IMG/VR virus record: IMGVR_UViG_3300019776_000078
Location: 3,384 to 67,383 of that record
DNA from: a virus
Direction: 5' to 3' (one strand)
DNA length: 64,000 nt
The notes below the pieces were generated by a model. The model saw nothing but the letters and a program-made list of their open reading frames with translations. It was not told the origin of the DNA and ran no database searches. The number at the start of each line of letters is the position of its first letter. Positions within the stretch are counted from its first letter, which is position 1. This document shows positions 1-64,000 of this stretch, piece by piece. A program made the translations under genes and the position numbers.

Positions 1-6
1 GGTGGA

Positions 7-318
7 ATGATGAAACACGACGATATCAAACAAGATAAAGCAATGATTAAGAAGGCGATTGCCATGCACGATAAGCAAGAACATCCTGGAAAACATACCA
101 ACTTATCTAAGCTGAAAAAGGGCGGTATGGCTCGCATGGAAGCTAAGGGTGAGCATGCAGTTCAGAAGCAGTCTAAGCGTGGCGCTGAAGTCGTTAAAAT
201 GGCTAAAGGCGGTCTAGCTGCTGGTCATAAGTCTGCAGATGGTTGCGCTATTCGTGGTAAAACCCGTGGTACCGAAGTTGCAATGTGCTACGGTGGCATG
301 GCTAAAGGGAAGAAATAA
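7..318 (+). CDS. small basic virion-region protein with repeated [MLY]xxGG motifs
   Basis: Lys-rich 103-aa ORF with LKKGG, MAKGG and MCYGG motifs; the SADGCAIRGKT motif is shared with the next ORF. Confidence 0.7.
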   Translation: MMKHDDIKQDKAMIKKAIAMHDKQEHPGKHTNLSKLKKGGMARMEAKGEHAVQKQSKRGAEVVKMAKGGLAAGHKSADGCAIRGKTRGTEVAMCYGGMAKGKK

Positions 319-320
319 TC

Positions 321-569
321 ATGCCATTCACAGAAACTGGCGCTGAAAAAGAGAAGCGCGAAGCCTATTACAAGGCTAATAAAGAGCGTGGCATCCGTGC
401 TGAAAAGAAACGGGAATATGAAATGTTTGGTACAACCGAGCAGAACATTCCTGCCGTTGACACAATGGGTAATGTTACTGGTATGAAAAAAGGTGGCAAG
501 GTAGGCAGTGCTTCTAAACGTGCTGATGGCTGTGCAATTCGTGGTAAAACTAAAGGCACAATGGTATGA
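321..569 (+). CDS. small basic protein (ADGCAIRGKT family)
   Basis: C-terminus MKKGGKV...ADGCAIRGKTKG is paralogous to 7..318; tightly packed operon. Confidence 0.7.
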   Translation: MPFTETGAEKEKREAYYKANKERGIRAEKKREYEMFGTTEQNIPAVDTMGNVTGMKKGGKVGSASKRADGCAIRGKTKGTMV

Positions 570-823
570 GATATTCACGCGGCATGGGCGACATTAATCC
601 ATCTAAGATGCCTTCTGGCAAGATTAAAGCTCGCCGTGATGATACCGACTTTACACAGTACGCTAAAGGCGGTGAAGTATGGGACAAAAAGCGTCCTAAA
701 GGTTTAGGTAAACCGAAGAAGTTAAGCCCAGCTAAGAAAGCCGCTGCTAAAGCAATGGCTAAAGCTGCTGGTCGTCCATACCCAAATCTCGTGGATAACA
801 TGAGAGCTGCAAGGAAAAAATAA
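566..823 (+). CDS. small basic protein
   Basis: ATGA overlap with upstream stop; YAKGG motif; K/A-rich. Confidence 0.7.
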   Translation: MRYSRGMGDINPSKMPSGKIKARRDDTDFTQYAKGGEVWDKKRPKGLGKPKKLSPAKKAAAKAMAKAAGRPYPNLVDNMRAARKK

Positions 824-1002
824 TGGCTACTAAGAACTGGATTGCTGGTGCAATTAAGAAGCCTGGTGCATTACGTGCATCATTAGGCGTTAAAGCTGGT
901 CAAAAGATCCCAGCCAAGAAGCTAGAGGCTGCTGCAAAGAAACCCGGAAAGATGGGTCAACGCGCCCGTCTAGCAAAGACTTTATCCAAATTAGGTAAAT
1001 AA
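823..1002 (+). CDS. small basic protein, 59 aa (absent from ORF track)
   Basis: Manually translated MATKNWIAGAIKKPGALRASLGVKAGQKIPAKKLEAAAKKPGKMGQRARLAKTLSKLGK; TAATG overlaps at both ends. Confidence 0.75.
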   Translation: MATKNWIAGAIKKPGALRASLGVKAGQKIPAKKLEAAAKKPGKMGQRARLAKTLSKLGK

Positions 1003-1943
1003 TGGTCGCAACAACTGGAACAACCTCGTTTAACCTTGACGTAAATGACCTTATAGAAGAGGCATTTGAGCGCTGCGGTAAAGAGCTGCGTTCTGGTTAT
1101 GACTTCCGTACAGCCCGTAGATCGCTCAATTTATTGACGATTGAATGGGCTAATCGTGGAATCAATTTGTGGACTGTAGAACAGGGCGCTATACCGATGG
1201 TGACTGGTCAGGCTATGTACCCCCTACCAGTAGACACAATCGACCTTATGGACATGGTTATACGCCAAAATAACGCTACTTTAAATCAGATTGATATCAA
1301 CATCAGCCGTATTGCTGAACCGACCTATATGAGCCTACCAAATAAGCTCGCTCAAGGCCGTCCAATTCAGGTTTACATCAACCGTCAATCTGGTCAAGAG
1401 AATCTGACTGACAAAACTTTATCAGGAGGGATAAGTGCTACTGATACTACTATTACCCTGTCTTCCGTTAATGGCCTTGCTTCCGCTGGATTTATCAAAA
1501 TTGATAATGAAACAATTAGTTACCCTAATATCAATACAGCAACCAATCAACTTCTAAACTGCGCTCGTGGTCAAAACAATACTACGGCTGCTAGCCACTC
1601 CAATGCAGCAGCAATAACCGTTCAAAATCTACCATGCATCAATGTATGGCCCACCCCTAATGCACCTGGTAACCAGTACACATTTGTTTACTACCGTTTA
1701 CGCCGTATTCAAGACGCTGGATCTGGAGTCTATGTACAAGACATCCCATTCCGCTTTATTCCTTGCATGGTTGCAGGATTGGCATACCAGCTATCTACTA
1801 AATTGGCGGACGTTCCACCAGATAGAATTATGATGTTAAAGGCGGAATACGAGGCGCAATTTCAACTTGCGGCTGATGAAGATAGAGACAAAGCTCCAAT
1901 TCGGTTCGTGCCGCGCAATATGTTTTACGCTGGTAATTCATAA
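1002..1943 (+). CDS. putative head-tail connector/adaptor protein with an inserted beta-rich domain
   Basis: Position after the head genes; helical N/C termini (IEEAFERCG..., CMVAGLAYQL) typical of podophage adaptor proteins. Confidence 0.55.
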   Translation: MVATTGTTSFNLDVNDLIEEAFERCGKELRSGYDFRTARRSLNLLTIEWANRGINLWTVEQGAIPMVTGQAMYPLPVDTIDLMDMVIRQNNATLNQIDINISRIAEPTYMSLPNKLAQGRPIQVYINRQSGQENLTDKTLSGGISATDTTITLSSVNGLASAGFIKIDNETISYPNINTATNQLLNCARGQNNTTAASHSNAAAITVQNLPCINVWPTPNAPGNQYTFVYYRLRRIQDAGSGVYVQDIPFRFIPCMVAGLAYQLSTKLADVPPDRIMMLKAEYEAQFQLAADEDRDKAPIRFVPRNMFYAGNS

Positions 1944-1944
1944 A

Positions 1945-2526
1945 ATGGGTATTATTTCCCTAAAAGACGCTATTAATTTAGGATTAAAGTCCTATTTTAC
2001 TGGCATTCCATGTGTTCATGGACATGTTTTTGCAAGGCTTGTCAGTAATAGATCTTGCTTAGATTGCAGTAAAACTAGAAGAAAAGAGTGGGAAGAAAAA
2101 AATAAAGATTCCGTTCTAAAAAAAGCAGCGCAAAATTCTAGAAATAATCGTAAAAACAACAAAATTGCTGTTAACGCTAGTAGAAGGTTATGGGCTTCTA
2201 AGAACAGAGAAAAAGATAATGCATATTACGCAAAATGGCGAGCCAATAATAAGGGTCATGTAAACGCATTAAATAGAAAATATCAAGCGTCTAAACTGCA
2301 AAGAACCCCAAAATGGCTTACTGAAATTGATTTTGAGCGCATTACCAACGAATACAAATTGGCTGAAATACTGAGAAAAGTGACCAATCAGAACTGGCAT
2401 GTAGACCATATCATTCCGCTACAGGGTAAAACTGTATCTGGACTGCATGTTCCGTCAAACCTTCGTGTGGTTATTGCCGCTGAGAATGTCAAAAAAGGCA
2501 ACAGGTTTGAGGTAAATCATGCCTAA
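1945..2526 (+). CDS. HNH homing endonuclease
   Basis: WHVDHIIPLQGKTVSGLHVPSNL...N motif; N-terminal YFTGIPCVHGH...CLDC; probable ATG start at 1945. Confidence 0.85.
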   Translation: MGIISLKDAINLGLKSYFTGIPCVHGHVFARLVSNRSCLDCSKTRRKEWEEKNKDSVLKKAAQNSRNNRKNNKIAVNASRRLWASKNREKDNAYYAKWRANNKGHVNALNRKYQASKLQRTPKWLTEIDFERITNEYKLAEILRKVTNQNWHVDHIIPLQGKTVSGLHVPSNLRVVIAAENVKKGNRFEVNHA

Positions 2527-2944
2527 TCAGTTTGCATCCGGCAAGTATGCGATTGCCCAATGCGATAGGTGCGATCAGCGTTACATGCTCAAAGATCTAC
2601 GGATTCAGGTTGTAAAGACCAAGCCGTATAAGATCAAGGTATGTAAGACTTGCTGGGATCCCGATCACCCACAATTGCAATTAGGTATGTTCCCAGTGGA
2701 TGACCCACAGGCTGTGCGTGAACCTAGACCAGATGTAAGCTATTGGGCTTCTGGAACCAATGGTCTACAGATTAATGTATCTGGATTAGGTCCAGATGGA
2801 TTAGGTAATCCAGAAGGTGGTAGTAGAGTCTTTCAATGGGGCTTTAACCCAGTCGGAGGATCACGTCTGTTTGATAGCGAACTTACCTCAAATGACTTAA
2901 TAGGTATTACCCAAGTGGGAACTGTAACGGTAGCAGCAACATGA
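2519..2944 (+). CDS. conserved phage protein with Zn-ribbon (CxxC...CxxC)
   Basis: CDRC and CKTC motifs; located in the virion operon. Confidence 0.6.
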   Translation: MPNQFASGKYAIAQCDRCDQRYMLKDLRIQVVKTKPYKIKVCKTCWDPDHPQLQLGMFPVDDPQAVREPRPDVSYWASGTNGLQINVSGLGPDGLGNPEGGSRVFQWGFNPVGGSRLFDSELTSNDLIGITQVGTVTVAAT

Positions 2945-3450
2945 AAACATGCACAAAATGTCTATCTGAAAAGCCCATTTCTGAGTTTTATAAGCAGAAA
3001 GTGAATAGCAAAGACGGCTATCAAAGCCATTGCAAGGTTTGTGATAATGCTAGAAAAGCCGCATGGAAAAGAAAAAACCCAGAATTAGCGAAAAAGTATA
3101 TGCAAACCTCTGATAAAAACAGATGGGCTAAATATCCCGAAAAGCTTGCCACTTCTAGAAAAGATTATAAGCTTCGTAACCCAGCAAAAATTGCAGCAAT
3201 TGACGCCAAAAGACGGGCTTCAGTTTTGCGTAGAACCCCAAAATGGCTTTCAAAATCAGAGCTTTTGCGTATAGAATGTCTGTATTCTTTAGCTTCTATG
3301 TTGAACAGGCATGGTGTAGAATCGTGGCATGTTGACCATATTATTCCGCTACAAGGCAAGAATGTATCTGGGCTGCATGTTTACAGCAATTTGCGAGTTG
3401 TGCCAAGCTCGGTAAATTTGGCTAAAGGCAACAGATACGAATTAACTTAG
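2941..3450 (+). CDS. HNH homing endonuclease
   Basis: KTCTKC...CKVC N-terminus; WHVDHIIPLQGKNVSGLHVYSNL motif. Confidence 0.85.
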   Translation: MKTCTKCLSEKPISEFYKQKVNSKDGYQSHCKVCDNARKAAWKRKNPELAKKYMQTSDKNRWAKYPEKLATSRKDYKLRNPAKIAAIDAKRRASVLRRTPKWLSKSELLRIECLYSLASMLNRHGVESWHVDHIIPLQGKNVSGLHVYSNLRVVPSSVNLAKGNRYELT

Positions 3451-3459
3451 GAGTAAAAT

Positions 3460-3645
3460 ATGACATTTCGCAAAGCAGCAGACGGCGTTACCAAGACTGG
3501 TAAAACTAAGGGTAAAAACCTAGGTGACACTGGTCCAACCGTAGCCATTCAAACTGGCAAAGGCAAAAAGGGCGCAAGCACTGTTACATCCGCAGCGATG
3601 AAAGCTATGGGTCGTAACTTAGCTCGTGCTAAAAATCAGGGGTAA
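3460..3645 (+). CDS. small basic hypothetical protein
   Basis: AGGAG RBS; K/G-rich 61 aa. Confidence 0.6.
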   Translation: MTFRKAADGVTKTGKTKGKNLGDTGPTVAIQTGKGKKGASTVTSAAMKAMGRNLARAKNQG

Positions 3646-3647
3646 TC

Positions 3648-3980
3648 ATGGCTAAAAATGATTTTGTAAAACCAACCCCAGCAGACAAGTTTCCTTTAGG
3701 TCACGCTAAAGAAAACAAAGCAGCTAGTGCATATACTGGCTTCAAATATCCTGCTGGCGGCGGTGATGATATTGGCGTTTACAAGCAGCCAATGCCTAAT
3801 CCAAACGGTGATGAGCATGAGGCTATTGTTAAGCCAGGTAAATGGGATAACGAAATTAATCCATCTTTAGGCGCTGGCAGCAAAGGTAACTACAAAGGCA
3901 CTAACCCACATGGCGTTGGTGAAATGCGTGGTTATGGTGCTGCAATCAAAGGCCGTAAGATTAGTGGAAAAATGGGTTAA
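3648..3980 (+). CDS. hypothetical virion-region protein
   Basis: Operon packing; C-terminal MRGYGAAIKG motif. Confidence 0.55.
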   Translation: MAKNDFVKPTPADKFPLGHAKENKAASAYTGFKYPAGGGDDIGVYKQPMPNPNGDEHEAIVKPGKWDNEINPSLGAGSKGNYKGTNPHGVGEMRGYGAAIKGRKISGKMG

Positions 3981-4672
3981 TGAATTACCAAGAACTTTTT
4001 TCGCAGATTCAAGCCTATACGGAAAACCAATTTCCGGACTTTTATCTTGCTAATAACAGTACGATCAATGTAACTACACAGATCAATACTTTTATTCAGC
4101 AAGCGGAGGAGCGCATCTACAATACGGTGCAGATTCCTTCTCTGCGGAAAAACGTTACTGGCGTATGTACTAACGGCAATCCTTATTTATCTTGCCCTGA
4201 TAACTATTTATCTACTTATTCTATGGCGGTCATCAACACCGACGGCACTTATGAATACTTGTTAAATAAGGATGTTAACTTCATTCGTCAGTCTTATCCA
4301 AGCCCAACCGCTACTGGATTACCTAAATACTATGCATTATTTGGATCTCAGTACACCAACTTAAATGAGCTGTCTTTTATCCTAGGACCAACTCCTAATG
4401 ATAATTACACAGTAGAACTGCATTACTTCTATTACCCCGAGTCAATCGTTACTGCTGGCACATCATGGCTTGGTGATAATTACAGTCCTGTTCTGCTTTA
4501 TGGTTCTCTAGTTGAGGCGTACCAGTATATGAAAGGTGAAGCCGACATTATGGCTGGTTATGTTGCCAAATACAACGAAGCACTTGGTCAACTTAAACGC
4601 CTTGGCGATGGTCTGGAGCGTGGCGATGCCTACCGAGATGGTCAGACTAAACTTAGATACGACGCCCTATAA
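3980..4672 (+). CDS. putative tail tubular protein A-like / head-tail adaptor
   Basis: FIQQAEERI, PKYYA, LGPTPN, LLYGSLVEA pattern typical of podophage adaptor/nozzle proteins. Confidence 0.6.
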   Translation: MNYQELFSQIQAYTENQFPDFYLANNSTINVTTQINTFIQQAEERIYNTVQIPSLRKNVTGVCTNGNPYLSCPDNYLSTYSMAVINTDGTYEYLLNKDVNFIRQSYPSPTATGLPKYYALFGSQYTNLNELSFILGPTPNDNYTVELHYFYYPESIVTAGTSWLGDNYSPVLLYGSLVEAYQYMKGEADIMAGYVAKYNEALGQLKRLGDGLERGDAYRDGQTKLRYDAL

Positions 4673-5094
4673 TGCCTATTTATCAAGGACAGACCGATTC
4701 GTTCAAGGTGCAGCTCTTAAATGGGCAGCATAACTTTTCGGCCAATACTTTTAAAATTGCGTTATATAGCGGCGCAGCTAGTATCAGCAATTCCACTACA
4801 GCCTATACCACTACTGATGAAGTAACTGGTGCTGGATATACCGCTGGTGGCAATACCCTCACAGTAACTCAAACTCCTACTAATTATGGGAATGTGGCCT
4901 ATGTGTCATTTGCAAACACATCTTGGACTAATTCTACAGTTAGTGCGGCTGGAGCTTTGATTTATAATACTTCTTTCAATAATGCTTCTGTGGCAGTATT
5001 GAATTTTGGTAGTACGGTTACAACTCAGGATCAGACGTTTAACATTTATTTCCCAGCGGCACTTGCAAATACCGCTATAATTCGCATATCTTAG
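4672..5094 (+). CDS. virion structural/tail protein
   Basis: FKIALY...EVTGAGYTAGG...FAN.SW...GALIYN motif; beta-rich. Confidence 0.6.
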   Translation: MPIYQGQTDSFKVQLLNGQHNFSANTFKIALYSGAASISNSTTAYTTTDEVTGAGYTAGGNTLTVTQTPTNYGNVAYVSFANTSWTNSTVSAAGALIYNTSFNNASVAVLNFGSTVTTQDQTFNIYFPAALANTAIIRIS

Positions 5095-5102
5095 GAGCTT
5101 TT

Positions 5103-5696
5103 ATGAGTAATGAAATTGCAAAATTTGGCGACACCGTAGGTGCTACTGCTGAACTAGGCGGCGGCGCTATTGAGACCGTTGGCTTAGAAGGTGTATATAC
5201 TTTCCGTTGCTTTGATGAAAACGGCGTTGAGAAATGGGTAGACACTATTCAGAACTTGACTACTAACGTTGGTCGTCAAAGTTTATTGAACGCATACTTT
5301 GCTAATACTGGCGGCGGTGCTGTTGTAATGGGTCTAGGTGGTGCTAACGCTAGCAACACATTTACTCCAGCTTACACAGATACACAGTCTAGCCACGTTG
5401 GCTGGTATGAAGTTGGTGGATCAAATGCTCCTACCTATTCTGGTACACGTAAGACTCCATCGTTTAGCTCTGCTACTTCTGCTAACCCATCCGTGTTATC
5501 TACTTCTGCTGCTGTAGTATTTAGCATGACAAGTTCAGGAACTGTTTATGGTGCGTTTATCAATATTGGCGGTTCTTCTACTATTGATTCTACTACTGGT
5601 ACTTTATTTAGTATCGGCGCATTCACGGCGGGATCAAAGACGGTAACTTCCGGCGACACGATAAATGTGACTTACACACTCAGCGCCGCTGGTTAA
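5103..5696 (+). CDS. virion structural/tail protein
   Basis: NLTTNVG, KTVTSGDTINVTY; S/T/G-rich. Confidence 0.55.
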   Translation: MSNEIAKFGDTVGATAELGGGAIETVGLEGVYTFRCFDENGVEKWVDTIQNLTTNVGRQSLLNAYFANTGGGAVVMGLGGANASNTFTPAYTDTQSSHVGWYEVGGSNAPTYSGTRKTPSFSSATSANPSVLSTSAAVVFSMTSSGTVYGAFINIGGSSTIDSTTGTLFSIGAFTAGSKTVTSGDTINVTYTLSAAG

Positions 5697-5706
5697 GGAG
5701 CCGTAA

Positions 5707-7623
5707 ATGGCTCTGGTGCTTAAAGACCGTGTATTAGAGACGGCTAGTAGCCCCGGCACAGGTACAGTAGTTCTACTTGGTGCCACTACTGGCTATCAGA
5801 CCTTTGCTAACGGGGTTGGCAATGCGAACACGACCTTCTATACCATCGCTGATATTGGCGGTGCAAACTGGGAAGTTGGTCTTGGAACGTATTACTCTGC
5901 CAATAACTCGGTGGTGCGTAACACCGTCATCTCATCTAGCAATGGTGGCAATTTAGCTAACTTTAGCTCTGGTACACAATCAGTCTTTGTAACTTATCCT
6001 GCAGAACAGGCCGTCTATTTAAGCAACGGTAACGTATCAGCTTTAGGCAACATTACTTTAGGCACATGGAACGCTAATACGATTGGCGTGGCTTACGGTG
6101 GTACTGGTGTCACAGCATCTAGTGGCGCAAATAGCGTTGTATTGCGCGATGCTAATCAGAATACCCAGCTTAATAACTTATTCCTAAACTTTGCTTCTAC
6201 CGTATCTGCTGGTGGAACAACCACTTTAACGGTTGCTTCTAGCTATTTCCAAAGACTTACTGGAACGTTAGCTCAGACATATCAATTACCAGACGCTACT
6301 ACATTAGTAAACGGTACAACTTTTATATTTGATAATGACTCTACTGGTAACTTAACCATTAACGATGGCACTGCTGCTTTTGTTGACTTAGTTCCTAGCG
6401 GTGGTTATGCAACCATTTTCTTAGAGTCTAATAGCACGTCTGCTGGTAACTGGGGTAAATATGCGCTGCTTCCATCTACAGTAGACTGGGGTACAAACAC
6501 CGCCAACTTTGGTGGCACGACTATTTCTAACGCTACATGGAATGGTTCAACAATTGCCACAGGATACGGTGGTACAGGACTTACTTCCTTTACTGCAAAC
6601 AGCGCTGTTTATGCTACCTCCACTAGCTCTTTAACCACAGGCACTCTTCCTGTTGTCGCTGGCGGTACTGGTATAGCGTCTTTAACAGCAGGCTACATTC
6701 CTTATGGTGCTGGTACTAGCGCATTAGCTTCTTCGTCTAACCTGACGTACGCAAACAATACGGTTACTGCACCGCTATTTAATGCAACAAATAACATCTC
6801 GGCAAACGTAGCCTACGGATCATTTAACAACGGCACATTGGGCTACTCCGACACAGGCATCTTTGGGTCTTTTGTAACCAGCCAAAACAGCTATGGCCAA
6901 TGGATTTTGCAGAACACCAATAGCGGAAATGCCGCTTCTGCCGACTATATCGTTAGCAACGACTTAGGAACCAAAGGTACTTACTACGGTGACTTTGGTA
7001 TTAACGGTTCTACATTTGCTGGTACAGGAAGCTTAAACTTACCTAATGCAGTATATGTGTACTCTGCAAACGGCGAGTTGGTACTAGGTACAACTACTAA
7101 TAACGGTGTTCGCATTGTTACCAATAGCAGCACAACCGACGCTATTACTATTAACTCAACCAATGCCGTAGCGTTTAACGGCTCTTATGGCGCTAATACC
7201 TATTTATTACAGTCTACTGGTAATGCTACTGCTCCTATTTGGCAGTCTCCAGCCAACATCTCTGCTGGTTCTGTTGTCAGCACATTGACATTTACCAGCG
7301 CAGGCAACGGTTCTGCATCGGGTGTAAGTTTTAACGGTAGCGCAGCACAGGTAATTTCAAGTAATACAATCCTGCCGACTCAGGCTGGAAACTCAGGGAA
7401 AGTACTTACTACCGACGGCGCTAATACTCTGTCATGGACTAGCGTTGCTAGCGGTGGCGGAGCAAATGCTACTGGTAATAGCTCCATCATTTTAAACAAT
7501 ACTAACATTACGTCAAATGCTACAATAGCTGCTGGACAGAATGGTTTCTCCGTTGGTCCAGTTACACAGGCTAACGGTGTGTCAATAACGGTCGCAAGCG
7601 GCCAGCGCTGGGTGGTAATTTAA
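5707..7623 (+). CDS. long tail fibre protein
   Basis: MALVLKDRVLET N-terminus; repeated GGTG fibre motifs; GKVLTTDG..LSW motif. Confidence 0.75.
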   Translation: MALVLKDRVLETASSPGTGTVVLLGATTGYQTFANGVGNANTTFYTIADIGGANWEVGLGTYYSANNSVVRNTVISSSNGGNLANFSSGTQSVFVTYPAEQAVYLSNGNVSALGNITLGTWNANTIGVAYGGTGVTASSGANSVVLRDANQNTQLNNLFLNFASTVSAGGTTTLTVASSYFQRLTGTLAQTYQLPDATTLVNGTTFIFDNDSTGNLTINDGTAAFVDLVPSGGYATIFLESNSTSAGNWGKYALLPSTVDWGTNTANFGGTTISNATWNGSTIATGYGGTGLTSFTANSAVYATSTSSLTTGTLPVVAGGTGIASLTAGYIPYGAGTSALASSSNLTYANNTVTAPLFNATNNISANVAYGSFNNGTLGYSDTGIFGSFVTSQNSYGQWILQNTNSGNAASADYIVSNDLGTKGTYYGDFGINGSTFAGTGSLNLPNAVYVYSANGELVLGTTTNNGVRIVTNSSTTDAITINSTNAVAFNGSYGANTYLLQSTGNATAPIWQSPANISAGSVVSTLTFTSAGNGSASGVSFNGSAAQVISSNTILPTQAGNSGKVLTTDGANTLSWTSVASGGGANATGNSSIILNNTNITSNATIAAGQNGFSVGPVTQANGVSITVASGQRWVVI

Positions 7624-7624
7624 T

Positions 7625-8209
7625 ATGAGCGTAATACAAGCTGGAAATACAACTACTACATCGCTTATTTATACGGGCGATACAACTGGGAATCTAGTCT
7701 TTACGACTGGAGGAGCAAACACAGTTGCTCTAACAATTGATAGCACTCAAAACATTACCACTACAAATAAGTTTGCAGCAGCGTCCATGCCATCTGGGTC
7801 AATATTGCAAGTGGTTGGAACATCATCCACAACCAATAACAATACAACCAGCACATCATATGTTGCTTCTAGTCTATCCCAATCAATTACACCAAAATTT
7901 TCAAATAGTAAAATTTTAATTTTAATAAATTGTCAAGGAATGGTAAGCGGATCCGCAGTTCAATTGTTTTATACAATTTATAGAAACTCCACTGATTTAG
8001 GAAATACTACAGGATCAGTAGGAATGGGTACTATGTATACTGCTAGTGGTGGTTTGACCCAAATGCCAGTTATGGTTTCTTATTTGGATAGCCCAGCAAC
8101 TACATCTGCAATAACTTATGCTTTATATTATCGAGTAAATACTGGGACAGGAACTATTGCAAATAATAATTGTACTGGCTCTATAACATTAATGGAGATT
8201 GCTGGTTAA
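7625..8209 (+). CDS. short tail fibre / receptor-binding protein
   Basis: GSILQVV...ITPKFSNSKI...YLDSPATTSA...ITLMEIAG; paralog of 10019..10582. Confidence 0.65.
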   Translation: MSVIQAGNTTTTSLIYTGDTTGNLVFTTGGANTVALTIDSTQNITTTNKFAAASMPSGSILQVVGTSSTTNNNTTSTSYVASSLSQSITPKFSNSKILILINCQGMVSGSAVQLFYTIYRNSTDLGNTTGSVGMGTMYTASGGLTQMPVMVSYLDSPATTSAITYALYYRVNTGTGTIANNNCTGSITLMEIAG

Positions 8210-8234
8210 TTACAGCTTAACAACGGAGTAAAAA

Positions 8235-8573
8235 ATGCCTTATTTTGCAAAATGCGAAAAAACAAGTAACTCATCAGCAATGGTGGTTACGCAAGTAATT
8301 TCAGCAGACCAAGCGTTTGTTGATACACAGCCCGGATTTTGGGTTCAGACTTCATACAACACTTATGGAAACGTGCATTACGCACCATCTCCTCCCGCAG
8401 AGCCACATACACCAGACGGCGGTGTAGCTTTGCGCGGTAACTACGCTGGTATTGGGTATACATACGATGTTCCAAACGATGTATTCTATGCTCCAATGCC
8501 AACAAGTCCCGGCGATTGGGTTCTAGATACCTCTACATGGTTGTGGGTAGATCAGACTCCACCGACTGCTTAA
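8235..8573 (+). CDS. tail-fibre-associated (chaperone-like) protein
   Basis: WVQTSYNT...RGNYAGIGYTYD..D.F motif; located among fibre genes. Confidence 0.5.
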   Translation: MPYFAKCEKTSNSSAMVVTQVISADQAFVDTQPGFWVQTSYNTYGNVHYAPSPPAEPHTPDGGVALRGNYAGIGYTYDVPNDVFYAPMPTSPGDWVLDTSTWLWVDQTPPTA

Positions 8574-8581
8574 GGTAAATC

Positions 8582-9217
8582 ATGGCGCTGATACTTGACG
8601 AACTAAAAACTTGCAATAAATGCAAGATTGCCAAGCCGTTTACTGATTTTGGTAAACAGCTCAATGGCAAGTTCGGCTTGCGTGGGCGCTGTAAAGTATG
8701 CATTACCAGACCATCAAAAGAAAAGGCTAATGCTATCGCCAAGAAGTGGCGTGACAACAATCGTGAATTATTGAGAGAAAGATCTAGAGAACGCTATCAC
8801 GCTGATCCAGAGAAGGCAAACCGTTTTACGATGGAATCTCGGCGTAGACATTACGATACATATATCGAGTATTCACGTTCTTATGAGTCAAAAAACAAAG
8901 AGCAGCGTCTGTTAAAATCACGGTTGTATGCAAAGAACAATCCACATAAGTATGCTGAAATGGCGATGCAAAGAAGGATTGGTCAAAAAACACGAACTCC
9001 ATTGTGGGCAAATAAAGAAGCCATCAAAAACATCTATTTAGAACGTGATAGATTGAATGAAGAGGCTGGTTACATTAAGTATCATGTAGACCACATTATT
9101 CCGTTGCTTGCAAAAGAAGCGTCAGGACTACATGTTGAAGGTAATTTACAGATTGTTTTAGCGTCCTATAATGTATCTAAAAGAAACAAGATTATGGAAG
9201 ACACATCATGGCTTTAA
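8582..9217 (+). CDS. HNH homing endonuclease
   Basis: KTCNKC...CKVC; YHVDHIIPLLAKEASGLHVEGNL. Confidence 0.85.
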   Translation: MALILDELKTCNKCKIAKPFTDFGKQLNGKFGLRGRCKVCITRPSKEKANAIAKKWRDNNRELLRERSRERYHADPEKANRFTMESRRRHYDTYIEYSRSYESKNKEQRLLKSRLYAKNNPHKYAEMAMQRRIGQKTRTPLWANKEAIKNIYLERDRLNEEAGYIKYHVDHIIPLLAKEASGLHVEGNLQIVLASYNVSKRNKIMEDTSWL

Positions 9218-9516
9218 TTTTGGACGGGACGAATGGTATTACTTATCCAAGCTGGACGACCGCAACTCGTCCGGCTACTCCGTCTACTGGAGAAACTGGG
9301 TTTAATAGCACGATCAACTGTTTGGAAACATACAGTAATGGAGCTTGGTCTTCTGCAAGTTTTGTAGCCAGCGGCGCTATTGCTCAAAATAGCCAAACAG
9401 TTTTATCAAGCTACACAATGCCTGCCAACTATAGCGGTGCCAGCGCTGGTCCAATTTCATTAGCAAACGGCGTAACAGTTACGCTATCTAATACATCTCG
9501 CTGGGTGATTTCGTAA
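9208..9516 (+). CDS. short tail-fibre adaptor protein
   Basis: WTTATRP...GETGFNST motif; C-terminal GPI..ANGVTVT....RWV shared with the end of 5707..7623. Confidence 0.55.
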   Translation: MALILDGTNGITYPSWTTATRPATPSTGETGFNSTINCLETYSNGAWSSASFVASGAIAQNSQTVLSSYTMPANYSGASAGPISLANGVTVTLSNTSRWVIS

Positions 9517-10019
9517 TGGCAACAATTATTAATGCATCCAACACTACAGGCTTAACGCTTACCAGCGATTTAAGTGGTGTACTGCAACTTCAGCAAAATG
9601 GCGTTGCTATGGCGCCCGTTAGCGTTGCTCCCGCATTTGGTGCGTATGCAAATACATCAACCACTGTTACTTCTGGTGGTTATACAAAAATAAATTATAA
9701 CTATGAAGATTTTGACACAAACAGTAACTATTCTTCCAGCAGATTTACACCAACCGTTGCAGGATATTATCAAATTAGTGCTGGTATAGGTATTAATACT
9801 ACTCCAACATCAATATATTGCATTATCTACAAAAATGGTACCGCTTGGATTGGAAACTATACAAGTGCAACCACTCTTGCTGTTACCATATCTGCTTTAG
9901 TTTATTTAAATGGGTCTACAGATTATGTAGAAATATATGGATCAGTTGGATCCACACAGGGAACATACAACGATAGAACCCAAACATTTTTTACTGGTGG
10001 TTTAGTGAGGGCCGCATAA
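9516..10019 (+). CDS. C1q-like domain receptor-binding protein
   Basis: PAFGAY...FDTNSNY...RFTPTVAGYYQI...YLNGSTDYVEIY...FFTG C1q/TNF-like pattern. Confidence 0.65.
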   Translation: MATIINASNTTGLTLTSDLSGVLQLQQNGVAMAPVSVAPAFGAYANTSTTVTSGGYTKINYNYEDFDTNSNYSSSRFTPTVAGYYQISAGIGINTTPTSIYCIIYKNGTAWIGNYTSATTLAVTISALVYLNGSTDYVEIYGSVGSTQGTYNDRTQTFFTGGLVRAA

Positions 10020-10582
10020 TGTCTTTAATACTAACAGGCAACTCCTCTACTTTAACTGTTGATAGCACCAACGGTATTACTTACCCAAACAGTACTACAC
10101 AGAATAGTGCGGGAGCCGTTCTTCAGCTTCTACAAACCTATTACAAAACAACAGAAACTTTAGCGTCTAACACTTGGACTGCTACTGGATTGTCTGCAAC
10201 AATTACTCCTAAGTTTGCAACCAGCAAGATATTTGTAATGGTTACTATTAACGCAAGTACTGGATCAGATACTTACGGTGCATTTAAGCTTTATAGAAAC
10301 GGCGCAGAAGTAACAGGAGCAACTTCCAATCAATCTTCTGGAACTCCTCCAAACTCATTTATAGCCATACCAGCTATTTATGGTCAGACTTGGACTTACT
10401 CTTTAGCCAATAATTACTTAGATAGCCCAGCAACTACAAGCGCCCAAACATACACTTTGTACTGGGCAAGAACATACAACACTGGAACTCTGTATATGAA
10501 CCGCCCTGCTACAGTTGATACTGGCAATACGTATACTGTTTTTGCACCATCTAGCATTACATTAATGGAGGTAGCAGGATAA
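10019..10582 (+). CDS. short tail fibre / receptor-binding protein
   Basis: ITPKFATSKI...YLDSPATTSA...ITLMEVAG; paralog of 7625..8209. Confidence 0.65.
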   Translation: MSLILTGNSSTLTVDSTNGITYPNSTTQNSAGAVLQLLQTYYKTTETLASNTWTATGLSATITPKFATSKIFVMVTINASTGSDTYGAFKLYRNGAEVTGATSNQSSGTPPNSFIAIPAIYGQTWTYSLANNYLDSPATTSAQTYTLYWARTYNTGTLYMNRPATVDTGNTYTVFAPSSITLMEVAG

Positions 10583-11595
10583 TGCCATACGGAATCTTAG
10601 CCGCCGATCAAATTCAGACTAGTGTGACAGGTGTAAGTCTTGGCGCTGGTAATGCTACACGCTTTAAAAACCGTATTATTAACGGTGATATGCGTATTGA
10701 CCAGCGTAATGCTGGGGCTAGTGTTACACCGGGTTCTGGTGGAACTTATACAGTGGATAGATGGCAATATTACGCATCTCAAGCATCTAAATTTACAGTT
10801 CAACAAAACGCTGGTTCAGTAACACCACCAACAGGTTTTACAAACTATCTAGGTCTAACAGTAGCATCAGCCGTATCCGTAGGATCTGGAGACTATTTTT
10901 TTGTGCAACAGCCTATCGAAGGATATAATGTCGCTGATTTAGGTTTTGGAACAGCAAATGCTAAAACAATTACTATTTCGTTTCAAGTTTATAGTTCACT
11001 AACGGGAACGTTTGGTGGGGCAATATTAAATAGTGCAACAAATAGATCTTATGCATTTAACTATACTATTTCTTCAGCAAACACTTGGACACCTGTAAGC
11101 GTTACGATTGCCGGGGATACAACCGGAACTTGGCTGACTAACAATAGCGTAGGAATTGTATTGCGTTTTGGTTTAGGAGCTGGTTCAACTTATTCTCAAG
11201 CAGCAGGATCTTGGGGAACAGGAAACGTTATTCAATCTACAGGTTCGGTTTCTGTAGTAGGAACCAATGGGGCCACATTTTATTTCACTGGTGTACAACT
11301 AGAAGTAGGTAGTATTGCTACTGGATTTGAGTATGTTGATTATGGTACTCAATTAAATATGTGCCAAAGATATTATGAAATTGGTGGAAGTAATTCATTT
11401 GTTGTTGTTTCCTCTATTGGTGGCAGATATCCTTCTCAACCTTTTAGAGTAACAAAACGAACATCTCCCACTATGGTTTTAACACTAGGCGCAGGTTCTG
11501 GAGCAACTGTTAGCCCTGATGCAACAGGTTTTTATCAAAATAGCAACAATTCTCAAGATGCAAATTGCGCTTTTACAGCGTCTGCGGAGTTATAA
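10582..11595 (+). CDS. tail fibre protein with carbohydrate-binding-like domain
   Basis: FKNRIINGDMRIDQR...GVQLEVGS.AT.FE...CQRYY motif typical of phage fibre proteins. Confidence 0.7.
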   Translation: MPYGILAADQIQTSVTGVSLGAGNATRFKNRIINGDMRIDQRNAGASVTPGSGGTYTVDRWQYYASQASKFTVQQNAGSVTPPTGFTNYLGLTVASAVSVGSGDYFFVQQPIEGYNVADLGFGTANAKTITISFQVYSSLTGTFGGAILNSATNRSYAFNYTISSANTWTPVSVTIAGDTTGTWLTNNSVGIVLRFGLGAGSTYSQAAGSWGTGNVIQSTGSVSVVGTNGATFYFTGVQLEVGSIATGFEYVDYGTQLNMCQRYYEIGGSNSFVVVSSIGGRYPSQPFRVTKRTSPTMVLTLGAGSGATVSPDATGFYQNSNNSQDANCAFTASAEL

Positions 11596-11769
11596 ATGGA
11601 ATACAACTATCAAGAAGTTTTAGACCCTTTAACAAAACAAGTAAGCACTCAAATGATATTAAGATTGCCTGACAATGCTTGTATACCTAACGACCCAGCA
11701 AACACAGATTGGCAAGCCTATCAAGCTTGGCTAGCCGAGGGCGGAGTTCCGTTGCCACCAGAAGCATGA
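11596..11769 (+). CDS. tail fibre assembly chaperone-like protein, 57 aa (absent from ORF track)
   Basis: Manually translated ...IPNDPANTDWQAYQAWLAEGGVPLPPEA; follows a fibre gene. Confidence 0.65.
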   Translation: MEYNYQEVLDPLTKQVSTQMILRLPDNACIPNDPANTDWQAYQAWLAEGGVPLPPEA

Positions 11770-12419
11770 ATCTAATAGACAACAAATACTCTCGTTGGTA
11801 TTACGCCATCATATCTAAAGCGCAAGCAGAAGGTAGAGTAAAGTCTGGTTCAAAGGTACATTATGACCGCCACCATATTATTCCAACCAGCTTGGGTGGA
11901 GGCAATGAAAGATCCAATAAGGTTTGGTTGACAAGTCGTGAACACTTTATTTGTCATACATTGCTTATGAAATGCACAGAAGGAAAATCCAAGGTAAGCA
12001 TGGCTTGTGCTTGGCATAGAATGTCAACCAATGAACGCTATAACAGTAAACAATATGCAAATTTACGCAATCAGTACAGACAGTTGATGACTGGATCAAA
12101 TAACCCATTCTTTGGAAAAACACATAGTTCTGAAACTATTGATCGTATTAGAACTCAGAAAGTTGGTAAATCAGTTAACAAGGGTGCTTATCGCTCTCCT
12201 GAGAATAAAGCTAAAATATCAGCATCTTTGAAGGGTCGTAAAAATCCTGCCGCTTCCGAACGACAGCGTGGCAAACCGCTTTCTAAAGAAACTTGTAAAA
12301 AGATTAGTGACGCTGCAAAAGGTAGAGTGTTTAGCTCTGAAACAAAAGAAAAGATACGTCAAGCCGCAATAGCTCAATGGGCTAGGCAAAGATCAACACC
12401 GCTCCCACCTCCAGCATAA
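11766..12419 (+). CDS. HNH homing endonuclease with NUMOD3-like repeats
   Basis: HHIIPTSLGG...LTSREHFICH.LL; NPFFGKTHSSET and repeated SxETxxKIS motifs; ATG at 11766 overlaps upstream TGA. Confidence 0.85.
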   Translation: MNLIDNKYSRWYYAIISKAQAEGRVKSGSKVHYDRHHIIPTSLGGGNERSNKVWLTSREHFICHTLLMKCTEGKSKVSMACAWHRMSTNERYNSKQYANLRNQYRQLMTGSNNPFFGKTHSSETIDRIRTQKVGKSVNKGAYRSPENKAKISASLKGRKNPAASERQRGKPLSKETCKKISDAAKGRVFSSETKEKIRQAAIAQWARQRSTPLPPPA

Positions 12420-13501
12420 TGTCGTCCATAAATGCCATTCCTGATCCACAGCTTGGCTTGCTCGTAATATCGGGCGATAACACATCCACGCTTACGCTTC
12501 AGACAAATAGCATAAATGCAATAAGCATAGCTTCAACACAGGTAGCTAACTTTACCAGCACTGGCGCAATTATTTTGCCGTCAGGAACTACCGCACAAAG
12601 ACCCACAGGTGCAAATGTCGCCAACGGAATGATGCGGTATAACACCGATACCATTACTTTAGAGGCATATCTTACTAATGTGTGGATTAATGTTGCAGTA
12701 GGAACTTACACTGCTAGTTACTTAATTGTTGCTGGTGGTGGTTCTGGTGGGCAAAATCGTGGCGCTGGTGGTGGTGCTGGTGGTTTAATAACTGGAACTA
12801 CTTCATTAACTCCGGGGACTTCATATTCATTTACCGTAGGGGCTGGAGCCGCTACAACTGGTACTCCCGCAAGCGGCGGTATCAGGGGTTCTAATTCATC
12901 TGCATTTAGCTTAACTGCAGTTGGAGGGGGCGGCGGTGTTTCTGCTGATGGAAACCAAGGCAATCAATCTGGTGGTTCAGGTGGTGGTGGCTGTGGTATA
13001 TCTTTTACCACTGGAGGAACAGCTACATCTGGTCAAGGTAATGCTGGTGGCAACGCCGTTTATTCCCCGCCATATTACGGAGCAGGGGGTGGTGGTGGCG
13101 CTGGCGCTGCTGGCGGTAATGGATCAGTTGTTAATGGCGGTAAGGGTGGTGACGGTCTAGCTTCAACAATTACAGGTTCCAGTGTATATTATGCTGGCGG
13201 TGGTGGTGGATCTACATATGGTGGCGGAGTTGGTGGCGCTGGTGGTCTTGGCGGCGGTGGCGCAGCTCCAAACGGCGGAACTGGTTCAAACGGTACTGCA
13301 GGCACTGCCAATACAGGCGGTGGTGGAGGCGGTGGCTCTGGGAATCCAACAGGTAACGGTGGCTTAGGTGGTTCAGGTGTAGTTATTATTTCTATACCGA
13401 CCGTTAATTATTCCAATGTAACCACAGGATCGCCTACTGTAACTACATCAGGCTCCAGTACAATTCTTACATATACATCCTCTGGGACATATACAGCATG
13501 A
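12419..13501 (+). CDS. glycine-rich tail fibre / receptor-binding protein
   Basis: PSGTTAQRP..GMMRYN adaptor then YLIVAGGG...GSGVVII poly-Gly domain. Confidence 0.75.
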   Translation: MSSINAIPDPQLGLLVISGDNTSTLTLQTNSINAISIASTQVANFTSTGAIILPSGTTAQRPTGANVANGMMRYNTDTITLEAYLTNVWINVAVGTYTASYLIVAGGGSGGQNRGAGGGAGGLITGTTSLTPGTSYSFTVGAGAATTGTPASGGIRGSNSSAFSLTAVGGGGGVSADGNQGNQSGGSGGGGCGISFTTGGTATSGQGNAGGNAVYSPPYYGAGGGGGAGAAGGNGSVVNGGKGGDGLASTITGSSVYYAGGGGGSTYGGGVGGAGGLGGGGAAPNGGTGSNGTAGTANTGGGGGGGSGNPTGNGGLGGSGVVIISIPTVNYSNVTTGSPTVTTSGSSTILTYTSSGTYTA

Positions 13502-14586
13502 CAACAATCATTAACGCTAACGCTTCTGGTTTAACCAGCACAGTAGATAATTCTGGCACTTTAGCACTGCAAACTGGCGGCTCTAATGCAATCGTTATTG
13601 GCGCAACTCAAGTTGCTAATTTTGCTAGTACGGGCGGCATGATTGTCCCAGTTGGCACAACAGCCCAAAGACCTACTGGCGTGAACGGAATGATTCGATA
13701 CAACTCCGATAGCCCTGCTCAATTAGAAGCTTATTTAAATGGTGCTTGGGTGACTGTAAAAGCAGGATCATATCAAGTTGCATTCTTGGTTATTGCAGGC
13801 GGTGGTGGTGGTGCCGTATGGAACGGCGGTAAATCATGCGGCGGCGGTGGAGCTGGTGGATATAGAACATCTGTTGGGACAAGTGGTGGCGGTGCAAGCG
13901 CAGAATCAAATGTTTCAGTAACACCCGGCACTTCATACACAATTACAGTAGGCGCTGGTGGAGGCCAAGCAACACAAGGAAGTAACTCTACATTTGCTTC
14001 TATTACATCTGTTGGCGGTGGTGGCGGTGGCTATTCTGCTGCACCAAATGCTGGTGGTGCTGGTGGATCTGGAGGTGGCGGTGGAGCAAATGCGTCATCT
14101 GGAGCTGCTGCGGGCGCTGGAACTGCCAACCAAGGTTATAACGGTGGTACTGGCGTAACTAACTGGTCTGGAGGCGGTGGCGGTGCTGGTACTGCTGGAG
14201 CTACTGGAGGCGGTGGTTATGCAGGACGAGGTGGTGATGGTGTAGCAAGTACTATTACTGGTTCTTCTGTAACAAGAGCGGGCGGTGGTGGCGGTGGTGG
14301 TAGTACAAGTGAATCCATTAACGGTCAAGACGGCGGTTCAGGAGGCGGTGGTAACGGTGCTGGTGCGCAACGTCCGGGCAGTGGTGGCGCTGGTACTGCA
14401 TACACAGGCTCAGGCGGTGGTGGTGGATCTGACGGTTATAGTGGCGGTAATGGTGGTGCAGGCGTAGTAATCTTATCCATACCAACCTCATCCTATTCTG
14501 GAGTTACTACTGGCAGTCCTTCTGTAGCTACTTCTGGTAGCAACACTATTTTGACTTATACATCTAGCGGTACTTACACAGCCTAA
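13498..14586 (+). CDS. glycine-rich tail fibre / receptor-binding protein
   Basis: Paralog of 12419..13501; identical TILTYTSSGTYTA terminus. Confidence 0.75.
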   Translation: MTTIINANASGLTSTVDNSGTLALQTGGSNAIVIGATQVANFASTGGMIVPVGTTAQRPTGVNGMIRYNSDSPAQLEAYLNGAWVTVKAGSYQVAFLVIAGGGGGAVWNGGKSCGGGGAGGYRTSVGTSGGGASAESNVSVTPGTSYTITVGAGGGQATQGSNSTFASITSVGGGGGGYSAAPNAGGAGGSGGGGGANASSGAAAGAGTANQGYNGGTGVTNWSGGGGGAGTAGATGGGGYAGRGGDGVASTITGSSVTRAGGGGGGGSTSESINGQDGGSGGGGNGAGAQRPGSGGAGTAYTGSGGGGGSDGYSGGNGGAGVVILSIPTSSYSGVTTGSPSVATSGSNTILTYTSSGTYTA

Positions 14587-14588
14587 TT

Positions 14589-15551
14589 ATGTTTGGTATA
14601 AGTTCATTCGCCCAGTCACCTTTTGCTTCTTTAGCAGGGAATAGCTACAGCTTACAGACTAACGAATCGTTTACTTTTACCGATGCCTTTGCAAGTACTG
14701 CAAACTTTACAGCTACTGCATTTGAATCGTTTACTTTATCTACTGACGATAGCCCAGTATTTGAGTTTTATGTATTTAGCAACGATACTATTTCGTTATC
14801 TGAAGCTGCGAATGGTTATTGGAATACCTCGGCTCAAACTAGCGAAACAATCACATTAACCGATACACCAGCTGGGGCATGGGATACCTATGCCAATCAA
14901 GACGAAACAACGACCCTATCAGAAGACATTAGCACCCAAGTAGTATTTAATCCAACTTATGCAGAAGCCATGGACATTTATGCGCTTCAAGATGCACAGG
15001 TTCAATTTACTATTACCGTTGCTGAAAATACTACAGTCAATACCTCTATTGCTGGACCACAGGGCTTTGCTGTAACAACTACAGACTCTATAACCTTAAC
15101 AGACGCCTTGTCAGGAGTTGCTAACTTTGCTGGTGTATTAGTCGAGGAATTTAGTATTACTGATGAAGCACCTGGTAATTTTGATTTCTTTGTAAATGAC
15201 AATGAAACCGTTACTTTATTGGATACCTACGTAGGCATTAGATCTGCGTTAGGAAACTACACAGACACAGTAACCCTAGTTGACACTGTTTCAGCCCGTT
15301 ATGACTGGGTTGGTGCCTTAGTTGAATCCTATAGCCTAACCGATGCCGAGGCTGGATCTGCCGATTTTGCGGGGGTTGTAACGGATTTAATGACTATTTA
15401 TGAGTCGCTTTTCACCCGTGGTTGGATTACAATCAACGACGGACAGACCCCAAATTGGGCTAATATTGTAACGGCTAATGCCGGAACTTGGACCATGATT
15501 AACAATACTGCAAACACAAGCTGGATTAACGTAAACGATTATCAAGGATAG
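14589..15551 (+). CDS. acidic repetitive virion protein
   Basis: MFGISSFAQSPFA N-terminus; roughly 19-aa periodic E/D-x-[FIT]-T-L-[TS]-[DE] repeats; no Lys. Confidence 0.55.
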   Translation: MFGISSFAQSPFASLAGNSYSLQTNESFTFTDAFASTANFTATAFESFTLSTDDSPVFEFYVFSNDTISLSEAANGYWNTSAQTSETITLTDTPAGAWDTYANQDETTTLSEDISTQVVFNPTYAEAMDIYALQDAQVQFTITVAENTTVNTSIAGPQGFAVTTTDSITLTDALSGVANFAGVLVEEFSITDEAPGNFDFFVNDNETVTLLDTYVGIRSALGNYTDTVTLVDTVSARYDWVGALVESYSLTDAEAGSADFAGVVTDLMTIYESLFTRGWITINDGQTPNWANIVTANAGTWTMINNTANTSWINVNDYQG

Positions 15552-15554
15552 ACT

Positions 15555-17006
15555 ATGCCATCCACCTACTCACCCTCGCTAAAACTAGAGCTTATCGGTA
15601 CAGGCGAACAAGCTGGCACTTGGGGTACCACTACCAACTATAACCTAGGAACCCTAGTAGAACAGGCAATTACTGGCGTTATTACCATTAATATGGGCGA
15701 TGCCACTTATACGCTAACTAACTACAACGGTTTATCAGACGAGGCACGTAATGCTGTTTTAATGCTAAATGGGCCAATTACTTCTCCTCAAAACGTCATT
15801 ATTCCCCCACAGCAAAAAGTCTATATTGTACGTAACCGTACCGGAAACTCAGTTACTTTAACTGCTAACGTAGGTGGGGTAAACGTAAGTATTGCAAATG
15901 CGGCTAGTGAAGTAGTATTTTGTGATGGGTCAAACGTATACAGCGCAACTCAGTTTAACTACATTGACGGCAACTTAACTGTTACAGGAAATACCTCAAT
16001 TGGCGGAAGTTTGCAAGTTGGAACTACCATCACTCTTGGTGGAGATATGTATGGAAACTCCGCGTCAGGACAATGGTACGTTCCAGTAGGAAATTCAACG
16101 GTTCGTACCAATGCCCCAATTGAAGGCCTTATTCGATACAACACAGACTTGCAAGCTTACGAAGGTTACGCCAATTCTAATTGGGTTACATTTAATGTTT
16201 CCAGAGAAGGCGTATATAGCGTTAATTATTTCTTAGTAGGCGGTGGCGGTGGCGGTGGTGCTTACTCAACATCTCCATATGTATTTGATGGAGGCGGTGG
16301 CGGTGCTGGTGGCTATTTATCTAGCGCGTTATCTAGTGCATATACAGTAACTCCGGGCGTAACCTATACGTTTGTAGTTGGCGGAGGAGGTGGAACTTCT
16401 ACCAATGGATCTAATACCACAGCATTTGGCTTCCTTGCATATGGTGGAGGCGGTGGTGGTAGTGGAGCTGGTCCACAAAGCGGTCAATTTGGTGGCTCAG
16501 GCGGTGGTGGTACAGCTGGTCAAGGTGGTGGTGCTAGCGTATCAGGCCAAGGAAATAATGGATCTGGCGCTGCAGGATCATCTGCGGGTGGCGGTGGTGG
16601 TGCAAGTGCTGCGGCTAGTGGCTCAAATGGTGGTGCTGGAACATCTACATCAATTACTGGTTCCGCAGTTTACTATTGCGGCGGCGGTGGCGGTGGTACA
16701 TACGATAGCTTTCCAACTGGTGGCCAAGGCGGTATTGGAGGCGGCGGTAACGGCGGTAATTCTGTAGGTAATGGTTATGGCGTTGCTGGAACACAAAACA
16801 CTGGAGGCGGCGGTGGTGGTGCATCTTCATTGCAAAACAGCAATCCTCCAGTTGGCGGTGGCCCAGCTTCAGGTGGATCTGGTGTTGTAATTGTTTCTAT
16901 TCCAACAGATCGCTATACAGGAACAACCACAGGATCTCCATTAGTGTCTACATTTGGTAATGCCACAATTTTGAAGTACACATCATCTGGAACTTATACG
17001 GCTTAA
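15555..17006 (+). CDS. tail fibre protein with glycine-rich C-terminal domain
   Basis: MPSTYSPSLKLELIGTGEQAGTWGTTTN anchor-type N-terminus; Gly-rich domain ending YTSSGTYTA. Confidence 0.75.
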   Translation: MPSTYSPSLKLELIGTGEQAGTWGTTTNYNLGTLVEQAITGVITINMGDATYTLTNYNGLSDEARNAVLMLNGPITSPQNVIIPPQQKVYIVRNRTGNSVTLTANVGGVNVSIANAASEVVFCDGSNVYSATQFNYIDGNLTVTGNTSIGGSLQVGTTITLGGDMYGNSASGQWYVPVGNSTVRTNAPIEGLIRYNTDLQAYEGYANSNWVTFNVSREGVYSVNYFLVGGGGGGGAYSTSPYVFDGGGGGAGGYLSSALSSAYTVTPGVTYTFVVGGGGGTSTNGSNTTAFGFLAYGGGGGGSGAGPQSGQFGGSGGGGTAGQGGGASVSGQGNNGSGAAGSSAGGGGGASAAASGSNGGAGTSTSITGSAVYYCGGGGGGTYDSFPTGGQGGIGGGGNGGNSVGNGYGVAGTQNTGGGGGGASSLQNSNPPVGGGPASGGSGVVIVSIPTDRYTGTTTGSPLVSTFGNATILKYTSSGTYTA

Positions 17007-17007
17007 C

Positions 17008-17211
17008 ATGAGACGCAAGACTAGGGGTGCTATGCACTCGAAGACCATGTGGTTTTCTCTTGCGTTGATGATATTAGGCGTTATATACGATAACTTTAGC
17101 TATGTGCAAAACATCATTGATCCTCGATTTTACGGCATTATTCTTATTGCTATTGGCATTGTGGTTGCTGTTCTCCGTTTTGTAACAACCTTACCTTTGG
17201 ACGAAAAATGA
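17008..17211 (+). CDS. putative holin
   Basis: 67 aa, basic N-terminus, two transmembrane segments, upstream of endolysin. Confidence 0.55.
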   Translation: MRRKTRGAMHSKTMWFSLALMILGVIYDNFSYVQNIIDPRFYGIILIAIGIVVAVLRFVTTLPLDEK

Positions 17212-17753
17212 AATATCTCATCTATGCAATCCAAGTAGTCATTAATCTAATCGGCGTTGTGCTGACATTCCCGTTAGCATTCATCATTGGCATTATGTAT
17301 TCCACTCAAATTGGCTGGTGTAACAACGGCACAGTCTGGGAATCTGGCCCACGCCTATGGTCTTTCCTATCATGGTTTCAAACGCCCGATAACTCTTTAG
17401 ACGGCGACCAGACTTTTCGTTCACTACATAACCCTTGCTGGTGGTCAAAAGTCCAATGGCTATGGCGTAACCCATTCTATGGATTTGCTGTCAAGTATCT
17501 GCATGGCACAGAAGACATGAGCTACCAAGGCAACATCAACTGCAATGACAAGACCGAAGGCACTATCCGTGTAGAAGGTCAGGGACTATGGCAGTACAAC
17601 AGCTACCATAAGTTATTCGGTAAGATGGTCTGCTTAAACTTTGGGCATAACATCCGTGCTTTAGTTGATCCAGCGTATATCAATGATCCTACCAACAAGG
17701 ACTTCATTGCTAACTTCCCAGCAACATTTGCGTTCACTATTAGGTTCGTCTAA
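17208..17753 (+). CDS. membrane-anchored phage protein (WFQTPDNSLDGD...WLWRNP family)
   Basis: N-terminal hydrophobic helix; Trp-rich motif; inside the lysis cassette. Confidence 0.5.
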   Translation: MKYLIYAIQVVINLIGVVLTFPLAFIIGIMYSTQIGWCNNGTVWESGPRLWSFLSWFQTPDNSLDGDQTFRSLHNPCWWSKVQWLWRNPFYGFAVKYLHGTEDMSYQGNINCNDKTEGTIRVEGQGLWQYNSYHKLFGKMVCLNFGHNIRALVDPAYINDPTNKDFIANFPATFAFTIRFV

Positions 17754-18172
17754 TGTTTCCGCTACCGATTACCACTTGGATCTCCATCGGCGCTGTTGTA
17801 TTGGCGCTGGCTGGCTTTGGCTATGGCAAGTATGAGTCTGCCAAGTACGATGCTTATGTTGCTAAAGCAGAAGCACAAGCTAAAGAACAGGAATTGATTA
17901 ACAAAGCAAAGGCTAGAGAAGCCGAACAAGTAACTGAAAAGGTGAAAAATGATTACCAGAATAAGCTCGATATTCTTAAGCGTACTTATGGTGGGATGCG
18001 CCTCCCCAACGCCAGTCAAACAAGCACAGTTCCCGGAGCCGCCAGTGGTCTTGATGGCACCCCCTCCGACCCTAAATTTATTGAAAAATGTGCAATCACC
18101 ACCCAACAATTAGTAAGCTTGCAGGGTTGGCTAAATGAGCAAATAGGCATCTTTAATGCTAAACAATTTTAA
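17753..18172 (+). CDS. Rz-like spanin
   Basis: N-terminal transmembrane helix, coiled coil, C-terminal C...QLxxLQxW; adjacent to endolysin. Confidence 0.6.
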   Translation: MFPLPITTWISIGAVVLALAGFGYGKYESAKYDAYVAKAEAQAKEQELINKAKAREAEQVTEKVKNDYQNKLDILKRTYGGMRLPNASQTSTVPGAASGLDGTPSDPKFIEKCAITTQQLVSLQGWLNEQIGIFNAKQF

Positions 18173-18668
18173 TACTTGTTTAAGCAAGCTTCTTGTCCAT
18201 GAAGGTGGATTTGTAAACCATCCATCAGATCCTGGTGGCATGACAAATTTGGGCGTAACTGCTAAAGTATGGGCAGAGTGGGTAGGCCATGATGTTAACG
18301 AAAAGATTATGAGAAGCCTCACACCATCTGATGTAGCACCTTTATATAAAAGGAAATACTGGGATGCTTGCAGAGCTGATGAGCTTGTATCTGGTCTTGA
18401 CTACGCTGTTTTTGACTTCGCTGTTAATTCAGGGGTCGGACGCGCAGCTAAGACTCTTCAGAATTGTGTCGGGGTTACTCCTGATGGCGGTATTGGTCCA
18501 GCTACTTTGGCTGCCGTAAAGACCAAAGATCCCAAGGAATTAATCGAAAACGTTTGCGATAAACGTCTAGATTTCTTAAAATCACTACCAACCTTCGCCA
18601 CGTTCGGTAAGGGATGGGAACGTCGTGTCAATGATGTCAAAGCAGATGCTTTGAAGATGTTAGGGTAA
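18156..18668 (+). CDS. endolysin, glycoside hydrolase family 108 with peptidoglycan-binding domain
   Basis: HEGGFVNHPSDPGGMTNLGVT; FDFAVNSG; DGGIGPATL; FGKGWERRV. Confidence 0.9.
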   Translation: MLNNFNTCLSKLLVHEGGFVNHPSDPGGMTNLGVTAKVWAEWVGHDVNEKIMRSLTPSDVAPLYKRKYWDACRADELVSGLDYAVFDFAVNSGVGRAAKTLQNCVGVTPDGGIGPATLAAVKTKDPKELIENVCDKRLDFLKSLPTFATFGKGWERRVNDVKADALKMLG

Positions 18669-18674
18669 ACCCGA

Positions 18675-20822
18675 ATGCCATTACAGAAACTACAATTAAG
18701 ACCCGGACTAAATCGAGAAGGTACTGACTACTCCAACGAAGGAGGGTTTTTCGATGGCGATAAAATCAGATTTCGTTCAGGATTTCCAGAAAAAATCGGT
18801 GGATGGATTCGATTAAGTGCTAACTTTTTTGTAGGAATGTGCCGTTCTTTATGGAATTGGACTACATTACAGAATGACAACCTATTAGGTATTGGCACAA
18901 ACTTAAAGTATTACATTGAGAGTGGTGGCGTATACAACGACATCACCCCTATTACATACCAAGATAACTATTCCAATGTGATATCTACTGGGTTTACGAC
19001 TTTAGTAGCAAACGTTACCGCAAATGCTAATACGTTAGCAATCACTAACGCAACTTACTTTCCGCAAAATAATGGACTGATTAAGGTTGATACTGAGCAT
19101 ATTTATTATGCAGCCCGTACAGCTACCGCATTGACTGGATTGGTTCGTGGATACAACAATACGACCGCAGCTAGTCATACGGCTGGTGCAAATGTGGCTA
19201 GTGCATTTTTATATGTCAATGACAACTCTAACGCTATTGACAACCAGTACCTGATTATTGCTAACGCAACCTCTGTAGGAGGCATCAATGCTGCAGTTAT
19301 CAACCAAGAGCATCAAGCTCAAAAATACGTTTCTACTGGTGGCTTTTTCATGCTGGCATCCACAACAGATGGAAATTCTGCTAATGCTAGCTTTGCTACT
19401 TCTAATGTTGTAAATGCTGGTGGAACAATTACGATCCAGTATGAAGTGCCACCAGGCTTAGATGTATACACATATGGCAATGGTTGGGGTGCTGCTCCTT
19501 GGGGTTACTACGGATGGGGTAATGCTGCTCCTGTAACGGTTGGGCAACAGCTTAGATTATGGACGAACGATAACTATGGTCAAGACTTAGTCTTTGCTCC
19601 TCGTGGTGGTGGAATTTACTATTGGTCAGCTCTCACTGGATTAAGTATTCGTGGCAAGAAGTTGTCTGATTTAGCAAACGTAGCCGTGGCTACAACTGGA
19701 CAATGGGTTCCTCATACCGTTAGCGAAATTGTTGCTTCGGATATTCAACGTTTTGTCATTGCGTATGGCGCCAATTCATACGATCCCGCCGACCCATCTA
19801 CAGAGTTTGACCCTATGCTGGTTCGCTGGTCTGACCAAGAGAATCCCTATGAATGGGTTCCAGCAGTAACAAATCAGTCTGGTGAGTTCCGCCTATCTCA
19901 TGGCTCTTATATTGTTACCACAATCAATACCCGTCAAGAAATTCTGGTATTTACTGATTCGACCATTTATTCTCAGCAATATTTAGGACCTCCCTATGTT
20001 TGGGGTTTCCAAGTATTGATGGATAACATTTCTATAATGGGTCCGAATACTGTTATTACCGTTAACAACGTAACTTATTGGATGGGTTCAGATAAGTTCT
20101 ATATGTACTCTGGACGTGTAGAGACTCTGCCTTGCTCATTGCGTCAGTATGTATTTAATGACATTAATAAAGACCAATCATGGCAGGTCTATGCTGGATC
20201 TAATGAAGGTTATAACGAAGTCTGGTGGGTATATTGCTCGAAGAACAGTAACCTTGTAGACCGCTATGTGATTTATAACTATTTGGATCGTGTTTGGTAT
20301 TACGGCTCATTGGTACGCACATCTTGGTTAGACTCTAGCCTACGCCAGAATCCTATGGCTACCGATGTATTTAGTTATGACTTCCAAGGAAACCCATTAG
20401 GGCGTGTGATTTACCATGAGGTTGGTAATGATGATGCGGCTGGTGATTCCACGGTACCAATTACCGCTTATGTACAGTCTTCTGACTTTGACATTGGAGA
20501 CGGTCATAACTTTGGCTACATTTGGCGTTTATTGCCCGATGTCAACTTTAATAACTCTAGCGTTAATAACCCATCTGTAACCATGTATTTGAAGCCACGC
20601 CAAAACAGTGGATCAGCTTATCTGCCTACAGATACCACAACCACAACCAGCGCTAACAACTTTACGAATGTGCCACAGTACACAATCCAAGAGTTTACTG
20701 GTCAGGTTTACACTCGTTTGCGCGGTCGTCAGATTGCATTTAAGATCCAGTCCGATGGTTTAGGGGTGGCTTGGCAGTTGGGTACGCCTAGAATTGACAT
20801 TAGAAATGACGGTCGCAGATGA
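18675..20822 (+). CDS. tail hub / tail tubular B-like (P22 gp10-like) protein
   Basis: 715-aa beta-rich protein (KIRFR.G.PEKIGGW, VRWSDQE) immediately before the ejection genes. Confidence 0.6.
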   Translation: MPLQKLQLRPGLNREGTDYSNEGGFFDGDKIRFRSGFPEKIGGWIRLSANFFVGMCRSLWNWTTLQNDNLLGIGTNLKYYIESGGVYNDITPITYQDNYSNVISTGFTTLVANVTANANTLAITNATYFPQNNGLIKVDTEHIYYAARTATALTGLVRGYNNTTAASHTAGANVASAFLYVNDNSNAIDNQYLIIANATSVGGINAAVINQEHQAQKYVSTGGFFMLASTTDGNSANASFATSNVVNAGGTITIQYEVPPGLDVYTYGNGWGAAPWGYYGWGNAAPVTVGQQLRLWTNDNYGQDLVFAPRGGGIYYWSALTGLSIRGKKLSDLANVAVATTGQWVPHTVSEIVASDIQRFVIAYGANSYDPADPSTEFDPMLVRWSDQENPYEWVPAVTNQSGEFRLSHGSYIVTTINTRQEILVFTDSTIYSQQYLGPPYVWGFQVLMDNISIMGPNTVITVNNVTYWMGSDKFYMYSGRVETLPCSLRQYVFNDINKDQSWQVYAGSNEGYNEVWWVYCSKNSNLVDRYVIYNYLDRVWYYGSLVRTSWLDSSLRQNPMATDVFSYDFQGNPLGRVIYHEVGNDDAAGDSTVPITAYVQSSDFDIGDGHNFGYIWRLLPDVNFNNSSVNNPSVTMYLKPRQNSGSAYLPTDTTTTTSANNFTNVPQYTIQEFTGQVYTRLRGRQIAFKIQSDGLGVAWQLGTPRIDIRNDGRR

Positions 20823-21127
20823 GTACTGGTACTACTAAAGCTCCGAACCTGCCGATTGCTCCGGTTGAATACAGCCAGCAGTATCAGGATCAGCTTAATA
20901 ATGTATTACGCCTATACTTTACCCAGCTAGACAACCCCGGTGTTTCTGCCGCCTCTACCCTAAGAACAAATGGCGTGGTCTTCTCAGCCCTTAATTTTAG
21001 CGAAGTCAATGTGGCTAGCGGAACTAGGGTGGTTAGCTTGCCTACACAGGCTGAATTGGCTGATCTACGGGTAGGGGATGTCTATGTAGATACCGCTAAC
21101 GCTAATGTTTTGAAAGTCAAGGTTTAA
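20819..21127 (+). CDS. small tail-associated protein
   Basis: APNLPIAPVEY...LRLYF motif; follows the tail hub. Confidence 0.5.
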   Translation: MSTGTTKAPNLPIAPVEYSQQYQDQLNNVLRLYFTQLDNPGVSAASTLRTNGVVFSALNFSEVNVASGTRVVSLPTQAELADLRVGDVYVDTANANVLKVKV

Positions 21128-21164
21128 ATGATAAACTTGAGCAAATTCACCCATAAGGGTTTCT

Positions 21165-22766
21165 ATGAGTATATTTGACATAATGAGCCAGCAGCAAAGT
21201 CCGTCTTTAGGCGGTACTGGCGGTATTGGCGCGCTAGGAGCTGGCAATGCCATTTATCCTCAAAGCCGTATGGACAAAACTCAGTATGCCACCCCTATGC
21301 AATTACCTACAAGTGCTGATGTGATTAGTTCAGATTACGACCCTAAAACCGATGCTTATACTGGTATGCCTAGCCGTTTTGCTAGAGGCGGTATTGCTGC
21401 TATTCCTCGTTTTGATGGCGAAGAAACTAGCCAAGTAGAAGCTCCAAAAGAATGGGATCCATCTTCTGGACAAGTTAAATTACAGCAATACGAAGATCCT
21501 AAAGATCCGTTTTCTGGTGTTAAAAGCTTAGTAGATTACAGTATCCCTAAAGATCAGATTCAAACCTATATTCCTAATACTGATATTGAAACTGGCAAAG
21601 CTAGTGGTGGCGGTCAATTAATCCTTAAGGACGGCTCTTCATTGGGCGTAGATGGGTCTGGTGTAGTTCATGCTGCTACCCCCGGAAGAAACGACTATAC
21701 ACTAAATAAAGAAGGCTACTATCAGCCTACTGGTGCTAACCTAACATGGGATCCAAACCTGAGCCGCCTCACTAAAAAAGTGGGCGGTATTGATGTAGAT
21801 GTACCAGGACTATATACCAAAGGTGGATATCAAGATCCTCAAGGAAAGCTCAGGACAAATGAGTATGGAATGCCCGTTCCATTAGCGCCCGCTTACTTAG
21901 ATAGTGGTGCTGGTAAAAGTGGATTAGCTGATGCTGCTCCATATATTGCTGCTGCTGCTTTAGGTGGTGGTGCATATTTAGCTAGCCCAGCTATGACTGG
22001 TTTTGCTGGCATGGTTCCTGCATCTCAGACATTATTAGGCGCTGGTGCTGCCACAGCCCCTGTTGTTAGCACTACTGCTGGCGATGTGTTTGCTGGATAT
22101 TCCCCTACAGGATCTGCGGCTGGTACTGCTGGTACTACAGTTCCTGCTGGATATAACACCGCAGTGGCTGCGACTCCTGCAGCAGTAGAGGCAGCAAAAG
22201 TTGCTGCTGTCAAAGAAGCAACGACTATACCAACCGCAGCAAAAGTAGGCGCTGGATTAGTAGCATTAAATGCATTGGGCGGATCTAGGGGATCAGCTCC
22301 TACATCATATCCAGTAGCGTCCACAACAACGACCGAAGCTCCTAGACAACAACAAAATATTGCTAGCCAGCAATTTAATCCATACATGAATTATGCGTCT
22401 ATGACGATGCCCGGTATGTCTAGTTCTATGCCTGGTGCATACTATCAGCCATTAACCTATCGCTACATGGCACAAGGCGGTGTTGCTGATTTAGGTGGTT
22501 ATGCAGTAGGCGGTAAGTTACTCAAAGGTGATGGCGATGGCATGAGCGATGATATTGAAGCCAATATCGGTGGCGCTCAACCAGCACGTCTTGCTGACGG
22601 TGAATTTGTCATCCCAGCCGATGTAGTGTCCCATTTAGGTAATGGTTCTACAGATGCTGGTGCTAAACAGTTATACAAAATGATGGATCGTATTCGTCAA
22701 GCCCGTACTGGTAATAAGAAACAGGGCAAGAGAATCAATCCAGAAAAGTTTTTTCCTAAAGGATAA
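21165..22766 (+). CDS. putative internal virion/ejection protein
   Basis: C-terminal GDGDGMSDDI.A...RLADGEFVIPADVVS motif; A/G-rich hydrophobic segments; xAxGG motifs. Confidence 0.55.
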   Translation: MSIFDIMSQQQSPSLGGTGGIGALGAGNAIYPQSRMDKTQYATPMQLPTSADVISSDYDPKTDAYTGMPSRFARGGIAAIPRFDGEETSQVEAPKEWDPSSGQVKLQQYEDPKDPFSGVKSLVDYSIPKDQIQTYIPNTDIETGKASGGGQLILKDGSSLGVDGSGVVHAATPGRNDYTLNKEGYYQPTGANLTWDPNLSRLTKKVGGIDVDVPGLYTKGGYQDPQGKLRTNEYGMPVPLAPAYLDSGAGKSGLADAAPYIAAAALGGGAYLASPAMTGFAGMVPASQTLLGAGAATAPVVSTTAGDVFAGYSPTGSAAGTAGTTVPAGYNTAVAATPAAVEAAKVAAVKEATTIPTAAKVGAGLVALNALGGSRGSAPTSYPVASTTTTEAPRQQQNIASQQFNPYMNYASMTMPGMSSSMPGAYYQPLTYRYMAQGGVADLGGYAVGGKLLKGDGDGMSDDIEANIGGAQPARLADGEFVIPADVVSHLGNGSTDAGAKQLYKMMDRIRQARTGNKKQGKRINPEKFFPKG

Positions 22767-22769
22767 GTT

Positions 22770-23930
22770 ATGGGATTTTTAGATAGCCTGTTCGGGCCAA
22801 CCTCTCTGCCATCAAGCCCTACGTCTCAGACTACGCAGACAGCTACTCCAAGCATTCAGCCTTGGGCGCAACCTTATATCAGTGACTATCTGAATAAAGC
22901 GCAACAATTAATTTCTACTCAGCAAACTCCTGGCTTGTTAGGACAGTCTTATGTAGAAGCTGGCAATTTACAGTTGCCTGGTGGCTTTGGTTCTGGCGCC
23001 GCATTAGCGGAAGCTGGCGGTAAGGGCGCATTAAGCACGGCTCCAATAGCATTGGGTTATGGTCAGCGTGGCGCTCAATATGGCGAACAAGGTACTAAAT
23101 ATGGTGAAATGGGTTCTGCAATGGGTCAAGTTGCAGCCCGTGCTGGTGACATCTATGGTCGTCAAGCTACTACACCATCAGAAATACAAGCGTATATGTC
23201 TCCATATATGCAGAATGTGGTTGACTATCAGAAGCAACAAGCCGTACGTGATTTTGCTAAACAGACTCCACTGCTCCAAGCACAAGCAGCAGCCGCTGGA
23301 GCATTTGGTGGCAGCCGTCAAAACATTATGCAAGCAGAAGCACAACGCGCATTGAATACTCAGTTACAAGGTATTGAAGCATTAGGCGCACAACAAGCAT
23401 TTGAAAGAGCGCAACAAGCTCAACAGTTTGGCGCACAGCTAGGTTTACAAGGTCAGCAAGTTGGCATGCAAGGACAGCAATTAGGTTTAGCTGGTCTTGG
23501 TACTGCTATGCAAGGTCAACAGATTGGTTTACAAGGTGTATCTGGCGCACAACAAGGCTATGCTGGCGCAACTCAAGCTGGTGGTACATTAGGTAACATC
23601 GCTGCTCAAGAAGCACAAGCCCGTCTTGCTGCATTACAACTGAAGAATCAGTTCGGTATGCAACAACTTACATGGCCGTATCAGCAACTGCAGTTCCAAC
23701 AAGGTCTTATGCAGAACTTGCCGTTTACTAGCACCACTACTACTGGTCAAGGCTACCAAGCTGGCCCTAGCCCAGTATCGCAAGTTGGCGGTACATTGCT
23801 TGGTGGCTATGGTATGTATAAATTGCTTGGTTTTAAAGATGGCGGCAAAGTTAAGACATATGCCAAAGGCGGTATTGTTTCATCTGGAAGCGGTTTGACT
23901 GACATTCGCTTAAATCAATTATTAGGTTAA
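22770..23930 (+). CDS. putative ejection (pilot) protein
   Basis: Q/G/A-rich; YMSPY, GAFGGSRQ; C-terminal hydrophobic segment. Confidence 0.55.
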   Translation: MGFLDSLFGPTSLPSSPTSQTTQTATPSIQPWAQPYISDYLNKAQQLISTQQTPGLLGQSYVEAGNLQLPGGFGSGAALAEAGGKGALSTAPIALGYGQRGAQYGEQGTKYGEMGSAMGQVAARAGDIYGRQATTPSEIQAYMSPYMQNVVDYQKQQAVRDFAKQTPLLQAQAAAAGAFGGSRQNIMQAEAQRALNTQLQGIEALGAQQAFERAQQAQQFGAQLGLQGQQVGMQGQQLGLAGLGTAMQGQQIGLQGVSGAQQGYAGATQAGGTLGNIAAQEAQARLAALQLKNQFGMQQLTWPYQQLQFQQGLMQNLPFTSTTTTGQGYQAGPSPVSQVGGTLLGGYGMYKLLGFKDGGKVKTYAKGGIVSSGSGLTDIRLNQLLG

Positions 23931-23932
23931 GT

Positions 23933-25762
23933 ATGAATATTGCACAATTATCTGAGCAGTTAAAAGACGTTCCACAGAATCGTCTGATTGATTACGCCCG
24001 CAATCCTAATAGCGTGGTGCCACAGTTCTTAGCACTAGCTGAGATTCAGCGCCGTCAGCACTTAGAGAATGTGCCACAGCCAGCTCCTGCTACTGTAGCG
24101 GCTGATGTATTGGCACAAGCAAACCCACAGCCTATACCTCAGATGGTTCAACAATTGCCAGAGAATCAACCTGGTGTTGCTCAGTTGCCTACTGGTATGC
24201 CAAGAGGTATGGCAGGCGGCGGTATTGTTGCGTTTGCTGATGGTGGGGATATTGATGATGAAGATGAATATGATCCAGAAGAAGACCGTATTCGTAAAGA
24301 TGAAAGCCGTATGATGTCTTTGATTGCTGGATTACGCGCAAGAGCAGGAGAAGCTGCTGCTGCAATTCCTGCTGTTATAGAGAAAGTTAGATCCGTATTA
24401 CCAGAGTCTTATGAAACCGCTAAAGCAAAAACTGCGGAAGGTATTGCTGGATTAACTACACCAAAAGGTGGACATAAATACGAAGCCATTGCTTTAGACG
24501 AAGCAAAAAAACTAGGACTAGACTTAAATTTAGTGCGTCATGTTTTACACAAAGAAACTGGCAACTTAGCCGACCCAGCTACTGCTCGTTCTAAGGCTGG
24601 CGCGTATGGTCCTATGCAGTTAATGCCAGCTACCGCTAAAGAATTAGGTGTAGACATTAATGATCCAGAGCAAAATACTCGTGGCGGTGTCCGTTACTTA
24701 GCACAAATGATGAATCGCTTTAAAGATCCTACATTGGCTTTGGCTGCCTACAATGCTGGTCCTGGTAGAGTTCAGCAAATGTTAAAACGTGGTCAAGGGA
24801 TTGAATCTTTGCCAAAAGAAACGCAAGGTTACGTTAAATATTCTCAAGGTGGTATTGCATCTTTTGCTGGTGATCAAGGCAGTTTGGTTGAAGATGATTA
24901 CTACAATCCATATGCCATGATGGGTGATATTGGGGTATCTACACCAGGCTACAGATCTGGATTGGGTATTGGTGATTATCTAAAAAGAAAAATTATGGGC
25001 ATTCAGGATCTTCCTGTTCCTGCCGCAATAGCTACTCCAGCTAAGGTAGTTCCAGCTCCAGTTTCAGTTGTAACAGCGCCAGAATATACTTATCCACCAC
25101 AGGGCGGTATTGGCCCGTCTGACTACGAACTTGGTAGATATCCTGAACAAGCTGGTCCAGAGCGTCCATCTTGGTATCAAGAGTCTATGGCCCGTATTTT
25201 AGAAGATCGTCAGGCATTAAAGGCACAAGCAGAACAAGATAAGTATTTAGCTCTCATGCAAGCTGGCTTAGGCATGATGGCTGGTAGCTCTCCATATGCA
25301 TTACAGAACATTGGCGCTGGTGGTATGCAGGGCGTATCCGCTTATGCTGCTGCTAAGAAGCAACGTGCCGCTGAAGCTGCTGCTCTTGGTAAAGAAGAAT
25401 TAGCTGTCAGACGTCTTGAGCAAATGGGAGAACTTGAAAAAGCATCCCTTGAACAAACCGCAGCACTTAAAAAAGCTGGCCTTAGTCAAAAAGAATATGA
25501 AGCAGTAAAAGAGTCAGAGGATCGTGCATTGGCTAGAATCCAAAAACTAGATACTGATATTGAAAAATCTGTTCGTAGAGCTGCTGAAGATGACATTATG
25601 TTGCAATCCAATCCAAATAAAGAGCAAATTATTCAGAAAAAGATTGCTGACGCTAAAGCCGCAAACCCACTTTATAGTAAGTATTACAAACAAGCCGGTC
25701 TTGGAGATTTTACAATTCCATCAATTGGTTCTGGTGGATGGTCTATTAAAGAAAAAAAATAA
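23933..25762 (+). CDS. ejection protein with SLT lytic transglycosylase domain
   Basis: KET...SKAGAYGPMQLMPATA...N..GG..YL...ALAAYNAGPG SLT motifs. Confidence 0.85.
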   Translation: MNIAQLSEQLKDVPQNRLIDYARNPNSVVPQFLALAEIQRRQHLENVPQPAPATVAADVLAQANPQPIPQMVQQLPENQPGVAQLPTGMPRGMAGGGIVAFADGGDIDDEDEYDPEEDRIRKDESRMMSLIAGLRARAGEAAAAIPAVIEKVRSVLPESYETAKAKTAEGIAGLTTPKGGHKYEAIALDEAKKLGLDLNLVRHVLHKETGNLADPATARSKAGAYGPMQLMPATAKELGVDINDPEQNTRGGVRYLAQMMNRFKDPTLALAAYNAGPGRVQQMLKRGQGIESLPKETQGYVKYSQGGIASFAGDQGSLVEDDYYNPYAMMGDIGVSTPGYRSGLGIGDYLKRKIMGIQDLPVPAAIATPAKVVPAPVSVVTAPEYTYPPQGGIGPSDYELGRYPEQAGPERPSWYQESMARILEDRQALKAQAEQDKYLALMQAGLGMMAGSSPYALQNIGAGGMQGVSAYAAAKKQRAAEAAALGKEELAVRRLEQMGELEKASLEQTAALKKAGLSQKEYEAVKESEDRALARIQKLDTDIEKSVRRAAEDDIMLQSNPNKEQIIQKKIADAKAANPLYSKYYKQAGLGDFTIPSIGSGGWSIKEKK

Positions 25763-25770
25763 GGTAGGTT

Positions 25771-28700
25771 ATGCCAACTTATGACGTAACAGCGCCTGAC
25801 GGTAAGGTATATGAAATTACTGCCCCAGAGGGAGCAAGTCAGGAAGATGTATTAGCCTATGCCCAAAGCATGTATGGGCAGCCACAAGCGCCTAAAACAA
25901 AAGAAGGTGTAGGCACATCTGTTCGCCGTGGTGTAGAGCAATTAGGATCTGCATTTCAAACTGCCTATGAGTCTGTCACAAAAGGGGGCGAGGAGGCCGC
26001 TATACGGGCGCAGGAGCGTCAAGCAGACATTCAGCGTAGGTTGGGTGAGGGAGCTAGCTTAGAACGTCTTAAAAAGGTTTATGAAGAGCGTGGGATACTT
26101 CCTGCTGCTGGGGAATTGGTCTCACAGATCCCACAAGCGATTGCAGAACAAGCCCCTAATATTGCTGCTACATTAGGTGGCGCTGCCGCTGGTGCTGCTG
26201 CAGGTTCAGTAGTTCCTGGAGTGGGTACATTAATTGGCGGTATTGCTGGCGCCGCTCTTCCATCGTTTGTTCAACAGTACGGTGGAAATATTCAACGCCA
26301 AGCCGAAGCACAGGTTGCTCAGGGTAAACCCTTAGAAATTAGTCGTGCCGCTGCTGCTGGCACTGCAGTTCCTCAAGCAACATTGGATGTAATTGGTACA
26401 TTAGTTCCGCTGGGCGGCAACATGATTACTAAAATCTTGGGTCCAACTATGGGGAAAGTTTTAGCTTCCGGCGGATCGAAGATTGCTGATGAAGCGTTGC
26501 TTACTACAATCACCAAAGGTACAGCTAAAGGTATTGCTGCTGAAGTACCCACCGAAGTTAGTCAACAGATTCTAGAGCGCGCCCAAGCTGGTTTACCATT
26601 AACGACTCCAGATGCATTAAAAGAGTATGGAGAAACTGCGTTTGCTGTATCCCTACTAGGACCAATTGGTATCATTGGCCGTGTATCTGATAAAGCGCAA
26701 GCTGGCCGTGATCTTGCTTTAGCTAGACAAAAGGCTGCAGAAGAAAATACACCACAGCCTGTCACAATTCAGACCGTTGATTCTCCAGAGCCACAAGTGA
26801 TGTATGTTGCTCCAACTGGAGAAGTAGCAAAGTCTATGGAAGAACTAGACGCTGCACTCAAATACAAACAATACTATGCTGACTTAAATAAACCAGCTAC
26901 AGTAACTCCAAAAACGCCTGAAGTTTTATATGGCACCGCACAAGGCGATGTCGGCACTTCCATGGAAGATGTTGGTCAAGCTAAGATGTTTAGAGAACAA
27001 GCCTTAGCACGTCAGGCCGAACTACAAAAAGTCATTACACCAGAAAAGATCAAAGGTCTTGGTATTGGCAGTACTGCGTCTATATTCAAAGACAATAGCA
27101 TTATGAATCAAAGCCTCAGCAATCCCGATGTTGCTGACGCTACTCGTGCTAAGTTGCTAGATATCCAAAGCAAAAATACTAATGCTCAAACAAAAGCCAA
27201 GATTAGTGATTTCTTAAACCGTCCAGAGTTTATTACTCCCAAGTATGTAGACGAATTACTCAATCCTCCACTAGAAATGTCTCGTAAAGAGGCTGCAGCG
27301 CTGAATAAACAGCAGTTTGCGTTTATTGATAAAGACGGTCAGATCAAAGTGAAGTATGGCGATATCATTACTAAAGATGGTAAACAGTATGCCAAATACG
27401 AAGGCGGTGGTGAAAGACAGATTACTGATGATGTCATGGTAAACCCTAGTCCTGCATTAATGGAATCATGGTTGCTGTCTAAAGAAGAAGACAAAGTTAG
27501 CAAGATTCCAGATGACTTCAAAGAATATCTAGCAAAACGTAAGATCAGCACCAGCGAACTGTCTGATCTAAATATGAACGACATTCCTAAGACCAAAAAA
27601 GGCAGTAGCTTATATAAAACTTATTTCAGTGGTCAGGGAGTGAGCATAGATGAGTTGGTTAACGATGCCATCTCTAACGGTTTATTAAACGAAGAAGACG
27701 TATTACGTCACGGTAAAGATGTTACTGATGGCATGAGAGAACTGATTCGTGAAGCATTAGTGAATGATGCTCGTGTTCCATATACCCCACAAAACAATGA
27801 AGCTTTAAATCGTGAGTTTGATATTGCTCAACGCCGCAATCAATTAGAGTCAGCGCTTGAAGAGACAACCACAATGGTTGAAAGAGAAAGACCAACAGAA
27901 CCAATTGATGTTGGCATTCAAGAGCTTACCCCAGAAGAAAGAGCGCCAATTGAAGCTGAGGCATCTATCAGAGCCGCAGAAAGATTTGAGGGCGCACCAG
28001 CAGTCGAACCAGAAATTACTAGAGCTGAAGTGCCATACGAGTTCTCAGAGCAAGCTAAACGTGATATGGCTAAGATCATTCCACGTCTTACTCGTACTCT
28101 AGATAAGATGGGTTTGCATAACATTGGCTTAAACTTAGCTAAGAATCTTAAAGCTAATATTGACGGCAAAATTACTAAGGTAAACGGCACATATTTAAAC
28201 CGCATCATTACTTTATGCTTAGATAATCGTGGCATAGAAGCAACACTTCATCACGAAGCTATCCACGCACTTAAAGAAATGGGGCTGTTCTCTCAAAAAG
28301 AATGGGCCACCCTATCTAAGATTGCTAAAGATAAATGGATTGATCAATACAACATCAATAACCGTTATCCTAATGCCAGCGAAGAAGTCAAAATTGAAGA
28401 AGCTATTGCTTCTGCATTCCCTGACTATATGAAGCAAGTTGGTCAGCCACGTGGATTATTGCAACGCATTAAAGATTTTGTACAAAAAGTTGGCAACGTA
28501 TTCCGTGGTTTAGGATTCAATACTCCTGAGTCTGTGTTTGCTAAAGCTGAGGCTGGCAAGTTAACTGGAGAAGGTAAAGCTACCCAAGCAACACAAAGGG
28601 CGGCGGTCCCAACTAATACAGAAAACTTTAGGAATTGGTTTGGTAATTCTAAAGTAGTTGATGAGAATGGTCAGCCAAAAGTTATGTATCACGGCACAAG

Positions 28701-31700
28701 TAATTTTGTGGGTCAAGAATTTAAACCAAGTGCCAAAGTAAATAGAGGCGGCAACATAGATGGTTATTATTTTACGTCTGAACCATCTGATGCATCTAGG
28801 TATTCTTTAGGAAAAGAAGAAAAATTCAAAGAAGGTGCAGAAGTTATTCCGGTTTATTTAAGCCTTCAAAACCCATTTGTTAAAGGAAGTAAAGTAACCC
28901 CAAAAATGCTTCAAGTTTTTAAAGAAGAGGTTATTAAAAATAATCCTCAGTTAGGCGATAGAGCAGAAGAATATGCTAATGATAAAGCTGAAATAATGAA
29001 AGAATATGGAGAATCTGGTAGAAGATCTGCTCCAGAAATTTTTCCAAATATTAGCTTTCCAACGGATGCCAAACAGCGTGTATTAAAAGCTGGTGGATAT
29101 GACGGATTCCAAGACGGTGGCAGTCATTGGGTTGCATTTGATTCGAATCAAATTAAGTCTGCTATTGGAAATAAAGGAACGTTTAGTAAAGAAAGTCCAG
29201 ACATTCGTTTTGAAGTTCCATCTCGTGAGAAGTTTAAAGCGCCGATGCAAGGAGTAGACCCTGCTTATGCAGAGAAGTTACGCAATGCATTTACCCAACA
29301 GCCAGCAACTGTTAAAGAGAAGATGGAAGGATTGAAGAAGAACTTCTTTGATCGTATGGTTGTTGGCTTGTTTGATGAGTTCCGTGCTATTAAAAAGTAT
29401 GATCCCGTTGCTTACATGATGGCTCGCTTATCAAAGTCTATTGACGGTGGATTACAGGGTCTTTTGGAGTACGGTCAAGTATTTTTGCGTGACGGTGCGT
29501 TGGATATCAAACCAAACACAAAGGGATTATTAAAGATCCTAGAGCCAGTAGGCTCTGAAGTAGATCAATATCAGGCATGGAAAGCTTTGAGCCGTGATGC
29601 TAATTTACCTAAGGATAAACGCTCATTACCAGCCGACTTAGTTGCTGGTCGTGATCAGTTAACACAAGGCACGTTAAACGGCAAATCCCGTAAGGCTGTC
29701 TATGAGCAAGCATTGCGTGAAGAGAATGAACTTAATAAGTCTGTATTGAATGTAGCTAAAGAGTTAGGTTTAATTGACCAACAAGGATACGATAAGTTTG
29801 CTAGCGATATCTACTACATTCCATTTTATAAACAGATGGAAGATGGTGATGTACAGTCTGTCAGTAATGCGTCTAAGTTAACTGGTCAGCAGTTTAGTAA
29901 AGCGCTTAAGGGTGGTGAGAAACAGCTCAACGACTTGATGGAAAACGTGCTATTGAACTGGTCTCATATCCTATCTGCGGCGATGAAGAACCAGGCGGCG
30001 GTTAAGACGATTGATGCAGCAGCCAAGATGGGTGCGGCTACAGAAGTTAAGCCAATGGACGGCAAATATCCAAAAGGTTCCGTCAAAGTTATGCGTGATG
30101 GTAAGGCCGTTCATTATGAGTTAACCGATCCAGACTTAGTGGACGCTATTTCCACGATCTCTTACCTTGGTCCAAAGTCTCAGTTCCTAGACATAGCCAA
30201 AGGATTTACTAACGCACTGCGCTACGGTATCACGATGAGTCCTGCTTATAAGGTACGCAACTTAATCCGTGACTCTATCCAATCTGCCGCTATTTCCGAG
30301 CTTGGCAACAATATGTTCAAGAACGTTTATGACGGCCTATCCATGAGCAAAGAAGGTCATCCAACCTTTATGGCTGCATTGGCTGGTGGTGGTATCTTTG
30401 AAATGGGTACAGCCCATGAAGGGAACCAAGCTAAGTTGATTAAACGCTTAGTAGATAAGGGTGTTAGTGCTAACCATATCCTAGATACTACGGATAAGAT
30501 TAAAGGCAAATTAGGTGACCTATTAAACTGGTATAACGAGCAAGGAAACAAGTTTGAGAACGCTAATAGGCTAGCCCTATACCAGAAGCTCATTGACAGC
30601 GGTAAGACCCATTTAGAGGCTTCCTATGCGGCTCGTGACCTGATGGACTTCTCCATGCAGGGACAGTTCCGTTCGGTCAAAATAATCGGTTCTGTAGTGC
30701 CATTCTTTAATGCCCGATTACAAGGTCTATACAAGTTAGGTCGTGATGGTATTAGCCCGACTTATCGTGTCATTTGCAATGCTACTACGGGTAAACCCTT
30801 AGAAATTGGTGATAAGCAAAAAGCTGCCCGTTTTATGACTATCTCAAGCGCTGTAATGTTAGCGTCTCTAAGTCTGTACGCTATGTACAAAGATGACGAA
30901 GACTTCAAACGCCGTGAAGATTGGGATCGGGATAACTTCTGGTGGTTTAAGATTGGTGATACTGCCTACCGTATTCCTAAGCCATTTGAGATTGGTGCAT
31001 TAGGAACAATTGCAGAGCGTACATACGAGCAGATGTCTGACGATACCATAGAGGGTAAAGTATTTGCTAATCGTCTAAACCACATCCTGATGGATACGTT
31101 CTCATTGAATCCTACTCCGCAGATGGTTAAGCCGTTAATTGATCTATACGCTAATAAAGATAGCTTTACTGGCGCTCCAATTGAATCTGCTGGTATGCAG
31201 AACTTATCTAGACAAGAACGTGTTAATAACAATACTAGCGGTCTAGCAATTGCATTAGGCGGTATCTCTGAAGGTGCAGCTAAGATCCTGACATTTAATC
31301 CAGATGCACAGGGTTTATCTCCTGTACAAATGGACTATGCAATTAAGGCGTATTTTGGATGGCTAGGTGCTACCGCTGCATCCACCGCTGATTTGGCAGT
31401 AGAGCCATTCTCTGAAGGTACTAAAGTACACAAGCCAATTATTGATACGGTGGCGATGGGCTTTATTAAAACGGAACCAGAATTGCAGTCTAAATATATG
31501 ACGGCTTTCTATCAGAATAATGCCAACCTACAGTCTGCATTAGCTGATATGCGTCATTATGCCGAGCTTGGTGACTCTGCAAAAGTACAAGAAATCCTAG
31601 AAGAGAAAGGCCAAGATATTGCACTGGCTAAGGTATACGATAAAGCAAGTAAACAGCTCGCTGAATTGCGTAAACAATCTAGATTAATTGAGCAAAACCA

Positions 31701-31806
31701 ATCTATTCCTGCAGAAGAGCGTCGTGCAGAAATGATTCGGTTAAAAATATTAATGTCGGATATTGCAGCTCAAATGGAAACTATGCGGAAGACTTTAAAA
31801 AAATAA
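25771..31806 (+). CDS. large polyvalent internal virion protein (HExxH metallopeptidase, ADP-ribosyltransferase-like and LPD38-like domains)
   Basis: 2011 aa; LHHEAIHAL; FRNWFGNSKVVDENGQPKVMYHGT...YFT...VYL...GYDG...QIKSA; C-terminal YRIPKPFEIG and NKDSFTGAPIE. Confidence 0.75.
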   Translation: MPTYDVTAPDGKVYEITAPEGASQEDVLAYAQSMYGQPQAPKTKEGVGTSVRRGVEQLGSAFQTAYESVTKGGEEAAIRAQERQADIQRRLGEGASLERLKKVYEERGILPAAGELVSQIPQAIAEQAPNIAATLGGAAAGAAAGSVVPGVGTLIGGIAGAALPSFVQQYGGNIQRQAEAQVAQGKPLEISRAAAAGTAVPQATLDVIGTLVPLGGNMITKILGPTMGKVLASGGSKIADEALLTTITKGTAKGIAAEVPTEVSQQILERAQAGLPLTTPDALKEYGETAFAVSLLGPIGIIGRVSDKAQAGRDLALARQKAAEENTPQPVTIQTVDSPEPQVMYVAPTGEVAKSMEELDAALKYKQYYADLNKPATVTPKTPEVLYGTAQGDVGTSMEDVGQAKMFREQALARQAELQKVITPEKIKGLGIGSTASIFKDNSIMNQSLSNPDVADATRAKLLDIQSKNTNAQTKAKISDFLNRPEFITPKYVDELLNPPLEMSRKEAAALNKQQFAFIDKDGQIKVKYGDIITKDGKQYAKYEGGGERQITDDVMVNPSPALMESWLLSKEEDKVSKIPDDFKEYLAKRKISTSELSDLNMNDIPKTKKGSSLYKTYFSGQGVSIDELVNDAISNGLLNEEDVLRHGKDVTDGMRELIREALVNDARVPYTPQNNEALNREFDIAQRRNQLESALEETTTMVERERPTEPIDVGIQELTPEERAPIEAEASIRAAERFEGAPAVEPEITRAEVPYEFSEQAKRDMAKIIPRLTRTLDKMGLHNIGLNLAKNLKANIDGKITKVNGTYLNRIITLCLDNRGIEATLHHEAIHALKEMGLFSQKEWATLSKIAKDKWIDQYNINNRYPNASEEVKIEEAIASAFPDYMKQVGQPRGLLQRIKDFVQKVGNVFRGLGFNTPESVFAKAEAGKLTGEGKATQATQRAAVPTNTENFRNWFGNSKVVDENGQPKVMYHGTSNFVGQEFKPSAKVNRGGNIDGYYFTSEPSDASRYSLGKEEKFKEGAEVIPVYLSLQNPFVKGSKVTPKMLQVFKEEVIKNNPQLGDRAEEYANDKAEIMKEYGESGRRSAPEIFPNISFPTDAKQRVLKAGGYDGFQDGGSHWVAFDSNQIKSAIGNKGTFSKESPDIRFEVPSREKFKAPMQGVDPAYAEKLRNAFTQQPATVKEKMEGLKKNFFDRMVVGLFDEFRAIKKYDPVAYMMARLSKSIDGGLQGLLEYGQVFLRDGALDIKPNTKGLLKILEPVGSEVDQYQAWKALSRDANLPKDKRSLPADLVAGRDQLTQGTLNGKSRKAVYEQALREENELNKSVLNVAKELGLIDQQGYDKFASDIYYIPFYKQMEDGDVQSVSNASKLTGQQFSKALKGGEKQLNDLMENVLLNWSHILSAAMKNQAAVKTIDAAAKMGAATEVKPMDGKYPKGSVKVMRDGKAVHYELTDPDLVDAISTISYLGPKSQFLDIAKGFTNALRYGITMSPAYKVRNLIRDSIQSAAISELGNNMFKNVYDGLSMSKEGHPTFMAALAGGGIFEMGTAHEGNQAKLIKRLVDKGVSANHILDTTDKIKGKLGDLLNWYNEQGNKFENANRLALYQKLIDSGKTHLEASYAARDLMDFSMQGQFRSVKIIGSVVPFFNARLQGLYKLGRDGISPTYRVICNATTGKPLEIGDKQKAARFMTISSAVMLASLSLYAMYKDDEDFKRREDWDRDNFWWFKIGDTAYRIPKPFEIGALGTIAERTYEQMSDDTIEGKVFANRLNHILMDTFSLNPTPQMVKPLIDLYANKDSFTGAPIESAGMQNLSRQERVNNNTSGLAIALGGISEGAAKILTFNPDAQGLSPVQMDYAIKAYFGWLGATAASTADLAVEPFSEGTKVHKPIIDTVAMGFIKTEPELQSKYMTAFYQNNANLQSALADMRHYAELGDSAKVQEILEEKGQDIALAKVYDKASKQLAELRKQSRLIEQNQSIPAEERRAEMIRLKILMSDIAAQMETMRKTLKK

Positions 31807-31889
31807 GTACTTTCCCTTATTAATCAAATAAATAGGGTGCATTCTTAATTTATTTGTGGTAAAAACCTTTTTAGTCATAGCTAAAGAGG

Positions 31890-32858
31890 ATGGGTATGAA
31901 TAATTATTATCTAACAGATGACCAATTTCTTGATGAATGGGTCAAAATTGGCAGCCCCCAAAAGTTTGCAGAAAAACATGGCATGAGCGTTCGCTCTGTC
32001 TATAACCGAAGACGAGTAATAGAAACCAAATTAAAAATAGATTTACCCACATTTAATGATTCAAGATTTGATTCGATGAAGAAGCTAGCCCAAACTCCGG
32101 GTCATGCAAGACGTGGAATAGAAATGGAAAAGGGTAGGGTGATCGTATTTTCAGATGCCCACTTCTGGCCCAATGAAGTAACCACCGCTTACAAAGCTTT
32201 GCTGTTAATGATTAAAGAATTTAAGCCAAAGGTCATCGTAGCTAACGGGGATATGTTTGATGGCTCTCAGGCTAGTCGTCATGCCAGGATTGGTTGGGAA
32301 AAGACTCCTACCGTTAAGGAAGAGCTGGAAGCCTGTCAGGAAATGATGGCTGGCATTGAGGAGGTTGCCAAGGGCGCTGAATTAGTCTGGCCTATGGGAA
32401 ACCATGACGCCCGCTTTGAGACCTTTCTCTCAGCCCAAATGGGTACCTATGAGGGCGTAGCAGGGTTTACCCTTAAAGACCACTTTCCCCTATGGAAACC
32501 ATGCTGGTCATTCTGGGTTAATGAAGATACCTGTTTTAAGCATAAATGGAAGGGTTCTTTTGGGGCTGGTAGAGCCAATGCCCTTAATTCGGGCGTAAAC
32601 ATGATTACAGGCCATACACACAATTTGGCTGTCCAACCCCTTACCGACTACAACGGAACGCGCTATGGCGTCCAAACGGGCTGCCTAGCCGATCCTAATG
32701 GGGAACAGTTCATGGCCTATACTGAGGATAACCCTAAGGACTGGAGATCAGGGTTTGCCCTACTGTCTTGGGAGCGTGGTAGACTAATGCTTCCAGAGTT
32801 AATTCAGGTCTGCGGAGAATCGGAGTTCGAGTTCCGGGGCTGTATAAATAAATGCTGA
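31890..32858 (+). CDS. calcineurin-like metallophosphoesterase with N-terminal HTH-like region
   Basis: SDAH, NGD.FD, GNHD and GHTH motifs. Confidence 0.85.
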   Translation: MGMNNYYLTDDQFLDEWVKIGSPQKFAEKHGMSVRSVYNRRRVIETKLKIDLPTFNDSRFDSMKKLAQTPGHARRGIEMEKGRVIVFSDAHFWPNEVTTAYKALLLMIKEFKPKVIVANGDMFDGSQASRHARIGWEKTPTVKEELEACQEMMAGIEEVAKGAELVWPMGNHDARFETFLSAQMGTYEGVAGFTLKDHFPLWKPCWSFWVNEDTCFKHKWKGSFGAGRANALNSGVNMITGHTHNLAVQPLTDYNGTRYGVQTGCLADPNGEQFMAYTEDNPKDWRSGFALLSWERGRLMLPELIQVCGESEFEFRGCINKC

Positions 32859-32859
32859 T

Positions 32860-33510
32860 ATGAACAAGATCGAGATTGACCTCAAGACACTAGCCCCAGA
32901 TGTCAGAGAATGGGTCAATTTCGAGATAGATACCAGTAATGCCCATGATATTTCGGTGCATTTGGTAAAGAAAAAGCAGGTGATGATGGATAAAATCCGT
33001 GTTGCTGGTTTCTTCTGCAGCGAAACTGACCGCTTATTTGTTGCTAGCCTAGCGCCTGATTGGATTCAGATTATGGTCCATGAATCCTGCCACCGAGACC
33101 AATATACAGAACAGATCCCTATGTGGAATAAGATGGTCAATTTTGAAGGGGAAAAGGTAGATCCTTTAAACCTCTTCTGGGACTGGTTAAACGGGGTAGT
33201 AGAGCTTAAACCAAAGATGCTGAGGGATGTCACCCTACACTGCATGAATATCGAGCTAGACTGCGAAATACGGGCTGCTAAAAAGATTGATAAGTTTTAC
33301 CTACCCATTAATACCAAAGAGTACATTCAGAAGGCTAATGCCTATGTATTTTTATACCATGTGATTCGGCAAACCCGTCAATGGTATCCCAAGGGAAAAG
33401 CGCCATTTCATGTGCCAGAAGTATGGACTAAAATGCCTACCGACTTTGATCGGGATTACACTAAAATCCCTAAGAAATATAAAGACTTAATTTTGGATCA
33501 CTGTTTCTAG
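32860..33510 (+). CDS. putative zincin-like metallopeptidase
   Basis: MVHESCH (HExxH) with downstream ELDCE. Confidence 0.55.
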   Translation: MNKIEIDLKTLAPDVREWVNFEIDTSNAHDISVHLVKKKQVMMDKIRVAGFFCSETDRLFVASLAPDWIQIMVHESCHRDQYTEQIPMWNKMVNFEGEKVDPLNLFWDWLNGVVELKPKMLRDVTLHCMNIELDCEIRAAKKIDKFYLPINTKEYIQKANAYVFLYHVIRQTRQWYPKGKAPFHVPEVWTKMPTDFDRDYTKIPKKYKDLILDHCF

Positions 33511-33556
33511 TATTTGACAGTCGTTTCGCCGTGCTTGTTCCACAATGGGTGGCAGA

Positions 33557-33856
33557 TCACTTGAACAGTCTTGCGCTTTCAGCCTTCTCGTGTAGTATCT
33601 TGGTCGCGCTATCCCGTAGTTCCATTTCGGTAATACCATAGCGTTTTTCAAATCCTTTATGTCCAAGGCCGTGAACACCGGTATTGCCTCGGTGATGCTC
33701 TCTGCAGAGCGGAATGCATTCTGCGTTGCTTCGCTTGCCTCCAAACCGCCGTATATGATGTATCTCCGCTGGGGTAGGTCCGTAACCGAGATGTCTGCAA
33801 AGTATGCAGCCGAGGTCTGCAAGAGCCGAAAAATGTTTTCGTTCATCATTTGACAT
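33557..33856 (-). CDS. Ref-like (RecA-dependent) HNH nuclease
   Basis: GCILC...AEIHHIR...IPLCREHHRG..GVH..G...FE..YG. Confidence 0.75.
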   Translation of the reverse strand: MSNDERKHFSALADLGCILCRHLGYGPTPAEIHHIRRFGGKRSNAECIPLCREHHRGNTGVHGLGHKGFEKRYGITEMELRDSATKILHEKAESARLFK

Positions 33857-34106
33857 TAATCATCTTTCTGATAAATTCAGCAGCAATATCCATCGGCGTT
33901 AGACTCCTTGGTTCTACTTTAACAACATATCCATCTGCTACATGCCAGCCATCAGAGCCATCACGAATCAATAGGCCACGATCTAATAAGACTTTAGTAT
34001 GGGCGCCCACAGATGCTCTACTTAAGCCCACTTCAATATCAATGGACTTCACCCCTGGGTGGTCCGCTATGAACTTCAATATCGCCGATTTTTTGTCCGT
34101 TTGCAT
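33846..34106 (-). CDS. winged-helix DNA-binding protein
   Basis: ILKFIADHPG...LSRASV..H...L..RGLL. Confidence 0.6.
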   Translation of the reverse strand: MQTDKKSAILKFIADHPGVKSIDIEVGLSRASVGAHTKVLLDRGLLIRDGSDGWHVADGYVVKVEPRSLTPMDIAAEFIRKMINVK

Positions 34107-34215
34107 AGAGTAGGTACGATCCGTCAGGTAGTATTTTGAACTCCGGCATACTGAATCCAGATGCCTTTAGTGCAAGTATAACCTCTTCCATCTCTTGATC
34201 GCTCATCCCTATCTC

Positions 34216-34401
34216 CTATGTATTCCTAGTACGTTTACGTTTAGGGACTATATCCACAATCCCCCCAGTTACTTCCTCATCCCCATCCAGTTCCTTTAAT
34301 AGCTGGTCGCCCAATTTGACCGCCATTTTTGCATTGCCGCATGAAACCAGCGCAAAGCAGGCAGCAAGAAACCGCATGTATTCTTTATCTTCTGAAGTCA
34401 T
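34216..34401 (-). CDS. hypothetical protein
   Basis: ORF packed in the leftward operon. Confidence 0.5.
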   Translation of the reverse strand: MTSEDKEYMRFLAACFALVSCGNAKMAVKLGDQLLKELDGDEEVTGGIVDIVPKRKRTRNT

Positions 34402-34619
34402 TGCAACATTCCTGATCTTGACTTTACTTCTGGCTCAAACGCTTTTTCACAGACAGATAAGAAAAATTCTTTTTTCATATCTAAACTTGAGGCTATTTGC
34501 CCTGCAAATAATGTAGTCATTGTGAGTATCTCAAGAGGGTCAGCATGATGTTTTTGAAATACATCAAAAATTTCCTTGATTAAATCTCCGCGTGGTGTTT
34601 TCAATTTATTTTCCATTTT
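34398..34619 (-). CDS. hypothetical protein (paralog-like to 45341..45568)
   Basis: Probable start near MENK; similar C-terminal M..E.FL..C...F pattern. Confidence 0.45.
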   Translation of the reverse strand, partial: KMENKLKTPRGDLIKEIFDVFQKHHADPLEILTMTTLFAGQIASSLDMKKEFFLSVCEKAFEPEVKSRSGMLQ

Positions 34620-34893
34620 CTTCCAACATATGAATTTGTTCAATTAAAATTTCAGAAATAGTTCTACCTTTAATGGCAATCATTTCCGTCTCTTTGGTTT
34701 CTTGAATGACTTTGCAGGCATCCCGTAGACCCTTGTTATATCCAGTCGTAAACTGATCTCCTTTCTCTAAGGCCATCGTTAAGGCATCTCTAATAAAGGC
34801 AGAAGCCTTCCTAGACTTAGCCATCTGTTTGATCTTATTAATCTGATCACGGGGCAGATATAGGCTGTAAGGTACTAAATTCTCTTCAGTCAT
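34606..34893 (-). CDS. ribbon-helix-helix (CopG-like) regulator
   Basis: YSLYLP..Q...IK......S.FIR.AL. Confidence 0.6.
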   Translation of the reverse strand: MTEENLVPYSLYLPRDQINKIKQMAKSRKASAFIRDALTMALEKGDQFTTGYNKGLRDACKVIQETKETEMIAIKGRTISEILIEQIHMLEENGK

Positions 34894-35311
34894 TTTTCCA
34901 TTCCTTGTATTCCCCGTAGATCACTTTGAGCGATCCTTGGGCCTCTATATTTGTTTTTAATTCAGACCTAGATGCAATATTGAGATAGCTAGTTAACCAT
35001 TCAACACAAGCTTCTTCGTTGGTTTCAAACAACAAACCTTTTTCATACAGATAATCCCAGAACTTCCTATCCCGACACAACATACCAGCAAGCTTAACCA
35101 TCTGAGTGCCAGCATATTCGTCTCGGTTAAGTGGTTGTTCATCGTCTCCTAAGCGCACCATTACTACCAAGTACCTAGCGCCCACAAAATCCCGCATCAG
35201 TTCTTCTGGTAGCTCATCTGGATGGATAGCTAAAGACATGACTATGCCATCCTTGGTTTGCTTGAGGGCGACCTTTTTGCCTTCAAACTGACTGGTTTCC
35301 ATTACTTCCAC
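34886..35311 (-). CDS. conserved phage hypothetical protein
   Basis: AGMLCRD..FW...I.SRSELKTN motif; operon packing. Confidence 0.55.
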   Translation of the reverse strand: MEVMETSQFEGKKVALKQTKDGIVMSLAIHPDELPEELMRDFVGARYLVVMVRLGDDEQPLNRDEYAGTQMVKLAGMLCRDRKFWDYLYEKGLLFETNEEACVEWLTSYLNIASRSELKTNIEAQGSLKVIYGEYKEWKND

Positions 35312-35628
35312 CGTCCTGTCGCAGCTAGTTTAATCCGTTGCCAAACAGATAACTCAGATACAGGGGTAGCCACAGTTTGCAGTTCTTCTACAACATTCTT
35401 ATAGGCATCTGTTTCCTTAATCTGAGCAGCCAACGCACCTTGCAATTGCTTGCAGAGCTTTTCCCAATCTACTGGTTTCTCTTTAGGCTTATTCTTAGAG
35501 CCTGCAGGACGTCCACGCTTAGGAAGTTTAGCCTTAGCTGCAGCTTCCAATGGAACCTTATTGGCCTTGGCAAATGCCACCTCAGAAGCGCTTAATGACA
35601 CTCTACGTGGTTTCTTAGTTACTCCCAT
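35302..35628 (-). CDS. hypothetical protein with AT-hook (KRGRP) and coiled coil
   Basis: KRGRPAGSKNK motif. Confidence 0.5.
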   Translation of the reverse strand: MGVTKKPRRVSLSASEVAFAKANKVPLEAAAKAKLPKRGRPAGSKNKPKEKPVDWEKLCKQLQGALAAQIKETDAYKNVVEELQTVATPVSELSVWQRIKLAATGRWK

Positions 35629-35882
35629 GGGTCTTTCTCCTGTGACTTAGGTGCTGCCTCTTGTTTAACAAATGTGTCAATCGCTAGGGATACAAAGCGG
35701 GTACCTGTTTTAGACTCCCGTTTCCAGCCCGATAGCTTAATCTCAATCAAGTCCTCATCATGCTTTTCCATCAAATCCCGCAGATAAGAACGGTCAATCT
35801 TGACGCTGCCAAAATAGTCTGGAGACTTGTCTGACTTACGTACTGTTGATGGGAACAGTGAACCCTTGTTTGGATACTCCAT
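35619..35882 (-). CDS. putative small single-stranded DNA-binding protein
   Basis: GSLF...KSPDYFG...LSGW...FVSL and acidic/aromatic tail (EKDPWE); next to an annealing protein. Confidence 0.6.
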   Translation of the reverse strand: MEYPNKGSLFPSTVRKSDKSPDYFGSVKIDRSYLRDLMEKHDEDLIEIKLSGWKRESKTGTRFVSLAIDTFVKQEAAPKSQEKDPWE

Positions 35883-35885
35883 GTA

Positions 35886-36095
35886 TTACTCCTGTGTTAT
35901 GTGTTGATTAGCGTGAAATTTTTCGTCTGAAAGTTTTGTATGGTCTGGATATACGAGCTGAACAACGCACCAACCACCGCCTCTTGGACTATCCTTTGAC
36001 ATTGTTTCGTAGCGCATGATGGCTGATTCTTTTGATGAATAAGCACCGTCATAAATACCAGTTGCCGTGTCCCAAATAATATAATTTCCTACCAT
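35886..36095 (-). CDS. hypothetical protein
   Basis: ORF in the leftward operon. Confidence 0.45.
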   Translation of the reverse strand: MVGNYIIWDTATGIYDGAYSSKESAIMRYETMSKDSPRGGGWCVVQLVYPDHTKLSDEKFHANQHITQE

Positions 36096-36098
36096 TTC

Positions 36099-36773
36099 TT
36101 ACTCCTTAGTTAAAGACTTCTTAGTTGCGGTAAATTGAGCCATCATTTCTGCATAGGCATCAGGATTCATCTCCTTAACCTTATCAAAGCTAGAACGATT
36201 GACTTTAAAGATGCTAGCGACATCATCTGGCGATGCGGCTAACTGAAGCATGGCATGAAGACCGACTCTCATAGACTCTACAAAGTCTTCTCCCGTAGGT
36301 GTTAGTGTCCACTCACCAACCAGAGGGATCTTCTTGGGTGCTTCTTTTTTGGGTGGCGAGACAACCTTCGGCTCTTGTTGAGTAGCCGTGTTTATCTTGA
36401 CATCTTCACCGAGGTCAGGTGGGAGGTCTTCGCCGTTGTAAATGTATAGACCGATACCGTGCAGTGCTATCGCCTTGGCGAGGCAACGTTGCATAGCGGT
36501 GTTGACAGCAAATGAGTCTGGCTCAGATATGGGCTTATTGCGGTAATCCATAACTGGTAGTTGTGCAGTCCGAGCAATGTCATTGGCAACCACGGTGCAA
36601 AATACCATAACAGATCCGTTTCCCCATCGCTGATATTCTGGGTAAAACCAATGGGCTTTAGGGTCAGCGAGCAGGAGTTGATCGACGGCCCAAGCCCAAG
36701 AAAGGTAAGTAAGTCCATTCTTCTTCTCCGTATATTTAGAGACATCAATCTGTCTCAGTTGTTTGTATTCCAT
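36099..36773 (-). CDS. Sak3/DUF1071-type single-strand annealing protein
   Basis: EKKNGLTYLSWAWA...LPVMDYRN...NTAMQRCLAKAIALHGIGLYIY.GEDLP. Confidence 0.85.
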   Translation of the reverse strand: MEYKQLRQIDVSKYTEKKNGLTYLSWAWAVDQLLLADPKAHWFYPEYQRWGNGSVMVFCTVVANDIARTAQLPVMDYRNKPISEPDSFAVNTAMQRCLAKAIALHGIGLYIYNGEDLPPDLGEDVKINTATQQEPKVVSPPKKEAPKKIPLVGEWTLTPTGEDFVESMRVGLHAMLQLAASPDDVASIFKVNRSSFDKVKEMNPDAYAEMMAQFTATKKSLTKE

Positions 36774-36774
36774 T

Positions 36775-36987
36775 TCAATCCTCTTTGGTTTCTACTTCTA
36801 TTAATTTTTGGGCATAGTGAATCACTTTTCTAAGATCCTCAACACCACCTTTATCTCTCCAGCGTGAGATGTATTTCACAATGTTGCCCTCTAGGTATCC
36901 TAGATTGTTGGCAATGATGTAGTCCCACGGTTGGATTGCGTGTTTCTTATAGTGGTTGCCACCGATCTGATCACCATTTGCGCTCAT
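36775..36987 (-). CDS. DUF3310 (SaV-like) protein
   Basis: GGNHYK..IQPWD...GNIVKY..R...KGGVEDL.K; ATG at 36987. Confidence 0.8.
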   Translation of the reverse strand: MSANGDQIGGNHYKKHAIQPWDYIIANNLGYLEGNIVKYISRWRDKGGVEDLRKVIHYAQKLIEVETKED

Positions 36988-37199
36988 AAACGGGTTACCT
37001 TGTGAGACTTGTGAAGGACCCACTTCTTTCCCATCTTTTTAATGCATTTAGCAATAGCGTCTTCATTGCGTTCACGCATCGCTGCGATGTCCTCATCGGT
37101 CATACAGCTATAGTAGATACTATCTTTAGCTGGTTCCCATTCATGGCTCTTCTTGCCAATAAACTCACGCTCAAAAGCTTTCATCATTTGATTTAACAT
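36984..37199 (-). CDS. hypothetical protein
   Basis: MGKKWVLH C-terminal motif; operon packing. Confidence 0.5.
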   Translation of the reverse strand: MLNQMMKAFEREFIGKKSHEWEPAKDSIYYSCMTDEDIAAMRERNEDAIAKCIKKMGKKWVLHKSHKVTRL

Positions 37200-38072
37200 T
37201 TATTGCTCCTCTAAGTATGTTTGATACTGCTTGCACCATTGACTAACCTGACAGTAGTTAGCACAACGGGTTCTTTCTCCAAGTCGGACTTCAATTGCAT
37301 AGCCCTTCCCAGCTTTTTGTAGTTCATCTTCAGCCTCTTCCTGAGACGAACACACAATCTTTGCCCTTACTCCACCTTCTTTTTTGACGGCATACGTTGT
37401 CGGTTTTTCCCAACATTCTTCCGGTGTACAGGGCGGTATATCTGCTCCTGTTTCCATTGCGAATAAGGCTTCCGAATGGGCGTGAATGCGCTCACGGACA
37501 TATTCTTCACGTCTCTCATAACTCCACAAAGGAATATCAAGAATCGCCACAGGCGCTGCAGGATATCCAGCACGAGTATTAGAATCACGCCGATTCCAGT
37601 CGCGAATAATAGCCACAATCTTGAGAGCAGTGACGGGCGTTTTCTTGACCTTTTCGACCAGCCAAGCATAAATGTTAAGTTGCTCTTCCCATTCTTTCTT
37701 TTCATTCATCACCCCATATACGCCAACGGTTTTGTAATCATTGATCTCGATGCCATCCTGATGGATGATCTGTAAGTCAATTGCCCCAGAGATATTCCAG
37801 CCGTCTAGTTCTGCATGGAGTCGCTCTTCTACTAAATGGTTATCATCTACGCCCTGCTCTAGGATGTGATGGACTGCGCTACCAAATAAAGACCACACCA
37901 TATCCGATGCATCCATCTCAATCTCATCCAAGTGTTGCTTGCGTAGCACCGCAATCTGAGCGCTATTGAGCAGTTCAGTAGCAGATAGATGAGCTGCACC
38001 CTTGCTGTAAGTAGGACGCTCTAATGCGTTGACAATGGTCTGCGGTAGACCAAGCTTGTTAGTTATTTTCAT
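37200..38072 (-). CDS. PD-(D/E)XK exonuclease
   Basis: LSATEL, FGSAVH, ISGAID...INDYKT, QLNIY; C-terminal Cys cluster. Confidence 0.8.
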   Translation of the reverse strand: MKITNKLGLPQTIVNALERPTYSKGAAHLSATELLNSAQIAVLRKQHLDEIEMDASDMVWSLFGSAVHHILEQGVDDNHLVEERLHAELDGWNISGAIDLQIIHQDGIEINDYKTVGVYGVMNEKKEWEEQLNIYAWLVEKVKKTPVTALKIVAIIRDWNRRDSNTRAGYPAAPVAILDIPLWSYERREEYVRERIHAHSEALFAMETGADIPPCTPEECWEKPTTYAVKKEGGVRAKIVCSSQEEAEDELQKAGKGYAIEVRLGERTRCANYCQVSQWCKQYQTYLEEQ

Positions 38073-38226
38073 TTTGTTTTTTAAGCCACCATTTGAGATC
38101 TATCAAAGCAACGATTAAGTCATCCACTACATTGATGGCTGTTTTCCATTGACGCTTAACTAATAGGTGTAAAAGCTTTCTACTACCTATTTGTAATGTA
38201 AGTAAAGTTTCTGAATAGTCAATCAT
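38059..38226 (-). CDS. hypothetical 55-aa protein (absent from ORF track)
   Basis: Manually translated MIDYSETLL...; GAGG RBS; fills the operon gap. Confidence 0.5.
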   Translation of the reverse strand: MIDYSETLLTLQIGSRKLLHLLVKRQWKTAINVVDDLIVALIDLKWWLKKQNENN

Positions 38227-38235
38227 CAATTCCTC

Positions 38236-38532
38236 TTATCTGCTGTAAGCCTGGCGATTGCCGTTGTTATCGTAATAGTTTCTTGTGCCACTAGGGTTTA
38301 TTGTTTCATAACCAATACGGTTACCGCTATTATCGTAAACCCCAGTATTTGAGTAATAGTTGTACTCACTGTTTTTCCAATTGTATGGAGAATTGTTCCA
38401 GTCTTGAGGACTGTTTTGGTAATTGTATTCCGAGTTCTTCCAGTTGTACGGTGAGTTCTCCCAGCTCGTCACTGTCTGGGACTGCGCTGACATAGACACA
38501 GTAATACATAAAATGCTTAATATAGTTTTCAT
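38236..38532 (-). CDS. secreted protein with heptad [WY]xNSxxN repeats
   Basis: Signal-peptide-like N-terminus; WENSPYN-WKNSEYN-YQNSPQD-WNNSPYN-WKNSEYN. Confidence 0.65.
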   Translation of the reverse strand: MKTILSILCITVSMSAQSQTVTSWENSPYNWKNSEYNYQNSPQDWNNSPYNWKNSEYNYYSNTGVYDNSGNRIGYETINPSGTRNYYDNNGNRQAYSR

Positions 38533-38544
38533 GTGTTTTCCTCT

Positions 38545-38751
38545 TCATTTGATGTAATTAATCATACCAGCCAAGTAAAACAATACTGCTACTGCTTCTA
38601 CTAGGAATAGCGGTGTATCTCTTTGGATTAGTCCTGCTATTGTCCATAGTGTACTACCAATCAAACTCAGCACAATATTTAATGGATAAATATTAAAGCT
38701 CGTTAGGAAAATACCACACAAGCAAAGTATTGTGCCGAGCCATTTGATCAT
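38545..38751 (-). CDS. small multi-pass membrane protein
   Basis: Almost entirely hydrophobic, about three TM segments. Confidence 0.55.
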   Translation of the reverse strand: MIKWLGTILCLCGIFLTSFNIYPLNIVLSLIGSTLWTIAGLIQRDTPLFLVEAVAVLFYLAGMINYIK

Positions 38752-39038
38752 TGTTTCTTTCTAAATTGGTTAATGTTATACACATTTTTCTGTGTTCCAT
38801 TACCCACTTTCCAAATGACATGGACATTACCATCAACTACACCCCAGCAGCCTTCAATGTACACTTTGTTGGACCAAGAATAGACTCTGCGTAGACCTTC
38901 ATACACCCTGCCATTTTCTTCGCAAACCCTGTCGGTCAGAGTAATCTCACCACCAGCCTCGTTCATCATCACCCAAGCTTCCGCTTTGGCATTGAAAGCT
39001 AGTAGTAACCCTAATACAAACAACATCTTTTTCATCAT
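38748..39038 (-). CDS. putative secreted protein
   Basis: Signal peptide (KK + hydrophobic + AxA); N.AGG.I.LT...GCW. Confidence 0.55.
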   Translation of the reverse strand: MMKKMLFVLGLLLAFNAKAEAWVMMNEAGGEITLTDRVCEENGRVYEGLRRVYSWSNKVYIEGCWGVVDGNVHVIWKVGNGTQKNVYNINQFRKKQ

Positions 39039-39832
39039 GCGCTCCTTGGTAATTGACCACTAAAGTTATAGGTTCCGGTATGGCTAAAGCTTGCCCAAGG
39101 TGCAGCGTAGACTTTAAAGCCAGCCTGACGTGCGATCTTGCAAAAGTGATAGTCTTCCGATAGTAAACGATTGGATTCCTCGTCAATGCTAGTAGCAAAG
39201 AACTCTGGAATGATTTTGATTTCACGAACGGTATCTACAGCGTGATACATATCATTGGTGTAGGACGGTACTTTATCCTTCAGATCCTCAAAGACCTTGC
39301 GCTTAATCAGCATAAAGCCTGTACCACCATTAGCAATCTCAATTGGTTCATTGATGTTGCCAGTTTTAGACTGTTCACCATGCGCCAGGTTCAATACAAA
39401 CGCTCCTGTATGGAACTGTAAATGCTCTGGGGCAACTCCTTGTTTGACCGCCTCAGAGACCTGAACCCAGTTAATCTCTTTCTTAGGGTAAACCCCACAG
39501 ATGATGTCCTTATCTGCGGAGACCATTCGAGGAATGTCTGGAGGATTAAAAGCGATATCGGCATCAATGAACATCAAATGAGTTGCATCAGACTTTAAAA
39601 AGTCATAGGCCATGCTGTTACGGGCGCGAGTAATTAAAGACTCATTCATCATAAAGCTGTAATACATCTGGATTCCAGCCTGACCGAATGCTCCTACGCA
39701 CTGCATCACCGCTGACGCATACATTCCAGTACACATACCGCCGTACATGGGAGTAGCTACAAATAATTTAGCTCGCACCGGAGTCGGATTGAACTTCATT
39801 TGGGGTTGTTGTTTATCTTTCTTGAAGCTCAT
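39035..39832 (-). CDS. GT-A fold glycosyltransferase-like protein
   Basis: LFVATPMYGG, ESLITRARN, LMFIDADI (DxD), GTGFMLI, LSEDYHFC. Confidence 0.75.
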   Translation of the reverse strand: MSFKKDKQQPQMKFNPTPVRAKLFVATPMYGGMCTGMYASAVMQCVGAFGQAGIQMYYSFMMNESLITRARNSMAYDFLKSDATHLMFIDADIAFNPPDIPRMVSADKDIICGVYPKKEINWVQVSEAVKQGVAPEHLQFHTGAFVLNLAHGEQSKTGNINEPIEIANGGTGFMLIKRKVFEDLKDKVPSYTNDMYHAVDTVREIKIIPEFFATSIDEESNRLLSEDYHFCKIARQAGFKVYAAPWASFSHTGTYNFSGQLPRSA

Positions 39833-40071
39833 TTCTTTTTACCTTTCTTGGGTTCTTCAACTTTTGGTGCGTTTAACGCCATAAGCTCCATAGATAACTT
39901 ATCTAAGTCATCACCATAGCGCTTGAGCATTTCATACAAAGCCCAAGCTACTCCGCTATTAGTATCGTCTGACATAGACTCACCCAATAACGCAGCTACA
40001 CTAGCTAGGCTATCAATCCTGTAGCCAACTTCACCGACTTGATTTGCTTTTTCCCACAGTCCTTCTACCAT
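39829..40071 (-). CDS. hypothetical protein
   Basis: Operon packing. Confidence 0.5.
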   Translation of the reverse strand: MVEGLWEKANQVGEVGYRIDSLASVAALLGESMSDDTNSGVAWALYEMLKRYGDDLDKLSMELMALNAPKVEEPKKGKKK

Positions 40072-40219
40072 TTTTTTCCTCTTTCTGTTTAATGTAATCT
40101 TTCAGGATACTCAGTATCCCAGCCTCTACCAGTACTGCTAAACCTTCTTTATCAAAATTGACTACAGCATCTGCAGATCCATCTTCATATTCCTTAGTGA
40201 TTTCTAAATTAATCTTCAT
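40031..40219 (-). CDS. hypothetical protein (EDGSAD family)
   Basis: E.EDGSA...F..E motif; start uncertain. Confidence 0.5.
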   Translation of the reverse strand: MKINLEITKEYEDGSADAVVNFDKEGLAVLVEAGILSILKDYIKQKEEKNGRRTVGKSKSSR

Positions 40220-40905
40220 TTCTTTCTCCATGGTAAATCGACATATGCATTCTTCATGGCTGCGTTACCTTCTTTAAACATTCCCAATAATCGTTCGGGC
40301 GCTCGGTAATTAACTGTAGCCTCTCCTGTGCATCCAAAGGCAGGCAAAGACTTGCTGGCAGCTTTATAGAATGGTCTATCAGCACCCCATTGCCCGTAGA
40401 AAGTATGCGCCACGCTAACCAGATATTCACGCTTAAAACAATAGCAATTAGTGTCAACAAAATTGAGCAGATGATCGTAAAACGTCGGCCATCGACCGAG
40501 GCTCTCGCAGTCATCATCGCATAGATATTCTCCAGCTTCATTACAGATTCTCCTCAAACTATACGACCACATTAAATCTTTACTTTTTATTTTATTGACC
40601 ATGGTTTCCACATGGTTCGGTTCAAACCAATTATCCTCATCTAAAAATAGGATGTAATCAGCGTTTACCATTAGTGGCATCGCCGCATAGACTCGGTGTC
40701 CATACCAGCCATTACCGCCTACGTTCTCTGGTAATACCATCCACTTAGCACGAAAGTTATACGGTGCATTGCGAATCCTTTGCCAATGCTGTTGACCGTC
40801 CACCACCACTAAATGCTCGGTAGGAATGGTTTGACGCTTAACGCTATCGAGCGCTTTGTGTAAGGTGTCTTTCCCTGTCGTGGGAGTAATAACCATTATC
40901 CGCAT
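40216..40905 (-). CDS. family 2 glycosyltransferase
   Basis: VITPT...ALDSV..QT...LVVVDG; YILFLDEDN (DxD). Confidence 0.85.
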   Translation of the reverse strand: MRIMVITPTTGKDTLHKALDSVKRQTIPTEHLVVVDGQQHWQRIRNAPYNFRAKWMVLPENVGGNGWYGHRVYAAMPLMVNADYILFLDEDNWFEPNHVETMVNKIKSKDLMWSYSLRRICNEAGEYLCDDDCESLGRWPTFYDHLLNFVDTNCYCFKREYLVSVAHTFYGQWGADRPFYKAASKSLPAFGCTGEATVNYRAPERLLGMFKEGNAAMKNAYVDLPWRKK

Positions 40906-41090
40906 TACACTCTCCTTAATTTTTTACATAGTTGTGCTACATCTGGCGGTAAATCTTTTTCAGAGCAACCATATACGGTGCTGGTATCTATCATGCTATA
41001 CAACATGATTCCTCCAATAACCAAAGCTGCACAGACAATGACTTTTAGCATAGTTGTGTCACATTCTCGCAAGACTTGCAGATACTGCAC
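40905..41090 (-). CDS. small membrane-anchored protein
   Basis: One TM segment; likely start at MLKV. Confidence 0.45.
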   Translation of the reverse strand: MQYLQVLRECDTTMLKVIVCAALVIGGIMLYSMIDTSTVYGCSEKDLPPDVAQLCKKLRRV

Positions 41091-41908
41091 TTGTTAAATT
41101 CTGGTGATTCATTTATTGCAATCAGGTCTTGTAAGGGTTTACCCTGCATAATTTCTTCATACGATTGTGTAAGTAAATTACCAATGACATGCTTGAGATC
41201 ATAGTCCATACAACAGAGGACAACTGAACCATCAGGCAGTAGAACATTGCGGTCGTAGAATGGAGTAGATCGGCAAGTCAATGCAAAGTCGTTGCGTGGA
41301 GTAATATTAATGTTAGTTTGCCCACCGATCTGCTCTACATTTAAACTATCAGCCCTTGTATGTCCTTGCCAGCTAGGGAGCCTGCCAATAATATGTTGCA
41401 GGGATGGATGCACAAACCCACTACCATCCATTGTCATCGCCCCAATCGGCAGCTCTAAAGTCATTACCATCTCCAAAGCATTCATCCATTCCTGGCTTAA
41501 CTTCCAACCTTTCATATTGCTATTGGCATCAGGTAGATGGAGCATAAATACTTTGACTTGGTTCTTATGCTCTTCTAGTACTTTCTTAACACGGGCGGGG
41601 TCTGTCATGCCGTACAGGGTTGTATAGATGGCAACATCAAATCCCATGTATATAACCTCTTCTAGCATCGAAGTACAGTCTGGGTTAGCCCAAGGTTCAG
41701 ACATCCCAGAAAAATCAATACGGGTGTTTCTAGGCAGTTTTACCAGCATTGTGGTCAGATCCCTTTGGCTCATGTACTTAGTGCCTTCTCCGTACTCGGT
41801 ACGTAGATTCTCTTGGGGGCAGAATGTACACATCAGAGGACAGCCAATCATCGTGGTTAGCTCCATGACTGGCCCATCGGTATGGACGATGCCGTATTTC
41901 TCTCTCAT
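41045..41908 (-). CDS. radical SAM protein with SPASM/twitch domain
   Basis: CPLMCTFC (CxxxCxxC); SGMSEP; C...DGSVVLCCMD...IGNL...C..C. Confidence 0.9.
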   Translation of the reverse strand: MREKYGIVHTDGPVMELTTMIGCPLMCTFCPQENLRTEYGEGTKYMSQRDLTTMLVKLPRNTRIDFSGMSEPWANPDCTSMLEEVIYMGFDVAIYTTLYGMTDPARVKKVLEEHKNQVKVFMLHLPDANSNMKGWKLSQEWMNALEMVMTLELPIGAMTMDGSGFVHPSLQHIIGRLPSWQGHTRADSLNVEQIGGQTNINITPRNDFALTCRSTPFYDRNVLLPDGSVVLCCMDYDLKHVIGNLLTQSYEEIMQGKPLQDLIAINESPEFNKCSICKSCENVTQLC

Positions 41909-42631
41909 TTATTCTCCGTACATGGATTTTGGAAGCGGGCGATCAGGCTTATCCGCTACATTGGGTTGATCTAATGGGTGAGGAAAGCTCGTTACAAACC
42001 CTAAGTCTGGGCTTCTGTCCTTACGCAACAGAGTGATTTCAAAGGTGGTTGGTAACGGTATTTCATCCGCTAAAAGAAAAGAACAATTGTTGTTGGGGTG
42101 TAAATGAACAACATGGAAAAAGTCTAATAACTTATCAAAAAATACCTTGATACATCCCCAAGTAATCGGACTAAACCACTGCTCTACATTATGCATTTCC
42201 ATCACGATAATTCTAAAACGTCTGATGGTGTGCATATGTGCAGCTAAAATCGTTTCATACTCAGAGCCTTCAATGTCCATCTGTAAAATCCAGTCGCCTA
42301 AAAATCCACCGCAACGGTTTGTCCATTGATCTAAAGTAATGTGATCCTCATCCTTGACGCCACCAAGAAACTTCTTCTCAAAGGATGCAACCTCAATTCC
42401 GTTAGGTGGCCCATCTACCGATGCATCAGCCAAGTGGGACAAGATGCCACGCTCAAGCAAGTCTTTCTCAAAGGTCGCATTATCGGCTACGCCAGGAGAG
42501 AAGCAAGCCGTAATGCCGTCTAAATCATTCGGCACTAAGTATCCACCATCGTTATCGCCACCAAAACGAATCAGTTCATATTTGGTTTTTACTGGCCGCA
42601 GGTCTTTGAGTAGTTTTTCTAATGGGGTCAT
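41909..42631 (-). CDS. FkbM-like SAM-dependent methyltransferase
   Basis: RFGGDNDGGY, SPGV, LQMDIEGSEY, VMEMH, HLHPNN. Confidence 0.8.
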   Translation of the reverse strand: MTPLEKLLKDLRPVKTKYELIRFGGDNDGGYLVPNDLDGITACFSPGVADNATFEKDLLERGILSHLADASVDGPPNGIEVASFEKKFLGGVKDEDHITLDQWTNRCGGFLGDWILQMDIEGSEYETILAAHMHTIRRFRIIVMEMHNVEQWFSPITWGCIKVFFDKLLDFFHVVHLHPNNNCSFLLADEIPLPTTFEITLLRKDRSPDLGFVTSFPHPLDQPNVADKPDRPLPKSMYGE

Positions 42632-42634
42632 TGT

Positions 42635-43135
42635 TTAAGCCTCTGTGTAATAAGCGATACCGTTTCTTGCATGGATCAAAATGGATTCAGCATGACGTGG
42701 CAACTCCGCTAAGGAGATGTTAATGGGATACTGCTCAGGTGTTTCATCAAGAGAGAAGTACGCTTTTGGAACATTGAAGTCTTTGACGGCTTTATGCACC
42801 ACTTGATGATGTGGATGACCATATTCCCCTTCTTCATTGTGCGTCAGAATAAAGTCATAATGAATAGCGACTTTACGGATAGCACGGATAGCATCATCCT
42901 CTGCCCAAGTCTTCAAAGATAATGACCCCAAGTCACGACCATGATCTTTAAAACCTAAGAACTTGGTTTTGATACCACGCTTACGCCAGTAACGGCTAAT
43001 CTCTCTAGCCCGTTTGTTCCACCAATGCTGTGTCAGATAGACAATGCTCCACTCATAGTCTGGATGGGCGTCCATATACGCGCTGGCAAAGATCACGCAG
43101 TCATCGGGATGGGCAACGGCAACTAACGCCTTCAC
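42635..43135 (-). CDS. PIG-L/LmbE family N-acetylglucosaminyl deacetylase
   Basis: AHPDD and GEYGHPHH motifs. Confidence 0.8.
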   Translation of the reverse strand: MKALVAVAHPDDCVIFASAYMDAHPDYEWSIVYLTQHWWNKRAREISRYWRKRGIKTKFLGFKDHGRDLGSLSLKTWAEDDAIRAIRKVAIHYDFILTHNEEGEYGHPHHQVVHKAVKDFNVPKAYFSLDETPEQYPINISLAELPRHAESILIHARNGIAYYTEA

Positions 43136-43208
43136 TTACATTTTCTCCATAGCCATGTCAATACAACGGCATTCATTATAAGAAACACTACAATCCAATC
43201 GCCCTCAG

Positions 43209-43505
43209 TCATTTCCCACTAGCCTTTCTTAGTATTGCAAACACATCATCACGCAGTTTGTTTTCTTCAGGTATATCAGAATCATTTTCATAGTTTTTAA
43301 ATTCATCAGTCCATTTAGCAATCAATCTTTCAATAATGTTTATTATTTCCTCATCTGTTATTGTCTTTGCTGCCCCAGCATCAAACCCATATTGCCAGCC
43401 CATTTCAATGAGCAATAGTTCGTCTTCTGTATAGGCTTCAGTGCGTAATTCGCCATCTTCTAACCATTGACCAGCTTTCCACTCTTCAAATGTTTTGTAT
43501 ATCAT
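43209..43505 (-). CDS. hypothetical protein (TDEEI...AILRKA family)
   Basis: Shares terminal motifs with the adjacent ORF. Confidence 0.55.
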   Translation of the reverse strand: MIYKTFEEWKAGQWLEDGELRTEAYTEDELLLIEMGWQYGFDAGAAKTITDEEIINIIERLIAKWTDEFKNYENDSDIPEENKLRDDVFAILRKASGK

Positions 43506-43729
43506 TTCTCTTGTGCCTTTCTTAGTATTGCTCTAGCAAAATCATGTATTTCGTATAGTCTTTTTTCACCAAACGGCTCGCTAACTTCTTTGTATACCTG
43601 ACTTATTTCCTCATCTGTTAATGTCTTTGCTGGATGGGTGTAGAGTGGAATACCACGACCACTTACATTAAGGTCATAGACATCGCTATGTTCTAGGTAA
43701 TCCATCCACGCTACTGGTTCATTGTTCAT
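43502..43729 (-). CDS. hypothetical protein (EPVAW...PLYT...LTDEEI...FARAILRKA family)
   Basis: Common small phage ORF motif set. Confidence 0.6.
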   Translation of the reverse strand: MNNEPVAWMDYLEHSDVYDLNVSGRGIPLYTHPAKTLTDEEISQVYKEVSEPFGEKRLYEIHDFARAILRKAQEK

Positions 43730-44583
43730 TTCACTATGCTCCGTACAAATTCAATGGCGTTATCTAGACTTGGTGCTTCCCACAATAGCGGTCTATTGTA
43801 CATATCCTCATAAATCTCTTTGCTCTCATCAATAGCCTGAATGGTTGTGACGAACCAGTCCATGTCTTTAGTATTCATGTAGTTAAGATAAGCGCCCTCA
43901 TGGAAGTCGCAGTCCACAGATATAGTGCCGCTATAGATAGGTATAGTACCGCCCGCATAAGCGTCTAATAACTTCTCAGTTACATAGCCGTCATAGACCG
44001 AGTTCTCTGGGCATAAGCAGAACTTGTAATGCTTGAGAACATCAAACTTAGACTGACGCAAGGCACGGTTAAACATATTGCCATAGCCATGTAATTGTTT
44101 GTAACGGGAAATGGAGTTAAATAGATTGACTCTTAATCCCTCTGGGTTGCCAGCGATCATAGCGCAGAACTCTTTTTTCTCTTGCCAGTCTAACTTACGT
44201 TTCTGTGTTAGCGGTGCAATCGGAATCAACGGTTCATAGCCGTGGTTGTGCATATTCTCTTTGCGAGGACGCTGCTCAAAGCCGGGCCATGCTAGGCGAA
44301 AATACCATAAAGGAAGACGATGGTTTCTGCCACCATAACTGTCCCAATCAAAAGAAAGAGAATGACTGTAATTGATAAAGTTAGGACGTATATTTTCCCC
44401 GATAAAGGCAAGCGTTTTCGCAGGGTCGGTATGGACATTTCCAAATACTGAGGTAACAACAAGATCAGCCTCGTGTGGATTGCTAGTATAAGTGACGCCA
44501 TCGAAAGCAGTATTGAAAAAAAAGTCCAAAAAGTCACCATCAAATGCACCCTCCCAAAAGTTAACTACACAGATTGTTTTCAT
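43726..44583 (-). CDS. family 10 glycosyltransferase (alpha-1,3/4-fucosyltransferase-like)
   Basis: YKFCLCPENS..DGYVTEKL.DA..GGTIPIY.G signature; GEN.RPNF. Confidence 0.85.
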   Translation of the reverse strand: MKTICVVNFWEGAFDGDFLDFFFNTAFDGVTYTSNPHEADLVVTSVFGNVHTDPAKTLAFIGENIRPNFINYSHSLSFDWDSYGGRNHRLPLWYFRLAWPGFEQRPRKENMHNHGYEPLIPIAPLTQKRKLDWQEKKEFCAMIAGNPEGLRVNLFNSISRYKQLHGYGNMFNRALRQSKFDVLKHYKFCLCPENSVYDGYVTEKLLDAYAGGTIPIYSGTISVDCDFHEGAYLNYMNTKDMDWFVTTIQAIDESKEIYEDMYNRPLLWEAPSLDNAIEFVRSIVK

Positions 44584-45014
44584 CTTTTATTCCTCACGGC
44601 TTTAACCACATTGACTTGAGCCATTCTTGATCCTTGCTCTTTGTAGACCATCGTTTTAAACATCGCATGTTGTAACGCTTTACCACTTCTATACTTTGCT
44701 TTAATTGGATCTACTTGGTATTTCATTCCAGACTTATTGGCAACGCATAAGACATTTGCTTTATCCATCCAGTCTAACAACTCTACATGACGGTTCATGG
44801 GAAGATCCCATAACTTATCGCTTAATGGTTTCATGTAAGTGGCTACCCAAGCTCGCACAGCACCGAAACAATGTTCAGTTCTTTTAAGTCCTAGTTCGTA
44901 TGGCAAACATCCAAACTCTGAATGACACCAATCTTTTAACTTGTTGCATGAATCAAAGTTCTGCCATGAACGAATAATCATAGCGTCCCAAAATCGTTGG
45001 TCTGGTTTTCTCAT
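44580..45014 (-). CDS. hypothetical protein
   Basis: ORF in the leftward operon. Confidence 0.5.
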   Translation of the reverse strand: MRKPDQRFWDAMIIRSWQNFDSCNKLKDWCHSEFGCLPYELGLKRTEHCFGAVRAWVATYMKPLSDKLWDLPMNRHVELLDWMDKANVLCVANKSGMKYQVDPIKAKYRSGKALQHAMFKTMVYKEQGSRMAQVNVVKAVRNKR

Positions 45015-45155
45015 TAGAATGGCGCCTCCTCAAATGGCGGTAAATTTGGTTTAGGTTCTGGTATGTATTCCATAGTCCAGTTCGTATAAATTTCTATAAT
45101 CTTTTTAGCTTCCTCGTGTCTACGCACAAGTCGCATTGCTTCACCGTTCTCATCT

Positions 45156-45344
45156 TTAATGATGTACGGCATTCTCAATCTCACGTTCTGCCATCATAGC
45201 GTCCGCAATCTCATATGCTCTACGGGCTGCAACTTCTTCCCATGTTCTACCATCGGGCATATGCAGCTTCCAATCACCAGCACACATACCATTCATAATC
45301 TGTGCCGCAAAGTAATCGCGGAGTCTGCGTTCTCTATCTGTCAT
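45156..45344 (-). CDS. conserved small phage protein (LRDYFAA...AYEIADAM)
   Basis: Recognisable phage motif. Confidence 0.7.
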   Translation of the reverse strand: MTDRERRLRDYFAAQIMNGMCAGDWKLHMPDGRTWEEVAARRAYEIADAMMAEREIENAVHH

Positions 45345-45568
45345 TGCATCTCCTTGAGTTTCTCAATCTTGTCTTGAGCAAACACTACTTGGCAGTTTGT
45401 TAAAAACATTTCTTCTGACATGTGCATGTTGTTTGCAGCGATGACTGCCAATGCTAGGCAAGACACCATCACCTCTGCATAAGTAGGCTGTGCCTCAATA
45501 ATGACGGTCTCTATTTTGTGAGTTAATTCATATGCTTTTTTATCGTCGTACTCTAATGGTTTATTCAT
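45341..45568 (-). CDS. hypothetical protein, first gene of the leftward operon
   Basis: Strong AGAGGAGG RBS and upstream promoter. Confidence 0.6.
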   Translation of the reverse strand: MNKPLEYDDKKAYELTHKIETVIIEAQPTYAEVMVSCLALAVIAANNMHMSEEMFLTNCQVVFAQDKIEKLKEMQ

Positions 45569-45589
45569 ACTTCCTCCTCTTTTGTTTAG

Positions 45590-45618
45590 ACTATAATGAT
45601 TGATAACAAAATTGTAAA
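45590..45618 (-). promoter_or_regulatory. sigma70-type promoter for the leftward recombination/glycosylation operon
   Basis: Minus strand TTTACA-17 bp-TATAGT. Confidence 0.65.
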
Positions 45619-45647
45619 TAGGTTATACCTACTTTATTTCATCTATT

Positions 45648-46013
45648 ATGTCAGGACTTACCCTTACTCTTAACTATCCAGTCAGTGTGAATGCATATTG
45701 GCTGGCATCAGGTAAGCGCCGTTATATTTCTAAACGTGGTGTTGCTTTTAAGAAACACGTTGCAGAAATGTATGCACAATCAAATCACAAGGGATTTGGA
45801 GACAAACCAGTGGAGTTAAATGTGTTGTTGTTTCCTCGCGACAATCGCCTCATGGACATCGACAATATGCTCAAGTGCTTGGGAGATTCATTACAAGATG
45901 CGGGCGTGTTTGATGACGATCAACAGGTCTGGAAGATCACTATAGAGCGTGGCCAAAAGATTAAAGGTGGCGGATGCCAGGTAACTATTACCGAATACTT
46001 TCATGCGGCATGA
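45648..46013 (+). CDS. rusA: RusA-like Holliday junction resolvase
   Basis: PVSVNAYW...PRDNRLMDIDN..K...DSL..AGVFDDD.QV. Confidence 0.85.
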   Translation: MSGLTLTLNYPVSVNAYWLASGKRRYISKRGVAFKKHVAEMYAQSNHKGFGDKPVELNVLLFPRDNRLMDIDNMLKCLGDSLQDAGVFDDDQQVWKITIERGQKIKGGGCQVTITEYFHAA

Positions 46014-46095
46014 ATGCATGAAATTTCAATAAAAGATGCGTCTCATTCTCATTTAGTGGGTTCCTTTTAGTAACCTTTGGGAACCTTTTGGAACC

Positions 46096-46140
46096 AAATC
46101 AAGTGTCAACGTTGACAGTTGTTCTGGAAGTCATTGATTT
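46096..46140. repeat. palindromic site TGTCAACGTTGACA with conserved flanks (copy 1)
   Basis: 14-bp perfect palindrome at 46104-46117; 22-mer identical to 55881-55902. Confidence 0.8.
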
Positions 46141-46178
46141 ATATAGTTATTACACAGTGATGATTCTTGTATAATAAC

Positions 46179-46192
46179 TAGGGTTTACCCTA
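46179..46192. promoter_or_regulatory. palindrome TAGGGTTTACCCTA (recurrent operator-like motif)
   Basis: AGGGTWWACCCT core recurs at 26321, 32462, 41134 and 52821. Confidence 0.6.
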
Positions 46193-46229
46193 ATGTACAT
46201 TTATACAGTCCTATAAGGTACAATCGGTT

Positions 46230-46316
46230 CCAATACCTCAGCAGGTATTTTCATGTGTAATCCTCCTCTTTACACTTGGCCTTAGGGAGCGTGAGTACGT
46301 CCGCTCCCATCTTTTT
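46230..46316 (+). ncRNA. candidate three-hairpin sRNA with anti-Shine-Dalgarno loop
   Basis: AATACCT/AGGTATT; GTGTAA-TCCTCCTCT-TTACAC; GGGAGCG/CGCTCCC followed by T-run; TACAAT upstream. Confidence 0.55.
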
Positions 46317-46319
46317 GTG

Positions 46320-46340
46320 TATAATTGTTGCATTGCAACA
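46320..46340 (+). promoter_or_regulatory. -10 box TATAAT followed by palindrome TGTTGCA-T-TGCAACA (PhaR-like operator)
   Basis: Perfect 7-1-7 inverted repeat at 46326-46340. Confidence 0.6.
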
Positions 46341-46359
46341 TTATCTTAAGGAGATAACC

Positions 46360-46494
46360 ATGTTTGAATTTGATAAGCAGTACAAAGAATCAATGAAGAA
46401 GTTTGAAGAAGTAACCGAAGCAATCAAGCAAGCAAACGAGTTCTGGGTGAACGCCGTATTGTCTAGCTGGAAGTCTTTCTACAAGACTAAGTAA
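46360..46494 (+). CDS. 44-aa amphipathic helical (phasin-like?) protein
   Basis: AAGGAG RBS, own promoter and terminator; MFEFDKQYKESMKKFEEVTEAIKQANEFWVNAVLSSWKSFYKTK. Confidence 0.65.
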   Translation: MFEFDKQYKESMKKFEEVTEAIKQANEFWVNAVLSSWKSFYKTK

Positions 46495-46513
46495 TAAACG
46501 GCCTTAGGTCGCA

Positions 46514-46545
46514 GGGGTGAGCAGAAACTGCTTGCCCCTTTTTTT
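46514..46545 (+). terminator. rho-independent terminator
   Basis: GGGGTGAGCAG-AAA-CTGCTTGCCCC followed by T7. Confidence 0.85.
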
Positions 46546-46609
46546 ATTTGTGCTACACTAAAAACACAGAAGGTGACTTTGGTCGGTTACCTTGTGTATA
46601 ATTGCCACC

Positions 46610-46714
46610 AAAGCCCTGTACTACATGGGGTCTGAATAGTTTTCTTATGTTTGGTTGGTGGCCGTTAAACATAAGCGAATGACCAAAATCAGACTCTATG
46701 TTCTACAGGGTTTT
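46610..46714 (+). ncRNA. c4-like antisense RNA
   Basis: Nested stems AAAGCCCTGTA/TACAGGGTTTT, CATGGGGTCTGA/TCAGACTCTATG and CTTATGTTT/AAACATAAG; unpaired TTGGTGGC and GACCAA are complementary to upstream GCCACCAA and TTGGTC. Confidence 0.7.
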
Positions 46715-47054
46715 ACCTTTCTGTGTGGTCTATGTGCAGGGAGGGGAAACCGCCGATCATCATAGGCCGAGAGACCAAGGACGTCCAACAGGGTCAAGCG
46801 TGGGTGGTAGTAGATAGAGCGCGTTGGGGGGAATCGAAAGATTTATAAGTCTGTCTAATGTGGATGTCGCCGAAGTGAACTCAGAGTGATGCCACCCCAC
46901 GAACCTAGTTACGACTGGGTTGGGGGGTGCTGTGTCATCAACCGAGTGAATCTAGAGTGATACGAGTACTACTATATGAAGTGTGATACAAGCGGGTCTG
47001 ATGGGATACGAGTAAAAGCGGGGAAGTTGTAAATAAAATAAAGAGGAGAAGATA

Positions 47055-47381
47055 ATGAGGAATAGACACGCAGAACTAATTCATGCTTGGGCAGAAGGCG
47101 CCGAGATTGAGCGCAGAGAAACCTATTGTAGATATCAAATGAATCAAGAGCCAATCATTGTCAGCGAAGAGTGGTTGCCATGCCCTAATCCATCATGGGT
47201 ATGGAACGAGGAATATCGCATTAAACCATCTCCAGTTCCAGATTATGTAAGCTATCTTTGCTTAAATTATCCGCACAAAGACCAGTGGTTTGAGTCAACT
47301 AAACCGTATCAACACGATTGCATTAAGATCACTCGAAACTTTAAAACATGGAAAATAACATCAGTGGAGATTGTCGGATGA
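47055..47381 (+). CDS. conserved phage hypothetical protein
   Basis: HAELIHAWAEGAEIE...PSW....EYRIKP; strong RBS. Confidence 0.65.
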   Translation: MRNRHAELIHAWAEGAEIERRETYCRYQMNQEPIIVSEEWLPCPNPSWVWNEEYRIKPSPVPDYVSYLCLNYPHKDQWFESTKPYQHDCIKITRNFKTWKITSVEIVG

Positions 47382-47563
47382 ACTACAGAGAAGAGATAAA
47401 GAAACAAGTTGGGATAATCCCTGATTCAATCAAACGGGGTTCGGTGCAACAATCTATACGTTGGAAAGAACAAGCCATGCAGTCCCTAAGGGTAGCCAAT
47501 AACCCAAAAGCGGGCGAGTATGAATTGAAGTTAGCATTAAACGCATTAACCAAATACAAATAA
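47378..47563 (+). CDS. hypothetical protein
   Basis: ATGA overlap start (MNYREE). Confidence 0.5.
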   Translation: MNYREEIKKQVGIIPDSIKRGSVQQSIRWKEQAMQSLRVANNPKAGEYELKLALNALTKYK

Positions 47564-47572
47564 GAGGAAACC

Positions 47573-48394
47573 ATGAAACTTTCACAGATTACACTTGATC
47601 CTAAACTGATGATGCGTGTTGCGCTCAATGACGAGATCATTGACGAGTATGCACAAGCGATGTTGGACGGCGATAAATTTCCGCCCATCGTGATTTTCAA
47701 TGACGGCGATAACAACTACTTAGTTGAGGGATTCAAACGCTACTACGCCTACAAAAAGTGCGGCATAGAACTAGTGGATGCCGACACTCGCATGGGAACT
47801 TACGATGATGCATTTGATTATGCGTTGACCGTAGCAAACCGCTTACATGGAGAACGCTATACGCCCGAAGACAAGCGTTATCAATTGCAGATGGCGTTAG
47901 ATGTGCCGCGCTATGCTAACAAATCAGACCGCGAACTTGCCCGCATTCTTAAAGTCTCCAACACTTTCGTATCCAAGATGCGTAAAGCAGAAGGTAAACA
48001 ACCGAAGGTGATTGAGACCACCCGTAATGGTAAGACTGTTAAAGTAAAGAACAACAAACCTGAGATAGAAGATGAACCAGAACCAATCCTTGAACAAGAA
48101 GACAAGATCCACGAAATTGCCGTGGAAATGCAGGGCGTTATCGAGGAGAACGAAAAGTTACAGAATCGTTTGGCTGTGGCTGCGATGGAGGCTACGGATG
48201 AAGAGAAACAGTTGGCAAAAAGTCTTCTCGAAGATAAAGACGAGAAGATTAAACAACTCGAAGCGGATCTCCGTGTATACAAAGCGTCCAGTGATACATT
48301 CCAAGCTCAACTAGCAGAAGCCATCAAACAATGCAAGTATTGGGAACGCCGTGCCAAGAAAGCAGAAAATATGCTCAATAAACAAGCAGCGTAG
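47573..48394 (+). CDS. ParB/Srx-like N-terminal domain protein with HTH and coiled coil
   Basis: FPPIVIF...YLVEGFKRY.A; SDRELARILKVSNTFVSKMR HTH. Confidence 0.75.
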   Translation: MKLSQITLDPKLMMRVALNDEIIDEYAQAMLDGDKFPPIVIFNDGDNNYLVEGFKRYYAYKKCGIELVDADTRMGTYDDAFDYALTVANRLHGERYTPEDKRYQLQMALDVPRYANKSDRELARILKVSNTFVSKMRKAEGKQPKVIETTRNGKTVKVKNNKPEIEDEPEPILEQEDKIHEIAVEMQGVIEENEKLQNRLAVAAMEATDEEKQLAKSLLEDKDEKIKQLEADLRVYKASSDTFQAQLAEAIKQCKYWERRAKKAENMLNKQAA

Positions 48395-48441
48395 GGTTAA
48401 TCCTAGTGTTTGTAAAAGTAGTAAAAGAGTAAGATTTTCAC

Positions 48442-48550
48442 ATGGGGGGCGCAGTCGGCTCGGCGACTTAAAATAGCCTGTATCCTTTTGGTTTAGAAAA
48501 GTGCTTCACGTACACTTGCCCCCCATCCCCGATAGCAGGCGGTATCCTGC
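48442..48550 (+). ncRNA. candidate structured cis element upstream of the helicase
   Basis: ATGGGGGGC/GCCCCCCAT closing stem enclosing AGTCG/CGACT and CTTTT/AAAAG hairpins; then GCAGG/CCTGC hairpin. Confidence 0.45.
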
Positions 48551-48568
48551 ATAGTTACAGAGGATAAG

Positions 48569-50053
48569 ATGTTAGAGCTAAGGCCACATCAGGAAGAAGT
48601 TGTCGAGAAACTCAGAGAAGGTTTCAGGCAAGGACACAGATGCCAGTTGCTATATGCACCAACTGGATTCGGAAAAACAGAAGTAGCGATGGCGATTATG
48701 AAAGCCGTTGCACAGAAGTACAAGAAGTGTGCGATGGTGCTAGACCGTATCGTTTTAGTAGACCAAACCAGCCGCCGCTTAACTAAGTATGGGATCGAAC
48801 ATGGCGTCATGCAAGCAGGCCATTGGAGATACAGACCATTCGAGCATATCCAAGTCTGCTCTGCTCAAACCCTAGAACGCAGAGAAGTATTCCCTGAGAT
48901 TGATCTTCTCATCGTTGATGAGTGCCATATCACCCGCCGTGGTGTCGTTAAATTTATTAGGGAAAACCCTCAGATCAAAGTTATTGGTCTGACCGCTACT
49001 CCGTTTACCAAAGGGCTTGGAGATATTTACTCCCATGTAGTCGGTGCTACCCCTACTGGAGACCTAATTGATAAGGGCTGGCTAGTTCCACTCAAGATTT
49101 ATGTTGCCAAAGAGATTGACATGACGGGCGTTAAGAAGCGGGCTGGTGAGTGGGCGGCAGAAGATGTCCAAGAACGGGGTTTAAAGATCGTTGGAGACGT
49201 TGTTCGCAGTTGGCATGAGAAGACCCATGAAATCTTTGGAAAACCCGTCAAAACCATCGTATTCTGCGCTGGCGTTGAACACGGCAGAGCATTGGTAGAA
49301 CAGTTTGCTAAAGCAGGATACAACTTTGTCTCTATTTCCTATAAGGAAGACGATCAATATAAGAAGGACATGATCGAAGAGTTCAGCAAACCGGATACTG
49401 AGATTCATGGATTGATTGCGACTGACATCCTGACCCGTGGTTTTGATGTTACCGATGTGATGATTGGCGTATCAGCCCGTCCATTCTCCAAGTCATTCAG
49501 TTCCCATGTTCAGCAGATGGGGCGTGTCATGCGTACCCATGAAGGTAAAGAGTTCGGTGTTTGGTTAGATCATTCTGGAAACTTTCTGAGATTTAGAAAG
49601 GATTGGGATCGTGTTTTCTATGAGGGCGTATCTCAACTCAAAGAAGATTCGATTGAGAGAACCAAGAAAGAACCGACAGAAAAGGAAAAGAAAGAGTCCG
49701 TCTGTCCTGCCTGTAAGGTCTTATGGACTTTCCCTGACAATAAGTGCGGTGCTTGTGGCTACGTCAAGATCAGTAAAAAACACTTACAGATGGTCAATGG
49801 TGAGCTTCTGGAGCTGGCCGCAACCAATCAGCAATCGTTCAATCACAACAAGCATTTCTATTCTGAGTTGGTGTACTACGCCAGACAGAAGGGATTTAAG
49901 GATGGCTGGGCAAAGCACAAATACAAAGAGAAGTTCGGTGTCTTTCCTAAAGCCATTCCCGTAGAAGTTCGGCCTACTTCTGTTACCACTCTCAAGTGGA
50001 TCAAGAGTAGATTTATAGCGTATAACAAATCAAAAGTGAGACTAGCAGCATGA
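48569..50053 (+). CDS. superfamily 2 DNA helicase
   Basis: LRPHQ, APTGFGKT, DECH, GLTATP, LTRGFD, QMGRVMR; C-terminal Zn ribbon. Confidence 0.9.
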   Translation: MLELRPHQEEVVEKLREGFRQGHRCQLLYAPTGFGKTEVAMAIMKAVAQKYKKCAMVLDRIVLVDQTSRRLTKYGIEHGVMQAGHWRYRPFEHIQVCSAQTLERREVFPEIDLLIVDECHITRRGVVKFIRENPQIKVIGLTATPFTKGLGDIYSHVVGATPTGDLIDKGWLVPLKIYVAKEIDMTGVKKRAGEWAAEDVQERGLKIVGDVVRSWHEKTHEIFGKPVKTIVFCAGVEHGRALVEQFAKAGYNFVSISYKEDDQYKKDMIEEFSKPDTEIHGLIATDILTRGFDVTDVMIGVSARPFSKSFSSHVQQMGRVMRTHEGKEFGVWLDHSGNFLRFRKDWDRVFYEGVSQLKEDSIERTKKEPTEKEKKESVCPACKVLWTFPDNKCGACGYVKISKKHLQMVNGELLELAATNQQSFNHNKHFYSELVYYARQKGFKDGWAKHKYKEKFGVFPKAIPVEVRPTSVTTLKWIKSRFIAYNKSKVRLAA

Positions 50054-50226
50054 GAAATAGAGAACTAAATGAGTACTTCAATATGACCCAACAAGAGATC
50101 GGCGAGGCGATGGACTTAACCAGAGAGAATACTTCTGCGATTGAGAAGAGTGCGCTCAAGAAACTGAGAAAGCTGTTAGAAGAGAAGGGCTATAAAGCAT
50201 CGGACTTCATAGGTGGAATGGCATGA
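50050..50226 (+). CDS. sigma70 region-4-like HTH protein, 58 aa (absent from ORF track)
   Basis: Manually translated ...MTQQEIGEAMDLTRENTSAIEKSALKKLRK... Confidence 0.7.
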   Translation: MRNRELNEYFNMTQQEIGEAMDLTRENTSAIEKSALKKLRKLLEEKGYKASDFIGGMA

Positions 50227-51038
50227 GTTTTCAGTCATTTGCCGAGCAACATGGGCTAATCATCGATCATTTGGTCTATGACAAATGGACTAGGGTTCCT
50301 ACCCTAGACCATCCTAAGAAAAAGAATGGTTCTTATATCTATGATGGTAAGTCGGGCGCGGTTCTGAATTGGGCTGTGCATGAGAAAGCAATCGTATGGA
50401 AAGGAGAAGCAAAAAATGATCCCTTATACAGAGCTAAGGTACACAAAGCCAAGCAGGATACTGAGAAGCGCAATCAGGAGGCGGCATCCAAAGCTGGCTG
50501 GATTCTTAAGAAAGCGGTTAAATCTACTCATCTTTACTTAGCTAAGAAAGGTTTCCCTGATGAGCAAGCATTGGTCTGGGATGGGTTGTTGGTGATTCCG
50601 ATGCGGATCAACGAGGAGTTGGCTGGCCTCCAGCTGATCGATGCGGAGGGGAGTAAGAAGTTTCTATCCGGTCAAAAGAACAAGGGCGCAGTAGCAATCT
50701 TTGATAACAAGGGAGTCCCGATTCTGTGTGAAGGATACGCTACTGCCATGTCCATTAGACGGGCTTTAAAAGCCGTTAAAACACGCTACAAGATCATTGT
50801 TTGTTTTTCGGCTAGTAACCTTAAGCATTGTTCTCAAGAGCATCCTGACTGCATTATCGTTGCTGATAACGACAAGGTTGGTATCAGGGTAGCCAAGGAA
50901 TCAGGAAGGCCGTTCTTTGTGCCTCCTAATCACAAGGAAGATTTTAACGACTATGAGCTAAGAGTAGGTGCTGAAAAGGCGGGAAAAGCCCTCATTGGAG
51001 TCGGTCTGAAGCAGGCTGAACAAATACAGACTCAGTAA
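50223..51038 (+). CDS. primase-like Toprim protein
   Basis: YLAKKG, LVIPM, LQLID..G.KKFL.G, CEGYATA, IVADND, DFND. Confidence 0.8.
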   Translation: MSFQSFAEQHGLIIDHLVYDKWTRVPTLDHPKKKNGSYIYDGKSGAVLNWAVHEKAIVWKGEAKNDPLYRAKVHKAKQDTEKRNQEAASKAGWILKKAVKSTHLYLAKKGFPDEQALVWDGLLVIPMRINEELAGLQLIDAEGSKKFLSGQKNKGAVAIFDNKGVPILCEGYATAMSIRRALKAVKTRYKIIVCFSASNLKHCSQEHPDCIIVADNDKVGIRVAKESGRPFFVPPNHKEDFNDYELRVGAEKAGKALIGVGLKQAEQIQTQ

Positions 51039-51040
51039 CT

Positions 51041-51110
51041 AAAAAAACCCCATCAGTAGCAGAGAGTTCTCGCATAATTGAATCTGCTAGAACCAAAGAC
51101 TGAATGGGGT
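51041..51110 (-). terminator. complex stem-loop / terminator at the convergent junction
   Basis: ACCCCATCAGT...ACTGAATGGGGT outer stem, TAGCAGA/TCTGCTA inner stem; U7 tail on the minus strand. Confidence 0.55.
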
Positions 51111-51134
51111 CTCCGATACATTCAACGGATACTT

Positions 51135-51395
51135 CTACTTTGCCAGCTTTCTCGGCATCTCGGAGGTAAATGATAGTAGCGTTAATCTCGGTCTCCTTAA
51201 AGCCTGACCCTCAATAAGTTTCGGGAAGGCGGTCAATAGCGTCTCTCTGTTCGTATCATCAGCTAGTATTGCAGCTTCAGCCATTCTACCCCAAAACCCG
51301 CCCTGTTTAACCATTTTGTGCCAGTGTGGTAATAACTGATCTCTATTTACGCTAGGCATAATGCGACTGCCATGAGAGCAAATAGAAAAGCGCAT
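51135..51395 (-). CDS. hypothetical early protein (GGF..xxAxA...AD..N...L..AFP family)
   Basis: Recognisable small phage motif. Confidence 0.55.
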   Translation of the reverse strand: MRFSICSHGSRIMPSVNRDQLLPHWHKMVKQGGFWGRMAEAAILADDTNRETLLTAFPKLIEGQALRRPRLTLLSFTSEMPRKLAK

Positions 51396-51404
51396 ATCAC
51401 ATCA

Positions 51405-51611
51405 TCAGGCTTTAGATCGTGCATTTTTAACTCCTATTCCATGTGCGTGTTCAATCCGTCTCACGAAATCGATCAACGGGTTTGGCCTTGATTGGGTAGC
51501 AATATCAAAATAAATAGCCTCAATCTCCTTGATGGTAAGGGGAGCGGAATACTCCACCTTTTCCAGCTTGGCTAAGTTTTCAAAGAATTGCCTTTCGTTA
51601 CTCGTCATCAT
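51405..51611 (-). CDS. hypothetical early protein
   Basis: LT..EI...FVRRIEHAHGIG motif. Confidence 0.55.
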   Translation of the reverse strand: MMTSNERQFFENLAKLEKVEYSAPLTIKEIEAIYFDIATQSRPNPLIDFVRRIEHAHGIGVKNARSKA

Positions 51612-51780
51612 CTAACTCCGATTCAATGTCAGTAACCTCAGTATATTCTGACAAATCCCCGATGTCATTCTGAAATTCATCATAGGCTACCCCCTCCGCC
51701 TCCTCATAATCTGGAGCCATGACAAAGTAGGTTTTCGTCCCGCTAAAGTGCATCTTTACTGCATAACCTTTCATTCTCAT
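51598..51780 (-). CDS. small acidic early protein
   Basis: GGAGG RBS; V.A.DYEEA..A pattern. Confidence 0.55.
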   Translation of the reverse strand: MRMKGYAVKMHFSGTKTYFVMAPDYEEAEGVAYDEFQNDIGDLSEYTEVTDIESELDDDE

Positions 51781-51923
51781 ACATCCTCCTTGTGTTTCTT
51801 TGCGTTTATGTACCCCTCTACAAAAATTTCTCTGTCGTAATCACTTAGGGGAGTATTGTCCCCAAACTTAGATTGTTCCCACTCATAAAACGCTCTATTA
51901 GCCTCCGCAATTAAGTTGTTCAT
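51777..51923 (-). CDS. hypothetical early protein
   Basis: Probable start MNNLIAE. Confidence 0.45.
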   Translation of the reverse strand: MNNLIAEANRAFYEWEQSKFGDNTPLSDYDREIFVEGYINAKKHKEDV

Positions 51924-52147
51924 ACTTTCCCCTTTAGGTGTTGTGATGTCGTTGATGAATTGGTCGAATCCCCAAAGCCAATTTGTTTGCATAATTTATC
52001 CTCTTTCATTCGTGTGTAATAAAGGTTTTTTTCAATGACCGCTTTGTACTCAGGAGGACTAAGCCTGACCCTCTCTTCTAAAAATTTAATGCACTCTCGA
52101 ACATTTACGAGAGACCTAATCTTTTCCTTGCGTTCTATATTATTCAT
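51920..52147 (-). CDS. hypothetical early protein
   Basis: GGAG RBS; operon packing. Confidence 0.45.
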   Translation of the reverse strand: MNNIERKEKIRSLVNVRECIKFLEERVRLSPPEYKAVIEKNLYYTRMKEDKLCKQIGFGDSTNSSTTSQHLKGKV

Positions 52148-52371
52148 ACGATCTCCACAATTCTATAATCGTTGCGATCTTCTGGACTTTCAATATTGCC
52201 CTCCTCGTACTCCCACTGCATTTCTTCCAAAAAATCATCTAAAGCGTTTTTAGCGTACTCAAAAGTGCTAAAAGTCTCTGGTACTCTTTCGTCAGTATCG
52301 CCCTCCCAGCAAGTCCAAGTGTTAATCCAGCCATCACATAAAGTGAAGTGTTGTATTTCAAATTTAGACAT
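52144..52371 (-). CDS. acidic early protein (TLCDGWINTW family)
   Basis: GAGGAG RBS before MSKFE. Confidence 0.6.
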   Translation of the reverse strand: MSKFEIQHFTLCDGWINTWTCWEGDTDERVPETFSTFEYAKNALDDFLEEMQWEYEEGNIESPEDRNDYRIVEIV

Positions 52372-52558
52372 TTTCAATCTCCTCAATTTCATGGGTATCT
52401 TCTTCTCCGTAAACTACTCGGCTATCAACATAATCCCCTTTAGCAAACTTCTTATATGCGTTCTTTTCTGCATCGTATTCGCTTTTGGCGGTTACTTCTA
52501 CATCGTAAACAGTGGTTTCATTACGAGCAATCCTGACAATATATTTATTCATCATCAT
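52364..52558 (-). CDS. small acidic early protein
   Basis: VEVTAKSEYDAE pattern similar to 51598..51780. Confidence 0.55.
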   Translation of the reverse strand: MMMNKYIVRIARNETTVYDVEVTAKSEYDAEKNAYKKFAKGDYVDSRVVYGEEDTHEIEEIENV

Positions 52559-52835
52559 TCTCCAATACGGTAATTAGTTTCTCGGCTTGTTCTTCGGTAT
52601 CGCACCGCTTAATTAAGTCATCACCATTAACATGGGAAAATAAAACTTCCCATTTGCCATTTCGTTCAACTGCTATATACATCGCCATTTCACTTCTCCT
52701 CTTAATAAGCCTGACCCTCAATAGCTTTCTGCTACGAGAAATACAAGCGGTTTAACAAATAGCCTCCTGCTGCTTGATACATACTTCAAAAAATCATCAC
52801 TCAAGTGATGAGTAAAACATAGGGTAAACCCTATC

Positions 52836-52864
52836 CTCAAGCCCTCAAGTCTAAGGGCTTTGAG
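52836..52864. terminator. hairpin, possible terminator/processing site
   Basis: AAGCCCT-N8-AGGGCTT with CTCA/TGAG extension, just after the stop of 52872..53180. Confidence 0.4.
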
Positions 52865-52871
52865 ATAGTGT

Positions 52872-53180
52872 CTATCCCTCAATTGCGTTGTGTTTCATTA
52901 AAGCAATTTTCTGCGCTGGTTGTAATGGGTAATCAAATTCTGCGGGGTCGTACTCTTGAGCCATAATCTGCCCGTATTGATAGCCTATTTGCTCTAGGTG
53001 TTCCCCTAGGGTTCCATCTAAAGCCCATCTATAAGCCTTAGAATAGAATAGGTTTATGGCCTGTTCCTTTGTATATCCAGCACGAATAAACCCGTTAATA
53101 AGTGCATTTCCTACAATGTAGGCGGGGCGCTCGTATGAGTAAGCGTCTTCTAAAATGCCCTGTCCTGTGAAATCTTCCAT
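52872..53180 (-). CDS. hypothetical early protein
   Basis: 102-aa ORF with RBS. Confidence 0.55.
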   Translation of the reverse strand: MEDFTGQGILEDAYSYERPAYIVGNALINGFIRAGYTKEQAINLFYSKAYRWALDGTLGEHLEQIGYQYGQIMAQEYDPAEFDYPLQPAQKIALMKHNAIEG

Positions 53181-53608
53181 TATTTCAATCCCTTATTAAA
53201 GTTTTGCAAATACTCCATGATCGGTAAAACTTGGTATTTCTTAAGGTTTACGGCTTGCGCTACTTGCTCGCTAAATGTTTCTAATACGGCTACCTGATCG
53301 GCTCGCCTAACGATTACCCATGAAGTCATTTAAGCCCCCTATAAATTGCTATAAATTCGGCTACTTGTTGGGCGGTCAATATGCCCTTAGCGTAAGCCCT
53401 TGTGAGCGTGTAATGCGTCCATTGGTGGTTAGTCATGCTGGAATCCTCCTATCGTTAATAGCGCGCTTAATCCGTTGCTTAATCTCGCGCATGGTATAAT
53501 CGTAAAAAGTAACCCCGAAGCGGTCAGAATCCCCGCTACAAGTAGCACTTATTGACCCGTTAGGGTTGCGGTTAAACATGATGTAGTAATCCTTGAACCA
53601 AAAGTTTT

Positions 53609-53806
53609 TCATGCTCTCTGCTCCTGATTGCCTAATAAGATATTTACAAGGTCGGTAGTGGATTTATAAGCAAGTATCTGCAAGTGCGGATCAGTAAGCC
53701 CGCTCATAAAATCGTCTGCGTCCTGTTCAGTATTGAACGCCCTTATAAGGTCTTTATGCGTCCAAGAGTTGTAGCCCCGCGCTATGTATAGTTTTCTCAT
53801 GTTCAT
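53609..53806 (-). CDS. hypothetical early protein
   Basis: Probable start MNMRK after AAGGGG. Confidence 0.45.
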   Translation of the reverse strand: MNMRKLYIARGYNSWTHKDLIRAFNTEQDADDFMSGLTDPHLQILAYKSTTDLVNILLGNQEQRA

Positions 53807-53810
53807 CCCC

Positions 53811-54146
53811 TTAAAACTGTTGGAATAGAAATACACCCTCGGACGGTTCCCCGATAAGCAAGGTGTGATCGTTTAGATAATTCATTACTGCCTCTTTTAC
53901 TTCTTCTTCTGTTGGCTCTTCACTGTCGCACTCAATGGGATAGCAGTTGAAAATATCTCCGACTTCCATTTCTGAATAATCGCAACATAACGCGATAACA
54001 TCCAGTTCGACCTGTTCGCCCGTATCTTCTTCGTACTGCTCGAGCCAGTCAAAAAGCATAGTTAAGGCCTCATAAGAAAACTGGTTCCCTCTGTCCATGC
54101 TTTGAAATGCGTTTCTAAAGTCATAGTAATTAACGGTCTGTATCAT
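53811..54146 (-). CDS. highly acidic conserved early protein
   Basis: FSYEAL..LFDWLE...ELDVIALCCDYSE; AAAGAGGAG RBS. Confidence 0.65.
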   Translation of the reverse strand: MIQTVNYYDFRNAFQSMDRGNQFSYEALTMLFDWLEQYEEDTGEQVELDVIALCCDYSEMEVGDIFNCYPIECDSEEPTEEEVKEAVMNYLNDHTLLIGEPSEGVFLFQQF

Positions 54147-54185
54147 GGTATTTCTCCTCTTTGGTTGTGAAATTGGCTCGGCTGC

Positions 54186-54449
54186 CTAAGCGTTTTCTGC
54201 TGCGGGGTGTTGCAATTTATAAGTAAGATCTGCCAATCCATTCATGCAATCCTTACAGTCGCATGGCATTACTTCGATTTTGGAAGCCCGCTTTAATTCC
54301 TGCATGGTGTCAAATCCTTTGGTATGGCATAGATCATCTGTAAACCTAAAGCCATAAGGCAAATTGAGAATGTAACTTCCCATGCCTTCTCCATCTTCTG
54401 GACATCCATCTACATCTACATCCCGCTTAATATCCAGCTTATATCGCAT
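54186..54449 (-). CDS. hypothetical early protein with CxCxxC
   Basis: AAGGAGG RBS; PCDCKDC. Confidence 0.6.
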   Translation of the reverse strand: MRYKLDIKRDVDVDGCPEDGEGMGSYILNLPYGFRFTDDLCHTKGFDTMQELKRASKIEVMPCDCKDCMNGLADLTYKLQHPAAENA

Positions 54450-54466
54450 AAAATCCTCCTTTAATT

Positions 54467-54517
54467 GATCTCATCAGTTAGCGCATAACGCTAAGACGGG
54501 ACAAGCCCGTTTCGATC
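54467..54517 (-). ncRNA. type II hammerhead ribozyme
   Basis: Minus strand GAUC-GAAA-CGGG-cuugu-CCCG-UC-UUAGCG-uuaug-CGCUAA-CUGAUGA-GAUC: complete catalytic core, three stems and a GUC cleavage triplet. Confidence 0.9.
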
Positions 54518-54519
54518 TT

Positions 54520-54780
54520 TTAGCCCTCAAATACGGGGCTATTGTCATAATTCATATTGGATAAGACTTCATCAAGGCCGCTATAACCTAGTGCCTTAGC
54601 CTCTAGGTCTGCCGCTTGTGCAAGGGTTAAACCCTCGGCATTGTGGAAAGTGTCAGGGACAGAACCAAAAAATTCCATATAGAATGATTCAAGCTGTTCA
54701 GCTGGTAATTCCATTGTTGCCAATACTAAGCAAGGGTTAGCAACATGGGAAAGCAAGTTTTTAATGATCTCTTTTTGCAT
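54520..54780 (-). CDS. hypothetical protein, first early gene
   Basis: AAGGA RBS; downstream of a predicted promoter. Confidence 0.55.
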   Translation of the reverse strand: MQKEIIKNLLSHVANPCLVLATMELPAEQLESFYMEFFGSVPDTFHNAEGLTLAQAADLEAKALGYSGLDEVLSNMNYDNSPVFEG

Positions 54781-54827
54781 GATAGATTCCTTTATTTATA
54801 AGGGTTTGCTGGTTGTTTACTTATTAC

Positions 54828-54876
54828 TAATGTATTGCATGATTGATACATTAACACAATATATTTAAGAGTGCAA
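54828..54876 (-). promoter_or_regulatory. early promoter with overlapping inverted repeat
   Basis: Minus strand TTGCAC-17 bp-TAATGT with TG extension; TAATGTAT-N10-ATACATTA at 54828-54853. Confidence 0.55.
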
Positions 54877-55089
54877 TTAACCTACTAATCTGTTGGGTTA
54901 TTGTTTCGGCTGCGCTCCCAGTTTCTGCTGCACAAAGTCGCTAGGCTGCCGACATCCGACCATAAAAGCCCGCTATGTCTTCGCTACTGGAGCAGCTTAT
55001 TAACTCTTTCCGTAGGGAATAAGAGAGAGCATAGAACCCTTACTTGTGATCTAAGTATTAGTCAGATATAAAGCATAGGATTAAAAGCA

Positions 55090-55120
55090 CTGTGGATTTA
55101 TACAGTAGTTGTGTTATAGT
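55090..55120 (+). promoter_or_regulatory. LexA (SOS) box and extended -10 upstream of terS
   Basis: CTGT-GGATTTAT-ACAG at 55090-55105; TGtTATAGT at 55112-55120. Confidence 0.65.
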
Positions 55121-55157
55121 TCAGTCATTCCTAACCTATACCCAATAGTTATTACTT

Positions 55158-56006
55158 ATGCGCCTATCTAAGATTACTAGAAAGCAAGTCGATCAGGTCT
55201 TAAAAGAGAACCCCATACATGAGGTGCTCAATGTCGCTAAAACCGCGCTTACTCCTAAGCAGCTTAAGTACTGTGAGAATGTAGCTAAGGGAGATAGTAA
55301 AGCAGGAGCATATAGGAAGGCATATAACAGTAAGGCAAAGCCAGATACGCAAGCCAATGAGGGTTATAAGCTATCCAAACGCCCCGACATCGACACGATG
55401 ACAGAGGCTATTAGGAAGGGATTAGAGTGGGAGAAATCGTATTCTCTTGCTCAAACAAGAGCACTCGTGGTCGAAAGACTGACAAAAGAGGCTTTGGATG
55501 AGGATTCTTCCCCTTCTGCTCGCATCAATGCACTCAAGGCACTCGGCACAGTTGCGGGAGTAGATGCATTCGTGCATAGGACTGAGACTACAGTAATAAA
55601 AGACAGTAGCAAGATCAGGGATGAACTACTTACTCAGCTTAAGCAAGCGATGGAGTCGAGCACCATTGATCTAGATGCTGATGAACAGGCTCTATTAGCG
55701 GAGATCAACCCTACCGCCAATGAGATTGAGGATAGCGGAGACCCACCCGAGGGCGACCACCCCTTTTCTGAAAAAGATGGGACTCAAATACTACATAGTA
55801 CTCCAGACAAAAGATCACAAAATAATACTAAAAATTATAATGACTCCGAAAATCCCCAACAAAATCATGGAGTTCCAGAACAAGTGTCAACGTTGACAGT
55901 TGATTTGCATTCCAAAGAGGGGGGTAGGGGTGTAAAAAATGATGCCAAATGGGAAGAAAGTGGTACAGGAAAGACCCACGTCAGTGGTTTTAAAACAAAG
56001 GGGTAG
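55158..56006 (+). CDS. terS: terminase small subunit with long C-terminal extension
   Basis: LTPKQ..YC...G.S...AYRKAY; ARINALKALG; upstream of terL. Confidence 0.7.
   Translation: MRLSKITRKQVDQVLKENPIHEVLNVAKTALTPKQLKYCENVAKGDSKAGAYRKAYNSKAKPDTQANEGYKLSKRPDIDTMTEAIRKGLEWEKSYSLAQTRALVVERLTKEALDEDSSPSARINALKALGTVAGVDAFVHRTETTVIKDSSKIRDELLTQLKQAMESSTIDLDADEQALLAEINPTANEIEDSGDPPEGDHPFSEKDGTQILHSTPDKRSQNNTKNYNDSENPQQNHGVPEQVSTLTVDLHSKEGGRGVKNDAKWEESGTGKTHVSGFKTKG
55862..55906. repeat. palindromic site TGTCAACGTTGACA with conserved flanks (copy 2)
   Basis: Near-inverted copy of 46096-46140. Confidence 0.8.
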
Positions 56007-56022
56007 GGGGGTATATATTTTT

Positions 56023-56247
56023 ATGAAACGAGTTTGGCAACCTTTAATTCCTATTAGATGGAAGACTATGCCTGATGGTACAAAAGTACTGCAACAGGCT
56101 TGGGGCGAACATGTTCAATCTAGCGATGATGGTAGATGGCATCAAACCTATGAGTTTCGCTGGGAAGATGTTCCTACAGATATAGAAGACAGGAAGTATT
56201 GGTCTAAAGAAGATGTAGATGGCGCTGATAAGGAGTGTGGAAAATGA
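56023..56247 (+). CDS. hypothetical protein
   Basis: Probable start MKRVW; KVLQQAW...WEDVPT motif. Confidence 0.5.
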   Translation: MKRVWQPLIPIRWKTMPDGTKVLQQAWGEHVQSSDDGRWHQTYEFRWEDVPTDIEDRKYWSKEDVDGADKECGK

Positions 56248-56423
56248 ATAGTGTTTGGGTAATTACGTGGAAGTACAACGATAACAGCAGTAGCGGCGTA
56301 CTGCCGGAATGTTACGAAAATTACAATCCTGCTTACTGGTTATGCGAGCAACTAAATGCACAAGGCTACGATAAATCTTTTTATGTGGTCGAATTAAAGA
56401 TTGTTAAGGGCGATTTACAGTGA
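56244..56423 (+). CDS. hypothetical protein
   Basis: Operon packing. Confidence 0.45.
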   Translation: MNSVWVITWKYNDNSSSGVLPECYENYNPAYWLCEQLNAQGYDKSFYVVELKIVKGDLQ

Positions 56424-56647
56424 CTGAGAAGCAGGCTCATATCTATATGATCATAGATACCTATTGGAAGACCTACGGCTTTGCCCCTTCCATTGATGAC
56501 ATTATGAAATTAACGGGCGATAAAGGGCGAGGGAACGTACACCGGACGATGAAGAAGCTCGTAGAACTAGGACACTGCAAGATGGTGCCAAGACACGCCA
56601 GAAGTATACGGCCCTCGTATATACGGGTTCATAAGCTAGAGCTATGA
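56420..56647 (+). CDS. LexA DNA-binding-domain-like protein
   Basis: TEKQ..IY..I.......GFAPS..DI....G.......H.....L...G......R.ARSI; no peptidase domain. Confidence 0.75.
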   Translation: MTEKQAHIYMIIDTYWKTYGFAPSIDDIMKLTGDKGRGNVHRTMKKLVELGHCKMVPRHARSIRPSYIRVHKLEL

Positions 56648-58131
56648 ATATCGAGAAAATCATCTCCAAGCTCCCAGAAGAAAAGCAAGAAGCTTTTTAT
56701 TTCAAGGTGCAGCAATATACGGACTCCTTACAGAGGGAAAAGTCTCAAAACAACTTTATGTCTTTTGTCCATACTATGTGGCCCGGATTTATTAACGGCG
56801 CCCACCATAAGATTATGGCAAAAAAATTTCAGGAGATAGCCGATGGAAAATGTAAGCGTCTTATTATTAATATGCCTCCCCGTCATACTAAGTCTGAGTT
56901 CGCTAGTTATATGCTACCAGCTTGGTTTCTTGGAAAGTTCCCTGATAAGAAGATTATTCAATGTTCTAACACTGCTGAACTGGCCGTTGGATTTGGACGA
57001 AAAGTCAGGAACCTTGTAGGATCCGATGCCTATCATAGGGTCTTTCCGGAAGTCGGACTTAAAGCAGACTCCAAAGCGGCAGGACGCTGGGACACCAACA
57101 AAGGGGGTACTTACTTCGCTATCGGTGTAGGAGGTACTGTAACGGGTAAAGGTGCGGATCTACTGATTATTGACGATCCCCATTCAGAACAAGAAGCGGC
57201 AATCGCTGCCAGTAATCCTGAAGTTTATGATAAGGTTTTTGAGTGGTACTCATCAGGTCCTCGCCAGCGTTTACAACCAGGCGGTGCGATTGTGGTCGTA
57301 ATGACCCGTTGGAGCCAAAAAGACCTGACTGGCCGGATACTCAAGTCCAGTATTGAGCGAGACGGAGATGAATGGGAAGTCATTAACTTTCCTGCAATAT
57401 TACCGTCCGAAAAACCCTTATGGCCAGACTTTTGGCCACTAAAAGAACTCTTAGCTTTAAAGGAAGAACTTCCTGTCGGCAAGTGGAATGCCCAGTATCA
57501 GCAGTCTCCTACCTCAGAAGAAGGCGCTTTAGTCAAACGAGACTGGTGGAAGTTGTGGGAAGGTGACCGCGCCCCACCCTGCGAATTTATTATCCAATCA
57601 TGGGATACGGCATTTACTAAAAATGAGCGGAGCGACTACTCTGCTTGCACGACTTGGGGCGTCTTTTACAAGGATGAAAATGAAAGAGACCCAAATATTA
57701 TTCTCTTGGATGCTTTTAAAGAGCGTCTCGAATTTCCAGAGTTGAAAGAGACTGCCTATCGGATGTATAAAGAATGGGAACCAGACGCATTTATTGTGGA
57801 AGCAAAAGCGGCTGGAAGTCCGTTAATCTTTGAATTGAGAAGAATGGGGATACCCGTATCAGAGTTTACACCTACTCGTGGGAATGATAAGATAGCTCGA
57901 CTAAATTCCGTAACCGATTTGTTCGCATCTGGCAAGGTGTGGGCGCCGGGTACTAGATGGGCTGATGAAGTGATTGAACAGATGGCATCATTTCCGAACT
58001 CGGATCACGACGACTTAGTGGACTCCTCCACTCAGGCATTGATTCGTTTCCGAAAAGGCGGCTTTGTTTCCCTACCGTCAGATGATGATGAAGACCAACA
58101 ATTTTATAGACGCAAAGCTGCGTATTACTAG
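56644..58131 (+). CDS. terL: terminase large subunit
   Basis: INMPPRHTKS, IIDDP, MTRW, QSWDTA, VEAKAAG, HDDLVDS. Confidence 0.95.
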   Translation: MNIEKIISKLPEEKQEAFYFKVQQYTDSLQREKSQNNFMSFVHTMWPGFINGAHHKIMAKKFQEIADGKCKRLIINMPPRHTKSEFASYMLPAWFLGKFPDKKIIQCSNTAELAVGFGRKVRNLVGSDAYHRVFPEVGLKADSKAAGRWDTNKGGTYFAIGVGGTVTGKGADLLIIDDPHSEQEAAIAASNPEVYDKVFEWYSSGPRQRLQPGGAIVVVMTRWSQKDLTGRILKSSIERDGDEWEVINFPAILPSEKPLWPDFWPLKELLALKEELPVGKWNAQYQQSPTSEEGALVKRDWWKLWEGDRAPPCEFIIQSWDTAFTKNERSDYSACTTWGVFYKDENERDPNIILLDAFKERLEFPELKETAYRMYKEWEPDAFIVEAKAAGSPLIFELRRMGIPVSEFTPTRGNDKIARLNSVTDLFASGKVWAPGTRWADEVIEQMASFPNSDHDDLVDSSTQALIRFRKGGFVSLPSDDDEDQQFYRRKAAYY

Positions 58132-58139
58132 GAACCACT

Positions 58140-60641
58140 ATGGCAATTGAAAAAGGTTTATACCAAGCACCCGAAGGAATGGAAGAACTTGCAGCGCAAG
58201 AAGCTCCTATCGAGATTGAAATCGAAAATCCAGAATCAGTCGAAATCGGGATTGATGGCTTGGAAATTAAACTAGAGCCAGAGGAAGAGACCGCTGATAC
58301 CTTTGATGCCAACCTTGCAGAATACTTAAGCGAATCCCAATTAGGATCTCTTGCATCCGATTTAATTGGCGACTTTGATGCCGACATTGCGTCCCGTAAA
58401 GACTGGATCCAAACTTACGTGGATGGTCTCGAACTTCTTGGCCTGAAGATCGAAGAACGCACTGAGCCTTGGGAAGGGGCGTGTGGCGTTTACCATCCAC
58501 TCCTATCTGAAGCGCTAGTTAAGTTCCAATCGGAAACGATTATGGAAACTTTCCCAGCGGCTGGTCCTGTAAAAACCCAGATTATTGGTAAAGAAACTCC
58601 AGAAAAGAAAGATTCCGCTGATCGTGTTCAAGCAGACATGAACTATCAGTTAACCGATGTCATGCAAGAATACCGCCCAGAGCATGAGCGCCTACTATGG
58701 GGCTTAGGTCTTGCTGGTAACGCATTTAAGAAAGTCTATTACGATCCTGCGATGCAGCGCCAAGTAGCGATGTATGTTCCTGCGGAAGATATTGTTGTGC
58801 CTTATGGAGCCTCTTCTCTTGAGTCTGCAGAACGTGTAACCCATGTGATGCGTAAGAGCGAGAATGATCTGAAGCGTCTACAAGCTGCGGGTTTTTACCG
58901 AGATGTCGATCTAGGTACACCAGATAATGTGTTGGATGAAGTAGAAAAGAAGATTGCTGAGAAGCTCGGCTTTAGAGCAACAACGGATGATCGCTACAAA
59001 GTATTGGAGATGCACGTTTACTTGGATCTCGAAGGTTTTGAGCATACCAATGACGAAGGTAAGGAAACTGGGATTGGACTGCCTTATGTAGTCACAATCG
59101 AAAAAGGCTCTAACACCGTATTAGCTATTCGCAGAAACTGGAACCCAGATGATGAAACTCATAAGAAGCGTCAGCACTTTGTTCACTATGGATATATTCC
59201 TGGTTTTGGTTTCTATCATTTCGGCCTTGTTCACCTTATTGGCGCTTTTGCTAAGTCTGGCACTTCTATCCTCAGGCAGTTGGTGGACGCTGGTTCCCTC
59301 GCAAATCTGCCAGGCGGCTTTAAGACCCGTGGATTGCGTGTCAAAGGTGACGACACACCAATAGCCCCAGGTGAGTTCCGTGATGTAGATGTACCAAGTG
59401 GCACGATGAAAGACAACATCATGCCTCTGCCATACAAAGAACCTTCTATGGTTTTGGCTGGTTTGTTAGATAAGATTGTTGATGAAGGGCGTCGTTTTGC
59501 CTCTGCAGCCGACCTTAAAGTGGCTGATATGTCAGGGAATACCCCAGTAGGTACAACCCTAGCTATTTTGGAAAGAACTTTAAAAGTAATGACTGCGGTA
59601 CAAGCCCGTATTCATTATTCAATGAAGCAAGAGTTCCGTTTACTCAAACGCATTATTGCTGACTACACCCCAGAAGATTACAACTATGAGCCATCTGAAG
59701 GGGATCGTTTTGCTAAGAAGTCTGACTACGATGACGTAGATGTTATCCCAGTCAGTGATCCTAATGCGGCCACCATGAGCCAGAAGATTATGCAGTATCA
59801 AGCTGCTCTTCAGTTAGCTCAATCAGCGCCGCAGCTATATAACTTGCCTTTACTGCATCGTCAGATGTTGGATGTACTTGGAATTAAGGACGCAAAAAAA
59901 CTCGTACCGTTGCCGGACGACAAAAAGCCTAAAGACCCCATTACTGAAAACATGGACGCTCTTAAAGGCGAGCCTATTAAAGCGTTTATCTACCAAGATC
60001 ACGAAGCCCACATTGCGGTTCATCTGGCGATGATGCAAGATCCCAAGATCATGCAATTGGTTGGACAGAACCCGCAGGCTCAAATGATTATGGGTGCATT
60101 GATGGCCCATATCCAAGAACACCTTGGCTACGAATACCGTCGCCAAATGGAAGAAATGATTGGCGTTCCAATTCCATACTCCGATGAGGATGACTTTGAA
60201 TTGCCAGAAGAAGTTGAGTTGCAGATCTCTCGCCTTGCCGCGCCCGCAGCACAGAAGTTGTTGCAGCAAGATAAGACAGCGATTGCCGCTCAACAAGCCC
60301 AGCAAGCTGCTCAGGACCCGTTGGTTCAGATCCAGCAAGCTGAATTGCAGATTAAGTCTCAAGAAGTGCAGCTCAAACAAGCTGCTCTTCAAGCTGAGTC
60401 TGCAGCTAAAGCACAGCAACTCGCCATTGAGCAGGAACGTATAGCTTCTCAAGAGCGGATTGCCATGATGCAAGCACAAGCGAAAGCTCAGAAAGACAGC
60501 ACAGAATTGCAAGTTCAACGTGAAATCGAAGGCGCAAAACTGGCTTCCAAAGAGCGTTTAGAAGGCTCCAAACTTGGTGTCGATATCGCCAAGCATACCG
60601 AGCAAATGACAAAACAGGAGAAATCCCAGAAAGGTAAATGA
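58140..60641 (+). CDS. portal protein (P22-like with C-terminal barrel)
   Basis: 833 aa directly after terL; GNAFKKVYYD; Gln-rich C-terminal coiled coil. Confidence 0.85.
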   Translation: MAIEKGLYQAPEGMEELAAQEAPIEIEIENPESVEIGIDGLEIKLEPEEETADTFDANLAEYLSESQLGSLASDLIGDFDADIASRKDWIQTYVDGLELLGLKIEERTEPWEGACGVYHPLLSEALVKFQSETIMETFPAAGPVKTQIIGKETPEKKDSADRVQADMNYQLTDVMQEYRPEHERLLWGLGLAGNAFKKVYYDPAMQRQVAMYVPAEDIVVPYGASSLESAERVTHVMRKSENDLKRLQAAGFYRDVDLGTPDNVLDEVEKKIAEKLGFRATTDDRYKVLEMHVYLDLEGFEHTNDEGKETGIGLPYVVTIEKGSNTVLAIRRNWNPDDETHKKRQHFVHYGYIPGFGFYHFGLVHLIGAFAKSGTSILRQLVDAGSLANLPGGFKTRGLRVKGDDTPIAPGEFRDVDVPSGTMKDNIMPLPYKEPSMVLAGLLDKIVDEGRRFASAADLKVADMSGNTPVGTTLAILERTLKVMTAVQARIHYSMKQEFRLLKRIIADYTPEDYNYEPSEGDRFAKKSDYDDVDVIPVSDPNAATMSQKIMQYQAALQLAQSAPQLYNLPLLHRQMLDVLGIKDAKKLVPLPDDKKPKDPITENMDALKGEPIKAFIYQDHEAHIAVHLAMMQDPKIMQLVGQNPQAQMIMGALMAHIQEHLGYEYRRQMEEMIGVPIPYSDEDDFELPEEVELQISRLAAPAAQKLLQQDKTAIAAQQAQQAAQDPLVQIQQAELQIKSQEVQLKQAALQAESAAKAQQLAIEQERIASQERIAMMQAQAKAQKDSTELQVQREIEGAKLASKERLEGSKLGVDIAKHTEQMTKQEKSQKGK

Positions 60642-60835
60642 TGCTAGACAAAGCACTAGCTCATCTAACGAATCAAATAGATGAGAAGGTAGCACGGTTA
60701 CATGAAGCATTAGGTACGGGTGTCGCGAAAGACTACTCAGAGTACCAAAAGATGTGTGGTGAAGTTCAAGGTCTATTGACCGCACGTCTCTATATTGCAG
60801 ACCTTGCACGAAACTTAGAGGACTCCGATGAGTGA
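60638..60835 (+). CDS. conserved small head-region protein
   Basis: DY.EY...CG..QGL motif. Confidence 0.6.
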   Translation: MMLDKALAHLTNQIDEKVARLHEALGTGVAKDYSEYQKMCGEVQGLLTARLYIADLARNLEDSDE

Positions 60836-61241
60836 TCTACAGACGGCAGTAAATTTAAATCAAGCAGTGGATCTTTCAGCACTGCTCAATAAAGAAGCTG
60901 AAGAAAAAGCACGACAACTCCCGCAACCGTCAGGTTATCGTATTTTATGTGCTATCCCAGAGGTAGAAGCAGAGTACGAAAGCGGTCTATTGAAAGCAGA
61001 CGCAACCATTAACTACGAAGAAAAGCTGGCAACAGTCCTTTTTGTTGTATCGATGGGTCCGGATTGCTATCAAGATAAGACTAGGTTCCCAAATGGACCC
61101 TGGTGCAAGCAGGGAGATTTTGTAATTGTTCGACCAAACGCTGGAACACGCCTATTAATCCATGGGCGGGAATTTCGCCTCATAAACGACGACTCAGTTG
61201 AATCAGTCGTGGAAGACCCAAGAGGCATCCGACGTGCTTAG
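60828..61241 (+). CDS. GroES-like co-chaperonin
   Basis: P.GYRIL, SGLL, VVSMGP, GDFV, FRLINDDSV. Confidence 0.85.
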   Translation: MSDLQTAVNLNQAVDLSALLNKEAEEKARQLPQPSGYRILCAIPEVEAEYESGLLKADATINYEEKLATVLFVVSMGPDCYQDKTRFPNGPWCKQGDFVIVRPNAGTRLLIHGREFRLINDDSVESVVEDPRGIRRA

Positions 61242-61716
61242 TGAAGCTAGAAAAGCTTACTTAGCAGTATGGCGAGCAAACAACCGCGAGAAAACTCGTG
61301 CAGCGCAACAGCGTTATTACGAGAAAAACAAGGAAGTTTGTAATGCCAAAACAGTAGCTTGTCGAGCCAAAAAACCGGAATACTACGCGCAAAAATCCTT
61401 AGATTGGGCTAACGAAAACAGAGAAAGACACCTAGAAAATAGGCGTCAATATTATGCTCGTAACTCAGCACAAGATATTGCTAGAGTGCGCCGCAGAAAA
61501 GGCAAGATAAAGCATGGAGAAATGTTAATGAACCAAGCAGAAATTGCTGAAGTTCAAGGCATGTACGACTTTTGCAAGATTTTTAAGCAGTTTGAAGTAG
61601 ATCATATAGTTCCGCTTAATGGAGACCGTGTCTCTGGTTTGCACGTACTAGCAAATCTACAGATTCTGCCGATATCAGAAAATCGAAGCAAAAGAAATAA
61701 ATTCACGATTGAATAG
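61234..61716 (+). CDS. HNH homing endonuclease
   Basis: EVDHIVPLNGDRVSGLHVLANLQIL...N.SK.N; probable GTG start at 61234. Confidence 0.85.
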   Translation: MLSEARKAYLAVWRANNREKTRAAQQRYYEKNKEVCNAKTVACRAKKPEYYAQKSLDWANENRERHLENRRQYYARNSAQDIARVRRRKGKIKHGEMLMNQAEIAEVQGMYDFCKIFKQFEVDHIVPLNGDRVSGLHVLANLQILPISENRSKRNKFTIE

Positions 61717-61727
61717 AAAGGTAACAT

Positions 61728-62705
61728 ATGCCACAAGAATTAAAGGAATTTGAATTTCCAGACGAAATTGAGGCGAAAAAGGCTGAGAATAACGTTGAAA
61801 TTGAGATGGAAGAGTCTAATGACTTTGAAATCGAGGTAGAAAACGATGTTCCACCGGAAGATCGCAACCGTAAAGCAGTAGATCCTGCAACTATTGAAGC
61901 TTTAGAGGAAGAAAATCTAGAGAAATTCAATAATGACACCCAAGCTGCTATTAAAGAAGCAAAACGTGTCTACCATCAGGAGCGCCGTGAGAAAGAAGCT
62001 GCAATTCGCGAGCAACAAGAAGCACTTGCCCTTGCGAAAAAGATGTTGGAAGAGAATAAAAAACTCAAAGAACGTCTAACTCATGGGGAAACTGCGTATG
62101 TTGACACGGTAAAACAGGCAGCTACACAGGAATTAGAATCTGCTAAGGCAGAATTTAAACTTGCTTATGAATCTGGTGATGCTGATAGGCTTTTGGAAGC
62201 GCAAGAACGCATGACAAATGCAAAGTTGCGGATGGACAAAGCAGAAAGTTATCAATATCAACAGAAAAACGCTTTACAAGAGCAAGAGAATGAAGTACAA
62301 ATACCACAACCGCAGACAAATGCACCTGATCAACGTGCTTTGAAATGGCAGAAAGAGAACTCCTGGTTCGGCCAAGACGAAGAAATGACCAGTTTAGCGT
62401 TAGGTTTGCACGAAAAACTAGTACGCAGCGGGGTCCCGGCTGGATCAGATGAGTACTACAAACGTATTGATACAACAATGCGTAAACGATTCCCCGAAAA
62501 TTTCGAGGAAGAAGAAGTAGAGGTAGAAGAACCCGTGAAGGCTCAGAAACCTAAAGCTAGTACGGTCGTTGCTCCGGCAACTCGAAGTACGTCTCCGAAA
62601 AAGATTCGTATGAGTAAAACCCAAGTCTTGCTTGCGAAAAAGCTAGGCTTAACCCCAGAGCAGTATGCCCGTGAACTAACTAAATTGGAGGCCCAAAATG
62701 GCTGA
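61728..62705 (+). CDS. putative capsid scaffolding protein
   Basis: Acidic coiled coil; W...N.WFG; C-terminal AKKLGLTPEQYA. Confidence 0.7.
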   Translation: MPQELKEFEFPDEIEAKKAENNVEIEMEESNDFEIEVENDVPPEDRNRKAVDPATIEALEEENLEKFNNDTQAAIKEAKRVYHQERREKEAAIREQQEALALAKKMLEENKKLKERLTHGETAYVDTVKQAATQELESAKAEFKLAYESGDADRLLEAQERMTNAKLRMDKAESYQYQQKNALQEQENEVQIPQPQTNAPDQRALKWQKENSWFGQDEEMTSLALGLHEKLVRSGVPAGSDEYYKRIDTTMRKRFPENFEEEEVEVEEPVKAQKPKASTVVAPATRSTSPKKIRMSKTQVLLAKKLGLTPEQYARELTKLEAQNG

Positions 62706-63150
62706 AGTAAGAAAAACTCGTGAGCTTGATACCCGTGCAGTGACAGAGCGTCCTCAACAGTGGATGCAACCAGAACTGCTCCCAGAGCCTGATAAACAGG
62801 CTGGTTATGCTTATCGCTGGATTCGTGTCGCAACGTTGAACACACCTGATCCACGGAATCTCTCTGGAAAATTGAGAGAAGGATGGGAACCGGTTCGACT
62901 TGAAGAACAACCTAAATTCCAACTGTTAGTCGATCCGACTAGTCGATACAAAGACAACATCGAAATCGGCGGATTGTTACTTTGCAAAACTCCTGAAGAG
63001 TTTGTGCAGCAGCGTAATGAATATTACTCTAATCAAGCACAAGCTCAGAATGAGGCTGTAGATAACAATTTGATGCGTCAAAGTGATCCTCGTATGCCGA
63101 TCTTTAAAGAGAGCAAGTCTACGAGTAGCCGAGGCGTTAAATCTAACTAA
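62698..63150 (+). CDS. conserved head-region protein
   Basis: YRWIR...LREGWEPV...GGLLLCK. Confidence 0.6.
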   Translation: MAEVRKTRELDTRAVTERPQQWMQPELLPEPDKQAGYAYRWIRVATLNTPDPRNLSGKLREGWEPVRLEEQPKFQLLVDPTSRYKDNIEIGGLLLCKTPEEFVQQRNEYYSNQAQAQNEAVDNNLMRQSDPRMPIFKESKSTSSRGVKSN

Positions 63151-63169
63151 CCTTTTATTGGAGAATTAA

Positions 63170-63796
63170 ATGGCTTATCCAACCGTTTCAGCTCCCTATG
63201 GTCTACAACCGATTAACCGTTTTGACGGTATGCCTTATGCTGGTGCGACGCAACAATTGCCGATCGCCAGCACATACAATACCGCCATTTACAACGGCGA
63301 CATCGTTCTAGTCTATCAAGGGAACGTAGTAAAATCTGCTGTAACGACCGATGCTACAACCGACAAGCAAAACAATGCTACATACGGTGTATTCGTTGGC
63401 GTTCAATACCAGAACACACAAGGTCAAACAGTTCAAGCTCAGTATTACCCTGGTAATGCTGCAGCAGCTTCTGCTATTGCCTATGTTGTTATGGACCCTG
63501 TTGCAGAGTACAAAGTTGCAGTTACCTTCTCTGGTAACGCTACTGTTACTGCTTGCAACGCATCTGTTGTAGGTACCAACTTGCAAGTTCGTCAAGGTAC
63601 TGGTTCTACAACTACTGGCGACTCTGGCGTATCTGCTGTTCTGCCTGTGACCGGTACCGGTAACGCTGCTGCTCTACCATTGCGTGTAGTAGCTGTTGTT
63701 CCTGAGACTGCTCCAACAGCAACAACTTACTCAGAAGTTATTGTTAAACTCAACAACCCGCAGATCCTCGGAACTACGGGCGGCGATTACGTATAA
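63170..63796 (+). CDS. putative capsid decoration/cement protein
   Basis: APYGLQP, IYNGD.V, GVFVG; immediately before the capsid gene. Confidence 0.6.
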   Translation: MAYPTVSAPYGLQPINRFDGMPYAGATQQLPIASTYNTAIYNGDIVLVYQGNVVKSAVTTDATTDKQNNATYGVFVGVQYQNTQGQTVQAQYYPGNAAAASAIAYVVMDPVAEYKVAVTFSGNATVTACNASVVGTNLQVRQGTGSTTTGDSGVSAVLPVTGTGNAAALPLRVVAVVPETAPTATTYSEVIVKLNNPQILGTTGGDYV

Positions 63797-63808
63797 GGAG
63801 CTACATAA

Positions 63809-64000
63809 ATGGCTATTTCTCGCGCCCAACTACTCAAAGAGTTGTTACCCGGATTGAACGCATTGTTCGGTTTAGAGTACGCTCGCTACGGTGAAGAGCA
63901 TAAAGAGATCTATGAAACAGAGACCTCTGAGCGTTCTTTCGAAGAAGAAACCAAATTGTCTGGCTTCAGCGCTGCTCCTGTCAAAAACGAAGGCTCTGCC
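63809..64000 (+). CDS. major capsid protein (5' part, runs off the window)
   Basis: AAGGAG RBS; MAISRAQLLKELLPGLNALFGLEY...SERSFEEE..LSGF..APVK.EG. Confidence 0.85.
   Translation, partial: MAISRAQLLKELLPGLNALFGLEYARYGEEHKEIYETETSERSFEEETKLSGFSAAPVKNEGSA

Follow-up and report, generated by a model that had tools for sequence, protein, structure and literature searches.

The 11-kb region examined here (45590-56647 of the window, i.e. of the whole 64,000-nt stretch of DNA that was analysed) is the replication and control core of a complete, tailed freshwater phage without an integrase, and it carries both a conserved small RNA, sRNA1, and a predicted truncated homologue of LexA, here called mini-LexA. 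Both sRNA1 and the late gene terS have promoter-like sites whose -35 zone is overlapped by LexA-type inverted repeats. This arrangement may constitute a LexA-family-gated switch between early and late expression, coupled to a translation brake exerted by the small RNA, a reading drawn from sequence which we consider to have an even chance of being correct.

The complete virus record measures 67,383 bp and is bounded by a 99-bp direct terminal repeat, the window corresponding to positions 3384-67383. Six-frame profile searches of the whole record returned no match at E<=1 to tyrosine recombinases (PF00589), serine recombinases (PF00239), S24 peptidases (PF00717) or HTH_3 repressors (PF01381), while the same profiles matched in 14, 13, 12 and 14 of 14 positive-control genomes, respectively. 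The earlier note had claimed the absence of an integrase and of a CI-type repressor, and this now holds for the complete genome; the 3.4 kb outside the window, where such genes might have been located, contain capsid-like and structural-looking ORFs, as judged from translations only.

The interval from rusA, encoding a RusA-type Holliday junction resolvase (45648-46013, + strand; PF05866, E 1.2e-13; PHROG 34, E 5e-31), to the replication genes is occupied by a conserved non-coding hub, made up of three small units that have a promoter-like site and a terminator each. Their -10-like hexamers and T-run terminators are kept in the aligned relatives, and sRNA1, a 44-aa ORF and a hairpin of about 105 nt are conserved in 6-7 uncultured relatives. 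Back-to-back promoter-like hexamers at 45569-45647 form a divergent promoter-like region between rusA and a leftward operon, whose first gene occupies 45341-45568, and a non-coding 40-nt block at 46015-46054 (+ strand) is nearly invariant across the aligned relatives, with an exact 20-mer of it present in four IMG/VR contigs.

The small RNA sRNA1 (46230-46316, + strand, about 85 nt) is preceded by a -10-like TACAAT (46219-46224) and is predicted to form three hairpins on the same strand, namely hairpin 1 (46232-46249), hairpin 2 with the loop UCCUCCUC (46251-46279) and a terminator hairpin (46285-46308) followed by a U-run. Its minimum free energy has a z of -4.59, and the identical three-hairpin fold was recovered in 7/7 homologues, each folded alone (z -3.9 to -5.5). 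Compensatory changes were registered in five of 14 pairs, and in two of five within hairpin 2; stem sequences vary among the homologues, UCCUC in the loops is kept, and both apical loops are CU-rich, as expected of anti-Shine-Dalgarno elements. On the strength of this conserved fold, sRNA1 is a real small RNA, in agreement with the anti-SD sRNA that had been proposed. Among predicted targets the top duplex reaches -26.6 kcal/mol and the runner-up -26.4 (mean -15.9, sd 4.5), while pairing with the 44-aa ORF, p44, is poor (-13.5 kcal/mol).

The second unit opens with P2, where a -10-like TATAAT and the palindrome TGTTGCATTGCAACA, also listed as a hairpin, are conserved in the aligned relatives (46320-46340, + strand); the palindrome may be an operator, or it may form a hairpin at the 5' end of the p44 mRNA. 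The p44 ORF itself (46360-46494, + strand) has a Shine-Dalgarno sequence and a reading frame kept in relatives, with no PHROG match and no family, and is followed by the intrinsic terminator T2 (46513-46549, + strand), a 12-pair stem and a T-run whose exact pattern retrieves seven IMG/VR and four metagenome stretches. The third unit (46597-46725, + strand), supported by a promoter-like site and by the alignment, comprises the P3 -10 (46597-46602), the long hairpin (46610-46714) and a U-tract. Six of the 30 pairs of this hairpin show compensatory change in an alignment of seven sequences, and its invariant G-U pairs fit the + strand only, which fixes the strand. It may be an RNA in its own right or, alternatively, an attenuator in the leader of the replication operon. 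A simple promoter scan found 16 sites, fewer than the 24.8 of shuffled sequence, and listed only P3 among P1-P3. Downstream lies a window-specific segment of 330 nt (46726-47054, + strand), which diverges between the window and the relative L020. In the loci of 6/7 relatives the matching slot, between the long hairpin and p71 with the ParB-like gene, holds the Rfam Betaproteobacteria-1 RNA (RF02932, 70-93 bits), whereas the window has an unrelated 330 nt and an extra ORF instead; RF02932 was found neither in the window, where a model built from the relatives' copies peaks at 6.5 bits, nor in L020.

The replication operon behind the long hairpin runs along the + strand through the small ORFs p108 (47055-47381) and p71 (47348-47563, which adjoins the ParB-like gene also in relatives), the ParB-family protein (47573-48394), an SF2 helicase (48569-50053) and a Toprim primase (50223-51038), with a sigma-region-4-like ORF of 58 aa at 50050-50226. 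It is followed by a leftward, early-gene-like block of about 15 small ORFs (51135-54780, - strand), none of which has a function-bearing PHROG or Pfam family; their matches are weak ones to function-unknown PHROGs and a single one to Pfam (E 0.037). The ParB-like protein named in the earlier note is borne out by PHROG 1033 (E 5e-14) and by Spo0J 1vz0 as best PDB match (E 1e-3). It consists of an N-terminal ParB/Srx-like domain, an HTH and a coiled coil, with GFKR in place of GERR; identity to plasmid ParB-N proteins is 34-40% over the N-terminal halves, coverage of at least 80% is reached in 0/23 records, and no match to Pfam ParBc appeared at E<=0.01. Candidate sites for it had also been proposed. 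The 14-bp palindrome TAGGGTTTACCCTA (46179-46192), a candidate site for the ParB-like or another protein, is enriched genome-wide, with five sites at up to one mismatch (0.04 expected) and 12 at up to two (0.56-0.70 expected); it recurs at up to one mismatch in the hub of six relatives' loci.

A perfect CTGT-N8-ACAG box is located at 55090-55105, about 50 nt upstream of the small terminase-like ORF terS (55158-56006, + strand; PHROG 51, E 6e-7, residues 26-162), with a -10-like TATAGT (55115-55120) 9 nt downstream. Similar spacing is seen at sRNA1, where an SOS-like box with 15/16 agreement, ATGT-N8-ACAG (46193-46208), lies 10 nt upstream of TACAAT and is kept in L020. Box, gap of 9-10 nt and -10-like hexamer precede terS in 4/4 of the genomes whose terS upstream region is available (the window and 3/3 relatives, G001, G002 and G003), the boxes being tandem in G003, and the relatives contain 10 perfect boxes against one for a reversed control pattern. 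In the window there are three perfect boxes against 0.92 expected, a number reached in 2/100 shuffles, two of the three fall within ORFs, and boxes with up to one mismatch are not enriched (16 against 25.4 expected). Support for the SOS boxes of the earlier note derives from positional conservation in the relatives, the raw window counts being weak. The Gram-positive-type GAAC-N4-GTTC box gave 0 matches.

Two 56-nt units (46085-46140 and 55862-55917) form an inverted repeat at 84% and contain the only two exact window copies of the perfect 14-bp palindrome TGTCAACGTTGACA (46104-46117 and 55885-55898), with GTGT-N8-ACAG at 46103-46118 and 55884-55899. Relatives keep a palindrome at the position of copy 1, with symmetric changes and a spacer of N8 or N9, and in L004, L005, L016 and L018 it lies within 5-6 nt of a -10-like hexamer. 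Within the terS ORF, copy 2 occupies the 3' part and is flanked by direct repeats rich in G (55914-55934 and 55993-56013); its counterpart in G001 is found about 65 nt upstream of the mini-LexA gene.

The mini-LexA gene (56420-56647, + strand), with a palindromic site upstream, is placed between terS and terL (56644-58131, + strand, just beyond the studied region; PHROG 38, E 6e-110), and its product of 75 aa is predicted to consist of a winged-HTH DNA-binding domain only. The match to PF01726 is borderline (23.8 bits for a cut-off of 23.7, and 23.1 in the six-frame search), the family profile matches LexA 3k2z in the PDB (2e-3), and the AF2 model (pLDDT 86.7) has LexA-DNA complexes as top Foldseek matches (TM 0.77, rmsd 1.8 A). 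Moreover, hhalign relates the protein to GIL01 ORF6 (gp6) with a probability of 94.5% and an E of 7.7e-8. By profile, modelled fold and hhalign, mini-LexA is a truncated LexA homologue, homologous to gp6. It occurs in 3/5 relatives' records at 62-78% identity, including both records that are at least 90% complete, and its family comprises at least 172 metagenomic clusters, with R37, N39 and R42 of the recognition helix invariant in 31/31 members. The gene had been overlooked in the earlier note, and its stop coincides with the end coordinate of the region described there.

In the proposed switch, a LexA-family protein would sit on the boxes at the sRNA1 and terS promoter-like sites, keeping the late genes and sRNA1 off. 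In a beta- or gammaproteobacterial host this role could fall to the host's own LexA; the uncleavable mini-LexA is the other candidate, or the two might act one after the other, on the model of GIL01. Once RecA is activated, whether through damage or through intermediates of phage replication and recombination, host LexA would be released, and mini-LexA might then add a second tier as activator or re-repressor. The UCCUC loops of sRNA1 may pair with Shine-Dalgarno regions and so hold back translation of a target, for which the gene heading the leftward operon is the best candidate, while the long hairpin would attenuate read-through into the replication genes.

Three elements reported in the earlier note found no support. 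No Rfam family reached its gathering score anywhere in the window, and neither c4 nor hammerhead was found at E<=10 in 45000-57200 or in 46010-47060; membership of the c4 family is unsupported on this ground, as is the hammerhead ribozyme, whose core pattern occurs once, within an ORF at 51219-51262, with 0.63 expected. The PhaR box, whose consensus we take to be CTGC-N3-GCAG, is absent from the region and occurs once in the window (58747) against 1.28 expected, and the suggested reading of carbon status has no support. The small-RNA part of the earlier note is upheld for an sRNA and for a hairpin RNA, neither of which is supported as a c4 RNA or a hammerhead. The reading of host damage through a host regulator has real support, from the conserved terS LexA box and the gp6-like protein, and a published precedent in GIL01.

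The earlier note had combined these elements into an episome or pseudolysogen sensing damage through LexA and carbon through PhaR, with c4-like RNA, anti-SD sRNA and hammerhead deciding and ParB maintaining. Besides lacking c4, hammerhead and PhaR elements, the phage has no ParA in the whole record, no plasmid initiator recognised in a PHROG scan of 70 window ORFs, and four homing or HNH endonuclease genes in its structural module; its relatives were seen neither as prophages nor as isolate plasmids, only short MAG contigs having turned up. TerL shares 52-60% identity with those of phages 023Pt_psg01 and HTVC027P/HTVC023P, and the cultured phages nearest by terminase are described as lytic (bioRxiv 10.1101/2019.12.14.876532). 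Such an episome is judged unlikely, even with the integrase- and CI-free genome, the records of five relatives without a tyrosine integrase, the boxes conserved at the late promoter-like site, the ParB-family protein with its enriched 14-bp palindromes, and the gp6-like protein, for which GIL01 is a precedent of LexA-maintained, integrase-free lysogeny. No family-A DNA polymerase was found, which makes it probable that the phage depends on its host for replication and also agrees with an episome.

Somewhat less doubtful is a strictly lytic phage in which the palindromes are mini-LexA's own operators for autoregulation and early/late timing, the SOS likeness being inherited from LexA ancestry without any host signal. 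The G001 palindrome lies where an autoregulatory site would be expected, the recognition-helix residues are invariant, the hub spacers vary between N8 and N9, a variation that should be incompatible with host LexA, and both the many homing endonucleases and the lytic cultured relatives fit. However, the terS boxes of four genomes match the outer CTGT/ACAG with AT-rich spacers, for which reason proteobacterial host LexA is expected to bind them too, and binding of the palindromes by a 75-aa protein without the LexA dimerisation domain is putative. It is improbable that the palindromes are instead parS-type loading sites of the ParB-like protein, or pac signals near terS: the operator position in L004, L005, L016 and L018, the oddity of two inverted pac sites, the missing ParA partner and the degenerate GERR motif speak against a form which we take to be parS-like (14-bp, perfect, central CG), two copies bracketing the replication and early region, the 12 sites of the second palindrome, and a copy 2 beside G-rich repeats in the 3' part of terS, where the pac sites of several phages lie. 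The LexA-family switch has its own counterpoint, since the six MAG contigs with mini-LexA relatives were binned to actinobacterial Microbacteriaceae/Rhodoluna (three), Burkholderiales (two) and Saccharimonadales (one); CTGT-N8-ACAG would not serve as the LexA motif of an actinobacterial host. As for lifestyle, it is an evenly balanced question whether the control region serves lytic timing only; a non-integrating dormancy or carrier state is a tentative possibility, and other cases, such as non-transcriptional sites or another lifestyle, have little probability.

Parallels with known systems are partial. The ParB-like protein resembles ParB, Spo0J, KorB and Noc in having an HTH behind an N-terminal ParB/Srx-like domain and in its candidate 14-bp palindromic sites, but differs in the absence of ParA, in GFKR for GERR and in a C-terminal coiled-coil half without match. 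In the immI region of P1/P7, of which P1 does not integrate, the c4 antisense RNA controls icd-ant; sRNA1 is likewise a short structured RNA in a phage regulatory region whose loops could mask ribosome-binding sites, yet it has its own promoter and terminator rather than being processed from the target transcript, and the PHROG scan of 70 ORFs revealed no anti-repressor homologue. With two hairpins whose apical loops are pyrimidine-rich and an intrinsic terminator behind them, sRNA1 also recalls RsaE/RoxS and Neisseria NmsR, and a weak Rfam NmsRb match spans exactly 46233-46314 (17.2 bits, E 7.6; gathering score 52 bits), although sRNA1 is phage-borne. Another parallel is GIL01, a temperate tectivirus without integrase or own repressor, governed by host LexA, whose late promoter carries tandem LexA boxes and whose lysis-lysogeny switch involves host LexA, gp7 and gp6 (PMC6182141). 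Both phages lack an integrase and a dedicated CI-type repressor, and both carry LexA boxes at the late promoter, which come in tandem in GIL01 and in the relative G003. They also share a LexA DNA-binding-domain-only protein of about 66-75 aa, homologous over its full length, and a palindromic site near a -35 zone. No gp7 homologue was found in the present phage, and, unlike the 15-kb protein-primed GIL01 with its Bacillus-type boxes and early gp6 gene, it is tailed, 67 kb in size and equipped with terminase and portal; a temperate life is tentative for it, its boxes are of the proteobacterial CTGT-N8-ACAG type, its mini-LexA gene lies beside the terminase genes in the late region, and an sRNA is under a box.

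The 67,383-bp IMG/VR record carries a 99-bp repeat at its ends and is therefore regarded as a complete genome. Six-frame searches of this record for tyrosine recombinases, serine recombinases, S24 peptidases (PF00717) and HTH_3 domains gave no match to any of the four families at E<=1, while the same searches gave signals in control genomes. The absence of an integrase and of a CI-type repressor, which the earlier note had described, thus extends to the complete genome, and no integrase lies outside the window. The first 3.4 kb of the record, which precede the window, contain seven ORFs of capsid-like or structural appearance; these were read as translations only and are covered by the whole-record searches. 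Moreover, PF00589 is missing from all five relatives' records, two of which are at least 90% complete.

A greedy call returned 113 ORFs of at least 40 aa; 70 window ORFs were scanned against PHROGs and 30 ORFs, partly overlapping with those 70, against Pfam. The genome features a long rightward structural module with terS, terL, portal, capsid-like and tail-fibre genes, interspersed with four endonuclease genes (1867-2526, 2941-3450, 8582-9217 and 11709-12419), of which three are of the endonuclease VII/HNH type and one is a homing endonuclease gene. Three adjacent paralogous ORFs of 360, 362 and 483 aa, each with a match to PHROG 2295 of unknown function, occupy 12419-17006, where a 320-aa ORF without a match separates the second from the third. 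A leftward block combines sugar-modifying enzymes with a recombination set composed of an exonuclease, a Sak-like annealing protein and an SSB-like protein. What remains of the genome is the 11-kb region of interest. The sugar-modifying cluster (39035-44583, minus strand) encodes a GT10 fucosyltransferase-like protein, a PIG-L deacetylase, an FkbM methyltransferase, a radical SAM/SPASM protein, a GT2 enzyme and a PHROG 1574 protein, the last with a weak match to a glycosyltransferase PHROG (E 2e-4), and may act on the cell surface or on DNA. Between the helicase and primase genes, a 58-aa ORF (50050-50226) matches sigma-factor PHROGs at their region-4-like end (E 1.6e-7) and may encode a small transcription regulator.

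Compared by DNA in near and distant modes, the region has no match among 50,697 GenBank phage records. The nearest named phages by TerL are 023Pt_psg01 and the Pelagibacter phages HTVC027P and HTVC023P (52-60% identity). A family-A DNA polymerase, which is a core gene in these TerL relatives (HTVC023P type), is absent from the whole record, so that the packaging and structural genes differ in kinship from the replication module.

A DNA-binding regulator that the earlier note had left unnamed lies within the region of interest. It is a 75-aa protein (mini-LexA; 56420-56647, plus strand) encoded between terS and terL and consisting solely of a LexA winged helix-turn-helix (HTH); the S24 cleavage and dimerisation domain is missing, PF00717 being found nowhere in the record. 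PF01726 (LexA_DNA_bind) scores 23.8 bits against a cut-off of 23.7, while the six-frame search gives 23.1 bits. The assignment is carried by evidence beyond this narrow score: the family comprises at least 172 metagenomic clusters, many with members that match PF01726 or are named LexA by JGI, and its profile finds LexA structures as the best matches in the PDB (2e-3). The AlphaFold model (pLDDT 86.7) consists of three helices and a two-strand wing; its top six Foldseek matches are LexA (TM 0.77-0.78), led by E. coli LexA-DNA complexes (TM 0.77, rmsd 1.8 A over 66 columns). Furthermore, alignment of the profile with ORF6 (gp6) of the Bacillus tectivirus GIL01 by hhalign is full-length (94.5% probability, E 7.7e-8, 63 columns, 25% identity), and in the reverse direction a tblastn search of the genome with gp6 gives the mini-LexA gene as the best match (E 0.006). 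The gene adjoins terL in three of the five relatives' records, including both near-complete ones. By these profile and model comparisons, mini-LexA is a truncated LexA homologue related to gp6. A tblastn search of the genome with gp7 of GIL01 found nothing. A scan of genome contigs with the mini-LexA family reached only six MAG contigs, whose conflicting bins do not point to one host.

Putative operators for LexA-type regulation were sought with the inverted repeat CTGT-N8-ACAG, which we take as the beta- and gammaproteobacterial LexA box and which may not fit the host of this phage. A perfect candidate box (55090-55105) precedes a -10-like hexamer by 9 nt and terS by approximately 50 nt, and a candidate matching at 15 of 16 positions (46193-46208) lies 10 nt before the -10-like hexamer of a small RNA (sRNA). 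The arrangement before terS is kept in all four genomes compared (the window and relatives' records G001, G002 and G003); in G003 the box is present as a tandem pair. Both G002 and G003 have a perfect box at the matching place upstream of the sRNA. The window contains three perfect boxes against 0.92 expected, a number reached in 2 of 100 shuffles, and 16 boxes with at most one mismatch against 25.4 expected; in the five relatives' records, ten perfect boxes were counted against one for the reversed control pattern. The SOS boxes proposed earlier are thus supported by their overlap with promoter-like sites and by the kept position before terS, but not by their numbers in the window, which are unimpressive and show no enrichment at one mismatch. 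The Gram-positive LexA box and GGTTCC-N5-GGAACC repeats occur at or below chance and were discarded.

A 14-bp perfect palindrome, distinct from the LexA boxes, is present in exactly two copies (46104 and 55885), each within one of two inverted 56-nt units. It is kept, with symmetric changes, at the place of the first copy in relatives, and in G001 the second copy is located about 65 nt before the mini-LexA gene. Together these are candidate sites for the binding of mini-LexA. Just after the second copy, two G-rich direct repeats with 81% likeness (55914-55934 and 55993-56013) lie on either side of the terS ORF's end and may be part of a packaging signal. Among the 11 listed sequencing runs matching sampled words of the phage, none is an RNA run, and four, all from one study and perhaps the source, contain at least half of those words. 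The contigs of these four runs are identical to the window over 45000-57000, with no inversion between the 56-nt units. Three joints in run contigs that appeared to skip sequence, with sides of 29-42 nt and 90% likeness, look like short conserved pieces of related phages and were set aside.

From the end of rusA (45648-46013) to the next gene of appreciable size (47055) there is a gap of approximately 1 kb, which holds three successive units conserved across relatives. These relatives were gathered from IMG/VR and JGI metagenomes, with the ParB-like protein and a pair of conserved patterns as queries, and were then aligned. The first unit is the sRNA (46230-46316, plus strand), with its own -10-like promoter and a terminator, and with three hairpins, the last followed by a U-run. 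Seven of seven homologues, each folded independently, adopt the same three-hairpin fold (z -3.9 to -5.5), while a more divergent eighth form (L012/L015) shows two hairpins. UCCUC is retained in the apical loops and the stems vary among relatives, with compensatory changes at 5 of 14 pairs and at 2 of 5 pairs in hairpin 2. A minus-strand small ORF was ruled out as the source of the CU-rich stretch, because in the relative's locus L005 that frame is a start codon followed by an immediate stop. The second unit is a 44-aa ORF (46360-46494). It is preceded by a TATAAT hexamer, by a conserved palindrome where the transcript would start and by a Shine-Dalgarno sequence, and a strong terminator follows it. 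The third, with a promoter-like site at 46573-46602 on the plus strand, is a hairpin of about 105 nt followed by a U-tract; compensatory changes are seen in 6 of its 30 pairs, and several G-U pairs that do not vary are compatible with the plus strand only.

The anti-Shine-Dalgarno sRNA of the earlier note is therefore confirmed as a conserved structured RNA, and the description of a new phage sRNA with anti-Shine-Dalgarno loops and a LexA-type box above it is well supported. It may act in trans or in cis as a brake on translation. In a duplex scan of 113 translation-start regions, the first gene of the neighbouring leftward operon (45341-45568), on the opposite strand to the sRNA, ranked first at -26.6 kcal/mol without being an outlier; pairing with the adjacent downstream 44-aa ORF is poor (-13.5 kcal/mol). 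The third unit could be a stand-alone RNA or an attenuator ahead of the replication genes.

Two other RNA identifications do not hold. No Rfam family reached its gathering score anywhere in the window, and neither C4 nor hammerhead models gave a match at E<=10 in 45000-57200 and 46010-47060. A hammerhead-core pattern occurs once, within an ORF, against 0.63 expected, and 45 of 100 shuffles contain at least one; given these empty searches and the chance-level pattern, the c4-like RNA and the hammerhead ribozyme are both rejected. P1 c4 would be expected to pair with the ribosome-binding site of an icd/ant-type target on the same transcript, whereas the sRNA described here has its own promoter and terminator. 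The PhaR-like box fared no better: CTGC-N3-GCAG, presumably the PhaR consensus, is absent from 45590-56647 and occurs once in the window against 1.28 expected.

In six of seven relatives' loci, Rfam RF02932 (Betaproteobacteria-1 RNA) lies directly 3' of the long hairpin, within the leader of the replication operon, with 70-93 bits (L016:5339-5463, L010:5569-5693, L015:3640-3760, L018:5299-5423, L004:2554-2681 and L005:5407-5531). A further conserved 3' domain of about 70 nt extends beyond the Rfam model (51 pairs, 16 compensatory). Nothing in the window reaches the RF02932 gathering score, a covariance model derived from the six RNAs with their 3' extension gives no match there, and both the window and L020, its closest relative in this region, carry unrelated sequence in that slot. 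In L004, the slot bounded by terminator T2 and RF02932 is occupied by an HNH endonuclease ORF (~2150-2550) instead of the long hairpin, which suggests homing-type turnover of the slot. Among 151 genomes of the order Burkholderiales there is one RF02932 match, at L034:19810-19932 (G129:C1:2769809-2769931), located on a chromosomal island of low GC content. An integrase gene is found at a distance of about 10 kb, accompanied by large genes of ATPase- and kinase-like type. No protein is common to the island and the phage, and the island carries no information on the lifestyle of the latter. The motif 'Betaproteobacteria-1' is not discussed in the main text of PMC5737381, whose supplements may describe the context of the motif. 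This orphan Rfam motif gains a genomic home in the relatives of the window phage.

The ParB-like protein (47573-48394, 273 aa) matches PHROG 1033 at 5e-14 and Spo0J at 1e-3, and is 34-40% identical to plasmid ParB-N proteins. These matches assign its N-terminal domain and HTH to the ParB family. It does not reach Pfam ParBc, and in the Spo0J alignment the CTP-binding GERR patch corresponds to GFKR, with one arginine kept and the substitutions E to F and R to K. A ParA-like PHROG was not found among the 70 window ORFs scanned, nor was ParA (AAA_31, PF13614) at E<=1 in the whole record. The 14-bp palindrome TAGGGTWWACCCTA is strongly over-represented: five sites have up to one mismatch, where 0.04 would be expected, and up to two mismatches are found at 12 sites, against 0.6-0.7 expected (18661, 26320, 27435, 32461, 32749, 39484, 41133, 46179, 48392, 48958, 52820 and 62644). 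Among the five, 18661, 46179 and 48392 are between ORFs or at ORF ends, and 39484 and 52820 are inside predicted ORFs. The palindrome is also conserved in the non-coding stretch between rusA and the replication genes in six relatives' loci, and we infer that it is a fair candidate for the site of the ParB-like protein. The claim of a ParB-like protein with candidate sites is thus sustained in its family domain, its HTH and the enriched palindrome, and weakened by the lack of ParA, the altered patch and the missing ParBc match.

Overall, the observations behind the earlier dormancy circuit were partly confirmed, with the lack of an integrase, the sRNA and the LexA layer retained and c4, hammerhead and PhaR lost, and the interpretation was partly supported. 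LexA-family gating combined with an sRNA brake would fit a non-integrating dormant or carrier state. Such a state is favoured by the parallel with GIL01, by LexA-type boxes at the late promoter, by a protein of the ParB family and by the lack of a phage polymerase. The same state is disfavoured by the absence of ParA and of a recognised plasmid initiator, by the four homing-type endonucleases in the genome and by the relatives, none of which was seen as a prophage or as the plasmid of an isolate; in addition, the cultured TerL relatives, which are without an integrase, are described as lytic (bioRxiv 10.1101/2019.12.14.876532). LexA could equally serve a lytic phage as a timer, freed by its own replication and recombination intermediates. 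LexA gating with an sRNA brake is thus given an even chance as the mechanism, while for lifestyle we judge a dormant or carrier state possible but somewhat doubtful, consider lytic timing about as probable as all other readings together, and find it quite unlikely that neither applies.

A fuller scheme, which remains rather unlikely as a whole, would make this tailed phage an integrase-free SOS-gated episome, a caudoviral counterpart of GIL01. Host LexA would be the only maintenance repressor, acting at two promoters, the late one and that of the anti-Shine-Dalgarno sRNA, and the uncleavable truncated LexA homologue would add a second tier. The orphan ParB, without ParA, would load on the genome-wide 14-bp palindromes, keeping or silencing the episome. 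If LexA-maintained lysogeny were true here, the absence of an integrase would be no proof of virulence in virome surveys. To our knowledge, integrase-free lysogeny maintained by LexA with a truncated LexA homologue has so far been a tectivirus speciality, represented by GIL01; the pairing of a LexA-boxed late promoter with a gp6-like protein in a clade of abundant uncultured freshwater tailed phages would widen the paradigm.

GIL01 lacks both an integrase and a dedicated repressor; its early and late promoters are repressed by host LexA with gp7, and its late promoter bears tandem LexA boxes (PMC6182141). The truncated LexA homologue gp6 binds a palindrome over the -35 element and activates late transcription (PMC6182141). 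The two phages have in common a truncated LexA homologue and a boxed late promoter, represented in the window by a promoter-like site with a candidate box. They differ in virion type, box type and gene position, and the window phage is without gp7; relative to GIL01, the window phage adds an sRNA placed under a candidate LexA-type box.

Follow-up and report, generated by a model that had tools for sequence, protein, structure and literature searches.

What is the function of a long, imperfect hairpin at the head of a phage replication operon, when its loops are complementary to sequences lying just upstream of it? This question is raised by a locus in the window, i.e., the whole stretch of viral DNA analysed here, which covers 64 kb of a 67,383-bp record with direct terminal repeats that is rated 100% complete. 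A first-pass annotation of the letters had described the locus as a c4-like antisense RNA switch, possibly serving immunity or superinfection control. The sequence features which it named are all present at the positions it gave them. The element is predicted to be a conserved structured RNA of about 165 bases at the start of the phage replication-gene transcript. Most likely, this RNA switches its shape, or recognises its own copies, to control the replication genes.

The genomic setting of the element is summarised in Table 1. A terminator-like hairpin closes the upstream unit, indicating that the leader begins its own transcription unit, and the approximately 500 nt between this hairpin and the 108-aa ORF contain no credible ORF. 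Elsewhere in the genome, a Sak-like annealing protein, an exonuclease, terminase subunits and a portal protein are encoded; a GroES-like co-chaperonin ORF (60828-61241) adjoins the portal and terminase genes. Two further observations concern a GT10-type alpha-1,3-fucosyltransferase-like protein (43726-44583, - strand; Pfam Glyco_transf_10, 5.6e-14, and FucT_N, 2.9e-07) and a second glycosyltransferase-like ORF at 39035-39832. The sequencing runs listed (n = 11) are all DNA runs of aquatic or freshwater origin, and a blastn comparison of 46200-47200 with a phage collection gave no match.

Table 1. Features of the element and its surroundings in the window (positions are those of the window)
Feature	Positions	Strand	Remarks
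RusA-like resolvase	45648-46013		5' of the element
44-aa ORF	46360-46494		upstream unit
Intrinsic-terminator-like hairpin and T-run	46513-46549	+	12-pair stem, then TTTTTTTATTT
P_up, extended -10-like box TG-c-TACACT	46551-46559	+	predicted start at ~46565-46567
P1, 5' strand, ACACAGA	46564-46570	+	pairs with TCTGTGT (UCUGUGU), 46720-46726
H1, small hairpin	46570-46593	+	AAGGTGAC / TTTGGTCG / GTTACCTT = AAGGUGAC / UUUGGUCG / GUUACCUU
Patch a, UUUGGUC	46578-46584	+	H1 loop; pairs with a'
P_in, second -10-like hexamer TATAAT	46597-46602	+	in the linker; scored as sigma-70-like, 10/12
Patch b, GCCACCAA	46604-46611	+	single-stranded linker, directly 5' of H2
H2, long imperfect hairpin	46610-46714	+	lower stem 46610-35/46689-714, upper stem ~46640-53/46663-76
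Patch b', TTGGTGGC = UUGGUGGC	46655-46662	+	H2 apical loop
Patch a', GACCAAA	46681-46687	+	H2 3' internal loop; unpaired in MFE and centroid folds
U-rich tail after H2	46711-46719	+	UUUUACCUU in the window, GGGGUUUUUUCUUUU in most relatives; terminator-tail-like
P1, 3' strand, UCUGUGU	46720-46726	+
Remaining untranslated leader	46727-47054	+	window-type module, ends at the first ORF (ATG 47055)
Downstream operon	47055-51038	+	108-aa ORF, 71-aa ORF, ParB-like, SF2 helicase, Toprim primase
ParB-like protein	47573-48394	+
SF2 helicase	48569-50053	+
Toprim primase	50223-51038	+

Read as RNA of the + strand, positions 46564-46726 fold into a closing helix (P1), a small hairpin (H1) and a 105-nt hairpin (H2) ending in a U-run. 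The fold of 46604-46726 reaches -46.3 kcal/mol on this strand (z -5.5), a value which 0 of 200 shuffled sequences equalled, so the long hairpin of the first-pass annotation is borne out; the - strand of the same stretch attains only -35.6 kcal/mol (z -3.5), leaving the + strand better by 10.7 kcal/mol. A repeat search recovered the inverted repeats 46610-35/46689-714, 46563-84/46681-702 and 46591-611/46655-75. The 3' arm of H2 is complementary to its own 5' arm and also to a stretch upstream of H2. A standard terminator scan did not call H2, whose stem and loop are above the limits of that tool. The P1 helix joins the 5' end to CUGC beyond the U-run. Such a helix would make sense only in a read-through RNA, and it is just as compatible with a stable domain built on a three-way junction. 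The closing helix and H1 had been regarded as mutually exclusive; the pairing of the ends was confirmed, whereas strict exclusivity was not, as their overlap is limited to 1-4 nt in the window and relatives have the two next to each other; they are thus compatible within a three-way junction.

The conservation of this architecture was examined in relatives. Relatives of the helicase, together with two pattern scans of viral and metagenome contigs, yielded 21 distinct copies, and a covariance model built from them (R1) added two, giving 23 distinct members of what is referred to here as class I; in genome contigs, the exact class-I pattern was found in 0 stretches. All 23 members share the same gene order, namely RusA, the element, the leader, a small 'REEIKKQ' ORF, the ParB-like gene and the helicase gene, and in each of them (23/23) GGG and a T-run directly follow H2. 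The element of the window has the features that R1 describes, i.e., P1, H1 and H2, the a/a' and b/b' patches, the U-run and a location ahead of the replication operon; its model score over 46559-46731 is 135.1 bits (E 2e-30), the lowest among the 21 members. A small protein encoded within H2 was considered as well and discarded, since members differ by 1-3-nt indels within the candidate frame.

In the model-fitted alignment of the 21 sequences, 97.4% of cells in the nested structure are paired and 13 pairs are changed on both sides. None of 500 shuffles reached this level, and partners slid out of register pair at 40-52%. H1 contributes strongly, with five of its seven pairs changed on both sides, and P1 is a 5-bp helix (GCAGA/UCUGC) with 93.3% of cells paired, one of its pairs being GC in 16 and AU in 4 sequences. 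H2 contains invariant G-U pairs (columns 72/151, 84/129 and 87/126 of alignment A6), which indicate that the + strand is the RNA strand. Moreover, its stems show 0.06-0.14 differences per column and are far more conserved than pairing alone needs. The earlier reading of the element as a + strand RNA that belongs to the replication-operon leader is supported.

The most distinctive property of the element is the relationship between its loops and the sequence upstream of H2. The a/a' and b/b' patches vary between members and stay matched within each member, and many patch pairs are changed on both sides, in class I as well as in the second class described below. The a/a' types include UUUGGUC/GACCAAA (in the window), UUUGGAC/GUCCAAA, UUGGAAG/CUUCCAA, UUGGCC/GGCCAA and UGGGGA/UCCCCA. 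The b/b' type of the window is GCCACCAA/UUGGUGGC, forming 11 bp with the flanks included (-14.3 kcal/mol), and the others include CCACGAA/UUCGUGG, GGAUC/GAUCC, CGGGCAA/UUGCCCG and GAGACCA/UGGUCUC. Among 21 near-identical scaffolds, 14 different b' cores and 15 different a'/b' combinations were counted. The types have been reshuffled: L004 and L022 share b/b' and differ in a/a'. In L021, the patches pair with a G-U wobble (UUGGUC with GGCCAA). This wobble and the invariant G-U pairs in H2 point to pairing of RNA rather than to DNA sites.

The preference of the loops for their own upstream patches was quantified by duplex energies in the 21 sequences. For a/a', the mean was -9.89 kcal/mol in cognate versus -6.50 kcal/mol in non-cognate combinations, and for b/b' it was -12.79 versus -7.24 kcal/mol; the cognate mean was reached by 0 of 10000 permutations in either case, in statistics that ignore relatedness. 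The cognate partner is best or tied best in its row in 17/21 sequences for b/b' and in only 5/21 for a/a'; types are common to several members, and longer a' segments bind broadly. The first-pass annotation would have failed had the complementarity not been conserved; covariation shows that it is kept. Patch b differs by 0.575 per column, as compared with 0.49-0.61 in unconstrained flanks, i.e., it is only as variable as its surroundings, which leaves diversifying selection without support.

Formation of both long-range pairings requires a rearrangement of the fold whose cost was estimated. When a/a' and b/b' are forced, two short hairpins replace the lower stem of H2, and the resulting structure lies a median of 6.5 kcal/mol above an MFE of about -50 (range 0.6-14.8); the alternative fold of the window is 14.4 kcal/mol worse than its MFE. 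Outside a/a' and b/b', the extended alternative helix offers no testable covariation, as its columns hardly vary. Downstream of the element, a similar preference was absent. Within 440 nt in 17 sequences, b' gave -13.34 with cognate versus -13.61 with non-cognate leaders (3874/5000 permutations as good), and a' gave -7.75 versus -7.74 (2479/5000). The loops have no preference for their own downstream 440 nt, which argues against a target like a2/b2 of c4 or seqC of P4 in that region.

Further insight came from the sequence that follows the element. RF02932 (Betaproteobacteria-1) lies directly 3' of it in 11/11 class-I relatives tested, with scores of 85-98 bits, and scores of up to 102 bits occur directly behind the element among relatives. 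This RNA occupies, among others, 942-1064 in L002, 5339-5463 in L017 and 2522-2643 in L005, where the long hairpin is missing. The window itself has no match to RF02932 (model threshold 49.4 bits). Its downstream leader is 78.7% identical to that of L028 over 46575-46955, and its segment 46727-47054 folds with a z of only -1.6. L012 and L028 carry the same element before different downstream leaders, that of L012 being Betaproteobacteria-1, so the element can be separated from what follows, as a 5' module whose boundary falls just behind CUGC. Betaproteobacteria-1 resembles the element in that it occupies the same leader, immediately 3' of it; it differs in being a separate module that excludes the element and often occurs without it.

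A pattern derived from Betaproteobacteria-1 was found in at least 120 viral contig stretches, and 14 weak full-length matches to R1 just 5' of this RNA led to a second class of switches. Class II has another primary sequence and the same plan as class I. From the 5' end, it consists of a -10-like TATACT, an H1 of the form GCAG-[8-nt loop]-CUGC, a linker and a hairpin of about 88 nt, whose apical loop measures 11 nt and whose 3' internal loop measures 7 nt; GGGGUUUUUCUAUUUCUGC follows. In a plain MAFFT alignment of 16 members, 98.2% of the whole structure is paired, with 20 compensated pairs (0/500 shuffles; slid partners 36-55%). The a/a' contact between the H1 loop and the 3' internal loop has 99.1% of cells paired and 6/7 pairs changed on both sides.

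A sequence-blind parse extended this picture. A hairpin of at least 70 nt that ends at a T-run is present in 49 of the 107 distinct upstream regions of Betaproteobacteria-1 among the matches listed. The loops of the 39 hairpins outside class I prefer their own upstream sequence (-8.37 vs -5.53 and -8.05 vs -4.39), with 0/10000 permutations each in statistics that ignore relatedness. The remaining upstream regions contain a promoter-like box directly before Betaproteobacteria-1, or coding region. In L005, a helicase relative with 70% identity, positions 2450-2520 hold only a 6-bp hairpin (CCUCAC/GUGGGG) and a U-run, with all four patches absent; judged by its sequence, this arrangement would be a minimal form of the module.

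Several other observations were made around these leaders. Betaproteobacteria-1 is sometimes located behind a gene in high-GC contigs. In many of its contigs (e.g., L054, L055, L074 22-267, L083 8004-8249), the DNA just upstream of the leader ends in AATTTGGCCTGA, interpreted on visual inspection as the end of a small ORF (...LIWPEL) and missing from the phage group of the window. In relatives such as L004, L006, L017 and L022, a conserved hairpin 3' of Betaproteobacteria-1 is flanked by two direct repeats, each about 10 nt long (CCA-x ... CCACCA-x) and located approximately 130-230 nt 3' of the element, which vary in concert from phage to phage. Being direct repeats, they are unable to pair with one another and hence resemble sites for a sequence-specific protein; they look like iterons or sites of the ParB-like protein. 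The window has repeats of its own, namely GTGAAyTCwAGAGTGAT at 46874 and 46945, and GATACGAGTA at 46959 and 47005. Two switch copies in G003, a 44-kb 'complete' record behind L074 and L083, were set aside as evidence for orthogonal specificity. This record has a class-II switch at each end, with differing patches, and its positions 1 to ~8300 are colinear with 35134-44384 at 76-93% identity; it is probably a wrap-around assembly of a shorter genome, joining two strain variants, rather than a two-copy genome.

Two promoter-like boxes accompany the class-I element. The first, P_up, appears as TGnTAnAnT 6-7 nt 5' of [G/A]CAG in 19/23 members, the other four having TGTTGTAAAT. Its invariant positions correspond to T-12, A-11, A-9 and T-7, with the TG, and it is probably a promoter. 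The second, P_in, has the form TAnnAT 8-11 nt 5' of H2 in 23/23 members, with TG at -15/-14 in 17/23. A transcript from P_in would start at the base of H2, without a and most of b. An exact 13-mer, TTGTGTATAATTG, occurs twice, 277 nt apart, at 46315-46327 before the 44-aa ORF and at 46592-46604 in the linker of the element, and it looks like a shared promoter box. The P_in box is not conserved in class II, so that a separate promoter for the 'regulator' cannot be general.

Taken together, these features allow a mechanism to be proposed, to which roughly an even chance of being correct is assigned: a modular leader switch, or attenuator, preceding the ParB-like/helicase/primase operon and set by RNA-RNA pairing within the same strand. 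Transcription would begin at about 46566, and the RNA would fold into P1, H1 and H2, followed by the U-run; in this fold, patches a, b, b' and a' would all be unpaired. Since b' would emerge from the polymerase while the 3' arm of H2 has yet to be transcribed, b/b', and then a/a', could form first. These pairings would hold the 3' arm away from the 5' arm, the terminator-like hairpin would be incomplete at the U-run, and read-through into the ParB-like, helicase and primase genes would follow. If a and b were occupied by something else, H2 would fold locally and transcription would stop at the U-run. The likeliest occupant would be a second H2 RNA whose a' and b' loops are free, supplied by terminated or processed leaders or, in class I, by the internal promoter-like box. 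The switch would thereby restrain replication-gene dosage by negative feedback that is addressed through specific sequences. Of these steps, the direction of switching and the decision between cis and trans action are the least certain. An attenuator is favoured by the conserved boxes, the U-run in 23/23 members and the cheap alternative folds.

Other readings of the same pairings deserve consideration. It is conceivable, though rather improbable, that a/a' and b/b' are permanent tertiary contacts, forming a double pseudoknot or kissing dimers or multimers, with a role other than attenuation. Possible roles are the organisation of an origin or primer RNA or a protein scaffold, and the element and the leader module might then form one large RNA. 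P1 closes the domain as in a folded unit, the H2 stems are conserved beyond the needs of pairing, and the element is joined to Betaproteobacteria-1 in all 11 relatives tested. Phage-associated 'ornate' RNAs are said to oligomerise through kissing loops. Covarying direct repeats, similar to protein sites, follow Betaproteobacteria-1. Large 'ornate' RNAs associated with phages are known (bioRxiv 10.1101/2024.12.08.627333). However, b adjoins the foot of a hairpin of about 40 bp and has to reach the loop at its far end, so a contact within one molecule requires the hairpin to bend back sharply at the internal loop. Phages can also do without the module, which is missing from L005 and from many Betaproteobacteria-1 leaders, and permanent contacts leave the U-run exactly after the hairpin without explanation.

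The model of the first-pass annotation, taken strictly, is an unlikely one. It holds that processing or termination releases H2 as a stable small RNA of approximately 100 nt which acts purely in trans, silencing the replication operon of incoming genomes with matching a and b patches, and so provides immunity or superinfection exclusion like c4 of P1/P7 and CI of P4. The four patches are all exposed as unpaired loop or linker sequence, a feature of antisense recognition systems too, and the number and reshuffling of patch combinations (15 in 21 scaffolds) would suit specificity in trans, as would the -10-like box of class I, from which an RNA without a and b would arise. The replication genes of P4 are controlled in such a way (PMC4825925). 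Against this model, every RNA from P_up would bear its own a and b, competing with the target in trans; no covarying downstream target lies within 440 nt; and a genome-wide duplex scan with a' and b' for further targets gave only chance-like matches.

Family searches and gene content also speak against that model. Rfam gave 0 matches in the whole window at the gathering score. At E<=10, 46200-47200 and 46715-46960 showed no C4-type family, the region giving only chance matches of miRNA type, and at E<=5 there was none in 5100-5800 of the relative L017; the Infernal-type comparison with the C4, c4-2 and c4-a1b1 models that the annotation had suggested thus produced no match. As for immunity, PF00589, PF00239, PF00717 and PF13614 were found in 0/3 complete element-bearing genomes (G000, G001 and G002), with positive controls, and a scan of 30 window proteins revealed no integrase, S24 repressor or ParA. 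With no tyrosine or serine recombinase, S24 or ParA in the three genomes, 'immunity' is not the natural frame; control of timing or dosage in lytic growth, or control between co-infecting kin, fits better than lysogenic immunity.

The weakest reading, in which the repeats are operator half-sites or an origin cruciform and the covariation reflects a protein specificity changed at all sites, can appeal to a and b overlapping the -35 and start region of the internal promoter-like box and to the adjoining replication genes, but it is very improbable, given the strand asymmetry of the fold (10.7 kcal/mol in favour of +), the invariant G-U pairs in the stems, the wobble in the patches of L021 where identical DNA sites would be expected, and 14 b' variants in close relatives with no matching variable DNA-binding gene adjoining.

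The proposed leader switch can be compared with several known systems. CI RNA (seqB) of the satellite phage P4 originates in the replication-operon leader; by pairing with seqA on its upstream side and with seqC on its downstream side, it causes premature termination (PMC4825925). Both are same-strand regulators in the untranslated leader of a replication (primase-helicase) operon, and in both a patch 5' of a structured RNA segment is matched by complementary sequence within that segment. Unlike CI, the element uses two separate patches (a and b) instead of one, its hairpin itself carries the U-run, no seqC-like downstream target was found in 440 nt, and there is no sequence or covariance-model similarity. 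The phages also differ from P4, those with the element having genomes of 65-67 kb with terminal repeats and no lysogeny genes in the three complete ones. On the best reading of these analogies, CI-seqA would be the nearest functional analogue, and the element would represent a new RNA class.

c4 is an antisense RNA that controls icd and ant (PMC8198154). The element resembles it in having two short patches of a structured RNA that are complementary to two patches of the same transcript, with upstream copies. An upstream a1/b1 layout of the c4 target copies was reportedly described by Citron and Schuster in 1990, and the a and b patches upstream of H2, covarying with a' and b', would be its counterpart. 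The earlier designation as a c4-like switch is consequently retained as regards the upstream logic, like that of a1/b1 or seqA, and abandoned as regards membership in the C4 family and a covarying downstream target within 440 nt. In contrast to c4, the element has no Rfam match, no target at a downstream ribosome-binding site and neither icd nor ant, the downstream genes being those of replication. H2 is 105 nt in length, whereas c4 RNA is about 77 nt.

A single promoter gives rise to the short and read-through isoforms of Gifsy-1 IsrK, the short one acting in trans on its long counterpart (PMC4825925). IsrK differs from the element by activating the translation of a downstream ORF, by its association with Hfq and by its prophage origin, and no similarity was detected between the two. 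The dosage of replication genes, the quantity which the proposed switch would control, is also what is controlled in plasmids pT181 and pIP501, whose rep genes are subject to antisense-driven transcriptional attenuation. In their leaders, a terminator competes with an upstream pairing, and an RNA bound to the upstream segment forces termination; the countertranscripts are produced from the opposite strand. In the element, by contrast, both partners of each pairing lie on one strand, and there is no conserved antisense promoter.

The structured RNA class described here is absent from Rfam 15, and its covariation, which is unusually clear, includes the two long-range pairings of the hairpin loops with patches upstream. 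Neither c4-a1b1 nor Betaproteobacteria-1 appears in the main text of Weinberg 2017; its supplements may describe both, which could bear on novelty. In addition, the orphan Betaproteobacteria-1 RNA gains a context as the leader of phage replication modules. The address patches might be reprogrammed by design, and the element would then be useful as an orthogonal regulator.

A more far-reaching possibility, speculative and unlikely by our own estimate, is that the element mediates addressable RNA self-recognition in virulent freshwater phages, where a hairpin RNA released by termination or processing would report genome copy number or kin to each nascent leader with the same a/b address and throttle the replication genes in trans. 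If so, the patches, which change freely yet always match, would sort co-infecting phages into specificity groups akin to incompatibility groups, and lytic viruses would have an equivalent of plasmid copy control made of RNA alone. In a bolder variant, the same contacts would build RNA-only dimers or multimers. If, on the other hand, the leader switch works as proposed, it would represent RNA-only control of replication-gene dosage in phages that show no lysogeny genes.

What the first reader, a model, noticed from the sequence alone, without database searches (positions are those of the whole stretch)
54467..54517. Complete hammerhead ribozyme between the first two early genes
Seen: the minus (sense) strand has CUGAUGA and GAAA cores, stem I UUAGCG/CGCUAA, stem III ACGGG/CCCGU and open stem II GAUC/GAUC. 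Cleavage is predicted after GUC (between 54495 and 54494). The ribozyme fills the gap between a stop codon and the AAGGAGG RBS of the next gene. Established: type II hammerheads occur in phage intergenic regions, but their function is largely unknown. Inference: self-processing gives the downstream early mRNA a 5'-OH hairpin end, changing its stability or translation.
Basis: partly seen in the sequence, partly recalled or inferred. Interest (0 to 1): 0.8.

Follow-up and report, generated by a model that had tools for sequence, protein, structure and literature searches.

The report
Phage intergenic type II hammerhead ribozyme
A genuine self-cleaving hammerhead RNA motif sits between two small phage genes, most likely to cut the shared transcript into separate messages; this kind of element and this proposed role are already in the literature.

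Summary
On the minus strand, 54467-54517 carries every hammerhead core position (CUGAUGA, GAA, the A15.1-U16.1 pair, C17, the G10.1-C11.1 pair). It has closed stems I and III and an open 4-bp stem II, which makes it type II. It is not chance: it is the only such motif in the 67-kb phage genome, and 0 of 300 shuffled genomes gave one as good. Relatives of this phage carry it at the same place with compensatory changes. Over 81 distinct family members, 14 of 16 pairs covary; only the two pairs that the hammerhead consensus fixes never vary. Rfam's Hammerhead_II model does not match it. It belongs to a large subclass (at least 119 viral contigs, 15 stretches in bacterial MAGs) that lacks the loop I/tail pseudoknot usual in type II. 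This subclass has a 6-bp stem I, a 5-nt loop starting with U, and a 4-bp stem II flanked by A/A. The family follows a placement rule: the upstream stop codon lies within -1 to +3 nt of the ribozyme in 137 of 175 cases, and the next start lies about 24 nt downstream. Some loci hold up to 7 copies, one per small gene. The likely role is cutting polycistronic mRNA into hairpin-ended units, as Perreault et al. proposed in 2011. Cleavage itself is untested. Verdict: real, and a new member (arguably a sub-variant) of a known kind.

The parts
54467..54517 (-). Whole type II hammerhead ribozyme (51 nt)
   Evidence: Sequence read. Only motif hit in the genome. 79.8 bits with model R1, filters off.
54514..54517 (-). 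Stem II, 5' strand (GAUC; positions 11.4-11.1)
   Evidence: Invariant in the 13 sequences of A2. Three of the four stem II pairs covary in the wider family.
54510..54513 (-). Core G12 A13 A14 plus A15.1
   Evidence: Invariant in A2.
54496..54510 (-). Stem III hairpin (A15.1-U16.1 plus 4 G-C pairs, 5-nt loop). It becomes the 3' end of the upstream product.
   Evidence: Compensatory GGG/CCC to CCC/GGG swaps in relatives.
54495..54495 (-). C17. The predicted scissile bond is between 54495 and 54494.
   Evidence: H17 is C in 160 of 165 dissected family members. Cleavage itself was not tested.
54478..54494 (-). Stem I hairpin (6 Watson-Crick pairs, then loop UUAUG, or a U-G pair plus UAU). It becomes the 5'-OH end of the downstream product.
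   Evidence: 4 of 7 pairs show both-side changes in A2, and 7 of 7 in A4.
54471..54477 (-). Core C3 U4 G5 A6 U7 G8 A9
   Evidence: Invariant in A2.
54467..54470 (-). Stem II, 3' strand (GAUC; positions 10.1-10.4)
54518..54518 (-). Conserved unpaired A 5' of stem II
   Evidence: A in 60 of 65 family members not selected for it.
54466..54466 (-). Conserved unpaired A 3' of stem II
   Evidence: A in 45 of 65 family members not selected for it.
54520..54780 (-). Upstream ORF (86 aa, no family match). Stop UAA at 54522-54520, 2 nt before the ribozyme.
   Evidence: No PHROG or Pfam hit. No homologue in the 227 loci held at the time.
54455..54460 (-). Shine-Dalgarno AGGAGG, 6 nt after the ribozyme and 5 nt before the AUG
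54186..54449 (-). Downstream ORF (87 aa, Cys-rich, no family match)
   Evidence: Homologues directly follow a hammerhead in L075, L191 and L193. In L073 the homologue directly follows a promoter-like site with no ribozyme.

Best explanation
The element is a functional type II hammerhead self-cleaving ribozyme, transcribed as part of the leftward polycistronic mRNA of a 67-kb tailed phage. Once transcribed it folds into the three-way junction. The 2'-OH of C17 (54495) attacks the next phosphate. This yields (a) the upstream message, which keeps its stop codon and ends about 25 nt later in the G+C-rich stem III hairpin with a 2',3'-cyclic phosphate, and (b) the downstream message, which starts with a 5'-OH on the stem I hairpin, followed 24 nt later by the Shine-Dalgarno site (54460-54455) of the next gene. 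The ribozyme therefore works as a cistron separator or insulator. It uncouples the fate of the first small gene's mRNA from the rest of the operon and gives both products structured ends. Shown here: the motif, its non-chance occurrence, its conservation and covariation, its family-wide placement between stop codon and ribosome-binding site, and the lack of the usual pseudoknot. Inferred: that it cleaves in vivo, that the hairpin ends protect the products, and the net effect on expression. My odds are about 0.9 that it is a real, active ribozyme and about 0.55 that cistron separation with altered stability or translation is its main role.
For: All core positions are present at the right places, and the MFE and RNAalifold structures equal the hammerhead fold. 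There is 1 site in the genome, against 0 of 300 shuffles as good. Among the 80 kept loci with a large terminase related to this phage's (74-91% identity), model R1 finds 14 copies in 13 loci. All lie on the strand opposite the terminase, 1.6-2.7 kb upstream of it as in the window; 10 of the 40 loci with at least 2800 nt upstream carry it. On the MAFFT alignment of 13 sequences, 100% of cells pair, 7 of 16 pairs change on both sides and 0 of 500 shuffles reach the score. On 81 distinct sequences, 97.3% of cells pair and 14 of 16 pairs change on both sides. The two pairs that never vary are C11.1-G10.1 and A15.1-U16.1, as the hammerhead consensus requires. Placement over 179 distinct instances: an upstream ORF stop was found for 175, and it lies -1 to +3 nt from stem II in 137 of them. 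A downstream SD plus start was found for 151, and it lies 10-29 nt after the ribozyme in 129 of them, median 24. The longest open frame is on the ribozyme's strand in 121 of 173 upstream flanks (opposite strand in 41) and in 131 of 167 downstream flanks (opposite in 20). No locus has copies on both strands. Arrays of 2 to 7 copies occur at 227-950 nt spacing. Published precedent: type II hammerheads flank single genes in prophages, with triple arrangements tested for cleavage during in vitro transcription and the A. tumefaciens ones self-cleaving in vivo in E. coli (PMC3088659, passages). Three type II hammerheads in D. vulgaris cleave in vivo (PMC8782182, passages). An engineered ribozyme insulator placed before a gene raises expression in E. 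coli (PMC6206723, abstract).
Against: There is no experimental or transcript evidence for this locus or this subclass. No Rfam hammerhead model matches it. The fold is no more stable than shuffled sequence (z 0.09). The pseudoknot shown to be needed for fast cleavage at 0.5 mM Mg2+ in the tested type II ribozyme (PMC3088659) is absent here. Its absence holds across the subclass: a helix of at least 4 bp between loop I and the tail occurs in 5.8% of 154 members, against 9.5% when tails are swapped among members. Speed at physiological Mg2+ is therefore uncertain. 30 of the 40 relatives with enough upstream sequence lack the element, so it is dispensable. A 5'-OH end can mark an mRNA for decay, as RNase J1 does for glmS (PMC3328962), so 'stabilisation' may be wrong in sign. 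The sequences used for the covariation counts were collected by structure-aware searches, which inflates the percentage of paired cells, though not the diversity of pair types.
Confidence: 0.7

Rival explanations
1. The ribozyme cleaves, but the consequence is the opposite of protection. The 5'-OH end targets the downstream message for 5'-3' decay, or the cut simply lowers expression of downstream genes relative to gene 1. On this reading it is a built-in attenuator of polarity rather than a stabiliser.
For: The glmS precedent: the 5'-OH product is a substrate of RNase J1 in B. subtilis (PMC3328962, passage). The element sits after the first gene of the cluster, where differential dosage would make sense.
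Against: The 5' end of the downstream product lies at the first base of a 6-7 bp hairpin in 160 of 165 dissected members, which would be expected to hinder a 5' exonuclease (inference). Arrays before every gene of a cluster fit poorly with progressive destruction. The host and its RNases are unknown.
Confidence: 0.15
2. The element is kept mainly at the DNA level, as a conserved junction at which small early-gene cassettes are exchanged by homologous recombination between phages. Its RNA activity would be secondary or ancestral.
For: In a blastn of window 53500-55200 against 227 loci, up to about 36 alignments pile up on 54451-54525, while both flanking genes have 0-3. The genes on either side differ between relatives. 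Presence is patchy, at 10 of 40 relatives. The two copies in L020 share an identical 3' part and ribosome-binding region.
Against: Conservation follows RNA rules, not DNA identity. Stems change by compensatory pairs while the 11 core bases stay fixed. Strand and position relative to stop codon and SD are constrained. A recombination site needs none of this. The two roles are not exclusive.
Confidence: 0.1
3. Cleavage followed by ligation makes spliced or circular RNAs. The 2',3'-cyclic phosphate and 5'-OH ends would be joined by the ribozyme itself or by a host ligase.
For: This is raised as a possibility for clustered hammerheads in PMC3088659 (passage). Arrays that flank single genes exist in relatives.
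Against: The window has one copy only (filters off), so no unit is flanked on both sides. The same paper reports that no such products were detected.
Confidence: 0.03
4. It is a chance match to the hammerhead consensus, or plain hairpins acting as a terminator or attenuator.
For: The fold energy is not exceptional. No Rfam model matches. A terminator-like hairpin plus T-run is called on the opposite strand at 54494-54512.
Against: 0 of 300 shuffles gave a motif as good. There are syntenic copies with covariation. At least 119 viral contigs match a 25-base specified pattern. There is no U-run after either hairpin on the sense strand. The antisense T-run comes from the A-rich spacer after the stop codon and is not conserved in relatives.
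Confidence: 0.02

Closest known systems
Type II hammerhead ribozymes of bacteria and prophages (Perreault et al. 2011, PMC3088659; Rfam RF02276 Hammerhead_II)
   Same: Same circular permutation: stems I and III closed, stem II open. Same core and C17 site. Same habitat, between small non-conserved genes of phages and prophages, often in multiple copies that flank single genes. Same proposed role, processing of long phage transcripts.
   Different: There is no loop I/3'-tail pseudoknot. Stem II is 4 bp, against 2 modelled pairs in RF02276. Loop I is a 5-nt loop starting with U rather than the longer UGG-containing loop. RF02276 does not reach E<=10 on it.
Type III and type I hammerheads with loop-loop tertiary contacts (sTRSV, Schistosoma)
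   Same: The geometry fits a loop-loop contact: about 6 bp of stem I up to a small loop with a conserved U, and 4 bp of stem II up to conserved unpaired A residues. A reverse Hoogsteen pair between the two loops is described as conserved in types I and III (PMC6155905, passage).
   Different: Here stem II has no closing loop; the A residues are the single-stranded flanks. Whether they contact loop I is my inference and was not tested.
RiboJ and similar engineered ribozyme insulators
   Same: A self-cleaving hammerhead-derived element placed just upstream of a ribosome-binding site removes upstream RNA context and leaves a hairpin at the new 5' end. It raised protein 2- to 10-fold in E. coli (PMC6206723, abstract).
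   Different: RiboJ is synthetic and derives from a satellite-RNA ribozyme (recalled, not from a call). It is placed after promoters rather than between natural cistrons.
glmS ribozyme
   Same: A bacterial mRNA-embedded self-cleaving ribozyme whose 5'-OH product determines the fate of the downstream message (PMC3328962).
   Different: It has a different fold, is metabolite-dependent, lies in a 5' UTR, and its outcome is decay.

Membership tests
Hammerhead ribozyme (any type) | Core C3 U4 G5 A6 N7 G8 A9 | tested here: met
   CUGAUGA at 54477-54471. Invariant in the 13 aligned relatives.
Hammerhead ribozyme (any type) | Core G12 A13 A14 and the A15.1-U16.1 pair | tested here: met
   GAAA at 54513-54510, with A54510 paired to U54496. 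The pair never varies in 81 distinct sequences.
Hammerhead ribozyme (any type) | Cleavage-site triplet N-U-H, with H17 not G | tested here: met
   GUC, with C17 at 54495. C in 160, A in 4 and U in 1 of 165 members.
Hammerhead ribozyme (any type) | Three helices around the core, supported by covariation, with no mispair next to the core | tested here: met
   14 of 16 pairs show both-side changes and 97.3% of cells pair. The G10.1-C11.1, U1.1-A2.1 and A15.1-U16.1 pairs are all formed in the window. The sequences came from structure-aware searches, so the paired percentage is inflated.
Hammerhead ribozyme (any type) | Site-specific self-cleavage giving 2',3'-cyclic phosphate and 5'-OH ends | not testable with these tools
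   No RNA run holds the locus. A cleavage assay is needed.
Type II hammerhead | Stems I and III closed by loops; stem II open (5' and 3' ends in stem II) | tested here: met
   Order on the sense strand: stem II 5' strand, GAAA, hairpin III, C17, hairpin I, CUGAUGA, stem II 3' strand.
Type II hammerhead, common (pseudoknot) form | Pseudoknot of 4 or more bp between loop I and the nucleotides just 3' of stem II (true of 'a majority' per PMC3088659) | tested here: not met
   In 154 short-loop members, a helix of at least 4 bp occurs in 5.8%, against 9.5% with tails swapped among members. The window's value was not printed separately by the script. By eye, the loop I region (UUAUG) finds no more than 3 contiguous pairs in the tail.
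Rfam RF02276 Hammerhead_II | Score at or above the gathering cut-off (37 bits) | tested here: not met
   No match at gathering, at E<=10 on 241 nt, or in the whole genome. As positive controls, L085 scored 45.6 bits and L082 38.2 bits.

The most novel reading that the evidence does not exclude
This is one copy of a distinct, abundant and so far unmodelled subclass of type II hammerheads. The subclass replaces the Watson-Crick pseudoknot with a contact between a 5-nt loop I (first base U) and the conserved A residues that flank a 4-bp open stem II. It is built as a standard 'cistron separator' cassette that starts at, or even overlaps, the stop codon (UAG-AUC in 57 of 175 cases). A ribosome terminating on the upstream gene would therefore unfold the ribozyme, coupling cleavage to translation of the upstream gene. 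The same 50-nt module would double as the junction at which phages swap small early genes.
Probability: 0.3. Interest if true: 0.6.

Novelty: new member of a known kind. Interest (0 to 1): 0.4.

Why it matters
The biological role of bacterial and phage hammerheads is still described as an open question in the reviews I read (PMC6155905; PMC6765202). This locus adds no new principle. The family it led to does give a clean, testable set: more than 170 distinct copies with one fixed architecture (stop codon, ribozyme, about 10 nt, ribosome-binding site), arrays of up to 7 copies, and natural presence/absence pairs among close relatives. One such pair is the same downstream gene with the ribozyme (L075) and directly behind a promoter-like site without it (L073). 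The family also shows a blind spot in annotation: Rfam's type II model misses this pseudoknot-free subclass. As small natural insulators between cistrons, these elements could serve as parts for synthetic operons.

Tried and rejected
Rfam scans: the whole window at gathering gave 0 hits. The 241 nt around the site at E<=10 gave only a 9.7-bit snoRNA match, taken as chance. RF02276 against the whole genome gave 0 matches. An attempt to list sub-threshold scores with a higher E-value limit was outside the tool's range and was not pursued.

A nucleotide search of 801 nt against 50,697 phage records in distant mode found no match.

Relatives of the two flanking proteins in viral contigs: the 87-aa protein gave one weak locus (L001) that on reading is not a true homologue and has no ribozyme. 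The 86-aa protein gave none.

Sequencing runs: no RNA holder is listed, so read laying was not used and expression could not be examined.

Predicted accessibility of the SD-to-AUG region rises from 0.60 (uncleaved, 120 nt of upstream RNA) to 0.67 (cleaved), up in 82 and down in 25 of 126 instances; in the window it rises from 0.40 to 0.46. I ran no control for truncation as such, so I draw nothing from it.

Promoter scans found no convincing sigma-70 site upstream of the first gene. Reading by eye suggests only a weak candidate.

15 relatives without the ribozyme were scanned with Rfam to see whether another ribozyme class takes its place: 0 hits.

A pseudoknot was looked for and rejected. For the 11 long-loop members the swap control is uninformative, because they share the same pseudoknot sequence (91% against 83%).

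Supplementary files of PMC3088659 (hammerhead alignments, Figures S4 and S5) could not be seen. They may already contain members of this pseudoknot-free subclass.

Full report
WHAT IS THERE

The window is bases 3384-67383 of a 67,383-bp virus record with direct terminal repeats. It is a tailed phage. Small and large terminase, portal, virion and tail proteins lie on the plus strand. Primase, helicase and an exonuclease are also present. A run of small ORFs on the minus strand starts at 54780 and diverges from the small terminase gene.

Read on the minus strand, 54517-54467 holds, in order:
- GAUC
- GAAA
- a hairpin (A54510 to U54496)
- C54495
- a second hairpin (54494-54478)
- CUGAUGA (54477-54471)
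- GAUC

This is the order of a type II hammerhead: stem II open, stems I and III closed. The upstream ORF ends in UAA two bases before stem II. AGGAGG follows the ribozyme after six bases, and the AUG of the next ORF lies five bases further on.

IS IT MORE THAN CHANCE?

Energy alone says nothing. The minimum-energy fold is the hammerhead junction, but it is no more stable than shuffled sequence (z 0.09).

The motif is what counts. A scan requiring the core, the A15.1-U16.1 pair, H17 and three stems found this one site on both strands of the genome. In 300 dinucleotide-preserving shuffles of the genome, 7 had any motif passing the loose thresholds. None had stems as long as here.

COMPARATIVE EVIDENCE

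Of 529 stretches in viral contigs that matched terminase peptide patterns, 525 encode a relative, and the best 80 were kept.
- The motif scan found 13 type II hammerheads in 12 of these loci.
- A covariance model built from 13 sequences (R1) found 14 copies in 13 loci.
- All copies lie on the strand opposite the terminase and 1.6-2.7 kb upstream of it. The window's copy is 2.1 kb upstream.
- Of the 40 loci with at least 2800 nt upstream, 10 carry it and 30 do not. It is syntenic where present, but dispensable.

On the structure-blind MAFFT alignment, all 208 cells pair and 7 of 16 pairs change on both sides, for example GGG/CCC to CCC/GGG in stem III. No shuffle out of 500 reaches the covariation score, and sliding the partners destroys the signal. 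RNAalifold predicts the same structure on its own.

These sequences were gathered by searches that demand pairing. The paired percentage is therefore partly built in, but the variety of pair types is not.

A LARGE FAMILY

A pattern fixing this ribozyme's stem III and cores hit 28 viral contigs. By my own rough arithmetic, not a tool result, a 25-base specified pattern with about 126 gap combinations should give well under one hit in a collection of this size.

R1 then found 99 and 101 matches in these two sets of loci. With that makes 215 matches, or 179 distinct instances. Over 81 distinct sequences of the first set:
- 97.3% of cells pair.
- 14 of 16 pairs show compensatory change.
- The only two pairs that never vary are C11.1-G10.1 and A15.1-U16.1, which the hammerhead consensus fixes.

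Stem II is GAUC/GAUC in all 14 syntenic copies. Among the 65 instances not selected for it, it also appears as GGUC/GACC (13), GGAC/GUCC (5), GACC/GGUC (5) and other pairs, so it is a real helix.

The same pattern occurs in 15 stretches of bacterial MAGs from Planctomycetota, Bacteroidota, Alpha- and Gammaproteobacteria, Bdellovibrionales, Melainabacteria and Pyrinomonadaceae. Several are on contigs of hundreds of kilobases, which is consistent with prophages.

WHY RFAM MISSES IT

RF02276 gives no match at gathering, none at E<=10 on 241 nt, and none in the whole genome. Among 12 loci that each hold at least one hammerhead by my pattern, it reached its cut-off in 2 (L085 at 45.6 bits, L082 at 38.2 bits). 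Both have the long loop I that pairs with the 3' tail.

Perreault et al. state that a majority of type II hammerheads have such a pseudoknot of at least 4 bp, and that it is needed for fast cleavage at 0.5 mM Mg2+ in the tested ribozyme (PMC3088659, passages).

In this subclass the pseudoknot is absent. Among 154 members with a short loop I, a helix of at least 4 bp between loop and tail occurs in 5.8%, against 9.5% when tails are swapped among members. The subclass instead has:
- a stem I of 6 pairs followed by 5 nt (52 of 62 unselected instances), beginning with U (54 of 62);
- a stem II of 4 bp (154 of 165);
- an unpaired A on the 5' side (60 of 65) and on the 3' side (45 of 65).

I infer, without test, a loop-to-flank contact of the kind known between loops I and II of type I and III hammerheads (PMC6155905, passage). 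The same 2011 paper notes that many hammerheads use neither known contact. Members of this subclass may already be in its supplementary alignments, which I could not see.

PLACEMENT RULE

For 175 of the 179 instances an upstream ORF of at least 40 codons on the ribozyme's strand was found. Its stop codon lies -1 to +3 nt from the first base of stem II in 137 of them. In 57 the stop is UAG and shares its G with stem II.

For 151 instances a start codon preceded by a Shine-Dalgarno-like motif was found. It lies 10-29 nt after the ribozyme in 129 of them, median 24.

The flanks are open on the ribozyme's strand far more often than on the opposite strand: 121 against 41 upstream, and 131 against 20 downstream. 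No locus has copies on both strands. 25 locus-strands have 2 to 7 copies, mostly 227-950 nt apart, which is one per small gene.

The window's copy obeys the rule, with the stop 2 nt before it and the start 17 nt after it.

MOSAIC CONTEXT

At the nucleotide level the ribozyme is an island. Up to about 36 alignments from other loci cover 54451-54525, while the genes on either side have 0-3. The upstream protein has no relative in any fetched locus.

The downstream protein's relatives follow a hammerhead in L075, L191 and L193. In L073 the relative sits directly behind a TTGACA/TAGAAT-like promoter with no ribozyme.

HOW IT MOST LIKELY WORKS

Cleavage after C17 would leave the upstream message intact, with its stop codon and a short tail ending in the stem III hairpin and a cyclic phosphate. 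The downstream message would start with a 5'-OH at the base of the stem I hairpin, shortly before the ribosome-binding site.

This is the processing of long phage transcripts into single-gene mRNAs proposed in 2011 and still listed as unproven in 2019 (PMC6765202). It resembles engineered ribozyme insulators, which raise expression of the insulated gene in E. coli (PMC6206723, abstract).

The sign of the effect is open, because a 5'-OH end is a decay signal for RNase J1 in B. subtilis (PMC3328962).

The ribozyme starts at the stop codon, so a terminating ribosome would cover stem II and part of stem III. Folding and cleavage must therefore compete with, or be timed by, translation of the upstream gene. 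That is inference only.

VERDICT

The element is a new member of a known class, in a pseudoknot-free subclass that current models miss. Its proposed function is the published, untested one. Interest is moderate.

Noticed in passing
L176:3332-6296 (+); also L179/L205, L102, L217, L136, L128, L147: Arrays of the same ribozyme on one strand: 7 copies in L176 and 5-6 in L179/L205, spaced a few hundred nt apart, roughly one per small ORF.
   Followed up: partly
L020:4899-4950 and 5323-5374 (-): Two copies lie 424 nt apart and flank one small gene. Their stems I and III differ by compensatory changes, but their 3' tail and ribosome-binding region are identical over about 30 nt. This suggests duplication or recombination at the module.
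   Followed up: no
L084, L092, L099, L106, L091 (3' tails shown): In these members the tail after stem II contains CAUCAG or AUCAG, complementary to the CUGAUG of the core. This allows an alternative hairpin that would sequester the catalytic core, a possible off-state.
   Followed up: no
window 53811-54146 (-), and L082, L083, L087, L089, L094, L097, L105: Relatives of the third small gene (phrog_9974, unknown function) sit immediately upstream of pseudoknot-type hammerheads in other phages. The same gene family thus associates with both ribozyme subclasses.
   Followed up: no
window 54494-54512 (+): A terminator-like hairpin plus T-run is called on the antisense strand. It is the complement of stem III plus the A-rich spacer after the stop codon. 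It is probably incidental, since the spacer is not A-rich in relatives.
   Followed up: partly
window 25771-31806 (+): A 2011-aa ORF matches PHROG families of unknown function (phrog_18222, E 1.4e-183) and weakly matches a tail-associated lysin.
   Followed up: no
window 1-64000: No tRNA gene and no Rfam family at gathering score anywhere in the window.
   Followed up: yes
L073:840-900 (-): A near-consensus TTGACA / TAGAAT-type promoter lies directly upstream of the homologue of the window's second gene. No comparable site was found upstream of the window's first gene.
   Followed up: partly
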